A DNA stretch of 61,114 nt, the filler included, from a candidate division TA06 bacterium SM23_40 (GTDB lineage: Bacteria > LJUI01 > SM1-40): the NCBI GenBank assembly GCA_001303705.1. It is 4 parts of 4 records of this genome, joined end to end, with 100 filler letters (N's around TTAATTAATTAA, not from the genome) between each part and the next. Parts side by side here need not be neighbours in the genome. Positions count along the whole stretch, not along the records: positions 18,374 to 32,692 come from LJUI01000057.1; 3 more parts are not named here. The stretch is one strand, 5' to 3'. How positions within the stretch are numbered: position 1 is the first letter of the stretch; the number at the start of each line of letters is the position of its first letter. The notes under the pieces were generated by a model. The model saw nothing but the letters and a program-made list of their open reading frames with translations. It did no database searches and was not told where the DNA came from. This document shows, piece after piece, positions 1-61,114 of this stretch. The translations under genes and the position numbers were made by a program.

Positions 1-38
1 CCTTGCTAATCGATTCGCGCCGCCTCGCCCCCCGAGAG

Positions 39-126
39 CTCCCCTGCGACTTACCCGCATCTCCCCTGCGACTTACCCGCATCTCCCCTGCGACTTACCC
101 GCATCTCCCCTGCGACTTACCCGCAC
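39..126. repeat. 22-bp tandem repeat, 4 copies (CTCCCCTGCGACTTACCCGCAT)
   Basis: Copies at 39, 61, 83 and 105; the last ends in C instead of T. No spacers. Lies directly downstream of the stop at 127-129. Confidence 0.95.
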
Positions 127-2536
127 CTACCGAGCTGTCTCGGACGCCCCCTCCTTCTCACACGGATTCTCTTCCTTTAGCACGGGAAAGGTGACGACGA
201 ACGTGGCCCATTTACCTTCCTCGCTCTCTGCCGTAATACTCCCTCCGTTGGCCTGGGCCAGGATTCTTGAAACCGCCAGCCCGAGGCCGATCCCTTTCTC
301 CTTGGTGGTGAACAGAGGTTCGAACAGCATCTTCATGTTTGTCACGCACAAGGAGCTGCACCTCCCTATCCTCGGCGTGCGCGCTGATGAACAGCTCACC
401 GCCGTCAGGCATCGCCTCATAGGCGTTCGTAACCAGATTCCCGATCACCTGCCTCGTCTGCTGGGAATCGACGAAGACCAGGGGCAGATCAGACGCCATG
501 GTGATCGTCACTTTCACCTTCTGGGGCGGGGTATACCGTTCCAGGACCTGGGCTACCAGAACCGAGATCGCTATCTCTTCTTTCTTGCCGGGCTTTGTAC
601 GCGAGAACTCCAGGAGGTCTGAGACTATCTCTTCGGAATGCTGAACCTCTGACGCGATCAACGCAAGGTGCTTCTTGATCGCCCTATCCGCATCACTCAG
701 TTTTGTCTCCAGATAGTAGACGGCGTTCGAGATAACACCTAGCGGGTTCCGGAGCTCGTGGCCCACCCCGCCGGCGAGCTGTCCCAGAACCGCAAGCTTC
801 TCCTTGCGGACCAGCGCATCCTGGGCATCCCTCAGCTCTCTCGTGCGGAGGTCAACCATCTTCTCCAGTTGTTCGGAGTAGTTTCTTAACTCCTCTGCCT
901 GCTTCCGCTCGGTGACGTCCCGGCCGATCCCCCGGTAACCCAGGAGGTTCCCATCTTTGTCGATGATCGGCACACCGCTTGTCTCCAGCAGCACCAGTCG
1001 CCCGTCCCTGTGCAGGTTGCAGTTCTCCAACCGCTCAAAGGCGCGTCTTGCCTGGACGATGGCCCGGAACTCCGTTCCGATCCGCTCCGACTCATCAGGA
1101 GGCATGAGATCGAACGGCGTCTTCCCGATGACTTCCTCTGGGTCATACCCGAGGATATCCCTTACTTTGGGGCTGGCATATGTGTACACCCCGTTCGCAT
1201 CGACTTCCCAGATCCAGTCGCTGGTGCTCTCCACTATAGAACGAAACCGTTCCCTGCTCTCCTCTAGCGCCTTCCTCTCTTCATCTTCGCGGTCGGTGAT
1301 GTCTCGGACGACAGCATACGTGAGCCCTTCCTCTCGGATATAGGTAGCAGCCCACTCCAACCATCTGTACGACCCATCCCTGCACCGGCAGCGGTTATCG
1401 AAGTGGGTCGTCGGACTTCCATCAGAGAGTCTTTGTTCCACCTCTCTTACCGTTGCCTGCACATCGTCGGGGTGCACAAAATCCAGAAAGTGTCTCCCTG
1501 TGACCTCCTTGTTCTCGTATCCAAGGACTCTAGTGAAGGCGGGATTGACCCTCCGGAAATTGCCATCAGTATCCAGGACACAGATCATGTCGACCGAGAG
1601 GAAGAAGATCCTTTCAAGAGCTTCTTGTGCTTTCCTCTCCTCGGTAATGTCTCTGCCGTAGACTGCTATTGCGCAGACATCTCCCGCCGCATCAAAGACC
1701 GGATAGAGGCTATTGTCGACGATTCTCCCCGCACGCTCATCCTCGAACCGCACATGCTTACGCGATTGAACTACCTCGTCGCACTTCTCCATTCGACGGG
1801 TCGCAATACCGGGAGGAAGGATATCATGAATATTTGCACCCACGAGCTCATGCGGACGCTTCGCCAGTCTTCCAGCCCCGACCTCGTTTACCGCGAGGAT
1901 ATTCCCCTCACGATCTACAAGGACTACCGTATCAGTTGTGGCGTTGAAGATCGCCCGGGCAGTCGCCTCGCTCTTCCGCAGGGCCTCCTCCGCCCGCCTC
2001 AGCTGGGTGATGTCCCGAATGACAGTGACTACCCCTGAAACGACTCCTTCTCTGACAATCGGTATCTTTCGTGTTTCTGTTGCGATGTCGCCAGCACCAA
2101 CCCGCATCGTCTCTTTTGTGACGAGAGTCCTTCCGGTATCGAGCACATAACGATATTCGTCGCAAGCAGAGGGCGGCAGGAACGGAAGCGCATCGAGGAG
2201 TCCTCGGCCGACGACCTCTGCAGGGACTCCCAACTTCAAGCACCACTGCGCGAACGCCGTGTTGCAGCGAACTACCCTGAGGTCACTATCCACGATGTGT
2301 ATGGCATCATCCATGGAGTCAATCGCTATCGCCCATTCCAGCGCTGACTCTTTCTGTGGCCTATCGTTCCTGCAGTGCGCACGATCTGATGCCGAACACT
2401 CGTCAACAAGACACAGCGGTGACTCTTCGTGAGTGCTGACGTCGTTACCGTGCCCGGGATCTGCTGTCGAGCACTCATCGACAAGACGTTGCAGAGCCGC
2501 GCATCCCGGTATTGGGTCCTTCTTTGCCACTCTCAT
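127..2536 (-). pseudogene. Multi-PAS sensor histidine kinase with a frameshift/deletion in the HATPase domain
   Basis: ORF 212..2755 has four PAS/PAC domains, H-box (GVGHELRNPLG) and N-box (NLVTNAYEAM). It leaves frame at LLVRD (~340). F/G2 boxes (LFEPLFTTKEKGIGLGL) are in ORF 127..420, and the G1 box is missing. Likely start ATG 2536 after AAGGA. Confidence 0.8.
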
Positions 2537-3184
2537 ATCCTTTCGGTCCGGTCCCACGACTGGGCCGCGGGTCGAGCTCTGTGAGCAGAATATCATAGCC
2601 GCGAACCCATCCACACCACCCTCAATGGCACCGATGTGGTCGAGATCAGATATCTCGGCATAGTTCCATCGCTGCGAATCCGACAGTAGCTTGTCATAAC
2701 CGGTACGGACCGCTGTTCCACCGCCCTGGCCGGCCGATCCAGTGGTCTCACCCACTGCCGCAGGCGGCCTCCGACCGGAGTCGGTAACTCGAATGCTCCG
2801 AGCCTTTACCAGACCGAGGTGCCGGGTCGGTCAGATTGTCGACGGATTCCTTCTCAACTATCAGGGATGCTGAGGCGGGACCGATGGGGTGAGGCACCTT
2901 CCGCGGGCACTCGTTCCGGCCGGAGCATGCGACCGGGCGCCCCATGGACGGCAACAGAAGAGAAGGAAGCCGCCTCCTGACTTCGCTTTCAAAGAGCCGG
3001 GGCGATACCTGCAGCCGGCGGCGCAGAGTCTGCCCACCACGCATCCATTCTGTCGAGCAGCTCCGTGTCCGGGCGAGAGCCGGCGGGTCAAGGGGCTCAA
3101 CCCCGGCACGCATGCTCTCATACCGATAAGCGACTCTCAGCACTGAATCGGAATCCCGGATCGGTTCTGCGACGTGACCGGAGA

Positions 3185-4840
3185 TCAGTCGCCCGGCCGG
3201 TTATTGTCGGCTGACGGCTCGGGCGGCCTCAGGGGCAACCTGATGGTGAACGTGGACCCCGCGCCTTCCTCGCTGACCACGTCGATCGTTCCGCCATGTT
3301 GTTCGACGATCGATCTGCTGACCGCGAGCCCGAGGCCGATACCGTGAGACCGCGTAGTGAACAGGGGAGTAAATATCTTTGTGAGATTCTCTTCCGGGAT
3401 TCCGCATCCGGTGTCTGCGACCGTAACCTCTACCATCTCGCCATGAGGCCGAATGCTGACATCGAGACGTCCCCCGTCCGGCATCGCCTGAACGGCATTG
3501 GCAACGCAATTGAGGAATACCTGACGGAGCCTGTCTCGATCCGCCAACACAACCGGCCTACCATCCGCGACCTGGAGTGAGACCTCGGTCTTCTGGTGGA
3601 TCCATGCCCCTGAGAGGACCTCCTCGATCACATCCCTGATATTCACCTCGGAAAGCTCAAGGGCCTTCTTCCGCGAGAAATCGAGGAGATCACCCACTAT
3701 CTTATTGCACGCATTCACCTCCCGCTCGATGATGTGGAGATGTTTCCTCACCTTCTCGTCAGCAGGCTCGAGCCGATTGCCGAGATAGAAGCAGGAATTC
3801 CGAATCACTCCCAGGGGATTCCGGATCTCGTGTCCGACGCTGGCGGCCAACCTGCCGATAGCGGCAAGGCGCTCACACTCGAGCGCTCGCTCCCGTGCCT
3901 CCATGAAGGCTTTCGTCCGCTCCGCCACCCTTGCCTCGAGTTCCTGCGAGTGCCCCAGCACTTGCTCCTGGAGGCGAACTCGCTCGATGGCCATCGCTGC
4001 GGTATTGGCGAAGATCTCGAGTGTCCGTATGGCATCGCGGCTCGGGAGCTTGCCGCCCTCGGGGCAGTCGACGGAGATCGTTCCCACAAGTCCTTTGGTT
4101 TCAGAGAAAATGGGAGTGAGGAGTATGTCAAGGGGGTGCCATTCATCGTCTTTCACGGGTCTCGTCGTATCACCGACAGAGCTGCCATACTTGTGCAGCA
4201 ACGCGCGGCGTTCAGTGTAGCGACAGAGATACGATCGCGAGATTCGGTACCGTTCTCTCAGCAGATTGGTGATCCACTCCAGCGGAGGAGGATTGGCCTT
4301 CAGCCTCTTGAATTCGGACTCTTCGACACCGGCGGCCGCCCTGCGCTCGAGGACGCCTCTCTCCACGTTGACCAGATTGATGAGCACCCGCCCGAACCCC
4401 AAGCTCGTCTCGACACCACGCGCGACCCCGGCCAGCAATTCGCTGAGACTCGCTGTCTTCTGGAGCTTCGCCGAGACCTCATGGAGTGCAGAGAGCTGGT
4501 CGATACGCCGGGCGAGTTCTTCATTAGAGGCCTCGAGCCTCGCCGCCTGTTGCCTCAATTCCGCAACAAGATTCCGCTCCTCCCCGTTGCTCATGGATGC
4601 CTGGAGCCGCTCGGTCTCCTGTTCCAGCCCGGCGATGAATTCGCCCTCTGCATACTCATCGCGGACGGCCTCACCGCCCGACCCGTGCTCTGTGAAGGCC
4701 TGCCGCCGTTCTCTTCCACCCTTCCTCCCACCGTCAGAAGGGCGCCGAGCGGAAGTGGGCGAGACCGACGGCGACTCGTCCCTATGTCCGGCATCCGGGG
4801 TATGCTTGCTCAACTTCTTTCTCGTCCTCTGTGCAGACAT
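3185..4840 (-). CDS. GAF-domain sensor histidine kinase
   Basis: GAF segment, H-box GHEIRNPLG, N-box NCVANAVQAM, G1 DTGCGI, F/G2 FTPLFTT..GIGLGL. Confidence 0.9.
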   Translation of the reverse strand: MSAQRTRKKLSKHTPDAGHRDESPSVSPTSARRPSDGGRKGGRERRQAFTEHGSGGEAVRDEYAEGEFIAGLEQETERLQASMSNGEERNLVAELRQQAARLEASNEELARRIDQLSALHEVSAKLQKTASLSELLAGVARGVETSLGFGRVLINLVNVERGVLERRAAAGVEESEFKRLKANPPPLEWITNLLRERYRISRSYLCRYTERRALLHKYGSSVGDTTRPVKDDEWHPLDILLTPIFSETKGLVGTISVDCPEGGKLPSRDAIRTLEIFANTAAMAIERVRLQEQVLGHSQELEARVAERTKAFMEARERALECERLAAIGRLAASVGHEIRNPLGVIRNSCFYLGNRLEPADEKVRKHLHIIEREVNACNKIVGDLLDFSRKKALELSEVNIRDVIEEVLSGAWIHQKTEVSLQVADGRPVVLADRDRLRQVFLNCVANAVQAMPDGGRLDVSIRPHGEMVEVTVADTGCGIPEENLTKIFTPLFTTRSHGIGLGLAVSRSIVEQHGGTIDVVSEEGAGSTFTIRLPLRPPEPSADNNRPGD

Positions 4841-5489
4841 CGCTCGCTACCCTACCACCTCTTCTACACATCCACCTACTTGTCTTGTGCGCAGGGCTCC
4901 TTGCGGAGGTCAGAGATAGCAATTTTCGTGCCCGCCGCCGCCTGTGTACAGGGGGAGTGCCCCCCTCCGCGGCCGACCTGAGCCCGGGGCCCATCTCCGA
5001 GATGAACCAGATAATTGCCTGAAACATAGTAACTTAGAGACGGGCCCGCCGACCCCAACGGGTCACTCGTGCTTCGCGCAGGCTCATCCCGACCTCGTTT
5101 CCTCACCCCCGGGTCACTCCATCCAGCCTCTTCCCTGCCCGACTGTGAGTTTTTCCAAAGCGCCGAAATGCAAGCCTGCTGCGAGGGTTGAGAGCCCCAG
5201 AGGGCAATTTCCCCAGCGTCATTGCGCGAATTTGCGCAAAATGGCCTGGCCGGGACCCTGAACTGATCGACTTTGACACACCACCCTTGACCTCCCTTAT
5301 TGATTCTGCAATCATCTGTTCCAGTTTCCCGAGTCGTCCTCTGCCGGGCGCCCGACCCGGGTAACGAAACAACCTACTCCCCGATCTCATCATCTGGTAT
5401 TTTCTGCTGGCCCTTGATGCTCTCTACACCCGACCCGGCCGCCATGTTGTCGGCCGGACCCCAGCCCCCCGTTCGAGATGCCAGGTACA

Positions 5490-5716
5490 ATGACCACCGG
5501 GCCCAAGTTCCATCTCGTCGCGCTCGTCGCCCTGGTTGTGGTCCGTGCACACTACCAGCAGATCACTCAGGACGATGCGTTCATCGCCCATCGCCACGCC
5601 TGAAACCTCATGCGCGGCGACGGTTCTGTCTTCAATCGAAGAGAGCGCGTGGAGGGATATGCTTCAGCTTCCTCTGGGTTATGCTGGCGGCGCTCGCAAG
5701 CCTCGAGGAGCAGTAA
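5490..5716 (+). pseudogene. Degenerate N-terminus of a GT-C type membrane glycosyltransferase
   Basis: Hand translation: MTTG..QDDAFIAHRHA*NLMRGDGSVFNRRERVEGYA, then a frameshift to SFLWVMLAAL. Matches the DDAFI-RYA-NL-G-G-VFN-GERVEGY-FLW motif of this family. In-frame TGA at 5601. Confidence 0.7.
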
Positions 5717-5919
5717 AGGCGCCTCGTCCCTCAGAGCGAGGTCTCGTCACTCGGCACCTCCTGCAGCGTGCGAGGCCCATGGCAGCGAAGCTTCCGGAGG
5801 GGGATACGATGTACCTGAGTGATCCCAAGAGCACGGAAAATCCGGCTTGACTCCCGCTCCTACACGTGTAAAAATCAGCGTCCTCCATCTCGGTCAACAC
5901 TGGATGGCTATCCTCCAGA

Positions 5920-8460
5920 ATGGCGATAAGGAGGCCGGATGTGACAAAGGGAGACGTGAAAAGGCCGAAGGGTCACCCGCTGGTCGCGAAGATCGCTCCC
6001 TGGATTGCGATCGTCGCGCTCATCGTTTTTGCCTCCCTGCTGAAGCACCACCACTGGTCGGTGCGCGGACAGAGGCCCTTTTATTCCGATGCCGCCTTCC
6101 GCTATCGCTACGCATTGATGGCGGCGGACGGAACGCCCATACCTGACGTCGACTACGCGGTACAGCACCCCGAAGGGCTCAACCTTCGCGAGAAGATCCC
6201 CCTCACGCCCGAGATCGTGATCGGCACCACCTACAGAATTCTGTTCGGCGACGATTCCCGGGTCTCCTTCGACCGTTTCCTCATCGTCTTCGTCTGCACG
6301 TTCTCCAGCCTCTCCATCATCGCCGTCTTCCTCATGGCGTATGCCATATGGGGAAGTAGATGGGGAGCGATCGTCGCCGCCCTTTTCTATACCGTCGCCA
6401 CGCCTGCCTTTGAACGAACCGTCGGCAACTATCTGACCGAGGACTTCGTCCTCCCGTTCATCTTCCTCGGGCTGACTGCCTTCATCTGGGCAGCAGTCCG
6501 GCTGAGGCGGAGCAGAGCGGGCTGGCAGATTCCCCTTCTCGCGGTGCTCGCCGGTCTCGCTCTCGCCGTAGCCCTCATTTCGTGGAACTTGTCGCAGTTC
6601 ATCGTCGCACTCCTCATCCTCTTCTGCGTCCTCGTGACACTGCTGCGGCGGGAGCTGCACGACACGATGATAGTCCCGAACCTGGCCATCATCATCCTCA
6701 TCGCGGCTGTCATCGGCATCGCCCATCCTGTTCTCCGGGCACGGTGGTTCTTCGTCTCCTATCCGATGCTCGCCGCGTATGCCCTCATCATCGTCTCCTT
6801 TCTGGACCGTCGGTTCGAGGTGGGGAGACCTCGACGCCTGGCTCTGTTCATCGTCGCCTTTTCCGCCCTGGGAGCTATCGCGCTCCTCCTCCCCCGGCAG
6901 GCAGCGGAGTTTTCGCGCGTCGCCTCGTTCCTGTTCACGAAGCTCCGATTTCTCGGACAGAAGCCCGCCGATCCGGGCCTCATCACCTTCGACGACCGCG
7001 CCTTCTGGCTTGGCCCATGGAGGGGCCCCGCGCTCATCTCGATTCTCTTCTCGTATGTTGCCCTTCTCCCCCTCGCCGTCGTTCCCCTGTGGATGCGTGG
7101 CTACGAGCTGCGACGCGGAGCGCGGTCGAGCGCACACGCCCGCACCGCTGCCCACCAGGAAAGAATGGGCTATTTCTTTCTTCTCTACTGGACTGCCGTA
7201 AGCCTCGGTCTGTACCTGTTTACTCATCGGCTCACCGTCCTCCTCGTCTTCTTCGCGGCCGTCGCCATCGGTGGCTGGCTCTCAGTATTCACGCGGCCGA
7301 ATCTCCGCTGGGTACCGCTGCTCCTCATTCCGCTCCTCCTCTTCGAGGGCCACAAGGCCTTCACCTACATGAGCAGAAGGCCGTTGTACGTCGCCCTCAG
7401 CCGGATCATCCGCCCCGAACCACCCAACCCGTATGCCTGGTACGGAGAGAACGTAGTGCCTGTCTTTACGTGGATCGTCATGAACACGGAAGAGGATGAC
7501 GTCTTCCTCACTCTCTTCCCCACCGGACCCACTCTCCTTGCATACACCGGCCGGGCGATCGTCCTCAATCCGATGTTCGGATCGGAGCAGATGCGGAGGA
7601 AGGGAGAAGAGTGCACCAGGGCATACTTCGGCCTCGAATCCGATCTCCTCGATATCTGCCGGAAATACGAAGTGGACTACTTACTGTACGATGCGCGAGT
7701 CCTCCTCGGCCACGACACGAACTCAGTGCGGTACCTCGCCGGCGAGAGGACAGTGACAACCTCGATGGCCACGTACCGCCTCCACTTCGCGCCAGATCTC
7801 CTGCACGATTTCATACCGCTGTACCAGAACAACTATTTCAGGGTACTCGAGGTTAGGGGTCCCGAGGAGGAACTGTCCTCGTCCCCAGTTCTGACGTACG
7901 CGCCCCTGTACGATAGAGAGCTCTTCTCAAAGATCGTGGGCTCGGAGGGAGTCCTCGACGACGAGGCGATCGATGTGGCCATCGCCCGACTCCATCAGGC
8001 GATGTATCACCTCACCTACGGGATGAACCTCATGAACAGGGGGCTCATGGATCCAGCGCGGGCGGAGTACGAGGCGAGTGTGCGGGCGGTCCCTTCGCTC
8101 CAGCCGGCACATACGTCACTCGCCTATGCCCACCAGATGGGGAGACGCTGGGACGGCGCTATCGAACACTATCGAGAGGCAATCCGCCTCAGTCCCGATG
8201 ATGCATTCGCCCACTACAACCTCGGCCGCGTCCTGTACACGCGGAAAGGACTTGTCGATAGCTCGATGGTACACTTCGGCACCGTACTCCAGCTCGACCC
8301 GTATCACACCAAGGCGCGCAACGATCTCGCCTATATCTACTGGGCCAGGGGCGACACCGCCAGGGCGATCGAAGCGTACGAAATGGTCCTCGCGATAGAC
8401 CCGGCCGATTCCATGGCACTCTGGGCCCTCGGGGAGTTGGGCCAGGGCGGCAACGAGTGA
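5920..8460 (+). CDS. Multi-pass GT-C glycosyltransferase (DPY19/STT3-like) with C-terminal TPR repeats
   Basis: About 12-13 TM segments, EL1 motif FYSDAAFRYRY, soluble C-terminal domain (TGRAIVLNP..YEVDYLLYD), and TPRs (AIEHYREAIRLSPDDAFAHYNLG). Confidence 0.8.
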   Translation: MAIRRPDVTKGDVKRPKGHPLVAKIAPWIAIVALIVFASLLKHHHWSVRGQRPFYSDAAFRYRYALMAADGTPIPDVDYAVQHPEGLNLREKIPLTPEIVIGTTYRILFGDDSRVSFDRFLIVFVCTFSSLSIIAVFLMAYAIWGSRWGAIVAALFYTVATPAFERTVGNYLTEDFVLPFIFLGLTAFIWAAVRLRRSRAGWQIPLLAVLAGLALAVALISWNLSQFIVALLILFCVLVTLLRRELHDTMIVPNLAIIILIAAVIGIAHPVLRARWFFVSYPMLAAYALIIVSFLDRRFEVGRPRRLALFIVAFSALGAIALLLPRQAAEFSRVASFLFTKLRFLGQKPADPGLITFDDRAFWLGPWRGPALISILFSYVALLPLAVVPLWMRGYELRRGARSSAHARTAAHQERMGYFFLLYWTAVSLGLYLFTHRLTVLLVFFAAVAIGGWLSVFTRPNLRWVPLLLIPLLLFEGHKAFTYMSRRPLYVALSRIIRPEPPNPYAWYGENVVPVFTWIVMNTEEDDVFLTLFPTGPTLLAYTGRAIVLNPMFGSEQMRRKGEECTRAYFGLESDLLDICRKYEVDYLLYDARVLLGHDTNSVRYLAGERTVTTSMATYRLHFAPDLLHDFIPLYQNNYFRVLEVRGPEEELSSSPVLTYAPLYDRELFSKIVGSEGVLDDEAIDVAIARLHQAMYHLTYGMNLMNRGLMDPARAEYEASVRAVPSLQPAHTSLAYAHQMGRRWDGAIEHYREAIRLSPDDAFAHYNLGRVLYTRKGLVDSSMVHFGTVLQLDPYHTKARNDLAYIYWARGDTARAIEAYEMVLAIDPADSMALWALGELGQGGNE

Positions 8461-9725
8461 AGACCGACCCCAAGGAGATGAGGCGGAAACGGACGAAGAC
8501 ATTCTGTGAAGCGGAGCGCATGAGAGGGGAGCAGCACATGATAGAGAGGAGACTCGGAAGGTCTATGGCCGGCGGGTGGCCGGGCGCGGCGCTTGCGGTG
8601 GCGCTCGCATTCTCTCTTGTGGCCCTCGGCTGCCAGTCCGACCAGGGCAGAGGGCCCGCAGGAACGGATGTGATAAAGATCGGAGCCTACTTCCCGATGA
8701 CCGGCCCGTATGCCGCAGGCGGGCAGATGACGATGGACGGCATCAACCTCGCTCACCAGCGTCGGCCAAAGGTGCTGGGAAGGACAGTCCAGACCGTTCT
8801 CGTCGACAACAAGAGCGACAAAGTGGAGTCCGCAAATGCGGTTTCCCGCCTGATAGAGAACGAAGGGGTAGTGGCGGTAATCGGTGCATATGCGAGTTCG
8901 AATGCCATGGCCGGCGCCGAGGTCTGCGAGAAGGCCCGCATCCCGATGATCTCACCCTCGGCCACCAACCCGCTCGTCACCGCGGGCAAGATGTACGCGT
9001 TCCGTGCCTGCTTCATCGATCCCTTCCAGGGACTCGTCATGGCCAAGTATGCCACCGAGACATTGGGGGCCAGGACGGCGATCGTCATCCAGGACGTGGC
9101 GGCGGACTATTCAGTCGGGCTCGCCTCATTCTTCAAGCGATCGTTCACCGAGCTGACCGGCGATCCGGGCTCGATACTGGCGACGATCTCCTACCAGACA
9201 GGGGACCAGGACTTCACCGCACAGCTCACTGTGGCCAGATCGAAAAACGCCGACGTTATCTTCATACCGGGATACTTCGGCGACATCGCTCTGCTCGCTA
9301 AGCAGGCCAAGGAGCTCGGCATCGGGTCCCACCTCCTCGCCGGCGATGCGGCCCAGGCACCGGAGTTGATCCAGATCGGCGGCGACGCTGTAGAAGGACT
9401 CGTCTTCAGCAATCACTACGCGCCAGAGCAGAGCCGGTCAGGAGCGGGTAAGGAATTCGTCGACGCGTTCAGGGAGGCGTATGGGGATGTGCCGAATGCA
9501 TTCGCCGCACTCGGGTACGACGCCTACAACATCGTGCTCTCCGCGATCGAGTCCCAGGGAGAGGCGACACCGGAGGCGATCCGCAAGGGCATCGCCGCGC
9601 TCACTGAATATGACGGTGTCACCGGAGTCATAACCATCGACGAGAACGGGGACGCGAAGAAGAGCGCGGTCATCCTCACCGTCCAGGATGGCAAGTTCAC
9701 CTATCTCGATACAGTCACCCCATAG
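8457..9725 (+). CDS. livK: Branched-chain amino acid ABC transporter substrate-binding lipoprotein
   Basis: IKIGAYFPMTGPYAAGG, lipobox LVALGC, GYDAY motif. True start probably 8538-8565. Confidence 0.9.
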   Translation: MKTDPKEMRRKRTKTFCEAERMRGEQHMIERRLGRSMAGGWPGAALAVALAFSLVALGCQSDQGRGPAGTDVIKIGAYFPMTGPYAAGGQMTMDGINLAHQRRPKVLGRTVQTVLVDNKSDKVESANAVSRLIENEGVVAVIGAYASSNAMAGAEVCEKARIPMISPSATNPLVTAGKMYAFRACFIDPFQGLVMAKYATETLGARTAIVIQDVAADYSVGLASFFKRSFTELTGDPGSILATISYQTGDQDFTAQLTVARSKNADVIFIPGYFGDIALLAKQAKELGIGSHLLAGDAAQAPELIQIGGDAVEGLVFSNHYAPEQSRSGAGKEFVDAFREAYGDVPNAFAALGYDAYNIVLSAIESQGEATPEAIRKGIAALTEYDGVTGVITIDENGDAKKSAVILTVQDGKFTYLDTVTP

Positions 9726-10009
9726 CGCGACGACGACACCCTCGGGCCACCCAGGCACGTTCAGCTCAATCTGATGGCCACGGCCAGATGCGAGACCCCG
9801 CCACACAGTGAAAATCCGGGCCGAACCCGATGCGCCGGCCAATGCGGGACCTACCCGAGGAGGTACCTCCGGAAGCAGCCATCCTGTCCGCTGCCTCCCG
9901 CGTCCGTACGGCGTAAGCACCAGCGGCCAGACAAGCGCGCGCCGGCAGAACCTCCACCGGGTTGTCCATCCAGTCGGTAGAAGCCCATCGCAACGGATCC
10001 AAGAGCACA

Positions 10010-10903
10010 GTGACATTCCCACTCTTCCTACAGCACCTCGCCAACGCCATATCGCTGGGAAGCCTCTACGCCCTCATCGCCATCGGATATACGATGGTGT
10101 ACGGCATCCTGAGGCTCATCAACTTCGCGCACGGCGACATATTCATGATGGGGGCCTACGTCGCATTCTACGGCATCCTCCTCATCTCACTTCCCTGGTG
10201 GCTCGCCTTCGCCGTCGCGGTCCTCCTCACATCATTCATTGGCATCCTCATCGATCGTGGCGCCTATCGCCCGCTCCGCAGTGCGCCGCGCATCTCCGCC
10301 CTCATCTCCGCGATCGGCGTTTCGTTCTTCCTGCAGAACTTCGCCATCGTCGTCTTCTCGGGTCGGCCCAAGGCGTTCTTTCGTCCCCCACTCTTCACGC
10401 GCGTCTTCGTCATCAAGGGAGTCAACATCCTGAGCGTGACCTTCTTCATCCCCGTGATTGCGTTCATCTCCCTCGCTGCACTCTCCTACATCATCTATCG
10501 AACCAAGCCCGGCCTGGCCATGCGGGCCGTCTCCCACGATATGGAGACCGCCCGCATCATGGGAGTCGACGTCGACCGCACCATCGCCCTCACCTTTGCG
10601 CTCGGGTCGGGACTTGCTGCGATCGGCGGCATCATGTGGGGGCTTCGATATCCGCAGATCCAGCCGCTCATGGGTGTCATCCCGGGCCTGAAGGCATTCG
10701 TCGCTGCGATCCTCGGGGGGATCGGGTCGGTCCCGGGAGCGATGATCGGCGGATTCGTACTCGGGTTAGCTGAGATCATGCTCGTCGCGTTCGCACCCGC
10801 ACTCGCAGGATACCGCGACGCCTTCGCATTCCTTATTCTCATCGTGGTGCTCCTCCTGAGGCCGACCGGCATCCTGGGTCGGAGACTCGAGGAGAAGGTG
10901 TAG
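10010..10903 (+). CDS. livH: Branched-chain amino acid ABC transporter permease
   Basis: GSLYALIAIGYTMVYGILRLINFAHG; GLKAFVAAILGGIGS. GTG start at 10010 inferred. Confidence 0.93.
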   Translation: MTFPLFLQHLANAISLGSLYALIAIGYTMVYGILRLINFAHGDIFMMGAYVAFYGILLISLPWWLAFAVAVLLTSFIGILIDRGAYRPLRSAPRISALISAIGVSFFLQNFAIVVFSGRPKAFFRPPLFTRVFVIKGVNILSVTFFIPVIAFISLAALSYIIYRTKPGLAMRAVSHDMETARIMGVDVDRTIALTFALGSGLAAIGGIMWGLRYPQIQPLMGVIPGLKAFVAAILGGIGSVPGAMIGGFVLGLAEIMLVAFAPALAGYRDAFAFLILIVVLLLRPTGILGRRLEEKV

Positions 10904-11971
10904 ATGGAGACCATGTCGTCATACGCAGATTCGACACGGGCCATGCGGTTGAAAAGGCTCTTCACGATCGCGAGCCTGATCGCACTCGGGCTGTCGCTTG
11001 TCTGGGCGAACCACCGGCTCGATCCGTATATGGTGCGGATCCTGAATCTGTGCGCGATAAACATCATTCTGGCGACGAGCCTCAATCTCATCTTCGGATT
11101 CGCGGGGCAGTTCTCTCTGGGCCATGCTGGATTCATGGCCGTGGGTGCGTACGCGTGCGCCCTCCTCACCATGACGCCCGCGCAGAAGGAAGCTACATTC
11201 ATCATCAGCCCCCTCATCCGTCCCCTGGCAACGATCCAGCTGCCGTTCCTCCCCGCCATCCTCATCGGTGGAATCCTCGCCGCCATCTTCGGCTTCATCA
11301 TTGGTGCTCCGACACTCAGGTTGCGCGGCGACTACCTTGCCATCGCCTCCCTCGGCTTCGCCGAGATCATCCGGGTCGTGGGCAACAACGCGATCCCCAT
11401 CACCAACGGGGCCCTCGGCCTGAAAGGGATCCCCGAATACACGAACCTGTACTGGAGTTGGGGAGCGGCAGCCATCACGATCTTCATCATCAAGCGGCTC
11501 GTCGACTCGAGCTACGGACGAGCGATGATGGCGGTACGGGAGAACGAGATTGCCGCCGAAGTGATGGGTGTCAGCCTCTTCTACCACAAGGTCCTGGCGT
11601 TCGTCATCGGATCGTTCTTCGCCGGCGTGGGCGGAGCCCTCCTGGCCAATCTGGTGACGACAATCGATCCCAAGACATTCATCTTCATTCTCACGTTCAA
11701 CATTCTCATCATAGTCGTCATCGGGGGGCTCGCGAGCATCACCGGCTCCTGCCTTGCCGCGATCGGATATACGATCCTCCTCGAGGCGCTGCGTCCGCTC
11801 GAGGCGCCGATGACGATCGGCCCGGTCCATATTCCGGGAGTGCCGGGCCTGAGGATGGTCATCTTCTCGCTCGTCCTGCTCGCCGTCATCCTGTTCTACC
11901 GACAGGGCTTGATGGGGAAGCGCGAATTCGGGTGGGGCTGGCTGGTGAGGCGCATGGTGAGGAAGACATGA
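10904..11971 (+). CDS. livM: Branched-chain amino acid ABC transporter permease
   Basis: SLNLIFGFAGQFSLGHAGFMAVGAY; LRLRGDYLAIASLGFAEI. Confidence 0.93.
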   Translation: METMSSYADSTRAMRLKRLFTIASLIALGLSLVWANHRLDPYMVRILNLCAINIILATSLNLIFGFAGQFSLGHAGFMAVGAYACALLTMTPAQKEATFIISPLIRPLATIQLPFLPAILIGGILAAIFGFIIGAPTLRLRGDYLAIASLGFAEIIRVVGNNAIPITNGALGLKGIPEYTNLYWSWGAAAITIFIIKRLVDSSYGRAMMAVRENEIAAEVMGVSLFYHKVLAFVIGSFFAGVGGALLANLVTTIDPKTFIFILTFNILIIVVIGGLASITGSCLAAIGYTILLEALRPLEAPMTIGPVHIPGVPGLRMVIFSLVLLAVILFYRQGLMGKREFGWGWLVRRMVRKT

Positions 11972-12182
11972 GGATTGCATCCGGCAGTGCTGATCTGTGC
12001 GGTCCGAAGTCTGCGCCACAGAGCCACGCTGTCCACGTGGCGCGATCTGCGCTGCGGCGGTCAGGTTTCAGCGTGAGCGAGTAGACGTACAACGAGCCAG
12101 CCACCGTGCGGCGGGGCGATAAAAGAGCCCGTGTTGGAGGCGAACGAGAACTTGACAGATACTACATGGAGCACCGTACACG

Positions 12183-13007
12183 ATGGCGTTGCTTGAGACA
12201 GACGGGATCACGATGCGATTCGGCGGACTCGTCGCTGTCGCCGACTTCCGGGTGAGGATCGAGGAGGGCGAGCTCGTGGGACTCATCGGTCCCAACGGGT
12301 CGGGAAAGACGACCGTCTTCAATATGATTACCGGTATCTACCGGCCGACTCAGAACCGCGTACGGTTCCTCGACCGCGACATCACCGGAGAGCGCCCCGA
12401 TCGCATCACCGCTCTGGGGATCGCCCGCACCTTCCAGAACATCAGGCTCCTCAACAGCCTGAGCGTTCTCGACAATGTCATGGTGGCCCACCACGTGCGG
12501 CTCCGTTCCACGCCGTGGGAGGCGATGTTCCGCCTGCCGCGGTATGTGCGGGAAGAACGGCTGATGCGCGAGGACTCGGAGCGCCTGCTCGAGCTCGTCG
12601 ACCTCCACACCGTGCGCGATGCCTCTGCGGGGAGCCTCCCCTACGGCCGGCAGCGCAGGCTGGAGATCGCCCGCGCCATCGCCACCACGCCGAAGCTCCT
12701 CCTCCTCGACGAACCTGCGGCCGGCATGAACCCGCAGGAGACCAATGCGCTCATGGAGTTCATCCAGCGCATCCGCCGCGAGTTCGACCTCACCATCTTC
12801 ATCATCGAGCACGACATGAAAGTCATCATGGGGATCTGCGAGCGGATCCTCGTGCTCGATTACGGCGTGACGATCGCGCAAGGAACTCCCGAGGAGATCC
12901 AGGGAGATCGGAAAGTGATCGAGGCCTATCTCGGGACGGAGTGGGCTGGGGGGGCCCGCGGTCGGGCGGAACAGGGATCCACCCCGGAGGAGAAGCACGA
13001 TGCTTAA
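12183..13007 (+). CDS. livG: Branched-chain amino acid ABC transporter ATP-binding protein
   Basis: Walker A GPNGSGKT; ARTFQNIRL; LPYGRQRRLEIARA; LDEPAAG. Confidence 0.95.
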   Translation: MALLETDGITMRFGGLVAVADFRVRIEEGELVGLIGPNGSGKTTVFNMITGIYRPTQNRVRFLDRDITGERPDRITALGIARTFQNIRLLNSLSVLDNVMVAHHVRLRSTPWEAMFRLPRYVREERLMREDSERLLELVDLHTVRDASAGSLPYGRQRRLEIARAIATTPKLLLLDEPAAGMNPQETNALMEFIQRIRREFDLTIFIIEHDMKVIMGICERILVLDYGVTIAQGTPEEIQGDRKVIEAYLGTEWAGGARGRAEQGSTPEEKHDA

Positions 13008-13707
13008 GATCGACGACCTCCACGTCCACTACGGCGGCATCCATGCCCTGCGGGGAATCGATCTCCATGTCCCTCCCAGGTCGATCGTCACGCTGATCGG
13101 TGCGAACGGAGCGGGGAAGAGCACCACGCTCCGAACGATCGGAGGGCTAGTACGCCCTACGAGAGGGAGGATTACCCTCGACGGCAAGGAGATCGTGGGG
13201 CGGCCAGCAGACGAGATCGTGAAGCTCGGACTGGCAATGGTGCCGGAGGGCCGCCGGGTCTTCCCTAACCTGACAACGCTCGACAATCTGAAGCTCGGCG
13301 CCTTCTCGCGCCGCGATCGACATGAGATCGAGCGAGATCTCGAATGGGTGTACACGCTCTTTCCGCGGCTCAGGGAGAGACGCGGTCAGTACGCCGGCAC
13401 CCTATCGGGCGGAGAGCAGCAGATGCTCGCCGTGGGCCGCGGGCTGATGTCACGCCCCAAGCTCCTCATGCTCGACGAACCATCCCTCGGCCTGGCACCC
13501 GTGCTCATGGAGGAGATATTCAGTATCGTCCGGCAGATCCGGGAGGGCGGGACGACGATTCTCCTCATCGAACAGAACGCGTACGGAGCCCTCCAGCTCG
13601 CCGACTACGGGTATGTGCTCGAGACCGGTGAGATCGCCCTCGAGGGGAAAGCCCAGGATCTGCTCCAGGACGAGCGGGTCAAGTCCGCTTACCTGGGCGC
13701 GGCGTGA
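13000..13707 (+). CDS. livF: Branched-chain amino acid ABC transporter ATP-binding protein
   Basis: GANGAGKST; VPEGRRVF; LSGGEQQMLA; LDEPSLGLAP. Confidence 0.95.
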   Translation: MLKIDDLHVHYGGIHALRGIDLHVPPRSIVTLIGANGAGKSTTLRTIGGLVRPTRGRITLDGKEIVGRPADEIVKLGLAMVPEGRRVFPNLTTLDNLKLGAFSRRDRHEIERDLEWVYTLFPRLRERRGQYAGTLSGGEQQMLAVGRGLMSRPKLLMLDEPSLGLAPVLMEEIFSIVRQIREGGTTILLIEQNAYGALQLADYGYVLETGEIALEGKAQDLLQDERVKSAYLGAA

Positions 13708-14120
13708 GGAAAGCGGGATCGCCTATCCGGGCCGCCCCACCTCTCCAGCCCACCCCTTCCGGACCAGCCCATATCCCTTTTCCCGCCGGCCGAGCCCGTA
13801 CCTCCGAGGCAATCCGCATCCCCCGGGCGATCCGCATCTCTCCCGCAGTTCCCGCCAGCACGGCGCCTGGCACCGCCCCCGGCAGCTAACACCGGTCCCG
13901 GCAGCCATGACGCCCCTATTGCCCAGCACCCTGATTCCCAACTCCTTGACCAACCCGCCCGGCCCCCTGCCCCTCCGCAATATGCCCCATCAACGCATCA
14001 CTCTATGAGAAAGACACTTAGAGAGATCAACATGCCGAAAGAGCCCCGGATATCGGGCGGCACCCCGAAAACCGGCGTTCAGACGCCAACCGAGAGATCA
14101 AGAAAAATCCAAAAAAAGAC

Positions 14121-14149
14121 TTGACAAGGGGCCCCGGGAGCGTTAGATT
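14121..14149 (+). promoter_or_regulatory. Sigma70-type promoter for the AbrB-family gene
   Basis: TTGACA (14121), 17-bp spacer, TAGATT (14144). A-rich tract upstream; AAGGAGG RBS before 14221. Confidence 0.75.
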
Positions 14150-14220
14150 ATTCAGTGTGGACTTATTTATCAGATTACGGTGACTAAGCAAAGAATTACT
14201 CATGAAAGGAGGAATCAGAA

Positions 14221-14508
14221 ATGGCTGAGAAGAAGAGGGAGTCCTGCTGCGGGCCACAGGTCAAAGGAACAGTCAAGACAGCGGGCTGCTGCAAGGTCGA
14301 TGCTGTGGTGACCGTCGATGAGAGAGGGCAGATGGTACTGCCCAAGGAGATCAGGGAGAAAGCAGGCATCGGCGCCGGAGACAAGCTCGCTGTGGTGAGT
14401 TGCGAGAGCGACGATAAGGTCTGTTGCATCACGCTCGTGAAGGCCGAGGACTTCGGAAAATCGATCAAGGCGATGCTTGGACCGATGTTCAAGGAGATCT
14501 TCGAGTAA
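14221..14508 (+). CDS. hgcC: Cys-rich AbrB/MazE/SpoVT-family protein resembling HgcAB-associated HgcC
   Basis: VTVDERGQMVLPKEIREKAGI..GDKL AbrB signature plus three CC pairs (ESCCG, AGCCKV, KVCCITL). Confidence 0.7.
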   Translation: MAEKKRESCCGPQVKGTVKTAGCCKVDAVVTVDERGQMVLPKEIREKAGIGAGDKLAVVSCESDDKVCCITLVKAEDFGKSIKAMLGPMFKEIFE

Positions 14509-14855
14509 GGAGGAGCCGCAATGAAACAGGCTAGCACGAAGAGGTGCGGACGAACTCCTGCTCATCTCTGCCACGGGGTTCAGAAGGCACCGAATCCGGG
14601 CAGAAAGAGACATGCCCCCGGTATCGCGCATCGAGGGAGGCCGGTGCACGAGAACACCTTGCCAAGGAGTGCCGGTCTGCTCTGGATCACGACCTAGCCA
14701 GTACGTCTTCTCATGCAGGACCGCTTCGCCCCCGATCTGCCACCACCGGCCCCTGTTCCACCAATGAAAGCGGGGCTCCAGGGATCCTTATCTGGGGACC
14801 CCTGACCCCGCCTTTCCGCATCCGAGAACGTAGCGCTATCCACGGTCGCCCAGCG

Positions 14856-16886
14856 CTACCGCAACAACACCATCCGCTTCGTCTCCGTGAACTCCCCGGT
14901 CTCCAAACGGCAGAAGTAGATGCCCGAGCCAACCTCCCTCCCTCGCCCGTCGCGCCCGTCCCAGATCACTCGATGCGCTCCCGTCTCAACCGTCCCCCGC
15001 ACGAGCTCCCGCACCAGCGCGCCCCGGATGTCATACACCGCCAGCGTGACGGGCCTCTGCGCGCTCAGCGAGTAGGAGATCGTCGTCGACGACCAGAACG
15101 GATTAGGACGATTCTGCGCCAGATACTCCGCACCTGACCTCAGCTCATCTTCATCGTCAGCCACTCCCACCACATCGGTCACCGTGATGTCCGTCTGTTC
15201 GGTATCGGCAAGAGCCGGGACGCCGACATCTGCGGCGACGAACGTCACCGTGTACAGACCAGCCTGCTGATATGTGGGGGTCCACTCGAAGACGCCACTC
15301 ACCGAATCCAACACCGCTCCTGTCGGAAGATCGGGTGAAAAAAACCAGATACTATCACGATCAGGATCGGTCGCCTCCAGCGTGAACGTCAGATGCTGAT
15401 TCTCGTCCACCGTAGTATCCGGCTGATCGATCAGGTCCGGCGGGCGGTTCACATCGCCAACCGTAATATCCGTCTGTTCCGTGTCGGCAAGGGCCGGCGC
15501 GCCAAGGTCTGCTGCGATGAACGTTACGGTATGAAGACCTGATTGAGCATACGTGGGTGTCCACTCGAAGACACCAGTCACCGCGTCCAGCGCAGCTCCC
15601 CCAGGTAGATCGGGAGCGGAGAAGACGATGCTATCACCATCCGGATCGCTCGCCTCCAGTGTGAACGTCAAATGCTGATTCTCCGCCACTGAGGTGTCGG
15701 GCTGATCTGTAAGATCAGGCGGATGGTTCCCCGCGACGAAACCGTCGGCGTCTGTTTTGATCAGGTATACATCTTCGCTGCCCGCACCGAAGGAATCGGT
15801 GTACCCAGCGATGACGTACCCACCATCGTCCGTCTGCCCCACCCAATACCCATAGTCGTGCTCTGAGCCGCCATAGGTGCGCGTCCACACCGTGTCGCCT
15901 ACATCGTCAGTCTTCACCAGATACACATCTTCTAGGCCAGCGCCGAAGGATCTCGTGTACCCGGCGACAATATACCCCCCATCGGCCGTCTGCTCTGCCG
16001 AGTACCCATAATCATAGCCCGGACCGCCGTACGTGCGCGTCCACACCGTGTCGCCCGCCCCATCCGTCTTTATCAGATACACATCGTAGCCGCCCGCGCC
16101 GAACGATCTGGTGTATCCGGCGATGATGTATCCCCCATCTATCGTCTGCTCAACCGAATTGCCCTGATCCCAATCTGCGCCGCCATAGGTGCGTGTCCAC
16201 ACCGTGTCGCCCGCACTATCCGTCTTGATCAGATAGACATCGTCACCGCCTACCCCGAAAGAATCCGTATATCCAACGATGATATATCCGTCATCCGCAG
16301 TCCGCTCAATCGAATATCCATAATCATAGGCTGGACCGCCATAGGTGCGCCTCCACACCGTATCACCCGCGGCATCCGTCTTGACCAGATACACATCCCC
16401 GTTGCCTGCACCGTAGGAATCGGTATATCCAGCAATGATGTATCCCGAATCGGCAGTCTGCTCGACTGCGTACGCATAATCATAGCCTGAGCCCCCGTAC
16501 GCGCCCGCCCACAAAGTGTCCCCCGCTCCGTCAGTCTTCATCAGAAGAGCATTCCAGCCCGCTGCGCCGAAGGACCAGGTGACTCCAGCGACGATGTATC
16601 CCGAATCGGCAGTCTGCTGAACCGAATACCCATAATCGTAGTCTACGCCGCCGTACGTGCGCGTCCACTGCGAGATGCCCAACGTGTCGGTCTTGATGAG
16701 ATATATGTCGGCCTCACCGACACCGAATGACTGGGTCTGTCCGACGACAACATACCCCCCTTCCTCCGTCTGTACTACTGAACGTCCCCGATCAAGGTCG
16801 GGGCCGCCGTAGGTCCGGTGGAATGAGATCTGAGCGCTCGCAGTCAGCGGGACAAGCAAGGCGAGTAAGACCATTAGCCTTCGCAT
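14856..16886 (-). CDS. Secreted beta-propeller repeat protein with two Ig-like domains and a FlgD-like C-terminal domain
   Basis: Signal peptide; about 7 repeats RTYGG..D.G.SV.QT.DGGYIIAG; duplicated NxPPDL..FEWTPTY Ig modules; LAQNRPNPF..WDGRD..GIYFCRL tail. Confidence 0.85.
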   Translation of the reverse strand: MRRLMVLLALLVPLTASAQISFHRTYGGPDLDRGRSVVQTEEGGYVVVGQTQSFGVGEADIYLIKTDTLGISQWTRTYGGVDYDYGYSVQQTADSGYIVAGVTWSFGAAGWNALLMKTDGAGDTLWAGAYGGSGYDYAYAVEQTADSGYIIAGYTDSYGAGNGDVYLVKTDAAGDTVWRRTYGGPAYDYGYSIERTADDGYIIVGYTDSFGVGGDDVYLIKTDSAGDTVWTRTYGGADWDQGNSVEQTIDGGYIIAGYTRSFGAGGYDVYLIKTDGAGDTVWTRTYGGPGYDYGYSAEQTADGGYIVAGYTRSFGAGLEDVYLVKTDDVGDTVWTRTYGGSEHDYGYWVGQTDDGGYVIAGYTDSFGAGSEDVYLIKTDADGFVAGNHPPDLTDQPDTSVAENQHLTFTLEASDPDGDSIVFSAPDLPGGAALDAVTGVFEWTPTYAQSGLHTVTFIAADLGAPALADTEQTDITVGDVNRPPDLIDQPDTTVDENQHLTFTLEATDPDRDSIWFFSPDLPTGAVLDSVSGVFEWTPTYQQAGLYTVTFVAADVGVPALADTEQTDITVTDVVGVADDEDELRSGAEYLAQNRPNPFWSSTTISYSLSAQRPVTLAVYDIRGALVRELVRGTVETGAHRVIWDGRDGRGREVGSGIYFCRLETGEFTETKRMVLLR

Positions 16887-17360
16887 GGCTGCCATCTCCT
16901 TCGGTTGTGCCTCTTTGTCACACCCGAGCACCGCACCGGGGCGATCCACCTCGTCATAGCGTCCCCGCAGGCCTTCGTATCACTACAATAGGTGCCGCTG
17001 CCCTGCTCCCCAAGAGGACCCCCCGTTATCATGCTCAGAATAGCATGTCTCGATGGAGTTGTCGAGTAATATCAGCTCGAAAAAATCACCCGCCTCATTT
17101 GCGCGCGCTTCCCGGACGCTGGTCTCACCAGTGAAAGTGGAGCCCCCAAATCCGCATTCGAGAGACCCTACCCCGCCTCCTCGTATCTGGTAGTCTAGCA
17201 CAATCTCTGGTGAGGCTCCACTACCGCAGGTTCGTATCATTTGACCCCATGAGACATATCTCGTATGTTAGCTCATCGTCTAGAGTGGATCCTTTCTCAT
17301 GGAAGTCATGATGGGACTGCCGGAAAAGCCTCGATCTGCTGCCCCCAGGGTCATATGATA

Positions 17361-17585
17361 CTATCGCAGGAGTACCATCCGTCTCGTTTCGGTGAACTCG
17401 CCGACCTCGAAACGGCAGAAGTAGATGCCGGAGCTCACCTCACTACCTTGCCCGTCGCCCCCGTCCCACACCGCCTGATGTGAACCGGCGGCGACGATCC
17501 CGGAGACGAACTCCCGCACACGAGCGCCGCGGATGTCGTACACGGCCAATCTCACGCCCGCCGGAGCCGCGAGCGAATACGCGCC
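17361..17585 (-). pseudogene. Orphan FlgD-like C-terminal domain fragment
   Basis: YSLAAPAGVRLAVYDIRGARVRE..WDGGDGQG..SGIYFCRFEVGEFTETRRMVLLR closely matches the tails at 14856 and 30701, but the N-terminal part is missing. Confidence 0.75.
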
Positions 17586-17640
17586 GCTGCCGGGCACGAG
17601 CCAGAGTCTCCCTGATTCAGATACCACATCCCGGTGTAAT

Positions 17641-17747
17641 TGTCGAACAGTATCGGCGCAGCGAAATCGGCCGGCCGGCATCGCACCCCGCTGTTGCCGA
17701 ACAATATCACCGCAACGAAATCGGCTGAGCGGAATCGCACCCCGCTA
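17641..17747. repeat. Two imperfect ~54-bp direct repeats
   Basis: CGAACA.TATC..CGCA.CGAAATCGGC....CGG.ATCGCACCCCGCT occurs twice in tandem. Confidence 0.7.
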
Positions 17748-18273
17748 CTGTCTCAATTCCGGTTCACTCTCCGGCAAGGTCCACGTTCCCTTCTCTTTGT
17801 GATAACGCCCTACAGCCAGTCTCTCCGCTCCCCCGTACAGCACATAGTCTGCATCCCACTCACTGGGACTACTCACCCTCATGCCTATTCCGATGAGATC
17901 CTCTGATCGATTTGTGACACATACGACGAAAGGCAACATTTTGTTGAAGGGATTAGGCATGCACGATATCAGAACCATCCCTTCACCCTCGTATCTCTGG
18001 CCCCCGAACTCTATGGCATTGCTTCGGAACCCGAGAGGAATCCCGATCCTGAGCTGCCTGAGAAAGACGTTGTTGTCCGTATTCCCGTAGACAAAGGCCA
18101 CCTTATCTTCCCAGTTCATGTCCAGGGCTTCGGTATCGCTCACAATGTGGGATTCCATCTGAAAAGAAGCGAGGAAGTGCGTGAAGCCCTCGAGCTCCGC
18201 ACCGATCCCACCGACGAGTTCCTCAACGACAGCCGTAGGACGGACGAGATAGATACAGGGCGCACGCGGAAAG
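17745..18273 (-). CDS. 3' fragment of a hypothetical protein, cut by the contig end
   Basis: Frame is open from the gap to the stop at 17745. The G..Y...G..LI.C.PNPFN segment recalls C-terminal domains of some bacterial M1 peptidases (weak). Confidence 0.5.
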
Positions 18274-18373
18274 NNNNNNNNNNNNNNNNNNNNNNNNNNN
18301 NNNNNNNNNNNNNNNNNTTAATTAATTAANNNNNNNNNNNNNNNNNNNNNNNNNNNNNNNNNNNNNNNNNNNN
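18274..18373. other. Artificial contig spacer
   Basis: N44-TTAATTAATTAA-N44, with stops in all six frames. Confidence 0.97.
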
Positions 18374-18530
18374 CCAGCCAGTACCCGGCACCCACTCCCA
18401 CAAAGAGGCTCTCGGCGAACTTGTACACGGGATTGTCGCGGTACAGAAAGCTGAAGATCGCGAGAGTGAGAAAAGCTCCGACCCATATCCCGACCGTCTC
18501 AACCCACCCGAGTCCGCCAATCGTCTCCAC
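18374..18530 (-). CDS. Cassette gene D3, membrane protein (5' part only, truncated)
   Basis: IWVGAFLTLAIFSFLYRDNPVYKFAESLFVGVGAGY, paralog of D1/D2. GTG start inferred. Confidence 0.85.
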
Positions 18531-18543
18531 GGCAGCGTCCCCT

Positions 18544-19377
18544 CTAGGCCTCGCTCTCTCTCCTCCGGGAGAGAAGGTAGCTGATGTTCCCCAGGACAAC
18601 GAACAGAATGATGAGGAGATGGACTGCAGACTGCGCATCCATTCCACGCGCCGCCGTGCCGGGCTGCTCGATCAAGATCTCGTACTCCGCTGCTCCCGCC
18701 ATGCCCCCGAGCAGGCCCAGCAGCTGACCGGATTCCATGTACGGATAGAAGTTCGGCGCGCTCACCGCTGTCACGCCCGCACCCATCGGGACGTCGAAGC
18801 GGCTCTGCACTTGCTGCACCCACTCCCGCGTTCCGGGAGTCCCGGCTGAGATACTCACAAGAAAAGCAATATCGGCGAAGTTTGAGATTTTCCGCATGAG
18901 CGGCAGCTCCTCAACCGGCGTGAGGTAGAAGTCGCGGGGGAAGAGGCCGGGGATCGAGGTCCCCATCTCCACCATCGCATTCGGGCCGCCGGTTGTGTAC
19001 CCCAGATTGACGTAGTCGACTCCGTACTCCTTCCCGTACTCTGCTGCGACCTGCTGGTGGGCGGCTTCGACGAGCGGCGGCCCCTCCGGCCAGAGGCAGA
19101 CGGAGATGACACGCAGGTTGCGGCTGAAGCAGTGGCGGTACACCGCCAGAGTCATCGGCTGGAGTTCCGGCATCCCGTCCGGGCTGTAGTCACCGGCGAG
19201 CATTACGATCGAACCCTCGGGCAGGCCCTCGATCTCGTCAAACAGACCCCGTGTCGATCGCCCAACCGCCACCGGCAGGCGGAAGGGGAAGAGGAACGGC
19301 AGGACAACGCATATCGCGACGAAGAGGAAGACGACGCGTCGGTCGATGCTCTGGAGTCGTTCGAAGAATCGTATCAT
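18544..19377 (-). CDS. Cassette gene C3, two-TM protein with a large soluble alpha/beta domain
   Basis: IDRRVVFLF..DYSPDGMPELQPM..GVDYVNLGY..GLLGGMAGAAEYE..MDAQSAVHL; paralog of C1/C2. Confidence 0.85.
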   Translation of the reverse strand: MIRFFERLQSIDRRVVFLFVAICVVLPFLFPFRLPVAVGRSTRGLFDEIEGLPEGSIVMLAGDYSPDGMPELQPMTLAVYRHCFSRNLRVISVCLWPEGPPLVEAAHQQVAAEYGKEYGVDYVNLGYTTGGPNAMVEMGTSIPGLFPRDFYLTPVEELPLMRKISNFADIAFLVSISAGTPGTREWVQQVQSRFDVPMGAGVTAVSAPNFYPYMESGQLLGLLGGMAGAAEYEILIEQPGTAARGMDAQSAVHLLIILFVVLGNISYLLSRRRESEA

Positions 19378-19394
19378 GAGAGGGCCGATCCTCC

Positions 19395-20036
19395 CTATTC
19401 TCCGCCCAGGTATGCCCGTTCGATCCCGAGTATGATGCGCAGACCCATCGCCATGACCCCCATGGCAGCTCCCATCATGATCCCGCGGAATCCGATCATA
19501 TTCGGCACATTCATGATCCACTCCGTCACCACCGGCAGCTGCAGGGCTGTGGGCAGTCCTCTCGTCAACAGGCTACCCAGCGGTACCCGTCCCAGCATTA
19601 CGATGACCGCTGCGAGCAGCAGGAGCGTGGCCTCCCAGTTGCGGACGCGAAAGGCGCGGTACGCCGCCGAGGCGATGAAGAACGCGAGAAGGGCGAACAT
19701 CGTCATATCGAGGTGGACTTTCAGGTGCCGGAACAGGTAGTTGAATGGTGTGCCCTCTCCCACCCCCCAGACCAGACCGGTGATCATCATGGCGAACATG
19801 CCGGCCAGGAGTACAATGCTGTACGGCCAGCCGGCAGTGCGGCGAGGGATCCTCTCAAAGAGATGGATGCGCAGGAGATTACCGATCCCGAGGACGATGG
19901 AGGCGGCGATAACGATGACGCTCCACTGGCGGAGCTCAGACGCGGCGTTGGCCACCAGCGGATGGGGCACGAAGAAGTCGACGAGCTGGACGAACCCGGC
20001 CACGAAGGTGATGATCAGAGGGATCTCTCTACGCAT
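19395..20036 (-). CDS. Cassette gene B3, multi-pass membrane protein
   Basis: MRREIPL..TMFALLAFFIASAAYRAFR..MLGRVP..RIILGIERAYLG; paralog of B1/B2. Confidence 0.88.
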   Translation of the reverse strand: MRREIPLIITFVAGFVQLVDFFVPHPLVANAASELRQWSVIVIAASIVLGIGNLLRIHLFERIPRRTAGWPYSIVLLAGMFAMMITGLVWGVGEGTPFNYLFRHLKVHLDMTMFALLAFFIASAAYRAFRVRNWEATLLLLAAVIVMLGRVPLGSLLTRGLPTALQLPVVTEWIMNVPNMIGFRGIMMGAAMGVMAMGLRIILGIERAYLGGE

Positions 20037-20054
20037 TATACTCGTTCATCCTCT

Positions 20055-20159
20055 CGCTTCACGCTTCACGCTTCACGCTTCACGCTTCACGCTTCACGCT
20101 TCACGCTTCACGCTTCACGCTTCACGCTTCACGCCTCACGCTTCACGCTTCACGCCTCA
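20055..20159. repeat. Heptamer tandem repeat (CGCTTCA)x15
   Basis: 15 copies; copies 12 and 15 are CGCCTCA. Lies between genes A3 and B3. Confidence 0.95.
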
Positions 20160-20288
20160 CGCGTTTCTGCACGCCGCCCGATTCTCTGTACTTCATCTGT
20201 TCGGCGCGCCGCCAGTCCCTTCGTGGCACAGACGCCCGCACCAGTCACCCAATAGAAGAAAAACCGGCGTGGCAGCCGGAACGCGACT

Positions 20289-21560
20289 CTATTGCCCCGC
20301 CACATAGAAGAAGTTTCTGAAAATGTCGGCGATGGCTGTGAGCGGAGCGACCCCGAATGCCACCGCAGTCTCCATGATCACTCCGACGATGATAGCGACC
20401 ATGACGAACGCCTTCCCCAGATCCGAGCCCTTGAGACTCCCGAGCAGCTTCGGCTCGCGGGACAGGTATGCGCTCGCGGCATAGAGCTCCTCCCCGATCA
20501 GGGTGTAGTCGCATGCGGTGATGAAGAACGGCAGCTGGGATACCATCGCCGTGCCCGCGACCTGGATCGCCCCAGCTTCGAACCCGGTCTCCGCGAGCAG
20601 AAGCGACTCTGCCCAGAATGCCCCCATATAGAGGTTGGCCGCCGGCCTCTCACGGAGCATGATGCCGTTCACCGCGGCGGCGAACGCAAACTGGGCGTCG
20701 GAGAGATATCGTATATTGTCAGGATTGTACGCGTCGGGTTTGCCGACCGATAGATATGCCTCCTTCACAACCTCCTCGGCTGCGGACATGACGACAGCGC
20801 GGGCCGTGGGCACGAGGAGCGGGCTTTCGTATCTGGCCGTGATCTTGGCCACATGGGTCAAGATGGAGAGACTGGCCACGGTCATGATGTTGTCGATCTC
20901 ACCGATCCCCGGAACATAGAGAACCGGTTTCCCCATCTCTGTGGCGCGTCCGATCGCCTCCTCGACCGCGGTCAGGCCGGGGATGCGACGGACGAAGAGC
21001 TCCTTCCCCCGCCGCGCCTGAGCGATGTATGTGAGCACGAAGCTGAAGAAGAGTACGAGGATGATGAACATGTTGAGCCTTCTTGTGCGGAACCAGTTGG
21101 CGCGGGAGGCCGCCGGCCCGCTCGGCTCAGAGTCGACAGTCTGCATGTCATCCTTCGCCCGCACAATGTAATAGTACGTCGTCCCATCGGTAGCCGTAGT
21201 GTCGACGTACGACTCAACGCCCGGCGGAACCTCGTCGATCAGTAGATACCCTCTGCCCGGCTGTGTTGAACGAAGGATATCATACCCCACGACATCGTCA
21301 TCGCCCGCACCATCATCGCGCGACCGCGTCCAGCTGATGGCGATCTGCCTTCCCCCATCACCCGGCACATCGTGAGCGACAACTGAGGTCGCCGGTCCGG
21401 GAGGCCGAGTAGCGATGAAGGCCTCGAGAAACGCCGATTCGCCGAGGGGCTCCTCACCCGGCTGGAGCGGAGCACCTGCCGCGCTCCCTCCGATGTCGAT
21501 CCCTGCCGCAAGGGAGGCGATGAGCATGACGATGATAGAAATCGATGAATGCACGCTCAT
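20289..21560 (-). CDS. Cassette gene A3: FN3 domain, TM, DUF6754-like domain, TM
   Basis: Signal-like N-terminus; FN3 (ISW..YDILRS..YYYIVRA); RRIPGL..GRATEMGKP..QLPFFITACDYTLIGEELYAASAYL. Start after AGGAG. Confidence 0.85.
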   Translation of the reverse strand: MSVHSSISIIVMLIASLAAGIDIGGSAAGAPLQPGEEPLGESAFLEAFIATRPPGPATSVVAHDVPGDGGRQIAISWTRSRDDGAGDDDVVGYDILRSTQPGRGYLLIDEVPPGVESYVDTTATDGTTYYYIVRAKDDMQTVDSEPSGPAASRANWFRTRRLNMFIILVLFFSFVLTYIAQARRGKELFVRRIPGLTAVEEAIGRATEMGKPVLYVPGIGEIDNIMTVASLSILTHVAKITARYESPLLVPTARAVVMSAAEEVVKEAYLSVGKPDAYNPDNIRYLSDAQFAFAAAVNGIMLRERPAANLYMGAFWAESLLLAETGFEAGAIQVAGTAMVSQLPFFITACDYTLIGEELYAASAYLSREPKLLGSLKGSDLGKAFVMVAIIVGVIMETAVAFGVAPLTAIADIFRNFFYVAGQ

Positions 21561-21777
21561 CCGAGCTCCTGTAGGTCGGCCACTCTGTCTGGCATACGTA
21601 TTCCCCGGTGCGCTGAGACCCAACTCCGAGCCGCACCGTATCATATCCTCTGCGATCCTGTCAAGGCCCGCCTGTATCAATTTGCCCGGGGCCGCGTCGC
21701 CGGATCAGCGTCCCTGGCGCCGACGATGTCCGGCCGCCCGCCAGAGGCTCACCACGCCATAGCCCCCTCTCAATTCA

Positions 21778-22419
21778 TCAGCGGATGAGCCCCAGCCAGT
21801 CCCGGAACAGAAACTGCATGCGCCCGATCAGGAGTGAGACGCGGGCCATCACGGTATATCCGAATGAGGCGCCGAATCCCACCATGAGGAACCAGATCCC
21901 GATCCTGCTCGCTCCACCCAGCACTCCCTTGTGTTCCCGCGAAAAGAAGAAGTAGAGAAGCGAGCAGATGAGGCCGATGAGAAGGAGCGCGGCCGTGATC
22001 GAGACGGTCGGGGCCATGGCAGCGTGAACCTGGGCCAGCACGCGCGCCTGCATGTAGGAGGGGATAGCGAGGCCGGCGTACCCTCCGACGTAGAACGCGA
22101 TGGCATATCGGCTGATCCAGGCGAACCGGGGAAAGAACCTCGTGAACATGAGAAGTCCGAGCACGCCCGGAACAAGGGGGAGGAGCACTCCACCTCTCAG
22201 CACCGGGACGAGGAGCTGCCCTACGATATTGGCGTTCCAGTAGATGAGGGCCCAGTATCCTGCCGACACGCCGACGAGCAGGTGCTCGGCGAACTTGTAG
22301 AATGGATTGTCCCGGTACAGGAACGAATAGATGCACAGGGTCAAGATCGCCCCCACCCAGATGGCGAACCGTTCAGGAGTGAACGGCCAGAACCCTGTCC
22401 ACAGAGAGACTTCGTTCAT
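21778..22419 (-). CDS. Cassette gene D2, multi-pass membrane protein
   Basis: SFLYRDNPFYKFAEHLLVG..FLMVGFGASFGYTVMARVSLLIGR. Start overlaps the C2 stop. Confidence 0.88.
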   Translation of the reverse strand: MNEVSLWTGFWPFTPERFAIWVGAILTLCIYSFLYRDNPFYKFAEHLLVGVSAGYWALIYWNANIVGQLLVPVLRGGVLLPLVPGVLGLLMFTRFFPRFAWISRYAIAFYVGGYAGLAIPSYMQARVLAQVHAAMAPTVSITAALLLIGLICSLLYFFFSREHKGVLGGASRIGIWFLMVGFGASFGYTVMARVSLLIGRMQFLFRDWLGLIR

Positions 22420-23390
22420 CAGTCTGTACCCTTCCCCCGCGCCGACTCTGCGAGCTCCTCTGCCCGGCGCCTTCTCCTGAGCGTGAAGAATGCAGCGTTT
22501 CCCAGCACTATGAATGCAATAATGGCAGCATGGACGATGGACTGTGAATCCATCCCGATCGATGCCTCCCGGAACCGCCTCTCGAGCGCGCGCAGCTGCG
22601 CCTCGGGGAGCGCACGGCGCCTCGCCTCGGCGATCCCCAGCTCTTCCTCGAGGTCGTTCACCAGCTTCTCGTATTCCGAGGCTCCCTTCATCCCCCCGAG
22701 CAGACCGATGGCCTGTCCGGTATCGAGATAGGGATAAAAGTTGAGCGCCTGAACCGCAGTCACCCCGAGCGCCACTTGCTGCCGGTAGGGCGTATTCGCG
22801 TACAGCACCCAGAACTCGGCAAGTGCGGTGGCGGCGATCGAGACGACGAGATCGATGTCATTGTAGGTATGCACTTCCTCGAGGAGCTCGATCTCCCCGA
22901 TGGGCACACCGCCGTAGTCACGTGGATAGACGCCGTGCAGATCCCGACCGATGGCCAGCATCACGGCCGACGCCCCTGCCATATATCCGAGATAGACGTA
23001 GTCTTCCTGGTTCACCTTTCCATAATCGGCGGCTACCTCGCTCATCGCGATCCGGCCCAGGGCCGTCCCGTCCGGGTGGTTGGCGACGCCGATGACGACA
23101 AGATCGCGGACGAAGCAGTGCCGGAGCACGGCTCTTACCATGGGATACATCTCGGGCATCGTCGACGGGCCGAAATCGAATGAGATGAGTACCACCGACC
23201 CTGGAGGGAGCGTTTCGACGTAGTCGAAGACCTGCCGCACCGGCTCGGTGACGTTGGTGGGCAGGCCAAGGGGGAAGAAGAACGGAATGACCACGGCGAG
23301 GGCGATGAGCAGATAGATGATCCGCCGGTCCAAGGCCTGGAGGTGCTCTTGCCATGTTCTCTTCTGTTTCATTTCCCCCCTCCCGTTCAT
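22419..23390 (-). CDS. Cassette gene C2
   Basis: LDRRIIYLL..DFGPSTMPEMYPM..GLLGGMKGASEYE..MDSQSIVH. Start 23390 (ATGA overlap with B2) or 23372. Confidence 0.85.
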   Translation of the reverse strand: MNGRGEMKQKRTWQEHLQALDRRIIYLLIALAVVIPFFFPLGLPTNVTEPVRQVFDYVETLPPGSVVLISFDFGPSTMPEMYPMVRAVLRHCFVRDLVVIGVANHPDGTALGRIAMSEVAADYGKVNQEDYVYLGYMAGASAVMLAIGRDLHGVYPRDYGGVPIGEIELLEEVHTYNDIDLVVSIAATALAEFWVLYANTPYRQQVALGVTAVQALNFYPYLDTGQAIGLLGGMKGASEYEKLVNDLEEELGIAEARRRALPEAQLRALERRFREASIGMDSQSIVHAAIIAFIVLGNAAFFTLRRRRRAEELAESARGKGTD

Positions 23391-24043
23391 TTCCCCCCTC
23401 CAAGGTACGTACGTTCGATGCCGAGGATCACCTTGAGCGCCGTCGAGATCGATCCCAGGCCGACCCCGATCATGATGCCCCGCTTGGCCGCGAGGTTGGG
23501 CACCGTCAGTATCCAGTCCGTGAGCGCGGGAATCCCCACCTGCTCCGGCAGCCAGGACGTGAGCAGATGCCCGAGGGGCACCCTGCCGAGCATCACCATG
23601 ACCGCGGCCACGAGCAGGAGCGTCGCCTCCGGTGTTCTGGCCCGGAAGGTGCGGAACGCAGCTGAGGCGATGAAGAAGGCAAGCAGCGAGAACATGGTCG
23701 AGTCCATGGGGACCTGGATGTTCTGGAAGATCCACATGAACGGTGTCCCCTCCTGCAATCCCCTCCCGTCCAGATCCCATGGCCTGCCGGCAAGGATCAT
23801 CGCAAACAGTCCTATGATGACCACGGCGCTGTACCACCAACCCGTCTTGCGCTGGCGAAGCTTGGTGACGTGGAGCCGCGTGATGCTGAAGATCCCCAGC
23901 AACATCGCGAAAGTATAGATGAGTCGGAGCCAGGCGAGCAACGTCTGATTCGCGGTCTCCATGGCAGGGTGAGGCGTGAAGTACAGCGATGTCCCGAAGA
24001 GCCCGGCGAAGAAGGCGATCCCCAGTGGGATTTGACGTTGCAT
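23387..24043 (-). CDS. Cassette gene B2
   Basis: MQRQIPL..STMFSLLAFFIASAAFR..VPNLAAKRGIMIGVGLG. Confidence 0.88.
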   Translation of the reverse strand: MQRQIPLGIAFFAGLFGTSLYFTPHPAMETANQTLLAWLRLIYTFAMLLGIFSITRLHVTKLRQRKTGWWYSAVVIIGLFAMILAGRPWDLDGRGLQEGTPFMWIFQNIQVPMDSTMFSLLAFFIASAAFRTFRARTPEATLLLVAAVMVMLGRVPLGHLLTSWLPEQVGIPALTDWILTVPNLAAKRGIMIGVGLGSISTALKVILGIERTYLGGGK

Positions 24044-24066
24044 GAGATGTCTCCGCGGCAGACTGG

Positions 24067-25311
24067 CTACCGTGCAGCGAACAGCCCGCGGAACCAGTCG
24101 AAGCGTGCAACTGAGAGCACTGCTCCGGTGATCGCCAGTACGACGAGAATCAGCTTAGCCCAATCCTGCCCCTTGAGGCTCCCGAGGAGGAGCGGCTCGC
24201 GCGAGAGGTAGGCACTCGCCGCATACAGTTCCTCGCCTATAAGTGTATAGTCGCACGCTGTGATGAAGAATGGAAGCTGGGCAACTGCGTCCGTGCCCGC
24301 AATCTGGATCGCGCCCGTCGATGCCCCTGTCTCCGCGAGGATGAGCGACTCCGCATAGAAATAGCCCATGAAGAAGTTCGTCGCCGGCCGATCCCGCACC
24401 ATGATGCCGTCGACGGCAGCGGTATAGCCAAACTGGCTATTCGTCACATAGAAGACCATCTCCTCCCGGTATGCGTCCGGTCTCCCGACCTCGAGAAACG
24501 CCTCCTTGACCACTTCCTGCTCTACCGCCATCACCATCGGATCGTAACAGGGAACGACGAGCTTTGAACCGTACTCTGCGGCCCTCCTCGCCACCCTTCC
24601 CAGGATGTTGATCGCCGCGAGCGTGGCAACGTCGTCCATCGGATTGAGCCCGGAGACGTAAAGGATCGGCTTTCCCAGCTCGGTCGCCCGCCCAACCGCC
24701 TCGTCCACTGCCTCCAGACCGGCGATCTTGCGAATGAAGAGCTCTGTCCCGCGCCTGGCGCGGGAGATGAACCAGATAAGCAGCGCGGCGAAGCCGACTA
24801 TACTGACGAGTACGCTCGTGCGGCCGAAGTTGAACCACTGCGGCCCGGCGAGGGCGCTCGTACCCCCGGCACCACGGCTCGCCACGTCGCCGGCCATCGC
24901 GGTGACGAAGTAGGTGTACGGCGTTCCGTCCTCGACAGGCGAGTCGACATAGGTATCGACGCCAGGCCCCAGGGCAGCGAGCAGCATGGGCTCGCCCCCT
25001 GAGGTGTCGACGCGCGAGATGACATACCCGGTTACGGTGCCGAGCCCCGCTCCGTCATCCGGAGAGAGGTCCCATCTCAATGTGATCGCTCCTCCCCCAT
25101 CGTTTGGGGTGTCGGAGGCGCGGATGTTGGCTGGAGGCGCGGGGGAGACGGCGGAGAGATCAAGGGGAGTTGCGGGACCGACCGCCACCTCGGCCCGGGC
25201 GTGCGGGATGAGGAGAACGCCTACAAGAGGTATGAGAAGGACGAGCGAGCGCGCCGACCCGGCCGCACGGAGCACTGCCGCGAGGAGTGCGGGGCGGCGA
25301 GGGTTGACCAT
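24067..25311 (-). CDS. Cassette gene A2b: FN3 plus DUF6754-like
   Basis: DTPNDGGGAITLRW FN3 and the conserved C-terminal domain. Start uncertain (25311-25509). Confidence 0.85.
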   Translation of the reverse strand: MVNPRRPALLAAVLRAAGSARSLVLLIPLVGVLLIPHARAEVAVGPATPLDLSAVSPAPPANIRASDTPNDGGGAITLRWDLSPDDGAGLGTVTGYVISRVDTSGGEPMLLAALGPGVDTYVDSPVEDGTPYTYFVTAMAGDVASRGAGGTSALAGPQWFNFGRTSVLVSIVGFAALLIWFISRARRGTELFIRKIAGLEAVDEAVGRATELGKPILYVSGLNPMDDVATLAAINILGRVARRAAEYGSKLVVPCYDPMVMAVEQEVVKEAFLEVGRPDAYREEMVFYVTNSQFGYTAAVDGIMVRDRPATNFFMGYFYAESLILAETGASTGAIQIAGTDAVAQLPFFITACDYTLIGEELYAASAYLSREPLLLGSLKGQDWAKLILVVLAITGAVLSVARFDWFRGLFAAR

Positions 25312-25474
25312 GTCACGTACCGCAGCTTCCGGTGCTATGCACCGCAGGGCGGGCGGAATACGGCTCGCCACCCTCGGCGACAATGCCGCGAGGCCGGGCC
25401 CGGCAGGAAAGCCTGCTGCCCTACAGAGTCGACCATCCATATGGAGTCCGTTCAGAGATGGGGCAGGCGATCGC

Positions 25475-26749
25475 TCACCCCGCGGAGAAGAGCCGGGAGA
25501 ATCCTGCAATCCCGAGGGTGGTGGCCAGAATACCCGCAGCCATGAGCGCCGCGATCAGGAGTTTCGCCATATCCTGACCCTTGAGGCTTCCGAGCGCGAG
25601 CGGCTCTCGCGAGAGGTAAGCACTCGCCGCATACAGCTCCTCGCCGATGAGTGTGTAGTCGCAGGCGGCAATGAAGAAGGGGAGCTGCGCCACGGCATCC
25701 GTGCCGGAGATCTGGATCGCACCCACGCTGTTGCCGGTCTCGGCGAGGATGAGCGACTCCGCCCAGAACATGCCGAGGAGGAAGATCGTCGCCGGACGCT
25801 CGCGCACCATGATGCCGTCAACCGCGGAGACATAGCCGAACTGGCTGTAGGTGATGTAGCTGATGTCGTTCGCGTCGTATGCGTCAGGTCGCCCGGCCTC
25901 AGTATAGGCCTCGCGGACGATCTCCTGGGCGACCGGCATCACGACAGGATCAGTGCAGGGGACGATGAGGCGACTCTCATAATCAGCGGCCCGGCGAGCC
26001 ACCCGGGAGAGGATATTGAGCGAGGCCAGGGTGGCGACATCACTGATGGTGCTCAATCCCGGGACGTACAGGATCGGTTTTCCCATCTCAGTCGCGCGCC
26101 CAAGCGCCTCGTCAACCGCCTCGAGCCCGGCGATGCGTCGGACGTAGAGATCCCGCCCCCGGCGCGCAACGGTGATGAAGCCTGCGAGCAGAGAGGTGTA
26201 GACGACGACGCCGACGAGTACGTTAACCCTCCCCCGGTGAAAGAGCTGGGCCGAGGCCAGGGCAGGGCCGGACGGCTGCGACATCGGAGTAGTGAATTCC
26301 CGGGCGCCTGCCTGCCCCACGGCGCGGACTCTGTACGCAAAGGAGCGTCCATCCTCAGCCGCACCGTCGGTGAACTGAGCGAGGCCACCGGATACCGTGC
26401 CCACGAGTTCCCACTCCCCATCAGGGTGCTCAGCACGCCATATCTCGTACGAGGTGATGGAGAGGGCGGGACGAATCTCAGAAGGAAGCTCTTCCCACCT
26501 CACGGTGATGCTTCCTCCTGCGTCGTTCGGCGTGTCGTACGCAGAGACTCCAGCAGGTGGCGGGATGTCCGCGGAAAATGCTTCCGGGGGAGAGGCGGCA
26601 TCGCCGAGACCTCCCTCTCCGGGCGCCTGTCCGAGGAGAGGTGACGATGCGAATAACAGAGCGACAAGGGCAATATAGAACGAGGCCAGGACCCGGCCTC
26701 GGCATGGTATATACTGTGCTCGGTCCAAACAGGGGCTCTCTCTTCTCAT
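25475..26749 (-). CDS. Cassette gene A2a: FN3 plus DUF6754-like
   Basis: YDTPNDAGGSITVRW; GRATEMGKPILY; AACDYTLIGEELYAASAYL. Confidence 0.87.
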   Translation of the reverse strand: MRRESPCLDRAQYIPCRGRVLASFYIALVALLFASSPLLGQAPGEGGLGDAASPPEAFSADIPPPAGVSAYDTPNDAGGSITVRWEELPSEIRPALSITSYEIWRAEHPDGEWELVGTVSGGLAQFTDGAAEDGRSFAYRVRAVGQAGAREFTTPMSQPSGPALASAQLFHRGRVNVLVGVVVYTSLLAGFITVARRGRDLYVRRIAGLEAVDEALGRATEMGKPILYVPGLSTISDVATLASLNILSRVARRAADYESRLIVPCTDPVVMPVAQEIVREAYTEAGRPDAYDANDISYITYSQFGYVSAVDGIMVRERPATIFLLGMFWAESLILAETGNSVGAIQISGTDAVAQLPFFIAACDYTLIGEELYAASAYLSREPLALGSLKGQDMAKLLIAALMAAGILATTLGIAGFSRLFSAG

Positions 26750-26904
26750 CCCATTGATGCTCCCGCCATTTCCCCTCGCCTATCGACAAGCTACTACGAG
26801 CATACCCGCCGGCTCCTCCACCAGTCATGCGCACATCGCTCAGGCATCCCAGGACCCGGTCGACGATCCCCAGCCGGATCATCGTCCTTCCATCTACTCG
26901 ATGA

Positions 26905-27582
26905 TTACTCGATGATCCCCAGCCAGTCGCTCAGCAAAAAGTAGACACGGCCGATCAGGAGCGAGATACGGGCCATCACCGTATATCCGAACGACGCGCC
27001 GAACCCGATCATGAGGAAGACGATCCCGATTCGCGATGTCACACCAAGGACACCTCGATGCGGCCGGGAGAAGAAGAAGTAACTGAGGGTGCAGAGCACC
27101 CCCACAGCAGCAAGAGGGACGCTCATCAGCCAGAGTCCGTTCCAGATCGTCGGCTCTGCGAGAAGCGTCCGCCATGCCTGAGTCGGGATGAACGAGACCA
27201 TCGTCCCCTGCATCTGCTGGATGATCCGGGTGAGCATCGTTCGAGGAATGGAGAGTCCGGCTCCCGACCCCACATAGAATGCGATCGACCAGCGGCTGAG
27301 CCACCCACCACGGGGGAAGAAGCGGAGGAAGAAGAATATCCCCAGGATGCCGGGGATGATGAGGATGAAGTTCCCGTGCTGGCCTTCGGTGACCGCAGCC
27401 CACAGGGGTCTGGCCAGGTTGGGCAGCACCGAGTTATGGTAATAGATGACGAGGTAGTACGCGGCCGAGACCCCGACGAACAGATGCTCTGCCGCCTTGT
27501 ACACCGGGTTGTCGCGATAGAGGAACGAGTAGATACAGAATGTCAGGAGCGCAGCCAGCCAGACCCAGAGATCAGTCGACAT
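26905..27582 (-). CDS. Cassette gene D1
   Basis: WLAALLTFCIYSFLYRDNPVYK..FGASFGYTVMARISLLIGR. Confidence 0.88.
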   Translation of the reverse strand: MSTDLWVWLAALLTFCIYSFLYRDNPVYKAAEHLFVGVSAAYYLVIYYHNSVLPNLARPLWAAVTEGQHGNFILIIPGILGIFFFLRFFPRGGWLSRWSIAFYVGSGAGLSIPRTMLTRIIQQMQGTMVSFIPTQAWRTLLAEPTIWNGLWLMSVPLAAVGVLCTLSYFFFSRPHRGVLGVTSRIGIVFLMIGFGASFGYTVMARISLLIGRVYFLLSDWLGIIE

Positions 27583-27586
27583 TGCC

Positions 27587-28429
27587 CTATCCTCTCCTCC
27601 CTCCCCCGGCAGCCCCGCGCCGCTGGACGAAGAAGGCGACGTTTCCGATGATGACGAAGACTATGATGATCAAGTGGGCGATCGATTGCCCATCCATCCC
27701 GATTATCGCCCTCCCCGGTACACCAATGAGGTACTCGTACTCGGCAGCACCCTTGAGCCCACCGATCAGGCCGAAGAGCTGGCCTGTCTGAAGAAACGGG
27801 TAGTAGTCGGTCGCCGACACCGCGGTGCAGCCCGCCGCCACCGGCTCCTGATAGGGGCCGTTGGCGTAGGCAACCCAGGCCTCGGTGATGGCGCTCGCGG
27901 CGAACGTAACGATGAGAGAGATATCATCGTAGGTATGGATATCTGCGATCATAGGGATCTCGGAGAGCGGGGTGCCGAAGTAGTCTTCGGGGAATGCCCG
28001 GTGGATGTCCTGACCCATCTGGTCGATGACCATGGCGATAGCCGGCTTGAACCCGAGGAAGACGTAATCGATGCCGTTCACCTTGCCGTACTCCTCGGCC
28101 GCCTCGGACGTGGCGTCGAGCGCCAGACCGGGGCCAGCCTGGTGGAGCGTCATCGTGATCACCTTCAGATCTTTGGAGAAGCAATGGCGGAGCACGGCGA
28201 GCGTCATGGGCTGGAGCTCAGGCATCGCCGCTGGATCGTAATCGATCGAGATGAGTACCGGCGGGTCGTCCGGTGTGAGCGTCTCTATCCGATCATAGAC
28301 ATCCTTGACGCGGCGCGTCACGTAAGTGGGCAGGCGTAGCGGGAATATGAACGGAATGAGGACGGCCAGCGCGATACAGAGAAAGATAATCCGTCTATCG
28401 ATGTGCATCAGACGTTCGAACAATCCCAT
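27587..28429 (-). CDS. Cassette gene C1
   Basis: IDRRIIFL..DYDPAAMPELQPM..GLIGGLKGAAEYE..MDGQSIAHL. Confidence 0.88.
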   Translation of the reverse strand: MGLFERLMHIDRRIIFLCIALAVLIPFIFPLRLPTYVTRRVKDVYDRIETLTPDDPPVLISIDYDPAAMPELQPMTLAVLRHCFSKDLKVITMTLHQAGPGLALDATSEAAEEYGKVNGIDYVFLGFKPAIAMVIDQMGQDIHRAFPEDYFGTPLSEIPMIADIHTYDDISLIVTFAASAITEAWVAYANGPYQEPVAAGCTAVSATDYYPFLQTGQLFGLIGGLKGAAEYEYLIGVPGRAIIGMDGQSIAHLIIIVFVIIGNVAFFVQRRGAAGGGRRG

Positions 28430-28458
28430 CGAATGTTATCCTCCCGATCTCGCTCCCA

Positions 28459-29082
28459 TCAGTCGCCGCCGCCGATCCAGGAGCGCTCGATGCCGAGGAT
28501 GATCTTCACCGCGGTCGATATCATCCCCAGCCCGACCCCTATCATGATCCCTCGCTTCGCCGCGAGGTTCGGCACCTCGAGTATCCACTCCGTGATCCGG
28601 GGAAATCCTGCCCATATGCTCTGGCCGATGGGAACCCGGCCGAGCATGACAATGCCCGCAGCGAGGAGCAAGAGTGTCGCCTCCAGGGTGCGGGCACGGA
28701 AGGCACGGTACGCCGCCGAGGCAATATAGAATGCGAGAAGCGAGAACATCGTCCCCTCAAGGGGCACCTGGACATAGTTGTACAATTTCATGAACAGGCC
28801 TTCCTGCCCGATGCCGCCGAAAAATCCCACAGCGAGCGTGAGGACGAGGCCTCCCATAGCGATTAAGCTGTACCACCACCCTGAGGCGCGTCTCCTGATC
28901 CTTGCCCAGTGGACTCTGATCAGGCTCCCGGTGCCGAGGACGAGCGCGAACGTGAAGACGATCAGGTACCATGTCCTGATCGTCTCACCATAGACCAGTG
29001 AAACACGATGCGGGATGAAGTACTGAATCGCCATCGTTACGCCGAGGAAGAAGCAGATGGCGAGCGGAACCTGACGCCGCAC
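28459..29082 (-). CDS. Cassette gene B1
   Basis: GTG start after AAGGAG; same motifs as B2/B3. Confidence 0.88.
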   Translation of the reverse strand: MRRQVPLAICFFLGVTMAIQYFIPHRVSLVYGETIRTWYLIVFTFALVLGTGSLIRVHWARIRRRASGWWYSLIAMGGLVLTLAVGFFGGIGQEGLFMKLYNYVQVPLEGTMFSLLAFYIASAAYRAFRARTLEATLLLLAAGIVMLGRVPIGQSIWAGFPRITEWILEVPNLAAKRGIMIGVGLGMISTAVKIILGIERSWIGGGD

Positions 29083-29124
29083 GTAATCATCTCCTTTCGA
29101 TTGCAGATATCGAGGCCACGCCGC

Positions 29125-30393
29125 CTATCCGGCGGCGAAGAGGCCGACGAAGCGTGGCCACCCAAAGGTCGTGAAGATCATGCCCACAATGATGAGGGTA
29201 GCGATGAGGAGCTTGGCCAGATCCTGTCCCTTCAGGCTTCCGAGCTGAAGCGGCTCGCGCGACAGATAGGCGCTGGCCGCGTACAATTCTTCTCCGATGA
29301 GTGTGTAGTCGCACGCAGCGATGAAAAACGGGAGCTGGGCGACTGCGTCGGTGCCGGCGATCTGTATCGCACCGATGCCCGCCCCCGTCTCGGCCAGAAT
29401 GAGCGACTCGGCCCAGAACATCCCGAGGAAGAAGTTGGTCGCCGGCCGATCCCGCAGCATAATGCCGTCGACCGCTGCCACATATCCGAACTGACTGAAG
29501 GTGACGTAGTAGATGTCGTCCTCACGGTAGGCATCCGGATGTCCCATATCCGTGTAGGCCTCGCGGACGATCTCCTGGCAGACAGGCATCACCACTGGAT
29601 TTCGATTGGGGATGACGATCCGGGTCTCATACTCGGCAGCCTTCCGCGCAACCCGGCTCAGGATGTTGAGCGAAGCGATCGTCGCCACGTCCTGGATCAC
29701 GCTCAGGCCGGGCACATAGAGGATCGGCTTCCCCATCTCCGTCGCCCGCCCGATCGCCTCGTCCACGGCCTCCAACCCCGCGATCCTGCGGACATAGAGT
29801 TCCTTGCCCCCCTTTGCCTGCTGGATGAATAAGACGAGAAATGCGGTAAACAGGACGACCCCCACCAGGACATTCACTCTACCGCGGTGGAAGAGCTGGC
29901 CGCTCGACCTGACTGGCGCTGTCGGATCGGCGTCGGCGGTCAATCCGTCGTGCACGCGGACGACGTAGCTGTATTCGACCCCATCATACACTGAAGCGTC
30001 CTCGAACGCCGTCGTCCCCGCGACAACGCTCCCCACGGAGACGAGCGCAGGATCGAGCGATGAGCTCCGCAGTATCTCATATGTGACCGGACGCCTCTCT
30101 GCCTCTGCGGACGAAGGCGACCAGGTGACCGTAATACTCCCACCTGCGTCGTTCGGGGTATCAAATGCCCGTACATTGCTGGCCGGCTCAGGGGGAGCCA
30201 ATCCCTCGAGCACCGACTCTCCTATCTGGGCGCCGGCGAGAGAGAAAAGAAAGAGGCCGCCGATGGTGAGAAGGAGCAGTGCCGATACCGCTCCTCGACC
30301 GCCATCAGACGGCCCTCGTGACATCTCCCCCGCTTCCGTACAGACAGGGGTCCCTCCAGAATTGCTGTCCACGCCTTCTCGTTGTCGAATCAT
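29125..30393 (-). CDS. Cassette gene A1: FN3 plus DUF6754-like
   Basis: FDTPNDAGGSITVTW FN3, a TM, then the conserved C-terminal domain. Start uncertain (30324 or 30393). Confidence 0.87.
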   Translation of the reverse strand: MIRQREGVDSNSGGTPVCTEAGEMSRGPSDGGRGAVSALLLLTIGGLFLFSLAGAQIGESVLEGLAPPEPASNVRAFDTPNDAGGSITVTWSPSSAEAERRPVTYEILRSSSLDPALVSVGSVVAGTTAFEDASVYDGVEYSYVVRVHDGLTADADPTAPVRSSGQLFHRGRVNVLVGVVLFTAFLVLFIQQAKGGKELYVRRIAGLEAVDEAIGRATEMGKPILYVPGLSVIQDVATIASLNILSRVARKAAEYETRIVIPNRNPVVMPVCQEIVREAYTDMGHPDAYREDDIYYVTFSQFGYVAAVDGIMLRDRPATNFFLGMFWAESLILAETGAGIGAIQIAGTDAVAQLPFFIAACDYTLIGEELYAASAYLSREPLQLGSLKGQDLAKLLIATLIIVGMIFTTFGWPRFVGLFAAG

Positions 30394-30468
30394 AGTTGCG
30401 TGTGTCTAGCCCGGATACTCTCCTCCTCTGATGACAGTGGCCGGGGAGGCCGAACACAAGGCCTCACT

Positions 30469-30497
30469 CCTATACCACACCCCCACTCCACCGTCAA
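30469..30497 (-). promoter_or_regulatory. Candidate sigma70 promoter at the head of the cassette array
   Basis: Minus strand TTGACG, 17-bp spacer ending TGG, then TATAGG (imperfect -10 with TG extension). Confidence 0.5.
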
Positions 30498-30522
30498 GCG
30501 AAAAATCCCGCGCCGACGAAGA

Positions 30523-30700
30523 TAACCTTCAGCACCTGACAACGTCCCTGACTGCCGGACCCTCGCAGAATGGTCCTCAGAGGAGAACAGGTGTTGGTAA
30601 CCTTCAAAACCCAGATACGTGCCCGGAGTAACCTACAGAACCTACCAACGTCCCCCGGGTGACGGGGTAACCTTCTGAACCTACCAACGTCCCCGGGTGA
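30523..30700. repeat. Cluster of ~28-bp GTAACCTTCTGAACCTACCAACGTCCCC-type repeats
   Basis: Good copies at 30628 and 30667; degenerate copies at 30523 and 30597. Confidence 0.85.
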
Positions 30701-32170
30701 TTAGCGCAGAAGAGCCATGCGCTTCGTGTCGGTGAACTCGCCTGTCTCGAGGCGGCAGAAGTAGATACCGCTCGCCACCTTCCGTCCTCGCTGGTCCCGT
30801 CCGTCCCACACAACGCTGTGGAAGCCGGCGGGAACCGTCTCCTGCGCCAGAGTGCGCACCAGAGCGCCCCGGATGTCATAGACCGCCACTTTCACCGGAG
30901 TCCCGGCGCTCAGCGAGTAGCAGATCGTCGTGGAGGAACCGAACGGGTTGGGACGGTTCTGCGCGAGATACTGTGCCACCGCGGGCAGCTCATCCTCACC
31001 TTCGGAAACGCCGACCATGCCATCGGCGTCGGTCTTGATCAGATAGACATCATCCTCGACATCGCCCGGGGGCCAGGTGTATCCGACGACGATGTATCCC
31101 CCATCGAGAGTCTGAGCGACCGAATATCCTCCATCCCACGCCAGGCCGGCGTACGCACGCGTCCACAGCGTATCGCCCGCTGAGTCGGTCCTAATCAGGT
31201 AGAGGTCCTCGATGCCCGTGGGGAAGGGCTCGCCGTATCCGGTGATAATGTATCCTCCGTCGTTTGTCTGTGCGACCGAATAGCCTCCATCTGCATACGG
31301 GCCGCCATACGTACGCGTCCAGATTGTATCGCCGACACCGTCGGTTTTAACCAGATAGACATCCCTATCGCCGGCTCCATACGACTCGGTCTCTCCGACG
31401 ATGATATATCCCCCATCGCTCGTCTGGGCGACCGAGAAGCCCCCCTCGTAGTTTGGGCCGCCATAGGTGCGCGTCCACATGGTATCGCCAAGGGAGTCAG
31501 TCTTGATCACATAGATGTCCCAGGACCCCGCGCCGAAGGTCGTCGTGCCCCCGGCCACGATGTATCCTTCATCGAGAGTTTGCGCGACCGACTCGCCAGA
31601 GTCGTAACTGGAACCGCCGTACGTGCGCGTCCAGACCGTATCGCCATTCGCGTCAACCTTGATCAGGACTACGTCGCTAAGTTCTGCGCCGTAGGATTCG
31701 GTGTACCCCGTGACGACGAATCCGCCATCGAGCGTCGGCGCGACCGACCTGCCCGTCTCCGTCTGCGGGCCGCCGTACGGGCGTGTCCACACCGTGTGGC
31801 CATCGGCATCCGTCCTGACCAGGTATATATCGGTCTGGCCCTCACCGAAAGACGTTGTGTTACCAGCGATGATATATCCCCCATCGAGCGTCAGGGCAAC
31901 CGACCTGCCTCCATCGGTCTGGGGGCCGCCAAAAGTCGTCGACCATGATGTGGACCCCCATGCATCAGTCTTGATCAGCCAGAGGTCCGACTGGCCGGCC
32001 CCGTAGGACCGAGTCGTTCCGGCGACGATATATCCCCCGTCGGGCGTCTGGGCGACCGACCGGCCCAGATCACTGGAGGCGCCACCATAGGTGCGCTCGA
32101 ACGTGATCTGAGCAGCGGCGGTCAACGGCACCAGCAGAGCGAGCACGAACGCCAAGGTTCTCATAGCCAT
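30701..32170 (-). CDS. Secreted beta-propeller repeat protein with a FlgD-like C-terminal domain
   Basis: Paralog of 14856..16886 lacking the two Ig modules; signal peptide ending LTAAAQ. Confidence 0.85.
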   Translation of the reverse strand: MAMRTLAFVLALLVPLTAAAQITFERTYGGASSDLGRSVAQTPDGGYIVAGTTRSYGAGQSDLWLIKTDAWGSTSWSTTFGGPQTDGGRSVALTLDGGYIIAGNTTSFGEGQTDIYLVRTDADGHTVWTRPYGGPQTETGRSVAPTLDGGFVVTGYTESYGAELSDVVLIKVDANGDTVWTRTYGGSSYDSGESVAQTLDEGYIVAGGTTTFGAGSWDIYVIKTDSLGDTMWTRTYGGPNYEGGFSVAQTSDGGYIIVGETESYGAGDRDVYLVKTDGVGDTIWTRTYGGPYADGGYSVAQTNDGGYIITGYGEPFPTGIEDLYLIRTDSAGDTLWTRAYAGLAWDGGYSVAQTLDGGYIVVGYTWPPGDVEDDVYLIKTDADGMVGVSEGEDELPAVAQYLAQNRPNPFGSSTTICYSLSAGTPVKVAVYDIRGALVRTLAQETVPAGFHSVVWDGRDQRGRKVASGIYFCRLETGEFTDTKRMALLR

Positions 32171-32485
32171 CTCCTCTCTCGGTTAGGCCTCTCATCCACG
32201 GATTCGCTTCTCGCACCGACTACAGTCTCATACCTCTCCTGCTCACATCCGATCACGACACTACCATCATTGCATATCGCTGAGCGGGCTTACCTCCCTT
32301 CGTGTGACATATGTGGACGCCGCTGCACTCTCCCCTCAACATCAGCACTCCACCGCTATTGCACGAATACCCGATAGCATATAGATAGCAGATTTCGCTC
32401 CAATTGTCCACGAATTTCTTGGGGCAATAGAACCGTGCGCCTCAACTCGGGCAACTCGGCAGAATCGTACTCCCCGACAGTCTCA

Positions 32486-32692
32486 GTCAGTCGCCCCCAC
32501 TTCCACCATGATCGACCGGAGTATCTCTGCCGCGAGAACAGCATCGAGCACTTGCGGCTGTTCAAGCACAACGGCGTCAGCAGCACCTTCACTCCCCCAC
32601 ACCACGACAGGAACATTGAGCGCTCCGCTCGCCACGAGCTCTCGTCCCTTGCGAAGGAAGATGCTCTCACCGCTCCCGGCACCGGTCAGGTC
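32486..32692 (-). CDS. Possible 3' end of an unknown gene cut by the contig end
   Basis: Hand translation DLTGAGSGESIFLRKGRELV..EILRSIMVEVGATD* is open from the gap. No family recognised. Confidence 0.35.
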
Positions 32693-32792
32693 NNNNNNNN
32701 NNNNNNNNNNNNNNNNNNNNNNNNNNNNNNNNNNNNTTAATTAATTAANNNNNNNNNNNNNNNNNNNNNNNNNNNNNNNNNNNNNNNNNNNN
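32693..32792. other. Artificial contig spacer
   Basis: N44-TTAATTAATTAA-N44. Confidence 0.97.
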
Positions 32793-32809
32793 GGCGAAGA
32801 AAGTGGAGT

Positions 32810-34321
32810 GTGATGGCCAAGCTCTCAGAGTGGCTGAAGGGTCTGGAGCCGGTCTCGGTCGTGGGAAGCACCGCGATCGATGTCTCCGGTATCGCCTATG
32901 ACTCACGGACGGTAAAGAAGGGCGATCTGTTCGTCTGCATCAAGGGCTTCAGCGACGATGGGCACCGTTATCTCGATGACGCGAGGCAGGCCGGTGCCGT
33001 TGCCGCCGTCGTCGAGGAGGAAGTGGAGGCACCCGATTCGTTTACCGTTGTTCACGTTCCCAATTCCCGGAGGGCGCTCGCGCTCATCTCCGACAAGTAC
33101 TGTGATCGCCCCTCACGCAAGCTTGCCGTCATCGGCATCACGGGCACGAACGGCAAGACAACCACCTCATATCTGACGCGCGCAGTGCTCGCGGCCGCAG
33201 GAGAACGCACGGGGCTAATAGGAACCGTCCGCCACTGGATCGGTGAACGTGCGATCGTTCCTGTTCACACAACTCCCGAGTCGCTCGACCTTCAGGAGCT
33301 GCTCGCGTCGATGGTTAGGGAGAATATTTCGAGCGTAGTGATGGAGGTCTCGTCCCACGCCCTTGCGCTCGACCGCGTCGTCGGGGTCGAATTCGATGCT
33401 GCCTTGTTCACGAATATCTCGCGCGATCACCTCGATTTCCACCGGACCTATGACGCCTATCGGGCGGCTAAGGCGCATCTGTTCACGCTGCTAGCCGTGT
33501 CGGCGAAGGAGTCGAAATTCGCTGTCTTCAACTTCGACGATCCAGTAGGACGCGAATTGGCAGATGCGTGGGACGGCGATGCGCTTGTCTACGGGCTCGA
33601 TCCAGAGGCCGACGTGAGGGCGAGCGCTCTAGAGACTTCCCTCAATAGGACAGGCTTCAGCGTAACCTTTGCAGGAGAGGAACGACGCGTGACGATTCCT
33701 CTCGGGGGGAAACACAACGTTCACAATGCACTTGGAGCATACGCAGTCGGGCTCGGGCTCGGTTTCGACAGAGGCACGATAGAGGATGGGCTCACTGCCG
33801 TGGGTCAGGTCCCCGGGCGGTTCGAGCTCGTCGTCGATGCGGATCCGTTCTCGGTCATCGTAGACTATGCGCATACGCCCGACGCGCTCCGGTTCGTTCT
33901 CAGCAGCGTGAAGGAGCTCACGTCGGGGAGGCTCATCGCCGTCTTCGGCTGTGGCGGGGACAGAGATCGCGGGAAACGGCCCCTGATGGGCGAGATTGCC
34001 GCCTCGATTGCCGACTATACGATCGTCACATCCGACAATCCACGTTCCGAGGATCCGGTCGCAATCATCGATGAGATCCTTGACGGCATCGATCGCGATC
34101 GGACGCCGGTCGGTGTTGAGCCGGACCGCCGCGCCGCAATCGAGCAGGCTCTCTCGGCGGCCAGGGCAGGAGATAGCGTCGTCATCGCGGGGAAGGGACA
34201 CGAGGACTATCAGATCCTCGGCTCGAGGCGCATCCACTTTGATGATCGCGAGACCGTCCGGGAACTACTGGGGGCGGGTTCAGGGTCGTCTGCCCCGGTG
34301 GCGGACTCTGCACGATTCTGA
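32810..34321 (+). CDS. murE: UDP-MurNAc-tripeptide synthetase, probably meso-DAP type
   Basis: GITGTNGKTT; HTTPES; MEVSSH; DYAHTPD; FGCGGDRD; DNPR; AGKGHE. Confidence 0.96.
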   Translation: MMAKLSEWLKGLEPVSVVGSTAIDVSGIAYDSRTVKKGDLFVCIKGFSDDGHRYLDDARQAGAVAAVVEEEVEAPDSFTVVHVPNSRRALALISDKYCDRPSRKLAVIGITGTNGKTTTSYLTRAVLAAAGERTGLIGTVRHWIGERAIVPVHTTPESLDLQELLASMVRENISSVVMEVSSHALALDRVVGVEFDAALFTNISRDHLDFHRTYDAYRAAKAHLFTLLAVSAKESKFAVFNFDDPVGRELADAWDGDALVYGLDPEADVRASALETSLNRTGFSVTFAGEERRVTIPLGGKHNVHNALGAYAVGLGLGFDRGTIEDGLTAVGQVPGRFELVVDADPFSVIVDYAHTPDALRFVLSSVKELTSGRLIAVFGCGGDRDRGKRPLMGEIAASIADYTIVTSDNPRSEDPVAIIDEILDGIDRDRTPVGVEPDRRAAIEQALSAARAGDSVVIAGKGHEDYQILGSRRIHFDDRETVRELLGAGSGSSAPVADSARF

Positions 34322-34357
34322 ACTGCGTTCCTGAGAGAAGAAGGGCACGGATAGTCT

Positions 34358-35809
34358 ATGGCAGAGACGGGGAGGCAGGTGCTACCGCTGGGCGAGGTTC
34401 TTTCGGCGACCGGAGGCGAGCTCGTTGCCGGAAGCGACTCCGTGGCGTTCTCAGGAGTCTCTACTGACTCCCGGACTGCAAAAGCAGATGATCTCTTCTT
34501 CGCCATCAGAGGCCCGCGCTTCGACGGCCACCAGTTCGTCAGCGAAGCGGCACGTGCAGGGGCCATCGGCGCAGTCATCTCCGATGTCGGTGCACTCGAG
34601 AAGAGTATCTCTTCTGCCGCTGCGTTTGTGGTCGTGCGCGTGGCGGATACCGTGAGAGCGCTGGGGGATCTGGCCGCACACTACCGACGTCAGTTCTCAT
34701 TGCTTACTGTCGGAGTGACGGGCACCAACGGGAAGACGACGACGAAGGAGATGATCGCGGCGGCCATGGGCGTGAAATTCAATACACTGAGGAATGAGGG
34801 CAACTTCAATAACCTGATCGGCGTGCCGTTGACCCTGTTCAGGCTCTCGCCCGACCATACGGCGCTCGTTGTGGAACTGGGAATGAGCGCGATCGGCGAG
34901 ATCACGAGACTTTCGGAGATCAGTCTTCCCGAGATAGGCGTTGTGACAAACATCGGACCGGCCCACCTGGAATCGATGGGCGATGTGGACCGAGTCGCCG
35001 AAGCGAAAGCCGAACTGCTCCACTCCCTTCCCGACGATGGGTTTGCGCTGATCAATGCCGACGATCCTCGGGTCGTCTCGATTGCCGGGAGCTGGGGTGG
35101 GCGAACGATCACGTACGGAATCAAGACCCAGGCGGATACCAGAGGCGAAGCGATATCATCTGCTCAGGGCTCCACGCGCTTCCGCCTGACGGGGAGTGGT
35201 GAGACCGTCGGGGTGCAGACGATCGGGAATGGTGGCGTGTACGGAGCTCTGGCCGCGCTCGCGTTGGCGAGGGAACTCGGGCTGCCCTTCGATGAATCGA
35301 TCGCGGCGATTGAAGCCGTTCCCCCCACTCCGATGCGGATGGAGTGGATTGACCTCGGCGGCGTCTTCCTCATCAATGACGCGTACAATGCGAATCCGGC
35401 CTCGGTCGCAGCCGCCGTGGAGGTGCTGTCTGATCTCCCCGCGCGGAGGCGGATCGCGGTACTGGGCGACATGCTCGAACTCGGAGAAGATACGGCTCGA
35501 TGGCATCGGATGGTAGGTGAGACGTTGGTTCGCCACCGGTGCGACATGCTCATCGCGGTGGGCGAGGCGAGTCGCCATTTCGTCGAGGGGGCGAATGCGG
35601 CGGGGATGGACGCAGCGAAGACCTTCTGGTCCTCTGAGGTGGGCGGCGCGACAGGTCTACTCTGCGAGCTCCTGCAGCAGGGTGATCTCGTCCTCGTGAA
35701 GGGATCGCGGGCGATGGGGATGGAGCGGGTCGTCGAAGGAGTGCGCAGAACCTATCTGCCCGGCCGGGCGTCGGGCAGAAACTGCCAGGCGCTCGCCGGG
35801 GACAGGTGA
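34358..35809 (+). CDS. murF: UDP-MurNAc-tripeptide--D-Ala-D-Ala ligase
   Basis: GKTTTKE; NFNNLIGVPLTL; DAYNANP; LGDMLELG; VKGSR. Confidence 0.96.
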   Translation: MAETGRQVLPLGEVLSATGGELVAGSDSVAFSGVSTDSRTAKADDLFFAIRGPRFDGHQFVSEAARAGAIGAVISDVGALEKSISSAAAFVVVRVADTVRALGDLAAHYRRQFSLLTVGVTGTNGKTTTKEMIAAAMGVKFNTLRNEGNFNNLIGVPLTLFRLSPDHTALVVELGMSAIGEITRLSEISLPEIGVVTNIGPAHLESMGDVDRVAEAKAELLHSLPDDGFALINADDPRVVSIAGSWGGRTITYGIKTQADTRGEAISSAQGSTRFRLTGSGETVGVQTIGNGGVYGALAALALARELGLPFDESIAAIEAVPPTPMRMEWIDLGGVFLINDAYNANPASVAAAVEVLSDLPARRRIAVLGDMLELGEDTARWHRMVGETLVRHRCDMLIAVGEASRHFVEGANAAGMDAAKTFWSSEVGGATGLLCELLQQGDLVLVKGSRAMGMERVVEGVRRTYLPGRASGRNCQALAGDR

Positions 35810-35816
35810 GGAGAGA

Positions 35817-36899
35817 ATGCTCTACCATCTGCTCATTCCGCTGAAGGTCCACTTCACGGTCTTCAATCTCTTCCGGTACATCACGTTCCGGGCGGCTTAC
35901 GCCGCGGTGACGGCACTCGTCCTCTCTTTCATACTGGGCCCTGTTGTAATCAGGTTTCTCAAGAATCGGAAGGTGAACGAGACGATCTACGAGGAGGCCC
36001 CCGAGCGACATGTCGCTAAGGGCGGGACCCCGACCATGGGTGGACTGCTCATCCTTGCGGCGATTCTCATCCCAACCCTCCTGTGGGCCGATCTGACGAA
36101 TAGATTCGTCCACATCGCCATCTTCGCAACCGTCTGGTTGGGGGTCCTGGGGTTCGTCGATGATTACAGGAAACTGCGCGGCCACCGACGTGGAATACCG
36201 AAGCACATAAAACTCTTCTGGCAGACTCTCCTGGGCATCGTGATCGGGATGTATCTCATGTTCTATCCCTTCAGTCCTGAGACAGCGACGAGCACGAGTC
36301 TTCTCTTCTTCAAAAATACCTTTCTCCCGCTCGGCTATTTCTACATCGTCTTTGTCGCTCTCGTCATCGTCGGGACGTCGAACGCGGTGAATCTTACCGA
36401 CGGCCTCGATGGACTCGCCACCGGGATACTGCTCTTCGCGGCGGCAGCCTACGCGACGATGAGCTACGTCACCGGCCACGTCAAGATCGCCGAATATCTC
36501 AATATACTCTTTCTCAACGGAAGCGGCGAGCTCGCTATCTTTTGCGCCGCCATGGTGGGTGCGGCGCTCGGCTTTCTCTGGTTCAATGCGCACCCGGCGC
36601 AGGTGTTTATGGGGGACACCGGATCGCTCGCCCTCGGGGGGGCGATCGGGACGGTGGCGGTGCTCATAAAGCAGGAGATCCTGCTTCTCATCGTCGGCGG
36701 GGTTTTCGTGATCGAGGCCGGATCAGTAATCCTCCAGGTGGTAGCATACCGCTGGAAGGGGAAGCGCCTGTTCAAGATGGCTCCACTCCACCACCACTTC
36801 GAGATGCTCGGCTGGTCCGAATCGAAGATCGTCGTCCGCTTCTGGATACTGGCAGCGATCTTTGCCCTCATTGCTCTGTCGACGCTCAAGATCCGGTAG
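35817..36899 (+). CDS. mraY: Phospho-MurNAc-pentapeptide transferase
   Basis: KGGTPTMGG; NAVNLTDGLDGL; FMGDTGS; MAPLHHHFE. Confidence 0.97.
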   Translation: MLYHLLIPLKVHFTVFNLFRYITFRAAYAAVTALVLSFILGPVVIRFLKNRKVNETIYEEAPERHVAKGGTPTMGGLLILAAILIPTLLWADLTNRFVHIAIFATVWLGVLGFVDDYRKLRGHRRGIPKHIKLFWQTLLGIVIGMYLMFYPFSPETATSTSLLFFKNTFLPLGYFYIVFVALVIVGTSNAVNLTDGLDGLATGILLFAAAAYATMSYVTGHVKIAEYLNILFLNGSGELAIFCAAMVGAALGFLWFNAHPAQVFMGDTGSLALGGAIGTVAVLIKQEILLLIVGGVFVIEAGSVILQVVAYRWKGKRLFKMAPLHHHFEMLGWSESKIVVRFWILAAIFALIALSTLKIR

Positions 36900-37054
36900 C
36901 GGCTCCGTCGCCCGTGAGGCGGCGGGGAGGGGTTCCGGCAGAACGGCGTACGCTGGGATCGGTTGCGCGCGTGGGAGGAGCGGTGATGGCTATGTGCGGT
37001 GCGAAGCGGGGTGAGATGACGGCTCGCGCGGGTTGCGGGGAGGGCGAGCGCGCC

Positions 37055-38449
37055 GTGGACCCCCAGATCGATCGTCAATGGCTGCGCGGCAGGAGGATTC
37101 TTGTGATCGGCCTGGCGCGGAGCGGCATCGCCGCCTGCCGTGTGCTCGCAGGCCTCGGCAGCGACGTCACCGGAAACGATCAGAAGGGCCGCGGCGACCT
37201 CGACTCCGCCGCACTCGATGAGATCGAGGCGAAGGATGTACGCCTCGTCCTGGGATCCCACGATCCGGGTCTTGTCCACGGGATCGATCTCGTCGTTCTC
37301 AGCCCCGGGGTCGATCCGCGACTCGCGCTGCTCGAGGAAGCGCGGCGGATCTCCATTCCGGTCATCGGTGAGCTCGAGCTCGGCTATCTCCTGGCGCATG
37401 CGCCGATCGTGGCGGTGACGGGAAGCAACGGAAAATCGACCGTGACCGCGCTTCTCGGCGAGATCCTCGAGGCCGCAGGACGTGAGGTGGTGGTGGCGGG
37501 GAACATCGGATGCCCGCTCGTCGGCGAAGTTCATCGCGCCTCCGAAGACGGGGTCATAGTCTGCGAGGTATCGAGTTTCCAGCTCGAGACGATTCGTCGC
37601 TTTCGGCCGCGTATCGCCATCATACTGAATCTTACTCCCGACCATCTCGACCGTCATGGATCCATGGTTGCCTATGTAGATGCCAAGGCCCGCATCTTCT
37701 CGAATCAGGGCGGCGAGGATGTTACGATTCTCAATGCCGACGACGAGCTGACGGCGAACCTCGCACCTCGCGTCCCCGCGCAGATCCTTACGTTCAGCGC
37801 GTCGCGCGAGCAGCAGGAAGGAGCGTTCGTGCGGGAGGGGACGATTATCGTCCGGAGGTCGGGCAGGGAACGGGTGCTCATGCCGAGCGAGTCGATACGA
37901 CTGGTCGGCCCGCACAACCTGCTCAACTCCCTGGCCTGTGTGGCGGCGAGTAGCGTGCTCGGTGTGGCTGACCTGGCGGTGCAGCAGACGCTCCAGTCGT
38001 TCCAGGGGCTTGAGCATCGTCTCGAATTCGTTCGGAAGCTGGGCGGTGTCTCCTACGTCAATGACTCTAAGGCGACCAACGTCGATGCCGTCCGCTCCGC
38101 GCTCGAGAGCTACGCCGGGTCGGTCGTACTGATTGCGGGAGGCAGGGCGAAGGGAGTAGATTTCCGTGAGCTGCGCCCCGAAGTGGCGGAACGCGTGAAG
38201 GCTCTCATTCTTCTCGGTGAGGCGCGCCAGGTGCTGCACGACGCGCTAGGCGATCTTGTGGAGACTCACGAAGTACGGACGATGGACGAGGCGGTCACCC
38301 TGGCCGCCCGTCTGGCCGAGCCGGGAGATACCGTTCTGCTCTCCCCGAGCTGCGCGAGCTTCGATCAATTCCGGGACTTCGAGGAACGCGGGCGAGCCTT
38401 TAAGCGGGCAGTGGCAAGACTCGCGCCGCCCGACAAGGACAGGCAATGA
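37055..38449 (+). CDS. murD: UDP-MurNAc-L-Ala--D-Glu ligase
   Basis: GLARSG; TGSNGKST; EVSSFQL; DHLDRH; NDSKATN; LSPSCASFDQF. GTG start inferred from the RBS. Confidence 0.95.
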   Translation: MDPQIDRQWLRGRRILVIGLARSGIAACRVLAGLGSDVTGNDQKGRGDLDSAALDEIEAKDVRLVLGSHDPGLVHGIDLVVLSPGVDPRLALLEEARRISIPVIGELELGYLLAHAPIVAVTGSNGKSTVTALLGEILEAAGREVVVAGNIGCPLVGEVHRASEDGVIVCEVSSFQLETIRRFRPRIAIILNLTPDHLDRHGSMVAYVDAKARIFSNQGGEDVTILNADDELTANLAPRVPAQILTFSASREQQEGAFVREGTIIVRRSGRERVLMPSESIRLVGPHNLLNSLACVAASSVLGVADLAVQQTLQSFQGLEHRLEFVRKLGGVSYVNDSKATNVDAVRSALESYAGSVVLIAGGRAKGVDFRELRPEVAERVKALILLGEARQVLHDALGDLVETHEVRTMDEAVTLAARLAEPGDTVLLSPSCASFDQFRDFEERGRAFKRAVARLAPPDKDRQ

Positions 38450-39663
38450 AGACGTCAGATGCGCGAAGGATGCCGGATTCGGTCCTATTCCTCATCACTA
38501 TTGTGCTCGTCGGTTTCGGGGCAGTGATGGTCTATAGTTCCAGCGCCTACCTGCATTCGTATAATGGGACGCTCAATCCGACTCCGCACGTCCTGCGTCA
38601 GCATCTCTTCCGCGTCTTCATAGGGCTTGTCGTACTCGGGGTGGGAATGAGGATCGACTATAGCGTGTGGCGCAGATTCGCGGCTCCCCTTCTCATCGTT
38701 GCCATGGTGTTATTGCTGATCACCGTTGGTTGGAACGATAACGCTGTCAGAGGTACCAGGCGGTGGCTGAGCTTTCGGTCAGTCAACTTCCAGCCTTCAG
38801 AACTGATGAAGTTGGCCCTCATATTCTACCTCGCGAGCTTCGCGGCGCGCCGCGAGCACGAGCTCTCCATCTTCAAGCGGGGAATGATGCCTCAACTCTT
38901 GGTCATCGTCTCGGCAGCGTTGTTGATCATCCTCCAGCCGAACTATGGAGTAGCCGCTACCATACTTGTCATCGGCATGGTGATGCTCTTCGTCGAGGGG
39001 ATACGGATCTGGTATCTCCTGCCGATCGCAGCGGTGTCTCTGGGTGGATTCATCGGACTTGCGACGCTCCTGCCGCACGCGCGAAATCGGCTGGAGGCTT
39101 TCATCGCGCTGTTTCAGGATCCCCTCGACCTCGGGTACCAGGTGCGGCAGTCACTGATTGCAATCGGATCGGGCGGGCTCTTTGGAGTCGGGCTCGGCGG
39201 CGGGAAACAGAAGCTGCTTTTTCTTCCGGAACCTCATACCGATTTCATCTTTTCGATCGTTGGCGAAGAACTCGGTTTTATCGGCGCGGTGGCTGTTCTT
39301 GTGCTCTTTCTTCTCCTCGCCCAGAGGGGATTGCGCATCGCGCTCGCCGCGCCCGATACTTTTGGCTCGCTGGCGGCGTTCGGCATCACGGTCTCGATCT
39401 TTCTTCACGGCCTGCTCCACGTGGGTGTGGCGCTCGGCATCTTGCCAGTGACGGGGCTGCCGCTTCCGTTCGTGAGCTATGGTGGGTCAGCACTGCTCGT
39501 CAATCTCCTGGGAATGGGCGTCCTCCTCAATGTCTCACGGAATGTGGGTGAGAGGGAGTGGCCGTCGAATGGACATATCGGCGCCAGAGGGAACATATAT
39601 GAAAGTCGTTCTCGCCGGCGGAGGAACCGGAGGACACATCTTCCCCGCTCTCGCCGTCGCTGA
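38446..39663 (+). CDS. ftsW: SEDS peptidoglycan glycosyltransferase FtsW
   Basis: MVYSSS; FQPSELMK; LPEPHTDFIF; LPFVSYGGS. Confidence 0.95.
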   Translation: MKTSDARRMPDSVLFLITIVLVGFGAVMVYSSSAYLHSYNGTLNPTPHVLRQHLFRVFIGLVVLGVGMRIDYSVWRRFAAPLLIVAMVLLLITVGWNDNAVRGTRRWLSFRSVNFQPSELMKLALIFYLASFAARREHELSIFKRGMMPQLLVIVSAALLIILQPNYGVAATILVIGMVMLFVEGIRIWYLLPIAAVSLGGFIGLATLLPHARNRLEAFIALFQDPLDLGYQVRQSLIAIGSGGLFGVGLGGGKQKLLFLPEPHTDFIFSIVGEELGFIGAVAVLVLFLLLAQRGLRIALAAPDTFGSLAAFGITVSIFLHGLLHVGVALGILPVTGLPLPFVSYGGSALLVNLLGMGVLLNVSRNVGEREWPSNGHIGARGNIYESRSRRRRNRRTHLPRSRRR

Positions 39664-40732
39664 CGAACTTGCTCGACTGGGGAGGGATGTCGAGACGGTG
39701 TTCGTCGGGCGGAGGCGAGGAATGGAACGGGCGATCTTCTCCCGATCAGGGAGCCAGTACTTCGGAATCCCTGCCCGAGGGTTCGTCGGGAAGGGCGCAT
39801 TCGAGAAGGGCGTGGTCTTCCCCCTGACGCTCTTCTGGGGTCTGGTCCAGTCGATATTGGTGCTGCGAGAGGTTCGGCCCCATTCCGTTGTTGGTACGGG
39901 CGGGTATGTCGCCCTTCCCGTCGTACTGGCTGCATTGCTGCTCGGTCTGCCGACTCTGATCCAGGAGCAGAATTCGATTCCCGGGATGACGACGCGATTG
40001 CTTGCCTACTTTGCCGATGAGGTGCACATCTCGTTCCCTCGGACATCGAGGCTGCTGAGGGCGAAGGGGAGGGTGGTCCTCAGCGGCAATCCGGTCAGGC
40101 GGTTCGATACAGTGAAGAGCCCAGCCGAGGCGCGGCGTTCGTTCGGGCTCGACGGCCAGAGGCGTACCGTGTTGCTCCTGGGAGGGAGCCAGGGCGCCCA
40201 CTCGCTGAACCGGGCGTTTGTCGACGCATTGCCCCACCTCGCCGCTCTGAGTGATGTGCAGTTCCTTGTCCAGACCGGGCCGCGAGATGTGGATCTTGTG
40301 CAAGGGGCCGTACGGGAGACTCGCCTGAGTGTAGTTGTGAGGGAATTCATCGAGGAGATGGCGGCAGCCTACCGCTCGGCCGATCTCGTCATCGCGCGTG
40401 CAGGGGCAACGACGATGGCGGAGTTGCTGGCGGTCGGCGCGCCGGCAGTGTTGGTGCCGTTTCCTCACTCAGCCGGTGGCCATCAGGAATACAATGCGAG
40501 AGAAGCGGAGCGTGTTGGGGCGGCGAAAGCGATACCGGATTCCGAGCTGAGCGGTGAACGCCTGGCACAGGTCGTGGCCGGACTACTCGAAGATGAGCAT
40601 GAGCGGGCGCTCATGGGCGACCGTGCCAGAAAGCTGGGCAGATCAGATGCGGCCAGGTCTGTCGCCATTGCACTGCTCCGCCTCGCGGATAGAGGCCTTC
40701 GTCAGGAAGCCGGGAGGTCGACCAGGACCTGA
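39599..40732 (+). CDS. murG: Lipid II GlcNAc transferase
   Basis: GGGTGGHIFP; GTGGYV; EQNSIPG; GNPVR; GGSQGA; HQEYNA. Confidence 0.96.
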   Translation: MKVVLAGGGTGGHIFPALAVADELARLGRDVETVFVGRRRGMERAIFSRSGSQYFGIPARGFVGKGAFEKGVVFPLTLFWGLVQSILVLREVRPHSVVGTGGYVALPVVLAALLLGLPTLIQEQNSIPGMTTRLLAYFADEVHISFPRTSRLLRAKGRVVLSGNPVRRFDTVKSPAEARRSFGLDGQRRTVLLLGGSQGAHSLNRAFVDALPHLAALSDVQFLVQTGPRDVDLVQGAVRETRLSVVVREFIEEMAAAYRSADLVIARAGATTMAELLAVGAPAVLVPFPHSAGGHQEYNAREAERVGAAKAIPDSELSGERLAQVVAGLLEDEHERALMGDRARKLGRSDAARSVAIALLRLADRGLRQEAGRSTRT

Positions 40733-40781
40733 ACGGGCCGCCCGATGGCAGCTCGATGACCACGGAGGAGTGCGTATCGTG

Positions 40782-42188
40782 ATGTTCGGCAGGATAAAAC
40801 ACATCCATTTCGTCGGGATCGGGGGCACGGGCATGAGCGGAATCGCTGAGATCCTGGTCAATCTCGATTTCGTCGTATCCGGTTCCGATCTCAAGGCGAG
40901 CCAGGCGACGCGTTACCTGTCCGACCTCGGTGCCGCGGTGAGCATCGGCCACCGCGCAGAGCTGGTTGAGGGTGTGGATGCAGTCGTCGTCTCCGCTGCC
41001 GTCCACGAGGGCAATCCTGAGGTGAAGAGGGCGAGAGAACTGAAGATACCGGTCATCTCCCGTGCCGAGATGCTGGCCGAGTTGATGCGTCTCCGGCATG
41101 GGATCGCTGTCGCCGGCACGCACGGGAAGACGACGACGACGTCCATGGTGGCCAGTGTGCTCGAGGTGGGTGGCGTCGATCCCACCGTCGTCGTGGGGGG
41201 CAGAGTGAAGGGCTTCGGTTCCGGAGTGAGGATGGGCAATGGCACGTACCTCGTCGTGGAGGCTGACGAATTCGACCGCTCGTTCCTCAGGCTCTCGCCG
41301 ACGATCGCAGTTGTGACCACGATCGAAGCCGAGCATCTGGACTGCTATCGCGATCTCGATGAGATCAAGGCTGCATTCGTGGAGTTCGTCAACAGAGTTC
41401 CCTTCTACGGGGCGGTCATCGTCTGCCTCGACGAGGAGAGTGTGCAATCGATCATCCCGCGCATCGAGAAGCGACTCATTACATATGGCGTGAGTTCCCA
41501 GGCAGATCTGTGCGCCCTTGACGTGAGACATCAGGGGCGGGAGGGACGGTACGTACTCAACGTGCGCGGGGAAGAGATCGGCGAGATATCGCTTGCAGTT
41601 CCCGGACTTCATAATATCAGGAACTCGCTCGCCGCCGCGGCGGTCGGCCTCGAGCTCGGCATCGATTATGAGACTATAGCAAAGGGGTTGGCTCAATTCA
41701 CCGGCGTTCACCGACGGTTCGAGATCAAGGGTGAGGTTGGAGGGATCATGGTCGTCGACGACTATGCACACCATCCCACCGAGATCGAAGTCACACTTCG
41801 AGCGGCAAAGGACGGATGGGGGAGACGTGTCGTCGCCGTCTTCCAGCCCCACCTCTATACGAGGACCCGCGACTTCCACGTCGAGTTCGGGAAGTCGTTC
41901 TTCCAGGCGGACGTTCTCATCGTCACCGATATCTTCCCGGCGCGCGAAGATCCCATCGAGGGTGTGACCGGTGAGCTCGTGGCGAGGGCCGCGAGGGAGT
42001 ACGGGCACCGAGACACCACCTATGTACCGGATGCATCGAAGATTCCGCGGCATCTCGTGGAGATAACGGAGCCAGGCGATCTCGTCATTACGCTGGGCGC
42101 GGGCGACATCTGGGAACAGGGCGAGACGTTCTATTCGCTCCTGTCGCGGGCAGCCGAGAAAGAGAAGAAGCGCCGGAGGAAGTCATAG
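40782..42188 (+). CDS. murC: UDP-MurNAc--L-Ala ligase
   Basis: HFVGIGGTGMS; GTHGKTTT; EADE; DDYAHHPTE; FQPH. Confidence 0.97.
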   Translation: MFGRIKHIHFVGIGGTGMSGIAEILVNLDFVVSGSDLKASQATRYLSDLGAAVSIGHRAELVEGVDAVVVSAAVHEGNPEVKRARELKIPVISRAEMLAELMRLRHGIAVAGTHGKTTTTSMVASVLEVGGVDPTVVVGGRVKGFGSGVRMGNGTYLVVEADEFDRSFLRLSPTIAVVTTIEAEHLDCYRDLDEIKAAFVEFVNRVPFYGAVIVCLDEESVQSIIPRIEKRLITYGVSSQADLCALDVRHQGREGRYVLNVRGEEIGEISLAVPGLHNIRNSLAAAAVGLELGIDYETIAKGLAQFTGVHRRFEIKGEVGGIMVVDDYAHHPTEIEVTLRAAKDGWGRRVVAVFQPHLYTRTRDFHVEFGKSFFQADVLIVTDIFPAREDPIEGVTGELVARAAREYGHRDTTYVPDASKIPRHLVEITEPGDLVITLGAGDIWEQGETFYSLLSRAAEKEKKRRRKS

Positions 42189-42213
42189 AGCGGCGGGGGC
42201 GGTCGCAGCGCCA

Positions 42214-43131
42214 GTGGAAACCGCACCACCAGCGATGGATATCTATCGACGGCTGATGAAGGAGATGGAGGGGGAGATCCGACGAGATGAGCCGATGTCA
42301 GCACATACCTGGCTCGGCGTCGGAGGACCTGCGGATCTGTTCGTCTCTCCCCGTGACAGGGACGAACTGGCGCGTGGAGTGGCGATTCTCGCGGAGGAAG
42401 GAATACCATTCCTCGTCATAGGGAACGGTTCGAACGTTGTTGTCCGGGACAAGGGTATTCGCGGCGCTGTGCTGACGCTCACGCGCGCGCTCAACACGTT
42501 CGCCATCGACGGGAGAATCATCAGAGCGGGGGCAGGTATGGGGCTTTCGCGCCTCATCGACTCATCGCTTGACCACTCGCTGAGGGGGCTCGAATTCGCC
42601 GCGGGGATTCCGGGCACGGTCGGCGGGGCCGTCAAGGTGAATGCGGGGAGTCACGGAGGAGAGATCGGCGGGTCGATACGATCGGTCGACCTCATGGACG
42701 CCTCCGGTGAGACCTTCGCCCGACGCGCCGAGGACCTCGGCTTCTCCTACCGCACCAGCCTGATATCGAGGGACTGGATTATCCTCGAGGCCGAAATCGA
42801 GCTGGAGGAAGGAGATGGGGAGGAGGGCCGGAGGAGGATCGCGGAACTCCTCGGCGAGAGACGTCGCACGCAGCCCACAGGCAGGAGTGCCGGGTGCATT
42901 TTCCGCAATCCGAAGGGTGCTGCGGCCGGCATGCTCATCGATAGGGCAGGGCTGAAAGGTCTGCGTGTCGGCGGGGCGCGGGTGTCGGAGCGGCACGCCA
43001 ATTTCATACTGACAGAGCCCGGCGCTTCGGCGGACGACGTTATCGATCTCATTACTCAAGTGCGTGAGCAGGTGGAGAGGAGGAGCGGCGTTGAGCTCGA
43101 GCTCGAGGTCGAGATCGTGGGCCAGGACTAG
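42214..43131 (+). CDS. murB: UDP-N-acetylenolpyruvoylglucosamine reductase
   Basis: GGPAD; GNGSN; GIPGTVGG; SAGCIFRNP; HANFI. Start 42214 or 42235. Confidence 0.96.
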   Translation: METAPPAMDIYRRLMKEMEGEIRRDEPMSAHTWLGVGGPADLFVSPRDRDELARGVAILAEEGIPFLVIGNGSNVVVRDKGIRGAVLTLTRALNTFAIDGRIIRAGAGMGLSRLIDSSLDHSLRGLEFAAGIPGTVGGAVKVNAGSHGGEIGGSIRSVDLMDASGETFARRAEDLGFSYRTSLISRDWIILEAEIELEEGDGEEGRRRIAELLGERRRTQPTGRSAGCIFRNPKGAAAGMLIDRAGLKGLRVGGARVSERHANFILTEPGASADDVIDLITQVREQVERRSGVELELEVEIVGQD

Positions 43132-43144
43132 GCGCACACGGAAG

Positions 43145-43912
43145 ATGAGCGCACAGCAGAGCCGGAGGGGTGCGCGCTCCCGGGATATCTTGCCCCTCGC
43201 CGTCGGGGTGGTACTCATATTCATAGTGGGGATGGTGCTCGCCTCCGGCCTGCACAGGTGGACGAGCAGCGCAGCACTCTTCACGGTGGAGGATGTTCGA
43301 GTCACCGGATTGATCGTCGGAGGATACGACGAGATCGTGCCGAACCGCGATGAGCTGGTGGGCAGGAACATCTTTGCCGTCGATCTCGATTCCTTGTCAG
43401 CCAATCTGAGTACCAATCCGCGGGTTCGCAATGTCCAGGCCGTGAGGAGGCTGCCCGGCACCATCGAAATCAGAATTGCGGAGCGGTCGCCGGTCGCGCT
43501 GGTCAACTGGGGTGCGCTCGTCGAGATAGACGGGGAAGGGACTGTGCTTCCCCCTCAGGCGACGCGGCTCCCGCCCGATCTGCCGATCGTGAGCGGGATA
43601 CAGCCTCCGCCGGGAGATATCTACGGTCGAAGGCTCGAGTCGAATGAGGCAGAGATGGTGCTCGATCTTCTCCATGCGATAGCAACTGTCGAGCCCCTGC
43701 TCATCGAGCGGGTGTCGGAGATCGTGGTGGACGGGGAGAGAGGCATCGTTCTCACGATGGCCGACGCTGATCAGCATATATATCTGGGCATGGGGAACTT
43801 CAGGCAGAAGCTCCTCCACCTGACAAGGGTGGTTCGGGAGATCTCTGAGCGGAGGCGGAGGCCGCGAGTGTTCGATCTGAGGTTTAGAGACCAGGTCGTG
43901 GTGAGGTTCTAG
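43145..43912 (+). CDS. ftsQ: Cell division protein FtsQ/DivIB
   Basis: Single TM, POTRA-like V.RRLPGTIEIRIAERSP, C-terminal DLRFRDQVVV; located before ftsA. Confidence 0.88.
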   Translation: MSAQQSRRGARSRDILPLAVGVVLIFIVGMVLASGLHRWTSSAALFTVEDVRVTGLIVGGYDEIVPNRDELVGRNIFAVDLDSLSANLSTNPRVRNVQAVRRLPGTIEIRIAERSPVALVNWGALVEIDGEGTVLPPQATRLPPDLPIVSGIQPPPGDIYGRRLESNEAEMVLDLLHAIATVEPLLIERVSEIVVDGERGIVLTMADADQHIYLGMGNFRQKLLHLTRVVREISERRRRPRVFDLRFRDQVVVRF

Positions 43913-44013
43913 TCGTGTTGTGGTGTGCCGCATGATCGGATAGGCGTTGAGTGTCTGGACTGTAACCGTGGGCGTCTCTGCACGCGGAGGGGCATGGACG
44001 TGCCACACTGAGG

Positions 44014-45264
44014 ATGGTGATGACCCGTATGGCTAAAGCGAACGAAATCGTAGGGCTCGATCTGGGCACGACGAAGATCGCCGCCATCATCGCCGAGGCC
44101 GGAGACGATGGGGAGATCAAAATCATCGGGGTAGGGACGAGCCCCTCCGAGGGATTGCGCAGGGGAGTAGTCGTCAATCTCGATAAGACCGTCAACTCAA
44201 TCGTCAAGGCGGTGCAGGAGGCGGAGTTGATGGCGGGGATCGAAGTCGAGTCTGTCTTCGCAGGGATCGCCGGGGATCATATCAGGTCGATCAATTCGAG
44301 AGGTGTAATAGCGGTAACACGAAAAGGGAACGAGATCACCGAGGCTGATATCGCGCGTGTCGTCGATCAGGCTCAGGCGGTCTCCATTCCCATGGACCGG
44401 GAGATCATCCACGTCATTCCACAGGAGTTCATCGTTGACGAGCAGACGGGAATCAAAGATCCGGTCGGCATGGCCGGGGTGCGGCTCGAGGCGGAGGTCC
44501 ACATTGTGACCGGAGCAGTCACCTCCGCTCAGAACATCTACAAGTCGATCGAGCGCGCGGGATTGAGGGTCCGTGATCTCGTGCTCCAGCCGCTTGCCGC
44601 CAGCTATGCCGTGCTCGATCCCGAGGAGAAGGAATTGGGGGTGGCGTTGCTCGATGTAGGCGGCGGCACGACTGATATTGCACTCTTCTTCGAGGGAAGC
44701 ATTCAGCACACAGCGGTGATCGCCCTGGGCGGGAACAACGCGACGAACGATATCGCGATAGGACTCCGCACGCCGACGACGCAGGCCGAGATGCTGAAGA
44801 AACGCTATGGTTGTGCTCTCTCGTCTCTGGTTGACGGCCGCGAAACGATCCGCGTTCCGGGAGTCGGGGGACGGGAGGAGCGAGAGGTGTCACGCCAGGT
44901 GCTCAGCGCGATCATCGAGCCGCGGATGGAGGAGATATTCAGCCTTGCCCAACGGGAGCTGAAGAAGACCGAATATGCGGATCTGCTCGCTGCCGGAATC
45001 GTTCTGACGGGCGGCTCAGCCCGGATGGACGGGATGGCCCAGCTTGCCGAGCAGGTGTTCGATCTTCCCGTGAAGATCGGGGTGCCGCAGGGAGTAGGCG
45101 GATTGACCGACTCGATCCGTGATCCCATCCATGCAACCGGGGTCGGGCTCGTTCTCTTTGGCCACGAGAACCGACATGGTGACGGGTTCTCGGGAGTGAG
45201 CGAGGCCAACCTGTTCGACAATATCGTGCAGGGGATGAGGCGCTGGTGGGGGGATTTCTTCTGA
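44014..45264 (+). CDS. ftsA: Cell division protein FtsA
   Basis: GLDLGTTKI; DVGGGTTD; GIVLTGG. Start 44014-44029. Confidence 0.96.
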   Translation: MVMTRMAKANEIVGLDLGTTKIAAIIAEAGDDGEIKIIGVGTSPSEGLRRGVVVNLDKTVNSIVKAVQEAELMAGIEVESVFAGIAGDHIRSINSRGVIAVTRKGNEITEADIARVVDQAQAVSIPMDREIIHVIPQEFIVDEQTGIKDPVGMAGVRLEAEVHIVTGAVTSAQNIYKSIERAGLRVRDLVLQPLAASYAVLDPEEKELGVALLDVGGGTTDIALFFEGSIQHTAVIALGGNNATNDIAIGLRTPTTQAEMLKKRYGCALSSLVDGRETIRVPGVGGREEREVSRQVLSAIIEPRMEEIFSLAQRELKKTEYADLLAAGIVLTGGSARMDGMAQLAEQVFDLPVKIGVPQGVGGLTDSIRDPIHATGVGLVLFGHENRHGDGFSGVSEANLFDNIVQGMRRWWGDFF

Positions 45265-45348
45265 TCTCAGGGAGAAGAGAAATGGTACGGAAAAGGCGGA
45301 TGATGATCAATGGGGAGCTGTTCACTACAGGGGGAGGTGACAGTATCG

Positions 45349-46503
45349 ATGTTTGAGTTTGAGGAAGAACCGGCAGTGCACGTTGCACGCATCAAGGTGG
45401 TCGGAGTCGGTGGCGCAGGGGGGAGCGCTATCAATCGCATGATCGATGCGGGTCTCACCGGGGTCGATTTCATAGCTGTCAATACCGATGCCCAGGTACT
45501 GGGATACTCGAAATCACCGGTGAAGGTCCAGATCGGGGCGAAGCTCACACGTGGGCTCGGGTCCGGCGGTGATCCCGAGATCGGCCGGAAAGCGATCGAG
45601 GAGGACCGGGAGAAGGTGCTGGCTGAACTCGAGGAATCGGACATGGTCTTCATCACGTGTGGGGAAGGTGGGGGTACGGGGACGGGCGCAGCTCCCATCG
45701 TTGCGGACGTCGCGAAGGAGGTTGGTGCGCTCACGGTGGGCGTGGTGACGAAGCCATTCGATTTCGAGGGGCGACGGCGGATGCACCAGGCTGAAATCGG
45801 GATCTCGGAGCTGAAGAACCGGGCTGATACGCTCATCGTCATCCCCAATCAGCGTCTGCTCTCCGTCGTCGGGAAACAGACACCGATATGCGAGGCATTT
45901 CGTGTGGCCGACGATGTGTTGCTGCAGGCGACCCGCGGGGTCTCCGATCTCGTGACGACTCCCGGACTGATCAATCTCGATTTCGCAGATGTCCGGACGA
46001 TCATGTCTGAGAGGGGAGATGCCCTGCTCGGCACGGGTGTGGGGACCGGAGAGAACCGGGCCGTCGAGGCAGCCCAGGAGGCGATCTCCTGTCCGCTGCT
46101 CGACGAGATCACAATAAGCGGCGCCAGAGGCGTTCTCGTCAACATCACCGGCGGGGACGACCTCACACTCTTCGAAGCCAACGAGGCCGCATCAGTGATC
46201 GCCGAAGCTTCAGGCGGTGAGGCCCATATCATCTTCGGCGCGGTCATCAGCCCTGATGCGAACGGAACCGTCAGGGTTACCGTCATCGCCACCGGGCTCA
46301 ATAGCGAGGAAGAGAGCCAGGCCGGGGAGGCCCGCGGTCCGATCGACATCCATGCCCGCCGCCGAGAAGACCTGGAGCGCCCGGCATTCAAGCGGCGCGA
46401 ACGGTCCCGGGAACAGCAAGTCATCGTCCAGAGGGGCAAAGTCGACTCGTTCGACCAGGACGACCTCGAAGTACCGACATTCCTCCGCCGCCAAGTCGAC
46501 TGA
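45349..46503 (+). CDS. ftsZ: Cell division protein FtsZ
   Basis: IKVVGVGGAG; NTDAQ; GGGTGTG; INLDFAD; C-terminal LEVPTFLRRQ. Confidence 0.98.
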   Translation: MFEFEEEPAVHVARIKVVGVGGAGGSAINRMIDAGLTGVDFIAVNTDAQVLGYSKSPVKVQIGAKLTRGLGSGGDPEIGRKAIEEDREKVLAELEESDMVFITCGEGGGTGTGAAPIVADVAKEVGALTVGVVTKPFDFEGRRRMHQAEIGISELKNRADTLIVIPNQRLLSVVGKQTPICEAFRVADDVLLQATRGVSDLVTTPGLINLDFADVRTIMSERGDALLGTGVGTGENRAVEAAQEAISCPLLDEITISGARGVLVNITGGDDLTLFEANEAASVIAEASGGEAHIIFGAVISPDANGTVRVTVIATGLNSEEESQAGEARGPIDIHARRREDLERPAFKRRERSREQQVIVQRGKVDSFDQDDLEVPTFLRRQVD

Positions 46504-46513
46504 CCCGCGAACC

Positions 46514-46665
46514 TCACCCGGGGACGTTGGTAGGTTCAGAAGGTTACAGCGACGTACTGACTCGGGGACGTTGGTAGGTTCAGAAGGTTACGGGGGAGTA
46601 CCCAAGGTTTCATAGGTTTTCGGCACCTACCGTTGTCGGAGACGTTGGTGGGTTTGGAAGGGTTT
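46514..46665. repeat. Second cluster of the same ~28-34-bp repeat, downstream of ftsZ
   Basis: 46514-46547 is the exact reverse complement of 30667-30700. Second good copy at 46563-46591, with degenerate copies after it. Confidence 0.9.
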
Positions 46666-46917
46666 GGTTGGTAGCAGGGATGGTCGCACGTATTGAAGGC
46701 TGTGGCACGTTCGCCTGCCCAGGTCGTGCCGGTCGAGGCATGGTTCGTTGGGTACCGGTTCTGTCGAATGGGAACCGGTTCGTTTTGTAGAAGGATTTTG
46801 GGAGTTGGGTGTGTCGAGGGTTGCGGCTGCGGTGGCGTCATCGTTCGAGTGAACAGCTGGCGGAGGGTCGCAGGTAGAGTCCGCCCGCGAGATCGAAGAG
46901 AGGCCTGTCGTGCCAAG

Positions 46918-47017
46918 NNNNNNNNNNNNNNNNNNNNNNNNNNNNNNNNNNNNNNNNNNNNTTAATTAATTAANNNNNNNNNNNNNNNNNNNNNNNNNNN
47001 NNNNNNNNNNNNNNNNN
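46918..47017. other. Artificial contig spacer
   Basis: N44-TTAATTAATTAA-N44. Confidence 0.97.
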
Positions 47018-47199
47018 GGACGGTAGGAGTCCTCGGGCCTGACCAGTATACACTTCCGGCCAATACCACCGTTCAGCAACTGTTCATTCATGACGTGCCG
47101 CTGGCAGCGCCGTCCGGCTACTACGAGTACCGCACTAGAATCGGAGTGCCGCCCTCAACACTCTACGACGGGGATCAATTCACCTTCAGGGTGTTGTGA
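47018..47199 (+). CDS. 3' end of another beta-helix-family paralog, cut by the contig start
   Basis: Hand translation TVGVLGPDQYTLPANTTVQQLFIHDVP..YRTRIGVPPSTLYDGDQFTFRVL* matches the final domain of 55781..57310. Confidence 0.85.
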
Positions 47200-47313
47200 G
47201 GTGCCGTAGTGACTGCGTGATCGTCGTTTGGGAGCTGAACTGCCGGCCCTTCCAATTCGAGGGGCGGGCGTTCGCATTCGCTGAGAACAGGCACCGCGAT
47301 CGGAGTGTCGTTT

Positions 47314-47784
47314 TCACGGGAGATCTCTACGGAGGTACTCCTCATAGTCTTTGAGAATCGGGGTATATTCTTCGTCCATCAACGGGGAACTGATCATGAA
47401 ATCCGCCGTGGATCGATTGCAGGCGATTGGTATGTTGTACAGGACTGCGATTCGCAACAGTGCCTTCACATCGACATCGTGGGGATGCGGTTGCATCGGA
47501 TCCCAGAAGAAGATCACGAAGTCTATCTTTCCTTCGGTGATCAGGGAGCCCAGTTGCTGGTCGCCGCCCAGGGGCCCGGAGCGCAATTTCCGGATCGAGA
47601 TATCGTGAGAGATATTCATCTTTGCGAGCTTGTCCCGGATGGCCTTTTCGACCAAGTTCCCCGTAGTTCCCGTGCAGGTCAATCGGTGTTTGAGCAAGAC
47701 AGTCACATTCCATTCGATCCACTCGATCAGATCCCTCTTTCTGTTGTCATGTGCGACAAGCGCAATGTTCTTTCTGACTTTCAT
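47314..47784 (-). CDS. mgsA: Methylglyoxal synthase
   Basis: IALVAHD; TGTTG; SGPLGGDQQ; FFWDP..PHDVDVKALLR; ACNRSTADF. Confidence 0.96.
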   Translation of the reverse strand: MKVRKNIALVAHDNRKRDLIEWIEWNVTVLLKHRLTCTGTTGNLVEKAIRDKLAKMNISHDISIRKLRSGPLGGDQQLGSLITEGKIDFVIFFWDPMQPHPHDVDVKALLRIAVLYNIPIACNRSTADFMISSPLMDEEYTPILKDYEEYLRRDLP

Positions 47785-48056
47785 ATGCTCTTTTCTCCTC
47801 GTTGGGATTGACTCTTCTCCCTTAGCATAATCCAGAAAGGGTTTCCTCCGCTACGGTGCTCTGTCATGGTGCCTGCTGATCCCTATCGGGCTCAGGCCTC
47901 TCCCGCCCCGGGCACGACCCCGGTGAGATGCCCACGTGAAGAGCCTCCGTCAGTCCCGCCGCGAGGCATGAGAAACACCGCCATGGGGTCCCGTGGTGAA
48001 CGGGATCGGCAACGACGGTCATGGCGGCCTGTGCGATCGAGGGGGATATCCTTCGG

Positions 48057-48290
48057 CTAGTCGCCGTCCTTGAGGCCAATGATCTCGAAACCGCCTCGGG
48101 CACCTGGTTGTCCTGTCATCTCTCTGAATCTGTGCAGAGCTCCGCAGTGGCGACACTGGATGAGTTCTTCCTCGTCCACGTTCACGAATTCGGCGGTGGG
48201 TTTCGTGGGATCCTGCGCAAGAGGAGCCCCCGTCTCAATCGGCCAGGACTCAAACATGATCTCATTGCATCTACGACACCTCTCCTCCAT
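48057..48290 (-). CDS. Small Zn-ribbon protein
   Basis: CRRC and CRHC pairs; GGAGG RBS upstream of the ATG. Confidence 0.6.
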   Translation of the reverse strand: MEERCRRCNEIMFESWPIETGAPLAQDPTKPTAEFVNVDEEELIQCRHCGALHRFREMTGQPGARGGFEIIGLKDGD

Positions 48291-49179
48291 GGACTATTCC
48301 TCCCACGGTCAGTTCCATCTCCGAATGGCGAGTTCCCCGGCTTGACCATCTTTCCGAGCTCTACCGGAGGATCTCAGTCCGAAAGCTCCTTGATCTCACT
48401 CTCCTTCTAGGCTGTCTTCTCATTCTGCAAGCAATGGCCCGGGGCCACCCCTTGACGGGTGCCGAGAGCAGCCAACGGCGAGGCATCAGTGTAGGCCGAG
48501 CTTTTGCCGGCGTCAACAGGAAACGCCCGTCGGCTCGAAGGCGCTCCGCCTTGGTCGCTTGGCCCTTGGCAATCCTGATGTCGTGAGCTATGGTGCACGC
48601 TAATGCTAGGACTTATGGGGCCGGCGGTCTCGTTTGATCAAGACCTCACTGCCTGACTTGGTTTCGCCAATCTCTCGTGTGGGCTTCGGCACCAACAAGA
48701 CCTGACAACCTGTGCTCCGAGGGCTTCCCTACACCTACCGTCACCCTTCGGGGTGAATGAGAGAAATTGCTATCCCGGCAGTCTCTTCGGGGCTTTCTGT
48801 CTCCGCTCGGCGGGCCTTATGGCATCTCTGTCCGGTCTGGTGAACACCCAGTCGTGTGGGCCGAAGATTGTTTCGAGTTCGCGATCGTGCCGCCGCCGGT
48901 AGAGTAGGTGCATCGTCAATTCAAGATCGCCGGATGAGCAGCTCCCTGTGGTGCGCTCACGTATCGGTGGATTGGCGTATGTCATCGCGCGACGAGGGGG
49001 GGCCGACCCTGGACGCGGCTCGGGCCAACACGAACTCGAAATCATTCGCGTTATGGTGTGAGGCGTTCCGGATGCTCACATACGCTACGCAGAAGGTGGA
49101 GAAAGCGTAGTGCGTTCAGATTCTATGTGCAAGGGTACGAGCCGGAGTGCGACGCGAAGGGAATGGCGCGCGACGACGG

Positions 49180-49233
49180 ACATCGACGCTTCACGACGAG
49201 GACAGCTTCACGTTCACGGTTGTGGAGCCGTAG
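49180..49233 (+). pseudogene. Orphan C-terminal tail of the beta-helix family
   Basis: Hand translation TSTLHDEDSFTFTVVEP*; compare NLYDRDRFLFTVVEP* ending at 58922. Confidence 0.75.
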
Positions 49234-49259
49234 CCCAAGCCAAGCTCACGACATAGAAA

Positions 49260-49293
49260 GTCCGCTCTCCTAAGCGGAAGGGCGGGCGTTTTT
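49260..49293 (+). terminator. Candidate intrinsic terminator
   Basis: GTCCGCTCT...AGGGCGGGC stem (with G-U pairs) followed by GTTTTT. Confidence 0.6.
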
Positions 49294-49718
49294 CTGTATC
49301 TAGGTCGGCTTGAGGCGCCTCCTTGGGCGGACCAACGATGTGTGAAATCCCCGACACGGGGCCGCATCACAAAGACGGCGTGGAGCCCTTCAGGGACGAA
49401 GCCGGTGGCGTTGTACGCACCAAATAGCGGCCAGCGACAAGAACTGGGGTCCGATGAATCGCCCGGTGGGTGCCGACTTCATGGCCAAACTCCAGAAGCT
49501 CCGACAACCGCCAGAGGAGGGGGGTGAAGGCGCGGAAGAGGGCGGATCCGAGGCGGCAACCGAGCCGGAGTAGAAACGGGTCACGGACCCTCCTCAGATT
49601 TGCCCGTTTTTGCTCAAAATCGGCCCATACACGGTAGGTTGAGACGCTATCTTTTTTTGCCAATGGTATGAGATGGGCGAAAGAGTATCCGCCTTAGGAT
49701 CGCCCTGAGAGAGGGGAA

Positions 49719-50192
49719 ATGGAACGAGATCGCATCCGACAGAAGGTGCTTGAGCAGCAAAGCCAGCTCCTCGCCATGGGAGCTCAGGAGGCGGGGACGA
49801 TCCGGTTCTGGATCCGGCAGCAATACAGTCTGCCGCCGACGGATCTCCGCTACCTGACGCTGACCGAGGAGCAGATAACGCTTGAGTACTACGCCTACCT
49901 GGCCGCCAGCGGCGCACGGATCTGTAGTCGCTGCGGGACGCTCGGCACCGACCGGTTCTGCGTTCAGTGCGGGAACGAGCTGAACTACGGCATCACGAAG
50001 AAGTGCCCCAAAGAGACGTGCGGCGCGCGATTCGCGTCGGAGAACTGGGAGTACTGCCCGATCTGCGGGAGCGAGCTCGAGATGCACACCCGGTACGATC
50101 CGACCTATCCCGCCTGGGCAGACGAGGAAAGCATGGATCTGGGGATAGGGCAACCCAGCACCGAGGACGACAAGCACTGGGAAGACGTGTGA
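49719..50192 (+). CDS. Protein with a phage tail-assembly-chaperone-like N-terminus and a double Zn ribbon
   Basis: FWIRQQYSLPPTDLRYLTLTEEQI; four Cys pairs (CSRC, CVQC, CPKETC, CPIC); GAGGGG RBS. Confidence 0.65.
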   Translation: MERDRIRQKVLEQQSQLLAMGAQEAGTIRFWIRQQYSLPPTDLRYLTLTEEQITLEYYAYLAASGARICSRCGTLGTDRFCVQCGNELNYGITKKCPKETCGARFASENWEYCPICGSELEMHTRYDPTYPAWADEESMDLGIGQPSTEDDKHWEDV

Positions 50193-50374
50193 AAAAGTCT
50201 TGCCGTCAAGACAATTCTAGGGGCCTGAAATGCCGATTTCGCTGTGTCCCAGGTCTTGTGCGCATGCGGCATCACCTTTTTGGTAGCTGAGTGCTTCGCC
50301 GGGGCAACGGCCCCATCAGGCGGCAGGAGCTGAGGCGATGATGCGCCGGGTGATCGTCTCAGCTCCTTATGTTC

Positions 50375-50403
50375 TTGACACACTCGCCGAATAGGTGTAG
50401 ACT
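50375..50403 (+). promoter_or_regulatory. Sigma70 promoter, leader element 1a
   Basis: TTGACA, 17 bp, TAGACT. Confidence 0.8.
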
Positions 50404-50408
50404 CCCAA

Positions 50409-50561
50409 GGTAGGCGTTGAGTTCCCGAGATTTCTGCCGGCTTGGGACCGGCAGAGGACGCCCGGTGGCCTCGGGAGCGGTTTGGCACTACAACAGCTCA
50501 GGATACATCCATCGAGAGCGACACCGAGCGTCACGGGTGAGGGGTCGTTCTTTTCTTTTTT
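50409..50561 (+). ncRNA. Candidate structured leader RNA with terminator, copy a
   Basis: Conserved with 52682-52833; contains paired stems and ends in a hairpin plus U-tract. Confidence 0.6.
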
Positions 50562-50597
50562 GGCCATCGGTGGATCTCCGTCTCACGAAGGGGTGGA

Positions 50598-51530
50598 ATG
50601 GTGACGACTGGGAGAGGCATGTGGATCGGACCATTGCTCTTGCTCGTAGCGCTCTGCTCTTCTGCCATCCTCATCTTCTCCTGTGTGGGAACCGCCACAA
50701 GAGAAGAGTTCGATTTGGGCGGAACGGATGCCGAGTTCACGGCAGGCAAGGCAGAGAAGTGGCATGAGGAGATGCCTGAACTGTCCGAGGAGGCGATCGA
50801 CTTTCTCAGGGGGTTCTCGAACAGACTGCGTGCAGTCGGCCGACGTCCTGGATGTGGTGGGGCCACAAGCGATAACTTCCGATTTTCGGTGTTGTATGCC
50901 GATACCCACATCATAGTCCGCGACTGCGACGGGGATTCCGAGTGGTCTCATCGCACATTCCCGTTCTTTTGGACGAGCTTTTACGTAAGCGATGATGGGC
51001 AGATCGCAACCATATGTGGGACTGACGAGCTGGGAAGGACGTGCCGGCTAGAGATATACGATCCCGATGGATTGCGAGGTGCGTGGGAGAATGACTCACT
51101 GATTTCATGGGTCTCTCGACTCTTTCCGAGTGGCCACTACATAGCGATCATGGGTCAGTCCAAGCCATATGTGACGCTTGTCGACAATCGCGGGGAAGTC
51201 CAATGGGTCAAACGGATTCCCAGCCTTGACGGACACTGGGCTGCCGTGAGTTCTGCCTCACCCGATGATGACTTTGTGGCTTTCGCTGTCCCTCTAATCG
51301 ATTATCCGAGAACGCAGGAAGTTCAGTTGGTGATTATCGGTGTCGACGGCAAGGTTAGGTGCGATACCACACTTTCTTACGGCCGGTTCCCCGCCATCCG
51401 AGTGGATTCAGAATTCGTGGCGGTCGGTGTAGCAAATGAGTGGTTGGTGTACCGAACTGAGTCGGGGAAGCTAATAGGCACTCTGTCTAACGAAAAGTTC
51501 AAGGCGTTGGCTCAGTGGTGGGCACCGTGA
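50598..51530 (+). CDS. Hypothetical exported protein, possibly a lipoprotein with a beta-rich fold
   Basis: 310-aa ORF with a hydrophobic N-terminus ending IFSC; visibly more AT-rich than its neighbours. Confidence 0.65.
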   Translation: MVTTGRGMWIGPLLLLVALCSSAILIFSCVGTATREEFDLGGTDAEFTAGKAEKWHEEMPELSEEAIDFLRGFSNRLRAVGRRPGCGGATSDNFRFSVLYADTHIIVRDCDGDSEWSHRTFPFFWTSFYVSDDGQIATICGTDELGRTCRLEIYDPDGLRGAWENDSLISWVSRLFPSGHYIAIMGQSKPYVTLVDNRGEVQWVKRIPSLDGHWAAVSSASPDDDFVAFAVPLIDYPRTQEVQLVIIGVDGKVRCDTTLSYGRFPAIRVDSEFVAVGVANEWLVYRTESGKLIGTLSNEKFKALAQWWAP

Positions 51531-51546
51531 TCTAATCAGGGGAGCG

Positions 51547-51588
51547 TGGGACAGCAGCAGCTTCGAGTTCAAGGTGGTGGAGCCGTAG
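51547..51588 (+). pseudogene. Second orphan C-terminal tail of the beta-helix family
   Basis: Hand translation WDSSSFEFKVVEP*. Confidence 0.6.
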
Positions 51589-51715
51589 GGCGGGTACAGG
51601 TCTCCTTTTCAGGGTTTGGTGTGCGATATCAGGCGCCTGGCCGGACAGGGAAAGAAAGGGCGCGCTCTCGTGGCCCATTGGGCCCATCACGGCACCAAGA
51701 GGAGGAGAGATTCAG

Positions 51716-52255
51716 ATGAGGGTTCTGGTGCTTCTAACGCTGAGCACTGCCCTGGTGTTGGGTTGCTCGGAGGAGGAGGAAGCTGTCTCAACCAGCCCCG
51801 ATGAGGAGCCAAACCTCAGGTGCGTTAGAGTCCACTGGACCGACGATGGCTATATTCCGCTATGGGACCGCAAACAAGGACCCGATGCGATGTATACTCT
51901 CTGCGTCGGCGATACGATCGATTCACTCTACGTGATAGTCCTTCAAAACTGGTGGTTTGGATGCACTTTCCCACTTTCGCAACCGTTTACCTTCTCGAGT
52001 CTTCTTCTTGAAGATGAAGAGAGAGTAGCCCTCCAATCAGACACGTATAGGGGATTGTACGTACCCGATGATACTTGGTTGTATGGAGGACAGCTTCCCT
52101 TTTGCCTTTCTGCCATTTCGACCCCCAACAACGGCATCATAGAGGCAGCAGCACAGGGAGACACAGTGGTGGCGACGTTCTATCCGCTCGCCGTCTTTCC
52201 CTTTCCGACCAAGTTCGGTATAGGCGTGAGCGACACGATGCGAGTGCTTCCATAG
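51716..52255 (+). CDS. Hypothetical lipoprotein
   Basis: MRVLVLLTLSTALVLGC lipobox; GGAGG RBS. Confidence 0.75.
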   Translation: MRVLVLLTLSTALVLGCSEEEEAVSTSPDEEPNLRCVRVHWTDDGYIPLWDRKQGPDAMYTLCVGDTIDSLYVIVLQNWWFGCTFPLSQPFTFSSLLLEDEERVALQSDTYRGLYVPDDTWLYGGQLPFCLSAISTPNNGIIEAAAQGDTVVATFYPLAVFPFPTKFGIGVSDTMRVLP

Positions 52256-52397
52256 GTATAGGTGCACTGCTGCTCGCGGCGGCGGACGCCTTTCTCTTCT
52301 TCGCGGTAGTGAAGCCGCAAGTTGGACGAGGCAGAAGGTACGGAACGCCCGCTCTTCCGGGTCGAAGGGCGGGCATCGTATGTGGTTATGTGGGGAC

Positions 52398-52455
52398 GAG
52401 CGCCGCAGTTGTACGCAGTCGGTAACCTCGAAAAATACGTGTACCCCTGGGGACA
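52398..52455. repeat. 58-bp dispersed direct repeat, copy 1
   Basis: Core GTAACCTCGAAAAATACG(T/C)GTACC(C/T)CTGGGGACA is shared with 55135-55192. Confidence 0.8.
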
Positions 52456-52647
52456 CCAGCCTAGGGTTTGACGGCTCTAACCCTAGGCTATTATATTGCA
52501 GATCTTGTGATCAGCTAGTGGGCCGGTAGGCCTCGGGCCTTCGCCACCTCGGTCGGGAGGCTGAGCGTCCAGCTACCGGACAACGGCCCTAGCTCGAGCT
52601 GAGGCGATCAATGCGCCGGGTAGATCGTCTCAGCTCCGTTTTCCTTC

Positions 52648-52676
52648 TTGACACCCTTCCTAAATGGGTGTAAACT
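52648..52676 (+). promoter_or_regulatory. Sigma70 promoter, leader element 1b
   Basis: TTGACA, 17 bp, TAAACT. Confidence 0.8.
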
Positions 52677-52681
52677 CTCAA

Positions 52682-52833
52682 GGTAGGCGTTGAGTTCCCG
52701 AGATTTCTGCTGGCCGAGGGCTGGCAGAGGGCGCCCGGTGGCCCCGGGAGCATTTTGGCACCGTAACAGCTCAGGGTAGGTTATTCGAGAGCGACACCGA
52801 GCGTCACGGGTGAGGGGTCGTTTTTTTGTTTTT
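52682..52833 (+). ncRNA. Candidate structured leader RNA with terminator, copy b
   Basis: Homologous to 50409-50561, with pairing-preserving changes. Confidence 0.6.
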
Positions 52834-52866
52834 CGCGCTAGATCAACAGGAGAGAGAGTGCGGCGA

Positions 52867-54831
52867 ATGAGGCGGACTTGGCCAATGACAGTCGCGTGTT
52901 TTGGCGCTATCGGTATGGCATACGTGGCTCCTGCGACAGTGATACATGTCCCGCAGGAGTACCCGACCATCCAGGCGGGAGTCGATGCCGCGGTAAACGG
53001 GGATACGGTGCTCGCGGCTGACGGCACCTACGCAGGCGATGGTAATCGGGATATCGATTTCAACGGTAAGGCGATTGTGGTCATGTCCGAGAACGGACCG
53101 GAGGTCACGATCATCGATTGTGAGGGTGACTCCCTCGATCCGCATCGGGGGTTCTTCTTCGGCAGTGGAGAGGGTTCAGCGTCCATCCTGCAGGGGTTCA
53201 CGATCAAGAACGGATGGGAGAGTGGCGGCGGGATCCTGTGCTTTCACACTTCTCCCACCATCGTGGGCAACACGCTCATGGCGAATGTCACCGACTTCCG
53301 CGGCGGTGGGATCCTATGCCACAACGGTTCTCCCGCTATCGTAGGGAATGTGTTGACCGGCAATTCAGCGATGGCCCTTGCCGGGCGTGGCGGTGGCATC
53401 CATTGCAGTTCGGGCGCCTCACCCACCATCGTGGGCAATACGATCCTGGCGAATACGGCTGTGTACGGCGGAGGGATTGGTGTCCTCAATGCCTCTGCGA
53501 CCCTTCTCGGGAATACGATACTCGAGAACACGGCGGAGCTCGAGGGCGGCGGGATATACTGCGATGGCTCGCTCATGTCGGTCACCAACTGCATCCTCCG
53601 GGAAGATAGTGCCGGCGTAGGTGGTGAGATCTCGTTGGCGGACAGGAGTTCTCTTGCGGTCCGTTATTCGGACCTTGAGGGCGGAGCAGGCGCGATCTTC
53701 ATGCCGCCTGGCTGTATCTTGCACTGGGGTGTGGGCAACATCGACGAGGATCCGATGTTTGTGCTGGCCGAACAGGGAGACTACCGTATTATCTGGGACT
53801 CTCCCTGTGTGGACGCGGGTCATCCAGACTCTCTTGACCCGGATAGCACGCGGAGCGATATGGGAGCCCACTACTTCGATCAGAACGACTACATGACCAT
53901 CTACGTGACGCCTATGAGTACCGAGGTCACACCGGGCGGCACACTTGAGGTCACCTATACGGCGATGAATCGGTGGGGGTTCCCTGTGTCATACTGGGCG
54001 CTGGCCGAGGCGGTTCTCCCGAATACGCATACCGTGACTGTGATGGGCCCCGATCGCTACACCCTGGCGCCCCACGTCTGGAGGCAGCAGCTAATTGCTC
54101 AGGACGTGCCGCTCACTGCGGAACCCGGGCTGTACCTGTATCGGGCGAGGATCGGTGTACCGCCCAATACGCTCTACGACGAGGACAGCTTCTCGTTCGA
54201 GATCGCTCCTGTCTGCGACTATCTGATCTGGGAAGCTGATCCGACGCCAATCAGCGGCCAGCCGATCATGGATGCGCTATCTGCCCTTGGCAGGAGTTCC
54301 GAGTTCGTGGAGGGTCCTCTGGGCAACTACGACCTGTTCGCTTACCGCGGACTGTTCATCTGCCTGGGTGTGTACTCGAACAACGCCATGATTATGGAAG
54401 GCTCCCCAGAGGCGGCCCAGATCGAGGAGTACATCGCCGCAGGCGGTAGCGTCTACCTGGAAGGGGGTGATGTCTGGTACTACGACCCCCTGTTCATGGG
54501 CGGTCATGACTTCGGCCCGAGCTTCGGGATCATCCCGATCGATGACGGAGTGGGCCCTTCGATCGGGATCGTCTCGGGCGTGGAGAATTCGCTCATGCCC
54601 GGACTCGCTGGCTTGACCTCCCCTTACTTCGGCGAGAACGCTTGGTTCGACTGGCTCGGCGCAATACCACCGGCCGAGGTCATCTTCACGATGCTGGATA
54701 TGCCTCCCGACATTGGCGTAGCCAATCCGACTCCCTCAGGTGGCCACACCGTCGGGACATCATTCGAGCTCGGTGGAACCGATTTTGTGGGAGAGGTCGT
54801 GGCCGAGTTCGTCGCCTTCTTCGAGGACTGA
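52867..54831 (+). CDS. Secreted right-handed beta-helix (pectin-lyase fold) protein with an Ig-like domain and an extra alpha/beta C-terminal domain
   Basis: HVPQEYPTIQAG..GDTVL..DGTY; GGGI.C..SP.I.GN repeats; SPCVDAGHP..DPD.TRSDMGA. Confidence 0.85.
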   Translation: MRRTWPMTVACFGAIGMAYVAPATVIHVPQEYPTIQAGVDAAVNGDTVLAADGTYAGDGNRDIDFNGKAIVVMSENGPEVTIIDCEGDSLDPHRGFFFGSGEGSASILQGFTIKNGWESGGGILCFHTSPTIVGNTLMANVTDFRGGGILCHNGSPAIVGNVLTGNSAMALAGRGGGIHCSSGASPTIVGNTILANTAVYGGGIGVLNASATLLGNTILENTAELEGGGIYCDGSLMSVTNCILREDSAGVGGEISLADRSSLAVRYSDLEGGAGAIFMPPGCILHWGVGNIDEDPMFVLAEQGDYRIIWDSPCVDAGHPDSLDPDSTRSDMGAHYFDQNDYMTIYVTPMSTEVTPGGTLEVTYTAMNRWGFPVSYWALAEAVLPNTHTVTVMGPDRYTLAPHVWRQQLIAQDVPLTAEPGLYLYRARIGVPPNTLYDEDSFSFEIAPVCDYLIWEADPTPISGQPIMDALSALGRSSEFVEGPLGNYDLFAYRGLFICLGVYSNNAMIMEGSPEAAQIEEYIAAGGSVYLEGGDVWYYDPLFMGGHDFGPSFGIIPIDDGVGPSIGIVSGVENSLMPGLAGLTSPYFGENAWFDWLGAIPPAEVIFTMLDMPPDIGVANPTPSGGHTVGTSFELGGTDFVGEVVAEFVAFFED

Positions 54832-55134
54832 CAACATTACGGAGACCACTCAGATAGAATGAGCGCCTCACAAGGAGGTGTTCACTTTGTTGCCGGCGGG
54901 GCTCCCGCTGGGAACTATGTTCCTATTGATGTGAGTCGAGAGCTCTCGCTTCATTGCCGATGATCGAGCCCATGAGGCGAAGGACCTGCATTGGAGACAG
55001 CGTGGCGCTCGTACGCCACAAAAAGTCGTGAAACTCCCGGCTCCCTTTAGGGAGCTGACCTGCACATCAGTCGGCGACCGTGCCCACTCTTAGTGATTGA
55101 GGAGAACGTATTTCTTCGCCCCTCAGGTCGGCGA

Positions 55135-55192
55135 GAGCACCGCGCTTGTGCGCACTCTGTAACCTCGAAAAATACGCGTACCTCTGGGGACA
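55135..55192. repeat. 58-bp dispersed direct repeat, copy 2
   Basis: Matches 52398-52455. Confidence 0.8.
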
Positions 55193-55400
55193 TGTTGAAG
55201 CACCTAAGTACCGCCAGATGGACAGATCAGGCAGTTATCTCCCACCTTGCAGGGGGTCCTGACCGACTCGAACTCTCTTCTAACAGACTGTTTTGCACCT
55301 CCAGGCCGTGCTGGGTGCCCGCCCCGCTTCATGATCCGCTACGAGCGCGTTCGTTGTCTGCTCCGCACGGGTACCTCTCGCACCTAACCCGCCAAATCTC

Positions 55401-55673
55401 TTGACAGGATGGGGCTTATGTGATAGGCTCTCGGTTGATGAGAAATGCAGGCTGATCCGGCACATGCCCGGCCACCGGCAAGGGATGTGCGGCGCGGGTT
55501 GGGGGATGTAGCCATGTACCGAGGGTGCCTCCTTGATGGTGGCGAAGGACCTGGGTGACGGGGGCAGGCCGCGAATGGCGGTTGGACCGCTCCACGCGGG
55601 TCAATCCGATATCGCAAAGGAGAACGGCTGCGAGCCTCGAGCTGCGTCGTGCGAGCTTTGAGGAAGTAGCCGT
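55401..55673 (+). promoter_or_regulatory. Promoter plus conserved long leader, element 2a
   Basis: TTGACA, 17 bp, TAGGCT with TG extension; sequence blocks shared with 57346-57619. Confidence 0.65.
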
Positions 55674-55780
55674 GTGTGTTTGGCCTTCGCTCCCGGCGGT
55701 ATCAGGGGGGAGACGGGAGATCGAAGCGGCGTGAGGACACAACTTGTCGCACAGAAGAACATCGACAGGAGGATGGTGTC

Positions 55781-57310
55781 ATGAACAAGCGGATGCCTCT
55801 AGTATGCGTGACCCTGGTTCTCGGGCTGAGCATAAGCGTATCAGCGACGGTTCTCCACGTGCCCGGCCAGTACCCGACCATCCAGGCGGGGATTGACGCC
55901 GCCGGCGAAGGTGATACGGTCCTCGTGGCTGACGGCACGTACACCGGCGACGGGAACCGGGATCTCGACTTCGGCGGCGTGAATATGGTGGTGATGTCGG
56001 AGAACGGGCCCGAGGTGACGATCATCGACTGCGAGGGGAGCTCTGTGGACCCGCATCGGGCGTTCTTCTTCCACGGCGGAGAGGACCAGAGCTCTGTCGT
56101 GCAGGGATTCGAGATCACGAATGGGTATGCCGTTGGACTGTACCCATTCAGCGACGGTGGCGGGATTCTCTGCATCAGCTCCTCCCCGAATATCATGTGG
56201 AACACTATCACGGATAATGTGGCCGTGTACGCCGGTGCGATTTCGTGCGATTACTCGTCCGCGCGAATCGCCAACAACATATTCGTGGGGAATGCTGCCT
56301 TTGAGAATGCCGGTGCGATCGGCTGCGACTACTCAGATGTGACCATCGCGGACAACACGCTCGTATTGAACAGTGCAGGCTTCGGCGCCGGCGCCATAGG
56401 ATTCGGCAACTCCTCCAATTTGACGATCACGGGGAACATGATCCTGCGGAATACAGCGGGCTGGGGTGGGGGCGGCATCGGCTGCGCGTACTCCGCCGGA
56501 CTCATCATGGAAAATACCTTCGCCGAGAACTCAGCAGATAGTGTCGGGGGCGGCATCGGTGTGGGTTGGCAGAGCTCCCTGGCGATGGTGGAGAACACGA
56601 TGGCCGGGAATGTGGCCCCGTTCGGCGGTGCGGTCTGGTGCGACTCCGCCTGCACTGTGACGATGATCAACTCCATCCTCTGGGGGGACAGTGCGGCGCT
56701 GGGTCGGGAGATCTGCATGGAGAACAGATATGGAGCGCCCAGTTCGGCGACGGTCTCGTACTCGGATGTCGATGGCGGCGAGGTAGAGGTGTATGTTGCC
56801 CCGGGATGCGTGCTCAACTGGGGCGATGGCAACATCGACGCCTTTCCGGAGTTTGTGCTGCGGTCCAAGCAGGACTACCGTCTGCTGTGGGGTTCCCCCT
56901 GCATCGATGCCGGGCATCCTGACACGCTCGACCCGGATAATACGCGGTGTGATATGGGCGCCTACTACTTTGATCAGACGGAGTACATGACCCTGTACCT
57001 GTCGCCGGATGGGGCAGTGGTCGTGCCCGGAGGCCTGCTCGGCGTGACGTACACGGTCATCAATCGGTGGGCACAGCCGGAGACGTTCTGGGTGCAGACG
57101 GAGGTGCAGTTGCCGGGCGGGGGCACGCTGAACGTCATCGGTCCTGATCGATACACGTTGCCTCCCGACTTCACGGTACAGCGTTATCTGACTCACAACG
57201 TGCCGATGGGGGCACCTCTGGGCCTGTATGCCTATCGGTCGAGGATCGGAGTGCCGCCCTTTATGATCTACGACGAGTATCACTTCCCATTCTGGGTGGT
57301 GGCGCCGTAG
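55781..57310 (+). CDS. Secreted right-handed beta-helix repeat protein
   Basis: AGGAGG RBS, signal peptide, same family motifs. Confidence 0.87.
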   Translation: MNKRMPLVCVTLVLGLSISVSATVLHVPGQYPTIQAGIDAAGEGDTVLVADGTYTGDGNRDLDFGGVNMVVMSENGPEVTIIDCEGSSVDPHRAFFFHGGEDQSSVVQGFEITNGYAVGLYPFSDGGGILCISSSPNIMWNTITDNVAVYAGAISCDYSSARIANNIFVGNAAFENAGAIGCDYSDVTIADNTLVLNSAGFGAGAIGFGNSSNLTITGNMILRNTAGWGGGGIGCAYSAGLIMENTFAENSADSVGGGIGVGWQSSLAMVENTMAGNVAPFGGAVWCDSACTVTMINSILWGDSAALGREICMENRYGAPSSATVSYSDVDGGEVEVYVAPGCVLNWGDGNIDAFPEFVLRSKQDYRLLWGSPCIDAGHPDTLDPDNTRCDMGAYYFDQTEYMTLYLSPDGAVVVPGGLLGVTYTVINRWAQPETFWVQTEVQLPGGGTLNVIGPDRYTLPPDFTVQRYLTHNVPMGAPLGLYAYRSRIGVPPFMIYDEYHFPFWVVAP

Positions 57311-57345
57311 GTGAGGATCGGCAGCATCAGCGGCCGGCATTGTCC

Positions 57346-57619
57346 TTGACAGAAGTGGGAGTGTGTGATAGGCTCTCCACTGATAGGAAGTAGAGGCTGA
57401 TCCGACGCAGGCCCGGCGACGAGGGATGTGCGGATCTGGGTCTCGTGCCAACTCCTGAAATGACCCGGGAAGGTGGGCCCAGATGGTGGGGCATGTCGGT
57501 TGGGGCAGGGCTGGCCCGGCTGAAGTGGGCCGGGCGGTCGCCTCAGATCAGATAATGCGGTGAAGGCGAACGGCTACAGACCTGGAGTCCTGTGGTGAGG
57601 GCTCTGGGGAAGTAGCCGT
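57346..57619 (+). promoter_or_regulatory. Promoter plus conserved long leader, element 2b
   Basis: TTGACA, 17 bp, TAGGCT; ACGGCTAC..GTAGCCGT stem. Confidence 0.65.
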
Positions 57620-57731
57620 ATGCATGTGGGGTATGCGGGTGGACACCGGAAAGGGGGGGAAAGGCGAAGCATTCTGGAGGCGTGCAGACATAAGCACTCA
57701 CAGAGGAATCTATCAAAGGGAGGGCGAGGCG

Positions 57732-58922
57732 ATGAGACTGTTGACGACGTTGTGGTGTGCAGCCCTGGTTCTCGGGCTGTGCGGGAGTATCTCGGCCACG
57801 GTCATACATGTCCCGGACGACTATCCGACCATCCAGTGGGGTATTGATGCAGCGGTCGGCGGTGATACCGTGCTGGTGGCCGATGGCACATACACCGGTT
57901 CGCTGAACCGAGACCTCGATTTCGGCGGCAAGGCGATCGTCGTGATGTCGGAGAACGGGCCGCACGTGACCATCATCGACTGTGAGGGGAGCATCTCAGA
58001 ACCGCATCGCGGGTTCTACTTCCACAGCGGGGAGGGCCCGGCATCCGTGGTGCGGGGGTTCATAATCCAGGGTGGATGGGCCGAGTACGGCGGCGGGATC
58101 AATTGCGACAGTTCTTCTCCCACGATCCAGGGCAACACGATCAGGGGGAATACAGCCGGCTACGACGGCGGTGGGATCTATTGCGGAGAGTGTTCTTCGG
58201 TCATCGTCGATAACACGATCACAGAGAATGCGGCCAACACCGGTGGGGGGATCGCCTGCTACTACAACTCTTCTCCGACGGTCATGAACACCATCCTCTG
58301 GGCAGACGATGCCGGCACAGGCCATGAAATCTACCTGGGTGAAGCCAGTTCGATGGCTGTGTCCTACTCGGATATATCGTCTCGATGGTTGGCAGTCTTC
58401 GTTGCCCCGGGTTGCACCCTGGAGTGGGGAGAGGGTAACATTGAGACGAATCCGAAGTTTGTGCTGGCCAATCTGCAGGACTACCGACTGCTGTGGGGGT
58501 CGCCCTGCATCGACGTCGGGCATCCGGACTACCTCGACCCGGACGGCACGCGGAGCGACATCGGGGCCCACTTCTTCGATCAATCGAAGACCATCGTCGC
58601 GTATGCTACGCCCCAGACTCGCACTCTGTCCCCGGGTGATAACTGTGCAGTACTCTATGCAATGATCAACATCCACCCTGAGCCAGTAGAGGTGAGAGGG
58701 GGCGTTGAGCTTACCCTGCCCAACGGCGAGCCGTGGTCGGGGAACCCGCTAGAGGGACCTGGCTACACCGTTTTCCCACCTGAGTTCACCTGGCAGATTG
58801 TTCGGGAATATACGGTGCCCGAGACGTGGCCGCTCGGAGTCTCCGTCTTCACCTGGAGAGTGGGAATGCCCGGGAACCTCTACGACAGAGATCGCTTCCT
58901 GTTCACGGTGGTGGAGCCATAG
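57732..58922 (+). CDS. Secreted right-handed beta-helix repeat protein, short form
   Basis: Signal peptide; only about 3 GGGI.C repeats. Confidence 0.87.
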   Translation: MRLLTTLWCAALVLGLCGSISATVIHVPDDYPTIQWGIDAAVGGDTVLVADGTYTGSLNRDLDFGGKAIVVMSENGPHVTIIDCEGSISEPHRGFYFHSGEGPASVVRGFIIQGGWAEYGGGINCDSSSPTIQGNTIRGNTAGYDGGGIYCGECSSVIVDNTITENAANTGGGIACYYNSSPTVMNTILWADDAGTGHEIYLGEASSMAVSYSDISSRWLAVFVAPGCTLEWGEGNIETNPKFVLANLQDYRLLWGSPCIDVGHPDYLDPDGTRSDIGAHFFDQSKTIVAYATPQTRTLSPGDNCAVLYAMINIHPEPVEVRGGVELTLPNGEPWSGNPLEGPGYTVFPPEFTWQIVREYTVPETWPLGVSVFTWRVGMPGNLYDRDRFLFTVVEP

Positions 58923-59248
58923 GGCATGTAGGCAGCCTCCAAGGGTGGGGGGTTCTGGAGCGGGCGCGTCAGTATACTCGCCGGTCCCTATGCTCATCCG
59001 ATAGATGGTGCTGACAGATCAGATACTGACGAGCACTGGGCGCCTCTCTGTGAGGCGCTCGTGTGCAGGTGGTTTGGCGCAGGTCGGTGTGTCAGGGGAG
59101 CTGGTGTGTCAGGGGAGGCGGTGCACGGCACCGACCTCAGCCAAGAGGCCCGGTCTGGCCGCGGCCATTGCACCTGTGACGAGGCGCGGTTGTGCAGGTG
59201 AGAGCGTCGATTTTGCGCACAGAAGAACGCCGAAAGGAGGGTGGCGCC

Positions 59249-61012
59249 ATGGGCAAGCGGACAATTCTGCTGAGTACAACTCTGGTTCTTGGATTGGGCG
59301 TAGGCGTCTCGGCGACAGTTCTTCACGTGCCCAGTGAGTATCCCACAATCCAGGCGGGGATCGATGTAGCGGTCGACGGGGATACCGTACTGGTCGCCGA
59401 CGGCACGTACACCGGTGACGGGAACCGCGACCTCGACTTGGGCGGCAAGGCCATTGTCGTCATGTCCGAGAACGGGCCGCAGGTCACGACCATCGTGTGC
59501 GAGGGAAGCGTGCAGGACCCCCATCGCGGGTTCCACTTCCACAGCGGCGAGGACTCCGCCTCAGTAGTCAAGGGGTTTACGATCAGGGACGGGTGCGCGC
59601 ACGGTGTCTGGCCGGACTACAACGGTGGTGGTATCTTGTGCAATGTCGCTTCACCCACCATCGAAGGCAACAGGATTACGGGGAATGTAGGAGGCGTGGG
59701 CGGTGGGATTTCCTGCCTGTCGTCCTCGGCGATCATCGTTGACAACGCGATCACGGAGAACTCGGGCTGCGGGATCACATGCTTCCTCAGTTCTCCGATC
59801 ATCGAAGGCAACACGATCGCGGCTAATACGGGCGGTGGCGGCGCCGGGATCCGATGTGAGAACAATTCCTCGCCTACAATCGAGGGCAATACGATCACGG
59901 AAAACGAGGCCGGCAAGGGCGGCGGGATCGGCTGCTGGGAAGACTCCTCGCCGACGATCGCACGCAACGTTATCGCTGGGAACACGACTTCCTCCGGTGG
60001 CGGCGCCGGAATCTATCTCCATGAGAACTGTTCTCCCGGCATCCAGGAGAATACGATCACCGGGAACGTGGCCATGGAGGACGAGAGCGTCGGCGGCGGC
60101 ATCTGCGGCTGGGTCGATTCTTCCCCGACGATCGAGGGCAACACAATCACGGGAAACGCGGCAGGCATGGGCGGCGGGATGGGTTTCGTCGACTTCGGGT
60201 CGCCGCTCATCAAGGGCAACTCAATAGCGGCGAACACGGCAAGCCTGGCTGGCGGCGGGATCTATTGCGGGTGGGACACCTCTCCGACCGTCACCGGGAA
60301 TACATTCACGGGAAATGCGTCCGTCTATGGTGGAGGGATGGCGTGCTTCGATAACTCGTACCCCACGGTTATCAATACTATTCTGTGGGGCGACAGTGCT
60401 GGGATCGGCGGGGAGATATTTGCGGATGACACGAGTTGGGTGGTGGTCACGTACACCGATGTCGAGGGCGGCTGGCCGGGGGAGGGCAACATAGATACCG
60501 ATCCGTGGTTCGTCCAGCAGAGCTGGGGCGACTACCGTCTGCTCTGGCCATCTGCGTGCATCGACTCCGGGCATCCTGATTCTCTCGACCCTGATGGCAC
60601 GCGGAGTGATATGGGGGCGCACTTCCTGGATCAGTCGAAACCTCTCGTCATCTATGTGTCCCCGCAGGGACGGACGATAGCTCGCGGACAGATAGGCAGT
60701 CTGCTGTACACGATCATCAACTGCCACGAGGAACCCGAACCCTGTTGGTGGATCGCAAGGCTCATACGGCCCGGCGGCCAGCCCTGGCCAGGGAACCCGC
60801 TGGAGGGGCCCCTCTATCTCGTCGTGAAGCAGAACGCTTACTATCAGGCGTACCGGTCGTATACCGTACCTCTCCAATGCCCGCTCGGAACGTGGAGTTT
60901 TTCGACCAAACTGGGTCTGCCGGGGAACCTGTACGATGAGGACGGGTTCCAGTTCACGGTGGTGGAGTCGCGGGGAACTCTATCCGGCGGAGCCGGTGTT
61001 CGGGGATTGTAG
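59249..61012 (+). CDS. Secreted right-handed beta-helix repeat protein, long form
   Basis: AAGGAGG RBS; about 10 GGGI.C..SSPTI.GNTI..N repeats. Confidence 0.87.
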   Translation: MGKRTILLSTTLVLGLGVGVSATVLHVPSEYPTIQAGIDVAVDGDTVLVADGTYTGDGNRDLDLGGKAIVVMSENGPQVTTIVCEGSVQDPHRGFHFHSGEDSASVVKGFTIRDGCAHGVWPDYNGGGILCNVASPTIEGNRITGNVGGVGGGISCLSSSAIIVDNAITENSGCGITCFLSSPIIEGNTIAANTGGGGAGIRCENNSSPTIEGNTITENEAGKGGGIGCWEDSSPTIARNVIAGNTTSSGGGAGIYLHENCSPGIQENTITGNVAMEDESVGGGICGWVDSSPTIEGNTITGNAAGMGGGMGFVDFGSPLIKGNSIAANTASLAGGGIYCGWDTSPTVTGNTFTGNASVYGGGMACFDNSYPTVINTILWGDSAGIGGEIFADDTSWVVVTYTDVEGGWPGEGNIDTDPWFVQQSWGDYRLLWPSACIDSGHPDSLDPDGTRSDMGAHFLDQSKPLVIYVSPQGRTIARGQIGSLLYTIINCHEEPEPCWWIARLIRPGGQPWPGNPLEGPLYLVVKQNAYYQAYRSYTVPLQCPLGTWSFSTKLGLPGNLYDEDGFQFTVVESRGTLSGGAGVRGL

Positions 61013-61114
61013 GTGAGGGGGGTCGCTGCGGGCAGCCCCGCATCCGAACTCCCCGGGTCCGGCCCCGGTACCCACATTGATCTTGGCCGGAATACATCGA
61101 ATCTAACGATATAG

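Follow-up and report, generated by a model that had tools for sequence, protein, structure and literature searches.

A triplicated four-gene membrane cassette in a candidate division TA06 bacterium, probably an unstudied ATP-driven membrane machine

Gene content and order of the cassette

The sequence analysed here, referred to as the window, is a stretch of 61,114 nucleotides from candidate division TA06 bacterium SM23_40 (GCA_001303705.1), in which N44-TTAATTAATTAA-N44 linkers at positions 18274-18373, 32693-32792 and 46918-47017 join four contigs. In the stretch 18374..30393, 13 genes, all on the minus strand, follow one another in the order A-B-C-D / A-A-B-C-D / A-B-C-D, and each of the three units holds co-oriented A, B, C and D genes of all four families. 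Unit 1 consists of A1 (29125-30324, 399 aa), B1 (28459-29082, 207 aa), C1 (27587-28429, 280 aa) and D1 (26905-27582, 225 aa). An extra A subunit, A2a (25475-26749, 424 aa), whose nearest relative in the window is A1 (61% identity, BLASTP), precedes the A gene of unit 2, A2b (24067-25311, 414 aa counted from the ATG at 25311), which is followed by B2 (23387-24043, 218 aa, 53% identical to B1), C2 (22419-23372, 317 aa, 49% identical to C1) and D2 (21778-22419, 213 aa, 51% identical to D1 with a BLASTP E of 2e-71). Unit 3 comprises A3 (20289-21560, 423 aa), B3 (19395-20036, 213 aa, 46-49% identical to B1 and B2), C3 (18544-19377, 277 aa, 43-47% identical to C1 and C2) and the first 52 codons of D3 (18375-18530), which are 68-76% identical to the N-termini of D1 and D2.

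Within the window, BLASTP identities between paralogues amount to 47-61% for A (E 1e-111 to 1e-157), 46-53% for B (E 1e-63 to 1e-72) and 43-49% for C (E 1e-70 to 1e-93). The paralogy of the three cassette copies is far beyond chance, and the description of 13 co-oriented genes in three diverged A-B-C-D units, given in an initial annotation of this DNA, is borne out by their common strand and by paralogue identities of 43-61%. The same annotation had proposed translational coupling of several genes. Among the 12 gene junctions, this holds for C1/D1, with a gap of 4 nt, and for C2/D2, where the start of D2 shares 1 nt with the stop of C2; the remaining ten (six of 13-42 nt and four of 155-252 nt) are not tight. 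The start of A1 is more likely at 30324 than at 30393, because an identical database protein (P0001, 100% identity over 399 aa) has 399 aa. No Rfam match was found anywhere in the cassette contig, and scans for promoters and terminators gave counts not above those in shuffled sequence.

The last D gene had been described as truncated, which does not reflect biology. The cassette contig begins at 18374, directly after the N linker ending at 18373, and independent metagenome contigs of two other runs (X2 and X5) extend past this position, with D1-like sequence about 290 nt further on. The shortness of D3 is thus an assembly artefact at a contig end.

Subunit A and the DUF6754 domain

A C-terminal domain resembling DUF6754 had been suggested for A, and Pfam confirms it as PF20539 in all four A proteins (A1, E 8e-122; A2a, E 2e-117; A2b, E 1e-120; A3, E 3e-119). 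The matches lie at E 1e-117 to 1e-122 and 392-406 bits, where the curated cut-off is 27 bits, and they span model positions 2-3 to 250-256 of 257. The AlphaFold model of A1 (mean pLDDT 85) displays an N-terminal helix, an FN3 domain, a TM helix, an alpha/beta domain and a second TM helix, in agreement with the FN3-TM-soluble-TM architecture first assigned; A1 can be read as a signal-peptide-like N-terminus, an FN3 ectodomain and a cytoplasmic Rossmann-like DUF6754 domain held between two TM segments. Residues 42-142 of A1 fit a solved FN3 structure with a Z of 13.7 and an rmsd of 2.0 over 96 residues, and in the PDB profile search, which returned only FN3 relatives for A, the A profile matches titin FN3 at E 1e-30. 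In fold searches with the A1 model, the FN3 domain fills both match lists, so the fold of DUF6754 was scarcely probed by them.

The two halves of A differ in conservation. Among the A paralogues in the window, the FN3 domain is 30-40% identical versus 62-82% for DUF6754, and the DUF6754 core is about 50-60% identical between phyla. An alignment of 89 sequences across phyla contains 63 invariant columns, which cluster at strand ends; one of the invariant residues is a Cys (C338 in A1) in this membrane-tethered Rossmann-like domain. In other lineages, the ectodomain is replaced by PQQ-type beta-propellers or by domains that take the protein to 1475 aa, and DUF6754 is still 56-67% identical. There are also short A proteins of 260 aa (P0065, P0069, P0080 and P0103) with no room for an FN3 ectodomain. 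FN3 domains and beta-propellers typically act as scaffolds for protein binding, and ectodomains of these kinds would suit uptake and a mechanical or scaffolding function equally well. Database relatives of A are often named "fibronectin type III domain-containing protein". One protein, P0250, was considered as a fusion of A with the ATPase partner described below; it keeps the signal peptide of A and ends inside DUF6754, so that it may be a read-through or gene-calling artefact, and it was not used as evidence.

Subunits B, C and D

B and D, polytopic membrane proteins of unnamed families, each contain several hydrophobic segments, and the full-length genes encode 207-225 aa, in line with the multi-pass character originally ascribed to them. 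The model of C1 (pLDDT 93) agrees with the TM-soluble-TM architecture proposed for C and shows a TM helix, an alpha/beta domain of Rossmann-like fold, which is probably periplasmic, and a second TM helix. Fold searches with C returned a flat list of generic Rossmann folds only, with Z falling from 9.7 to 7.9.

None of B, C and D matches a family in Pfam, NCBIfam or the PDB. PDB profile searches gave zero matches for B and D and two chance-level matches for C (E 0.35), NCBIfam gave nothing above chance in the nine proteins scanned (A1 and all B, C and D except D3), and sub-threshold Pfam scans of 103 B, 94 D and 95 C sequences pointed to no consistent family. In the ESM Atlas, B is related to unnamed clusters only, without a model, and the neighbours of D are unnamed clusters of the same fold only (TM 0.82-0.87). 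Conserved acidic residues lie in or near hydrophobic stretches of D (N25, E32) and of A; no Cys or His is invariant in the B, C or D alignments. An ancient duplication, with A and C as one homologous pair and B and D as another, was rejected, as hhalign assigned the pairs probabilities of only 0.7% and 1.4%. By sequence comparison, A, B, C and D appear to be four distinct families.

Distribution of the cassette

A neighbourhood survey of DUF6754, which the initial annotation had proposed as a check, revealed both a conserved gene order and recurrent partners. At least one complete A-B-C-D set in this order occurs at 67 of 80 related loci from about ten named phyla, often in tandem: 12 loci read exactly ABCDABCD and seven exactly ABCD three times, and, of further loci with extra or partial genes, three hold two complete units and one holds three. 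Every one of the six AB or ABC loci stops at a contig end, and five loci (L003, L027, L040, L043 and L051) have an A gene and downstream sequence without B, C or D. Database names extend the cassette to further phyla. All 121 sampled genomes of one class encode DUF6754, most with five matches (range 2-10). The proposed expansion into paralogous units is therefore seen both in the window and in other genomes. Of the obligate hetero-oligomeric complex that had been suggested, the obligate gene set and its order stand, and assembly stays predicted.

Unit 3 of the window falls in a separate deep clade (support 99) from units 1 and 2, and both deep clades include Zixibacteria and Ignavibacteria; judged from the tree, the window units appear to be old paralogue types.

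Apart from the ATPase and its partner, neighbouring genes are heterogeneous and lineage-specific, including, in Poribacteria, a sulfatase and a TIM barrel resembling xylose isomerase, as well as lipoate ligase, TldD, GH57 and DUF4388; over the 80 loci they give no substrate hint and include no conserved regulator. Consistent with the expectation of a novel system, no characterised complex was matched in Pfam, NCBIfam or PDB profile searches, and literature searches for DUF6754/PF20539, PF13941 and GlmL with ASKHA and membrane, outside subscription journals, found nothing relevant. By these searches, the four-protein cassette matches no studied system and is without a name, a paper or a solved relative.

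A linked ATPase and its partner

At 14 of the 80 loci, a gene of the MutL family (PF13941, E about 1e-128) is found no more than 10 kb from the cassette, and at 11 of those 14 it is followed by a gene for a 375-aa partner. The other 66 loci have no ATPase gene within 10 kb, and in two genomes (G001 and G004) ATPase, partner and cassettes are all dispersed. All five cassette genomes tested, from five phyla, encode one MutL-type protein (in pieces in G005) and exactly one partner. In one phylum, 149 of 151 genomes have the ATPase, mostly in single copy, and one of the two that lack it, G058, does carry DUF6754; by our reading of the gene listings, the ATPase is at most 5.5 kb from a listed DUF6754 gene in at least 39 genomes of this phylum. 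Neither family was found above cut-off in any of 14 control genomes, and, both families being near-universal in the groups sampled, the contrast between presence and absence is that with these 14 controls only.

Both phosphate motifs of the ATPase, DCGSTTTK and DIGGATTD, which we take to be those of the ASKHA fold, are intact. The N-terminus of the partner is a hybrid barrel with sub-threshold matches to RnfC_N (10 of 11 members, best E 3e-5) and NQRA_N (6 of 11); matches to Biotin_lipoyl are as good, so they indicate a generic hybrid barrel only. Lipoylation of the partner is unlikely, as the barrel hairpin has no invariant Lys. Among longer relatives of the partner, 106 of 107 include a MutL domain, and most have about 1000 aa, as expected of a MutL-partner fusion; some of these fusion relatives (P0310, P0327, P0328 and P0334) have HTH domains (PF12844, PF01381) in precomputed Pfam lists.

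Neither the ATPase nor the partner gene was found in the window by tblastn, and the putative link for the window cassettes is transferred from their relatives. The Walker A pattern is found in none of the 13 cassette proteins, as the initial annotation had stated. Its term "ATPase-free" is nevertheless misleading, because elsewhere cassettes are tied by adjacency and co-occurrence to the GlmL/MutL-type ASKHA ATPase and its partner. For the same reason, ATP-driven energisation in trans is more likely than the secondary transporter or channel that had been envisaged.

Proposed mechanism and alternative explanations

The cassette probably encodes a membrane machine that is driven by ATP and has so far escaped study. 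What the analysis shows is which genes make up the set, that their order is conserved and the units are multiplied, how the subunits are built from domains, and that other genomes link the cassette to the ATPase pair. In what is, tentatively, the most likely reading, each A-B-C-D unit would encode one hetero-oligomeric module in the inner membrane, part of a translocation system that depends on ATP and is widespread but uncharacterised. The membrane core would be made of the polytopic and mutually unrelated B and D, and the Rossmann-like domain of C, anchored by a helix at both ends, would lie on the outer face. A would join a variable exported domain (FN3 here) via one helix to the highly conserved cytoplasmic Rossmann-like DUF6754 domain, a conserved face of which may be where a cytoplasmic engine, present in single copy and encoded at another place in the genome, docks or finds its client. 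This engine would consist of the GlmL/MutL-type actin-fold (ASKHA) ATPase and the 375-aa partner with its hybrid-barrel N-terminus, and a single engine might serve several paralogous membrane modules of differing specificity, like an ECF energising module or the EI/HPr pair. The assembly of A-D, the action of the ATPase pair on DUF6754 and transport as the work done are each what we infer. Because A-D show no homology to any transporter family in Pfam, NCBIfam, PDB and weak-hit scans, it is the architecture that suggests transport. A bolder version, which we consider unlikely, would make the cassettes the membrane halves of a new, ASKHA-ATPase-powered class of primary active transporter or group translocation, in which the ATPase-partner unit cycles among substrate-specific A-B-C-D gates via DUF6754, perhaps by an invariant Cys/Asp/Glu relay like that of PTS EIIB.

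The same engine could perform work of another kind. In a mechanotransmission or envelope-remodelling machine with the logic of FtsEX or MacB, ATP hydrolysis by the MutL-type engine would move A, and the ectodomain would work outside, for example by activating or positioning enzymes, with no solute crossing the membrane. A couples an exported domain of protein-binding type (FN3, or elsewhere a PQQ beta-propeller or large domain) to a cytoplasmic domain through one helix, and the five A-only loci suggest that A can be exchanged or added. However, no subunit matches an FtsX or MacB family in Pfam or weak-hit scans, a lever would not need as much as a polytopic pair plus a further outward-facing domain in C, and the 260-aa A proteins are too short for an FN3 ectodomain, so that this explanation has a real but small probability. 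A self-sufficient secondary transporter or channel of A-D, driven by an ion gradient, would fit the lack of a nucleotide-binding motif and of an ATPase gene in the cassette and the window, the 66 loci without a nearby ATPase gene, and the conserved acidic residues of D and A. We regard it as rather improbable, since ATPase adjacency at 14 of 80 loci compares with well under one expected by chance (an estimate for a 1.8-kb gene in a genome of 2-6 Mb), the ATPase pair recurs in all five cassette genomes and the ATPase in nearly every genome of one phylum, and conservation is highest in a soluble domain on the cytoplasmic side, an unusual feature for a carrier driven by a gradient.

Variable ectodomains attached to a conserved cytoplasmic domain are also what a transmembrane sensing or signalling complex would show, in which A and C, through their outward domains, would sense ligands or the state of the envelope and relay this to DUF6754 and the ATPase pair; the HTH domains of some fusion relatives agree with this. 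Such a complex is improbable, as no subunit has a known output domain (kinase, cyclase or receiver) in Pfam or NCBIfam and no regulator is found among conserved neighbours, and a system with two polytopic subunits in each unit, some five units in each genome and near-universal presence in whole classes looks more like housekeeping machinery. An ion-translocating redox complex like Rnf or Nqr would equate B and D with NqrD/E, C with NqrC, A with NqrF and the partner with NqrA/RnfC. NqrD/E subunits are six-helix proteins of about 200 aa, so that B and D are similar in size, the partner N-terminus has its sub-threshold RnfC_N and NQRA_N matches, and the NqrF FAD domain is among 50 listed fold matches of C (Z 8.0). 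This last match, however, stands in the flat list of generic Rossmann folds, the partner barrel matches Biotin_lipoyl equally well, Rnf-Nqr is absent from the 25 most frequent weak families of the 103 B and 94 D sequences, and B, C and D are without an invariant Cys or His for cofactors; we consider this reading very improbable.

The cassette occurs in every sampled genome of one class, usually in about five copies, and its loci include about ten named phyla. If it is an ATP-driven translocator with an actin-fold ATPase, it would represent a new energising principle for membrane transport, and an ASKHA-powered transporter would be a fourth engine type beside the ABC, P-type and rotary ATPases. 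It would account for a group of genes now labelled "hypothetical" in many uncultured lineages that live in sediments, groundwater and sponges, and it would correct the routine mislabelling of the cassette-linked ATPase as "glutamate mutase L".

Comparison with known systems

Compared to the proteins catalogued as DUF6754 (PF20539), all four window A proteins match the whole model, and their database relatives bear the same names; however, the entry is without a function and covers A only, and B, C and D belong to no family. Compared to GlmL/MutL, the accessory protein of B12-dependent glutamate mutase (PF13941; TIGR01319 relatives), the cassette-linked ATPase matches PF13941 end to end and is labelled "glutamate mutase L" in the sources. 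It differs in extending about 150 aa beyond the 450-position model, in being paired or fused with the 375-aa partner, and in adjoining membrane cassettes, with no mutase among the annotated recurrent or adjacent neighbours.

The mannose-type PTS uses EIIA-D with a shared EI/HPr. By analogy, the cassette combines four specific components in many paralogous sets with single-copy general cytoplasmic proteins, and its membrane-tethered Rossmann-like domain carries the invariant Cys noted above. In contrast to the PTS, no PTS domain was found at E<=0.01 in 10 of the 13 proteins (Pfam), at E<=0.1 in nine (NCBIfam) or among the top weak matches, and phosphotransfer would be pure speculation.

ABC importers and ECF systems possess two polytopic subunits, an outward alpha/beta domain and a cytoplasmic ATPase, and the ECF energising unit is shared by specific modules. 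The cassette differs from them in that no ABC domain, Walker A or match to ABC, ECF or binding-protein families was found (Pfam, with ABC_tran also sought in NCBIfam); ABC permease families appear below threshold only, TMD0_ABC, with a best E of 8e-5, in 24 of the 103 B sequences and ABC2_membrane_3 in three of them. The likeness is one of analogy, with polytopic B and D, an outward alpha/beta domain and a cytoplasmic ATPase linked elsewhere. A single energising unit may be shared by several specific modules of the cassette type, as it is in ECF systems, but the ATPase linked to the cassette has an actin fold.

Arrangement of the Cassettes in the Window

The window contains three N44-TTAATTAATTAA-N44 linkers (18274–18373, 32693–32792, and 46918–47017) through which four contigs were joined artificially. 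Genes that face each other across a linker need not be neighbors in the genome. The cassette contig (18374–32692) carries 13 co-oriented genes on the minus strand in the order A1-B1-C1-D1 / A2a-A2b-B2-C2-D2 / A3-B3-C3-D3. The triplication claimed in the initial annotation is both real and old, as the paralogues are 43–61% identical with E values of 1e-63 to 1e-157 (A, 47–61%; B, 46–53%; C, 43–49%; D1/D2, 51%). Junctions between the cassette genes are short and overlap in a minority: a 4-nt gap separates C1 and D1, C2 and D2 overlap by 1 nt, six junctions measure 13–42 nt, and four measure 155–252 nt.

The window includes just the initial 52 codons of D3 because the contig stops there, and the description of the last D as "truncated" does not hold. 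When contigs of four other public sequencing runs were compared, a 10,509-nt contig of run X2 was found to span 20150–30654 with 7 differences, while one X2 contig and one X5 contig extend beyond 18374 and, some 290 nt past that point, contain sequence similar to the 3′ portion of D1, which indicates that D3 is complete in nature. The three-unit arrangement was seen again in independent assemblies, whose sources are marine-sediment and estuary metagenomes.

The gap between A3 and B3 is unusually long and is filled by a 7-bp tandem repeat (20055–20162; unit CGCTTCA, 15.4 copies, 97% matches) that ends 18 nt before the start of B3, whereas the A–B gaps of the nearest relatives are only about 60–90 nt. 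A terminator-like hairpin (20279–20264, minus strand) lies just past the A3 stop. In each of the four other runs, contigs are interrupted at the repeat or close to it, and its depth bin is inflated; the repeat could be variable in length and influence the expression of B3-C3-D3. A 39-bp unit occurs twice at 30624–30700, in the stretch that separates A1 from the T9SS-type gene upstream of it. Depth increases 10-fold in this region and many loose contig ends from three or four runs fall at 30655–30697, pointing to a dispersed repeat or a variable junction just upstream of the cassette. The genes at 30701–32170 and 14856–16949 (both minus strand) encode secreted repeat proteins that carry either a type IX secretion C-terminal sorting domain or a FlgD-Ig-like tail. 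SBBP/delta-60 repeats are present in one of the two, and these proteins suggest an FCB-group-like organism. Three Mur ligase genes in a row, part of a cell-wall synthesis cluster, are found on the third contig (32810–38449, plus strand).

Distribution and Age

Protein A has at least 8000 database relatives, those named being from WOR-3, TA06, Stahl-, Coates-, and Edwardsbacteria, and a motif scan with one genome per species returned at least 593 encoding stretches. DUF6754 is present in all 121 sampled genomes of the class of G003, an Ignavibacteria bin, mostly with 5 matches (range 2–10), and in none of 14 control genomes. If this universality within the class holds, cultured Ignavibacterium and Melioribacter would be expected to encode the system too. 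Among the best 80 loci, 67 contain at least one complete A-B-C-D in that order; these 67 are from WOR-3, Zixi-, Ignavi-, Pori-, Eisen-, Latesci-, Stahl-, Coates-, Edwards-, and Fermentibacteria. By pattern, the counts are ABCD (42), ABCDABCD (12), ABCD three times over (7), and six variants. All six loci with only A-B or A-B-C end at contig ends, as do two of the seven A-only loci, the other five being true orphan A genes. These orphans (loci L003, L027, L040, L043, and L051) are followed by 1.5–10 kb of sequence that contains no B, C, or D. That A tends to be added singly is also apparent from A2a of the window and from locus L012 (AABCD).

In a FastTree phylogeny of concatenated B+C+D from 98 cassettes, with FastTree local supports only and with most of D3 missing, window units 1 and 2 are separated from unit 3, which belongs to another deep clade (support 99). 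Among the nearest relatives (loci L006, L007, L011, and L026), it is the second unit that groups with unit 3 of the window and the first that groups with unit 2. Zixibacteria and Ignavibacteria are present in both deep clades. At least two cassette types are therefore older than the phyla, an indication that functional differences have been maintained.

The Four Membrane Proteins

The A proteins match the whole length of the Pfam model DUF6754 (PF20539; E 1e-117 to 1e-122), in agreement with the resemblance initially noted for their C-terminal domain. The AlphaFold model of A1 (89-row alignment, mean pLDDT 85) likewise bears out the proposed FN3-TM-soluble-TM plan: a hydrophobic N-terminal helix with an Ala-x-Ala-like site at its end, interpreted as a signal peptide, precedes an FN3 domain (residues 49–140), a TM helix (147–171), an alpha/beta domain of six alternating strand-helix units (184–355; DUF6754 domain, 173–357), and a last TM helix (358–386). 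The FN3 assignment is firm, with a structure match at Z 13.7 (rmsd 2.0 over 96 residues) and titin FN3 matches to the A profile at E 1e-30. Under the positive-inside rule, Lys/Arg residues after the second helix would place the alpha/beta domain in the cytoplasm.

In the four A copies of the window, the FN3 domains are 30–40% identical compared to 62–82% for the DUF6754 alpha/beta domain. An alignment of 89 A sequences has 63 invariant columns, mostly at strand ends and helix starts, which include R-A-T-E, A-E-S-L, Q-x-P-F-F, and C-D-Y-T-x-I-G-E-E; C338, D339, E345, and E346 are among the invariant residues. Elsewhere, the ectodomain consists of multiple FN3 domains, of PQQ-type beta-propellers, or of unknown domains that lengthen the protein to 1475 aa, and DUF6754 is 56–67% identical in lineages with a swapped ectodomain. 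Judged from these sequences, A is variable on its predicted outer side and nearly frozen on its predicted inner side.

B and D are polytopic membrane proteins. The predicted structure of C (pLDDT 93) consists of a TM helix, a Rossmann-like domain, and a TM helix, confirming the TM-soluble-TM plan, and fold searches returned generic Rossmann proteins at similar scores (Z 9.7 to 7.9). The basic N-terminus and the strongly basic C-terminal tail suggest an outward-facing domain, with both ends of C inside. Residues 11–13 of C1 (window approximately 28391–28399) correspond to a near-invariant Asp/x-Arg-Arg that is followed by hydrophobic residues before the first helix in the 95 C sequences; this motif may be solely a positive-inside signal or a twin-arginine-like motif for exporting a domain in its folded state. 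Profile searches with B, C, and D returned no Pfam or NCBIfam family and no solved structure, and no consistent weak family emerged from a sequence-by-sequence scan of 103 B, 94 D, and 95 C proteins. Profile–profile comparison found no relationship between A and C or between B and D, and the four families appear mutually unrelated. The Walker A pattern is absent from all 13 cassette proteins, as the initial annotation had stated.

A Recurrent ATPase and Its Partner

Clustering of all flanking ORFs yielded no universal cassette neighbor and one pair that recurs across phyla, an approximately 600-aa PF13941 protein (the ATPase) followed by a 375-aa protein (the partner). The ATPase matches Pfam MutL (PF13941) end to end (E ~1e-128), keeps both ASKHA phosphate motifs, and is customarily labelled "glutamate mutase L"; none of the recurrent or adjacent cassette neighbors that were annotated is a mutase. 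The partner belongs to no Pfam family, and its N-terminus gives consistent, though sub-threshold, hybrid-barrel matches to RnfC_N (10 of 11 members) and Biotin_lipoyl (9 of 11). A MutL domain is present in 106 of 107 longer partner relatives, most of them about 1000 aa, the length of an ATPase–partner fusion, and such fusions argue that the two proteins act as one unit.

A tblastn search placed the ATPase at most 10 kb from a cassette in 14 of the best 80 loci, with the partner following it in 11 of these, usually directly upstream of A on the same strand; neither protein is encoded in the window. Five cassette genomes from five phyla all encode the ATPase (split into pieces in G005) and exactly one partner each, and in two of them (G001 and G004) ATPase, partner, and cassettes are all far apart. 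In the phylum of the Ignavibacteria bin, the ATPase is encoded by 149 of 151 genomes, usually by a single gene, and at least 39 genomes, a lower bound based on 150 of 584 DUF6754 matches with coordinates compared by eye, have it within 5.5 kb of a DUF6754 gene.

Protein P0250 (707 aa) runs in one open frame from the partner straight into A (signal peptide, FN3, and part of DUF6754), and represents a rare fusion or, alternatively, a read-through or gene-calling artefact. In two of the window's nearest relatives, the second cassette is immediately followed by a lipoate-protein ligase gene (L006, 17167–18027; L011, 17382–18188), which is intriguing in view of the lipoyl-like barrel of the partner, although this barrel has no invariant Lys. 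In 10–11 Poribacteria loci (L028–L080, ~13250–15630), genes for a xylose-isomerase-like TIM-barrel protein and a sulfatase come after D on the same strand; this synteny is confined to one lineage and is thus weak evidence of function.

Possible Function

Two polytopic subunits, an outward alpha/beta domain, a subunit with a variable exported part and a frozen cytoplasmic part, several old paralogous sets per genome, and a single ATPase unit are best accounted for by a tentative reading to which we give somewhat less than an even chance. The cassettes would be exchangeable, specific membrane modules of a modular ATP-driven translocation system, and DUF6754 would be the common docking or client domain for a single cytoplasmic ATPase unit. 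All that this reading implies about how the subunits assemble and dock, in which direction the system works, and on what substrate is inferred. ATPases of the GlmL/MutL type, like related reactivases, have small Rossmann-like cofactor-binding domains as their targets; purely by analogy, the Rossmann-like DUF6754 is a plausible client of the ATPase.

The same proteins might instead form a mechanotransmission or envelope machine, which we consider unlikely though not far-fetched. The self-sufficient secondary carrier envisaged in the initial annotation, which would function without the recurrent ATPase unit, seems distinctly unlikely, and a sensing complex is quite improbable. An Rnf/Nqr-like redox pump, of which the RnfC_N matches of the partner might be reminiscent, is very improbable.

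Relation to Known Systems

Our search of openly accessible papers on DUF6754, PF20539, PF13941, or a membrane link of GlmL/ASKHA proteins found nothing relevant. Of the four families, only A is catalogued, as DUF6754. Among the features tested, none characteristic of ABC, PTS, Rnf/Nqr, or FtsX systems was clearly recognized in the cassette.

Follow-up and report, generated by a model that had tools for sequence, protein, structure and literature searches.

A Widespread Four-Gene Membrane Cassette Encodes Two Membrane-Tethered Rossmann-Like Proteins of Opposite Predicted Orientation

The window, i.e., the whole stretch of DNA analysed here (61,114 nucleotides, filler included), comes from the candidate division TA06 bacterium SM23_40 (GenBank assembly GCA_001303705.1) and consists of four parts joined by runs of N. 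The part at positions 18374 to 32692 (LJUI01000057.1) carries three tandem copies of a gene set, A-B-C-D, all on the minus strand. In the first copy, A1 (29125-30393) is an open reading frame (ORF) of 422 amino acids (aa) with a signal-like N terminus, a fibronectin type III (FN3)-like exported domain, a transmembrane (TM) helix, a Rossmann-like DUF6754 domain predicted to be cytoplasmic, and a C-terminal TM helix; the database gene call for A1 starts at M24 (position 30324), is 399 aa long, and has P0121 as the identical protein. B1 (28459-29082; 207 aa) is a polytopic membrane protein with about six hydrophobic segments, a basic N terminus, and a basic loop behind each of segments 2 and 4. 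C1 (27587-28429; 280 aa), whose sequence recurs with 100% identity in candidate division TA06 bacterium DG_24 as a hypothetical protein, has a basic N-tail, a TM helix, a Rossmann-like domain predicted to be extracytoplasmic, a second TM helix, and a basic C-tail. D1 (26905-27582; 225 aa) is again polytopic, with about six hydrophobic segments and a non-basic N terminus. The intergenic gaps along A1-B1-C1-D1 are 42, 29, and 4 nt, D1 starting 4 nt past C1; thus, the A and C genes are linked in one operon with gene B between them.

The second cassette (21778-26749) has two A genes and is composed of A2a (25475-26749), A2b (24067-25311), B2 (23387-24043), C2 (22419-23372), and D2 (21778-22419). 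The third (18544-21560), which is cut off by the N run at 18274-18373, contains A3 (20289-21560), B3 (19395-20036), and C3 (18544-19377). The GC content of this region is about 61%, and many spurious overlapping ORFs occur in it.

The cassette is conserved far beyond the window. When 80 related GTDB loci were scanned with HMMs built from the A, B, C, and D proteins of the window itself, an uninterrupted A-B-C-D run was found in 66 of them; 40 of these 66 loci have one run, 7 have two, 8 have three tandem sets, and the remainder carry partial extra sets. A further 11 loci fit the A-B-C-D order and end at contig ends, two represent a doubled hit, and only one shows a different order (A-B-D-C). 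Because each flanking gene family is present in at most 9 of the 80 loci, the cassette is taken to be a self-contained unit. The Pfam names of the neighbours (a barrel-sandwich hybrid protein, PPDK, MutL, and an M23 peptidase) are unrelated and form no pattern that hints at function, and a fusion of C to A, B, or D was found in none of 28 long C homologues. Lineages with the cassette include WOR-3, TA06, Zixibacteria, Ignavibacteria, Poribacteria, and Cloacimonadota, among others. The A family has at least 8000 candidates, and relatives of A are encoded in at least 596 of the at least 599 matched stretches of GTDB species genomes, the records of which stem from WOR-3, Zixibacteria, Ignavibacteria, Poribacteria, and Cloacimonadota as well as from Eisenbacteria, Stahlbacteria, Latescibacterota, Planctomycetota, and others; the C family has at least 2977 homologues among 8000 scored candidates and forms 3658 clusters at 50% identity.

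Only A belongs to a named protein family. A1 matches Pfam PF20539 (DUF6754), a domain of unknown function, over residues 165-415 with an E value of 8.3e-122, and the bit scores of A1, A2a, and A2b (405.7, 391.6, and 402, respectively) are all far above the gathering cut-off of 27 bits. A1, A2a, and A2b (E values of 1e-117 to 1e-122) and the listed A homologues are full-length members of PF20539; some relatives of A are labelled as fibronectin type III domain-containing proteins at the source, and some bear PF00041. The name DUF6754 was not found in the literature searched. C does not belong to this family: the DUF6754 model hits none of 131 C family members at an E value of ≤0.01, none of these 131 matches any recurrent Pfam family, and C1 itself has no Pfam match at an E value of ≤1. 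A scan of every family member placed none of B, C, and D in a Pfam family and gave scattered matches only, the commonest being TMD0_ABC in 8 of 73 B members. Scans with NCBIfam and PADLOC returned no families for any of the four proteins; searching PDB sequences with the profiles of all four families gave nothing except a riboflavin kinase for C (E value of 0.26), and a search of the ESM Atlas with C returned only C's own clusters. Function is thus informed by no sequence match in Pfam, NCBIfam, PADLOC, or the PDB.

An earlier reading of this DNA (the original prediction) had suggested that A and C are distant paralogs that place the same soluble fold on opposite faces of the membrane. With regard to the fold, the AlphaFold2 models of the A domain (residues 160-422; pLDDT of 93.1 and pTM of 0.85) and of C (pLDDT of 96.7 and pTM of 0.92) have an identical order of elements, namely, a TM helix, then one helix, then six units of a strand and a helix each, and finally a helix continuing into the C-terminal TM helix; the C model differs by an additional loop that follows helix 4 and precedes strand 4. 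Both models are Rossmann/KTN-like, 12 PDB entries are common to their top-50 lists, and residues 6-138 of 3llv_A are covered by A and C alike. Foldseek matches were weak and of a generic alpha/beta kind: those of A (MurQ/SIS, MCP, and RCK) include none at an E value of ≤0.001, and those of C (PpnN/LOG-like, GT-B, and eIF2B) reach 2.8e-4 at best. The most conserved stretch of either family is the strand5-helix-strand6-helix segment directly before the last TM helix, and the A domain holds many invariant acidic and glycine residues. Judging from these models, A and C very probably share one architecture and fold class, and at that level the claim of a common soluble fold is borne out. A prediction of the four-chain complex (the A domain, B, and D plus C) gave scores of 0.61, 0.79, and 0.59 for C, 0.00 and 0.00 for unrelated partners, and 0.67 when A was swapped for an unrelated protein; it yielded no interface or contacts and is uninformative on binding and sidedness.

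The orientation of the two domains was assigned from the positive-inside rule only, by counting K and R within the 15 residues flanking each TM helix in 81 A-domain and 96 C sequences. At TM1 of A, the mean K+R count is 1.41 on the N-side and 4.56 on the C-side, the C-side being the richer in all 81 sequences (100%); at the last TM helix of A, the means are 2.10 and 0.63, with the N-side richer in 93%. The C family shows the opposite bias, with means of 3.80 (N-side) and 1.67 (C-side) at TM1, where the N-side prevails in 89%, and of 2.04 (N-side) and 3.98 (C-side) at the last TM helix, where the C-side prevails in 88%. The bias is therefore consistent at all four TM helices (88 to 100% of sequences), and the summed bias, calculated from the means, is about -4.6 for A and about +4.1 for C. 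By the positive-inside rule, this would place the A domain inside and the tails of C inside, and hence the C domain outside. C1 taken alone is ambiguous at TM1, because this helix is trailed by five K/R, so that basic residues exist on the C-side too (as in RLPTYVTRRVK); here the family statistics decide.

Several other features agree with A inside and C outside. A hydrophobic signal-like segment is present within the first 60 residues in 97 of 108 long A homologues, and a single TM helix lies between the FN3 part and the DUF6754 domain. The A domain is much the better conserved of the two, with 52-76% identity to A1 across phyla, versus 33-52% identity to C1 for C. Of 28 long forms of C, 17 have insertions that fall at two hot spots, and the insert of one C homologue (of 10 scanned) contains a CARDB domain, a domain of an extracytoplasmic type (29.2 bits; cut-off of 22.7). 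Taken together, the family-wide charge bias, the exported-type N terminus of A, and the CARDB insert point to opposite orientations of the A and C soluble domains, which we regard as likely, and this part of the original prediction is supported. The same is true of the basic residues said to follow the first TM helix of A behind an exported FN3 domain: AKGGKELYVRR is present there, in line with the unanimous bias at this helix. For C, the basic residues before TM1 and after the last TM helix exist as DRR and QRR in C1 and are typical of the family, but the RRRR motif that was also quoted is absent from C1 and belongs to its paralogue C2, and basic residues also follow TM1, so that the orientation of C rests on the family rather than on DRR.

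With regard to common ancestry, the original prediction aligned by eye the region of A1 from IQIAGTDAVAQLPFFIAACDYTLIGEELYAASAYL to SLKGQDLAKLLIATLIIVG with that of C1 from PVAAGCTAVSATDYYPFLQTGQLFGLIGGLKGAAEYE to GMDGQSIAHLIIIVFVIIG and compared DDIYYVT of A with IDYVFLG of C; apart from the RRRR mentioned above, all peptides quoted are indeed in the proteins to which they were assigned. At the sequence level, the alignment is no better than chance. Within the claimed region, BLASTP of A1 against C1 recovers just an 18-residue TM piece (E value of 0.046) and no match between the soluble domains, and in a Smith-Waterman comparison with shuffled sequences the P value was 0.21 when only the motif region was aligned and 0.18 when the complete soluble domains were. 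The A HMM scored C sequences at a mean of -1.50 bits, versus -1.44 bits for reversed sequences, and the C HMM scored A sequences at -0.98 bits, versus -1.13 bits (P = 0.27).

In profile comparisons with the paralogues of the window alone, A versus C had an E value of 0.19. When 120 close A hits were compared with 120 close C hits in hhalign, a colinear alignment of 190 columns was obtained (E value of 0.018; probability of 2.6%), in which residues 48-251 of the A domain are matched with residues 41-268 of C, DDIYYVT is paired with IDYVFLG and IAGTDAV with AAGCTAV, and the six strands and the helices of both AlphaFold2 models are brought into register. This alignment was lost when more diverse profiles were used in hhalign, for which the best match was that of TM1 of A with the last TM helix of C (E values of 0.017-0.028); the score is within the range of unrelated pairs (A-D, 0.01; B-D, 0.071) and near that of reversed profiles (0.065-0.076). 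For the soluble domains without the TM helices, with secondary-structure scoring included, the E values were 0.43 (local) and 0.42 (global), compared with 0.087-0.59 for reversed controls. B and D were also considered as a second inverted pair and rejected, as they gave no signal (hhalign E value of 0.071, not colinear). Thus, the alignment made by eye is colinear with the predicted structures and was reproduced by one pair of profiles, including the pairing of DDIYYVT with IDYVFLG, but at a probability of just 2.6%; it has no statistical support, as all other comparisons failed. The designation of A and C as distant paralogs is not established by these data, since sequence and profile tests never exceed the controls. 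Significant profile similarity, the lack of which had been named as grounds for abandoning the idea, was indeed not found, while similarity at the fold level, the lack of which would have counted likewise, does exist.

A shared fold does not suffice to establish common ancestry, because the Rossmann-like fold is so common. It is accordingly a serious, if somewhat less favoured, alternative that A and C are unrelated, i.e., that two different Rossmann-like domains entered one membrane complex independently and became tethered by TM helices at both ends by coincidence, the motif match being due to chance. Such a history would explain why every sequence and profile test stays at the control level and why the Foldseek top lists of A and C differ, and it draws on the fact that no alpha/beta fold is more common than the Rossmann-like one, both models matching hundreds of PDB chains equally well. 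It accounts less easily for the identity of the elements in order and number, down to the helix that precedes strand 1 and the final helix running into the TM helix, or for the same TM-domain-TM build with domains of similar sizes. Two such proteins would also have come together in one conserved operon, have the same segment as the most conserved one in both families, and happen to give a 190-column profile alignment colinear with the structures. Weighing these points, we consider the common ancestry of A and C plausible, with the balance lying close to the middle.

Two further alternatives concern the topology and the reality of the genes. If the positive-inside reading of C (or A) were wrong, both domains would face the same side. 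The five K/R immediately past TM1 of C1 could be taken in this sense, as could the K/R that the domain-side flanks of C still hold (means of 1.67 and 2.04); however, the family-wide bias is consistent at each of the four TM helices, A has an exported-type N terminus with a single TM helix ahead of the domain, and C has the higher rate of evolution and tolerates insertions, including one with a CARDB domain, all of which makes a same-side arrangement improbable. Lastly, the high GC content and the abundance of spurious overlapping ORFs raise the question of whether the ORFs are genuine genes of one system or whether the similarity is an artefact of GC-rich DNA. The large numbers of C homologues, of 50%-identity clusters, and of GTDB stretches with an A relative, as well as the conserved gene order and the confident folds, refute this, and we see practically no chance of it.

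Our best overall explanation, to which we give an even chance, is that A and C, encoded in one A-B-C-D cassette, are subunits of the same TM-Rossmann-TM build that arose from each other by ancient duplication, face opposite sides of the membrane, and act in one complex. According to this proposal, each would be a bitopic subunit in which a TM helix and a linker helix lead to a six-stranded Rossmann/KTN-like alpha/beta domain that is followed by a second TM helix; the ancient duplication would have been followed by an inversion of topology, and the sequence similarity would have decayed past detection. B and D, with about six hydrophobic segments each, may form a polytopic core, and A, B, C, and D together would constitute a single complex of the inner membrane, in which the B/D core has a Rossmann-like domain on either face. 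That the four proteins belong to one complex is, in our view, fairly likely. The exported FN3 domain and the cytoplasmic one of the two Rossmann-like domains would come from A, and the extracytoplasmic one from C. The tethered C domain and FN3 would then deal with a ligand in the periplasm, and a cytoplasmic ligand or a nucleotide would be bound by the very strongly conserved A domain; the multiplication in tandem, together with the variability of the outer parts, would be in keeping with a diversified recognition of the outside. Given a core of 6+6 segments, an outer domain on a tether, and an inner domain that is KTN-like and rich in invariant acidic and glycine residues, one might guess at a transporter-like role, as a regulated transporter or a transmembrane relay, but this is a doubtful guess.

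Whatever its role, the cassette represents a very large, uncharacterised family that is often multiplied in tandem and three of whose four proteins are not in Pfam. Its size and the high identity of the A domain across phyla recommend it for structural and functional studies. We tentatively suggest, while thinking it somewhat less than an even prospect, that A-B-C-D forms a hetero-oligomeric machine of the inner membrane, as yet undescribed, in FCB-type and related candidate phyla, built around an inverted, anciently duplicated TM-Rossmann-TM pair with the same soluble fold on both faces. If A and C are true inverted paralogues, one soluble fold would have become suited to folding and functioning on either side of the membrane.

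Among known systems, near ones include the KTN/RCK (TrkA-N-type) Rossmann domains of K+ transport (3llv_A, 1lsu_A, 1id1_B, 6i8v_A, 4ei2_A, 5but_A, and 6oly_A). Domains of the KTN/RCK (TrkA_N) type have a glycine-rich nucleotide-binding loop after strand 1; at this place, A has an invariant G70 and C has D63, P66, and E71, and membership in the TrkA_N Pfam family was not found by sequence. MT0777 (PDB 1kjn), a soluble protein of 152 residues and unknown function from structural genomics, shows 8-11% identity and is uninformative on function.

A closer precedent for the inverted arrangement is given by the E. coli pairs YdgE/YdgF and YdgQ/YdgL and by DUF606 pairs, which are described in a review as oppositely oriented paralogues that form antiparallel heterodimers and are recognised by an opposite K+R bias, with magnitudes of 6-7 for the Ydg pairs in its Table 1 (PMC3962082). 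As portrayed there, these are small all-helical proteins with 4-6 TM helices and clear sequence homology that have no large soluble domain. In contrast, A and C each have two TM helices and a Rossmann-like domain of about 190-210 residues, their sequence homology is undetectable, and their domains would fold in different compartments (the cytoplasm versus the outside). Like the pairs treated there, A and C are operon-linked and have opposite K+R biases of similar size. If our proposal is true, the principle of dual topology and antiparallel pairs would extend beyond small helical transporters to proteins that carry large soluble domains.

The C family, whose members consist of a Rossmann-like domain between transmembrane segments, has two insertion hot spots, located near profile positions 115 and 237 in the long C homologues P0283-P0381. 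Inserts at these two sites range from approximately 50 to 550 residues in length. In C2, the C protein of the second cassette in the window, the second site holds an insert that is charged and smaller in size. When 10 C-family inserts were scanned against Pfam, a CARDB domain was found inside one, and the other nine gave no Pfam match.

The cassettes are flanked by two genes for secreted repeat proteins, both on the minus strand (positions 30701-32170 and 14856-16949). DUF5122-type beta-propeller-like repeats or He_PIG/Big_9/PKD Ig domains occur in both encoded proteins, each of which has a FlgD_ig domain at its end and a weak match to Por_Secre_tail, a T9SS-type sorting domain. Immediately downstream of the stop codon of the gene at 30701 lies a 39-nt unit in two copies (30624-30700; 89% matches). 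A tandem repeat occurs within the third cassette, where the gap between A3 and B3 is mostly occupied by 15.4 copies of the 7-nt unit CGCTTCA (20055-20162; 97% matches); the A-B gaps of the other two cassettes are short. The CGCTTCA tract might be prone to slippage and thereby affect the expression of genes downstream.

The four pieces of the window are separated by paired N runs (18274-18373, 32693-32792, and 46918-47017), each join comprising two runs of 44 bases with 12 bases between them. The window is either a scaffold or several contigs joined end to end, and genes on the two sides of a join are therefore not necessarily neighbors. On the piece that follows the cassette piece, an ordinary Mur ligase with Mur_ligase, Mur_ligase_M, and Mur_ligase_C domains is encoded on the plus strand (32810-34321).

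In the second cassette, the A gene occurs twice in succession, as A2a and A2b (24067-26749), ahead of single B, C, and D genes. Each of the two encodes a full DUF6754 protein with its own FN3-like part. The same A-A-B-C-D pattern is also present in 1 of the 80 related loci that were scanned for the cassette gene order.

Follow-up and report, generated by a model that had tools for sequence, protein, structure and literature searches.

A repeated promoter-leader cassette that looks like a previously undescribed RNA switch ahead of exported-protein genes in a TA06 bacterium

A module of about 265 bases, comprised of an upstream hairpin, a promoter, a folded RNA of about 150 nt and a terminator, precedes unrelated genes for exported proteins in the candidate division TA06 bacterium SM23_40 (GCA_001303705.1) and has the look of an RNA on/off switch not described before. 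Two copies, ~85% identical, lie on the + strand of the analysed stretch of 61,114 nt (the window; four parts of the genome joined with filler), copy A at ~50326-50562 and copy B at ~52596-52835 (Table 1). The anatomy of the module, its copies, its pattern of conservation and the alternative pairing within its leader were established computationally. The best explanation, to which an even chance is given, is that the unit is a lineage-specific, self-contained, multi-copy expression cassette with a cis-acting transcription attenuator RNA.

Copies of the module and the genes behind them

The initial annotation held that two stretches of the window are homologous and stand ahead of unrelated genes, which was borne out in both respects. 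Copies A and B align over 238 nt at 84.5% identity (189 nt at 85% as a repeat family), and the 310-aa protein encoded after copy A has no Pfam family, whereas the protein encoded after copy B contains Beta_helix (5.4e-10) and NosD domains. The N-terminus of the copy A gene product, inspected by eye in translation, is signal peptide or lipobox-like. A search of metagenome contigs returned 17 loci, seven of them with true copies; three loci (L012, L014 and L024), at 99.3-100% identity, represent the locus of the window itself and not independent copies. Two further variants were obtained from these contigs: C, which precedes an FG-GAP gene, and D, which precedes a BNR-like gene (BNR_2, a weak match). 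Variant D occupies the orthologous locus of copy A in a related organism (L022), with flanking identity of 75-81%. Additional copies are indicated by contigs of four public runs, with the proviso that depth is not copy number and that the variants are unphased. Within the window, a model search with filters off revealed no further diverged copies; its next best match, at 11.4 bits, is the palindromic hairpin P3 on the opposite strand and was rejected as a copy.

In each of the four downstream contexts, a signal-peptide gene follows in the same orientation, with its start codon 17-58 nt past the end of the element, a gap that leaves no room for the downstream gene's own promoter; a promoter scan reported no promoter-like site between the U-tract and the start codon. 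The terminator had been placed about 35 nt before the start codon, a figure that needs correction: depending on which start codon is used, the U-tract lies about 37-58 nt (copy A) or 24-33 nt (copy B) ahead of it. GGAG-like ribosome-binding sites also occur within 30 nt in additional downstream sequences from the public-run contigs.

The initial annotation could assign the element to no riboswitch class, and no Rfam family matches it either: Rfam 15 gave no match at gathering thresholds across the whole window, and nothing on the element within 50250-52900 at E up to 10. When the element was searched alone, the best Rfam match was ctRNA_pGA1 (14.7 bits; gathering score 45), and for variant C it was P26 (11.2 bits; gathering score 36). 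Neither a tRNA nor a tmRNA was found. A search of the species genomes for an exact 18-mer returned eight stretches, none of which fits model R1 and all of which were set aside as chance matches, as were two weak metagenome matches (L025 and L016) in apparent coding sequence. Among viral contigs, three patterns gave one, zero and zero matches, the single one being a chance match on the same contig as L025. Model R1 likewise found nothing in 151 genomes of the phylum of genome G004, a blank that is uninformative since this is probably not the window's phylum; the window's FtsZ is at most 63% identical to those in 61 genomes of that phylum. In the literature, where the only novelty search used a 14-letter string of the element, the string occurs in no paper. 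The homologs found so far thus fall within one narrow uncultured lineage.

Table 1. Positions of the module parts and neighbouring genes, counted along the window.
Feature	Position	Strand	Details
Copy A upstream hairpin	50325..50367	+	arms 50325-50339 / 50353-50367; 13-nt loop
Copy A sigma-70-type promoter	50375..50403	+	TTGACA-17-TAGACT
Copy A invariant 5′ RNA segment	50409..50431	+	includes segment 1, the P2 5′ strand (50421-50429)
Copy A hairpin P3	50432..50456	+	stem 50432-50440 / 50448-50456; loop 50441-50447
Copy A segment 2	50455..50478	+	P3/P4 junction, P4 and P2 3′ strand (50470-50478)
Copy A small hairpin P4	50460-50462 / 50467-50469	+	
Copy A variable linker	50479..50513	+	contains TGGCAC-N5-CAGCT, sigma-54-promoter-like
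Copy A segment 3	50508..50534	+	terminator 5′ arm and invariant 5′ half of loop
Copy A predicted intrinsic terminator	50514..50561	+	stem 50514-50522 / 50544-50552; U-tract to 50561
Gene after copy A	50598..51530	+	310 aa, no Pfam family; alternative start 50619
Lipoprotein-like ORF	51716-52255		after the 310-aa gene
Copy B upstream hairpin	52596..52636	+	arms 52596-52609 / 52623-52636; T-rich run after
Copy B promoter	52648..52676	+	TTGACA-17-TAAACT
Copy B folded 5′ domain	52679..52751	+	P2 52694-52702 / 52743-52751; P3 52705-52713 / 52721-52729
Copy B segment 2	52728-52751	+	
Copy B P4	52733-52735 / 52740-52742	+	
Copy B linker	52752..52786	+	
Copy B segment 3 and predicted intrinsic terminator	52781..52834	+	segment 3 52781-52807; stem 52787-52795 / 52817-52825; U-tract to 52834
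Gene after copy B	52867..54831	+	right-handed beta-helix protein, signal peptide; alternative GTG start 52858

Anatomy, constraint and alternative pairing

The upstream hairpin, which is kept in all four variants, has arms of 15 nt in copy A and 14 nt in copy B that are 93% complementary in each; the sole mismatch in copy A is a G.T on the + strand, and a T-rich run follows at 50366-50374. Hairpin and T-run together would constitute an insulating terminator that is part of the repeated unit. The sigma-70-type promoter TTGACA-17-TA(G/A)ACT annotated in both copies stands, with 10 of 12 positions agreeing with the consensus, and the composite promoter pattern was found twice in the window against 0.00 expected. 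Judging from the usual spacing, transcription would start at ~50410 in copy A and at ~52683 in copy B. Among the four copies, none of the six -35 columns, one of the six -10 columns and 8 of the 17 spacer columns are variable. Between A and B, the spacer (11/17 identical) is more diverged than the RNA body (132/154), in agreement with the initial annotation.

The conserved string noted after the promoter was recovered in both copies and belongs to a 5′ RNA segment without a variable column (0/23) among the four copies. The GTTCCCG/CGGGAGC pairing is likewise present and forms helix P2. For the inner hairpin (P3; variable columns 2/18 in the stem and 5/7 in the loop), the observation that pairing is kept proved correct, but the changes are not two-sided: C-to-U changes give G.U wobbles. 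The folded domain of copy B scores 192.4 bits against model R1, and 17 of 36 linker columns are variable. The suggested pseudoknots TTGAG/CTCAG and GGTG/CACY, together with an outer helix P1, are kept as possibilities; a five-column GAGUU/AGCUC helix is kept in 4/4 copies, and the CAC is altered in some public-run contigs. Helix P1 is weak, and some of these contigs alter its 3′ strand (its 5′ strand lies outside their view), which counts against the attenuator reading, as do the unremarkable folding z-scores of the whole RNA (-1.69 and -0.66).

At the 3′ end, the stem GAGAGCGAC..GTCGTTCTT with its U-tract was found in both copies as annotated. Each of the four copies has a predicted terminator made up of a 9-bp stem and a U-tract (-15.4 to -18.5 kcal/mol), with a 5′ arm in which none of nine columns is variable; that of copy A folds at -18.0 kcal/mol on the + strand and at -8.4 on the - strand.

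The differences among the four copies are distributed unevenly over these parts. In the -35 and -10 elements, the 5′ segment, the stems, segment 2 and the terminator arms, 12 of 103 columns are variable, against 38 of 81 in the spacer, loops and linker (Fisher p = 1e-7). With classes fixed beforehand, hexamers plus terminator arms (6/40) also differ from spacer plus terminator loop (16/38; p = 0.011). Of the 144 stem cells, 98.6% pair; six one-sided changes keep the pairing and two cells break it. Two-sided covariation was seen in none of 36 pairs among four near-identical sequences, which give this test no power, and the shuffle controls for covariation are flat for the same reason.

Two alternative partners are available to segment 2: segment 1, with which it forms P2, and segment 3, with which it would form a predicted antiterminator. 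By computation, therefore, the leader appears to have the classical 1:2 / 2:3 / 3:4 attenuator layout, a feature newly found relative to the initial annotation. Across the four copies, the 2:3 duplex reaches -27.6 (A), -21.0 (B), -25.8 and -24.4 kcal/mol; when segment 3 is shuffled 1000 times, these values are attained by 0, 1, 0 and 0 shuffles, respectively, and 1.4-1.5% of genomic 27-nt windows attain them. The best duplex anywhere has -27.6, -24.5, -25.8 and -25.1 kcal/mol and is equalled by 4, 6, 7 and 3 of 500 shuffles of the whole 5′ domain; in copy B, it uses the linker and not segment 2. In transcripts that end before the 3′ arm of the terminator, the two folds are only 0.2-3.1 kcal/mol apart.

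From this layout we infer transcription, termination, switching and an effector, in a scheme of the following kind. The upstream hairpin and its T-run would block read-in from the preceding gene, and the strong sigma-70-type promoter would start the leader of about 150 nt, whose first ~75 nt may fold into a three-way junction in which P2 closes hairpins P3 and P4. About 35 nt after the folded domain, the predicted intrinsic terminator would be reached, 17-58 nt ahead of the exported-protein gene with its ribosome-binding site. Segment 2 would then pair with segment 1 or with the 5′ arm and loop of the terminator (segment 3). If P2 holds, terminator 3:4 may form and a short RNA would be released; if 2:3 forms, RNA polymerase would read on into the gene. 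A putative effector, either a small molecule or protein at the junction or a factor or RNA on the invariant 5′ 23 nt, might shift this balance and would thereby co-regulate secreted and surface proteins, namely beta-helix, FG-GAP and BNR-like proteins and others without a family. As P2 is made first by the order of synthesis, read-through requires this postulated effector, a point against the attenuator reading.

The proposal that the element is an attenuating RNA controlling exported proteins is thus supported in part: the lack of an Rfam match, the position in 4/4 contexts, and the terminator with its exclusive 2:3 pairing argue for it, and the 0/36 covariation does not. A terminator and a mutually exclusive antiterminator pairing are what a transcription-attenuating RNA needs. 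On the other hand, with this covariation result and one narrow lineage, the notion of a riboswitch in the strict, metabolite-binding sense remains a guess. More broadly, it is tentatively suggested that a new riboswitch class has its aptamer, or a new RNA-binding regulator its dock, in the folded domain, which would switch the set of exported proteins by terminator read-through.

Competing explanations

The most serious alternative, considered possible but rather doubtful, is that the unit is a non-sensing promoter and 5′-leader cassette, i.e., a dispersed repeat that spreads and stays uniform by recombination or gene conversion between copies and provides any gene behind it with a promoter and a leader. 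The terminator would then only lower expression at all times, and the alternative pairing would be without regulatory function. The homology between A and B stops right after the U-tract, and its start and end points are sharp and common to all copies; an ending exactly at the U-tract is also expected from a cassette spread by recombination, and to that extent speaks against the attenuator reading. In the comparison of the orthologous loci of A and D, the element is 69-87% identical, depending on the part, and the adjoining intergenic DNA 80%, so that the element is not clearly better kept than its surroundings, which counts against the attenuator and in favor of a simple repeat. The gene behind the element at this orthologous locus (L022) differs from that behind copy A, and a relic 3′ end of another gene (51543-51584) lies 13 nt past the stop of the 310-aa gene; the relic points to gene turnover behind the cassette, and both features fit a dispersed promoter repeat. 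Gene conversion, however, would homogenize everything rather than leave the contrast of 38/81 against 12/103 variable columns, an unregulated terminator directly before a coding region would be costly, and the 2:3 complementarity is above chance. Among promoter-carrying dispersed repeats, Correia/CREE and REP/BIME elements are similar in that they are short, intergenic and sharply bordered and can supply promoters and hairpins to neighbours. The present unit differs from them in being much larger and internally differentiated, with changes that look like selection on the promoter, stems and terminator; terminal inverted repeats were not found, and no target duplications were seen by eye. A MITE or Correia-like mobile repeat was rejected because the only inverted repeats found are internal (the upstream hairpin and P3).

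Recombination of genes behind the cassette is also hinted at by the relic gene end and by L022, where another gene follows the element. It is therefore tempting to speculate, within the attenuator reading and with considerable reserve, that the module is a portable sensor, promoter and insulator, such that new surface-protein genes join the regulon by recombining behind a copy.

It is unlikely that each copy is instead an sRNA gene of its own, one of several siblings with an invariant 5′ end acting in trans on mRNAs, whose adjacency to genes would be coincidental or a side effect of read-through. In favor of this, every copy has all the parts of a transcription unit (promoter, ~150 nt of RNA, terminator) and an upstream insulating hairpin, and the several copies are ~85% identical with a perfectly kept 5′ segment of 23 nt. 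Multi-copy sRNA families with conserved seeds exist, such as the Qrr, OmrA/B and LhrC types and the envelope-stress sRNA families, and they share with the present element several copies of 80-90% identity, a promoter and terminator of their own, and an invariant single-stranded 5′ part. Unlike in these families, every copy seen lies immediately before the start of a co-oriented gene (4/4 contexts, without space for a promoter of that gene), and the RNA carries an antiterminator pairing; a plain sRNA would have no use for the strong pairing of segment 2 with the terminator's 5′ arm. The sRNA alternative offered in the initial annotation, although each copy has its own promoter and terminator, is weakened by the lack of room for a separate promoter before the downstream genes.

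Far less probable still is control at the level of DNA, in which TGGCAC-N5-CAGCT in the linker would be a sigma-54 promoter, and P3 and the upstream hairpin would be sites for an enhancer-binding protein and not RNA helices. GG and GC occur at -24/-12 spacing in 4/4 copies, with three variable nucleotides between the blocks. The site nevertheless has two mismatches to the pattern, one variant in the public contigs appears without GG, and such sites are no more frequent in the window than expected (14 against 18.8); moreover, RNA initiated at this site would still run into the terminator within a few bases. As DNA, the inverted repeats are imperfect, but G.U pairs let them form helices in + strand RNA, and folding is 5-21 kcal/mol more favorable for the + than for the - strand in all four copies. 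The sigma-70 hexamers, for their part, are invariant apart from the one variable -10 column, while their spacer varies. Leader-peptide attenuation was rejected: the only shared ORF starts with TTG at position 12; in A it extends past the end of the RNA, and its length in B, C and D is 29, 24 and 22 codons; its differences are mostly non-synonymous, and no good ribosome-binding site follows the inferred start.

Known leader systems and biological meaning

As a cis-acting attenuator, the element would be closest to terminator/antiterminator leaders, i.e., transcription-terminating riboswitches and the 1:2 / 2:3 / 3:4 attenuators of the trp, PyrR and T-box types. It shares with them the 5′-UTR position, a folded sensor domain with an intrinsic terminator after it, a central segment able to pair with either neighbour and, by inference, control of read-through into the gene. 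It differs in having no Rfam match and no conserved leader peptide, in its restriction to one narrow uncultured lineage, and in traveling with its own promoter and insulating hairpin as a cassette of ~265 nt before unrelated genes. Similarly, c-di-GMP riboswitches precede genes for adhesins and secreted proteins and serve as leader RNAs for surface and secreted proteins at several loci of one genome; unlike here, however, their fold is different, and their Rfam models do not match the element alone even at E up to 10. The 5′ RNA segment may resemble ops.

A further comparison is offered by leaders served by specialized NusG paralogs. In Bacteroides, UpxY acts on leaders with ops-like pause sites and pause hairpins, and each operon carries its paralog as the first gene (PMC11685472); LoaP of Bacillus velezensis is another such specialized paralog serving leaders (PMC12691694). 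The likeness lies in a conserved sequence near the start of a long leader, later terminators to overcome, surface-related targets and several related loci per genome. Unlike in the UpxY arrangement, the first genes here encode beta-helix, FG-GAP or BNR-like proteins or proteins of no family, with no NusG/KOW match among them.

The module offers compact material for testing, an RNA of 150 nt with a clear 1-2-3-4 layout. If it is merely a promoter-carrying repeat, it would be ordinary, yet would still help to annotate start sites and operons in these genomes. If it is a real attenuator, it would unite secreted and surface proteins of an uncultured sediment lineage, for which no regulation is known, in one regulon, and would add an RNA leader without a relative in Rfam. 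In that case, a regulatory RNA, a promoter and an insulator that spread as one module would provide a simple route to put unrelated genes under one signal.

Anatomy, copies and surroundings of the cassette

The two stretches that the initial annotation had singled out as homologous are true copies of one unit: the repeat search puts both in one family of two copies (189 nt, 85%), and by BLAST copy A and copy B are 84.5% identical over 238 nt. Their similarity sets in approximately 25–30 nt 5′ of an inverted repeat and ends directly after a U-tract; from 5′ to 3′, the unit comprises an upstream hairpin, a promoter, a putative RNA and a predicted terminator. The two promoters are the top promoter-like sites within 15 kb, each matching 10 of 12 consensus positions, and the window contains the composite promoter pattern twice, where 0.00 occurrences are expected. 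An inverted-repeat search revealed no terminal inverted repeats in the unit, and ARAGORN identified no tRNA-like gene. A covariance-model search of the 61-kb window with filters off returned A and B only, with no third copy.

Features of the two cassette copies in the window
Feature	Copy A	Copy B	Strand	Basis
Upstream hairpin (14–15 bp, 13-nt loop, T-rich tail)	50325–50374	52596–52647	+	inverted-repeat search
Promoter TTGACA-17-TAGACT (A) or TAAACT (B)	50375–50403	52648–52676	+	promoter scan
Putative RNA, ~150 nt	between promoter and U-tract	between promoter and U-tract	+	predicted
Predicted terminator (9-bp stem and U-tract)	50514–50561	52787–52834	+	folding

As initially described, the genes 3′ of the two copies are unrelated, encoding a 310-aa protein without a Pfam family (A) and a right-handed β-helix protein (B); the suggestion that the products are exported agrees with the signal-peptide-like N-termini seen by eye in both translations. 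The start codons do lie close behind the terminators, at 37–58 nt in A and 24–33 nt in B rather than at a uniform distance of about 35 nt.

Further copies were sought by exact-word searches of public collections, the words being taken from the element and the candidates scored with a covariance model built from A and B. Eight stretches from species genomes were chance matches, none of which fitted the two-copy model, and the model found no match in 151 genomes of a single phylum to which a chance locus had led; judging from FtsZ sequences at most 63% identical, this phylum is probably not that of the window. Among metagenome contigs, 17 loci matched and seven hold true copies. Three of these (L012, L014, and L024) represent the locus of the window itself (99.3–100% identity) and are non-independent; three (L009, L011, and L015) carry variant C (158.7 bits each), and one (L022) carries variant D (136.9 bits). 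A gene for an FG-GAP repeat protein (546 aa, signal peptide) begins 36 nt past the end of variant C, and one for a signal-peptide protein with BNR-like repeats (the BNR_2 match is weak) approximately 17–26 nt past the end of variant D.

L022 comes from a related organism and is orthologous to the copy A locus, with 800 nt of upstream sequence 75–81% identical to window 49578–50558; similarity stops at the U-tract, and the proteins encoded downstream are unrelated. In this alignment (L022 113–910), the zinc-ribbon gene, in which the alignment has a gap of ~190 nt, and the cassette are retained, and the BNR-like gene lies 3′ of the terminator. This arrangement is suggestive of turnover of the gene immediately 3′ of the cassette. 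A stretch of 42 nt at window 51543–51584, located 13 nt past the stop codon of the 310-aa gene, whose reading frame it does not share, is 93–97% identical to the final codons of the FG-GAP genes in L009 and L011. Contigs from four public DNA runs, aligned to the region at 80% likeness, pile up here (bin 51496–51584, 43.6 versus 5.03 in run X1), a depth that is not to be read as a copy number. The stretch resembles a leftover 3′ end from a gene that has been replaced and that carried a multi-copy C-terminal motif.

The public-run contigs also cover the element in far greater numbers than its flanks. At least three additional downstream continuations start at 50558–50562, two of them with a GGAG-like site within 30 nt, and one upstream continuation starts exactly at the −35 hexamer. 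These are signs of a cassette family larger than the four distinct copies A–D. The region or parts of it were found in 11 DNA runs from ten studies, labeled as marine sediment, estuary, and seawater metagenomes.

Other features surround the cassettes. The Acido-Lenti-1 RNA motif (RF01687) has a sub-threshold match (24.9 bits versus a gathering threshold of 37, E = 0.0073) at 52460–52506 (+), which overlaps a promoter-like TTGACG-18-TATATT, approximately 90 nt 5′ of the copy B hairpin. A 58-nt repeat, 86% identical, at 52398–52455 and 55135–55192 includes a GTACCCCTGGGGAC hairpin, which the promoter scan scores as terminator-like on the minus strand (52456–52441). A second homologous pair of promoters with long leaders (55400–55492 and 57345–57433; 75% over 93 nt, TTGACA-17-TAGGCT) precedes tandem β-helix paralogs starting at 55676 and 57624; unlike the main cassette, this pair is explained by plain tandem gene duplication. 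Between the neighbor of ftsZ and the zinc-ribbon gene, ~1.9 kb (47811–49719) contain no ORF of at least 150 aa on either strand and no Rfam match. The repeat search also found long arrays of a 156-nt unit (family D1) at 15751–16830 and 31029–32108, ~14.5 kb apart, and a 14-nt tandem array (family D8) at 20024–20176.

Variation among the copies and the predicted fold

Variable columns, counted over the four distinct copies, are unevenly distributed. None occur in the −35 hexamer (0/6), the first 23 nt of the RNA (0/23) or the terminator 5′ arm (0/9), and few in the −10 hexamer (1/6), the stems of hairpin P3 (2/18), the stretch comprising the junction, P4 and the P2 3′ strand (4/22), and the terminator 3′ arm with its U-tract (5/19). 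The promoter spacer (8/17), P3 loop (5/7), linker (17/36), and terminator loop (8/21) change more freely. Pooled, 38 of 81 columns vary in spacer, loops and linker versus 12 of 103 elsewhere (Fisher p = 1e-7); for classes fixed beforehand, the counts are 16/38 in spacer and terminator loop versus 6/40 in hexamers and terminator arms (p = 0.011). The computed pattern looks like that expected from selection on promoter, RNA, and terminator. Gene conversion explains it poorly, because loops and spacers would be homogenized too. Counter-evidence comes from the single ortholog pair A–D, in which parts of the element are 69–87% identical and the neighboring intergenic DNA is 80% identical. A promoter and leader repeat that senses nothing is a possible, if unlikely, reading of the same copies.

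Single-sequence and alignment folds concur on a three-way junction, in which P2 (9 bp) encloses the P3 hairpin (9–12 bp) and P4 (3 bp); the prediction also has an outer helix (P1), which is weak and irregular, and then the terminator. Of 144 cells in the four-copy alignment, 98.6% are paired; pairing survives six one-sided changes and is broken in two cells. The covariation that the initial annotation had proposed as a check did not appear: 0 of 36 pairs changed on both sides and shuffle controls were flat with four sequences, because the copies have diverged too little. Whole-RNA folding energies are ordinary (z = −1.69 for A and −0.66 for B). In all four copies the plus strand folds 5–21 kcal/mol better than its complement, and imperfections of the inverted repeats are G·U pairs on the plus strand. 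This asymmetry favors RNA helices over DNA palindromes, as supportive rather than decisive evidence because folding programs permit G·U by design.

Alternative pairing and a putative attenuator

Enumerating all helices of at least five columns that are possible in every one of the four copies revealed complementarity between segment 2, the 3′ half of the fold (junction, P4, and P2 3′ strand), and segment 3, which comprises the terminator 5′ arm and the 5′ half of its loop; that half-loop is invariant, and the other half is variable or deleted. The duplexes compare with −12.1 to −16.6 kcal/mol for P2 and −13.3 to −16.4 kcal/mol for the terminator, and the observed 2:3 value is reached by 1.4–1.5% of genomic 27-nt windows. 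The best partner of segment 3 in copy B is the linker, not segment 2.

Duplex energies (kcal/mol) and number of shuffles reaching the observed value. The second test used shuffles of the entire 5′ domain and took the best duplex with segment 3 wherever it lay. Because the four copies are homologous, the 2:3 tests are effectively one test (p of about 0.01)
Copy	2:3 duplex	Segment-3 shuffles	Best 5′-domain duplex	5′-domain shuffles
A	−27.6	0/1000	−27.6	4/500
B	−21.0	1/1000	−24.5	6/500
C	−25.8	0/1000	−25.8	7/500
D	−24.4	0/1000	−25.1	3/500

In nested folds, the 2:3 helix is incompatible with both P2 and the terminator, and in transcripts cut just 5′ of the terminator 3′ arm the alternative folds lie 0.2–3.1 kcal/mol apart. 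This mutually exclusive pairing therefore yields the classical four-segment layout, with a 1:2 sensor fold (segment 1 being the P2 5′ strand), a 2:3 antiterminator, and a 3:4 terminator.

Parts, copies, constraint and alternative pairing emerge from computation. From these we infer that the cassette is transcribed, terminates and switches in response to an effector, and hold with moderate confidence that its RNA is a cis-acting transcription attenuator with effector-set read-through. By order of synthesis, P2 would form first, and the terminator would then halt most transcripts; for read-through, segment 3 would have to replace segment 1 as the partner of segment 2, the effector setting the balance between 1:2 and 2:3. 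P2 may be stabilized by a ligand or protein bound at the three-way junction, which would turn the genes off; alternatively, a factor or an RNA that occupies the invariant first 23 nt may free segment 2 and turn them on. The downstream genes would be transcribed from the cassette promoter through the leader terminator, because there is no room for promoters of their own; that the copies are sibling sRNAs seems quite unlikely. A DNA-level sigma-54 region is highly improbable: the linker does hold TGGCAC-N5-CAGCT, and each of the four copies has GG and GC spaced as for sigma-54, but the pattern is matched with two mismatches, matches of this kind are unenriched in the window (14 versus 18.8 expected), and a transcript begun there would still meet the terminator.

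Relation to known leaders

The attenuator layout works like that of terminator/antiterminator riboswitches and attenuators, and the element lies outside every described family. Consistent with the initial failure to assign a class, no Rfam 15 family matched at gathering thresholds, nor did any with the E cutoff relaxed to 10, whether for the region or for the element by itself. A 14-letter string from the element, the one string by which novelty was checked, occurs in none of the papers searched. Leader-peptide attenuation is unlikely, since the only shared ORF (TTG, position 12) ends differently in each copy and its differences are mostly non-synonymous. The cassette can also be compared with sibling sRNAs, Correia-type repeats, and c-di-GMP riboswitches. 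In UpxY-type leaders, according to PMC11685472, the first gene of the operon encodes a NusG paralog, whereas the first genes behind the cassette lack a NusG-paralog domain; LoaP (PMC12691694) is a further comparison system.

With 0 covarying pairs and copies from one narrow lineage only, the element is at most a candidate for a riboswitch proper. It is a real multi-copy cassette, without an Rfam 15 match, that places a good attenuator design ahead of genes for exported proteins.
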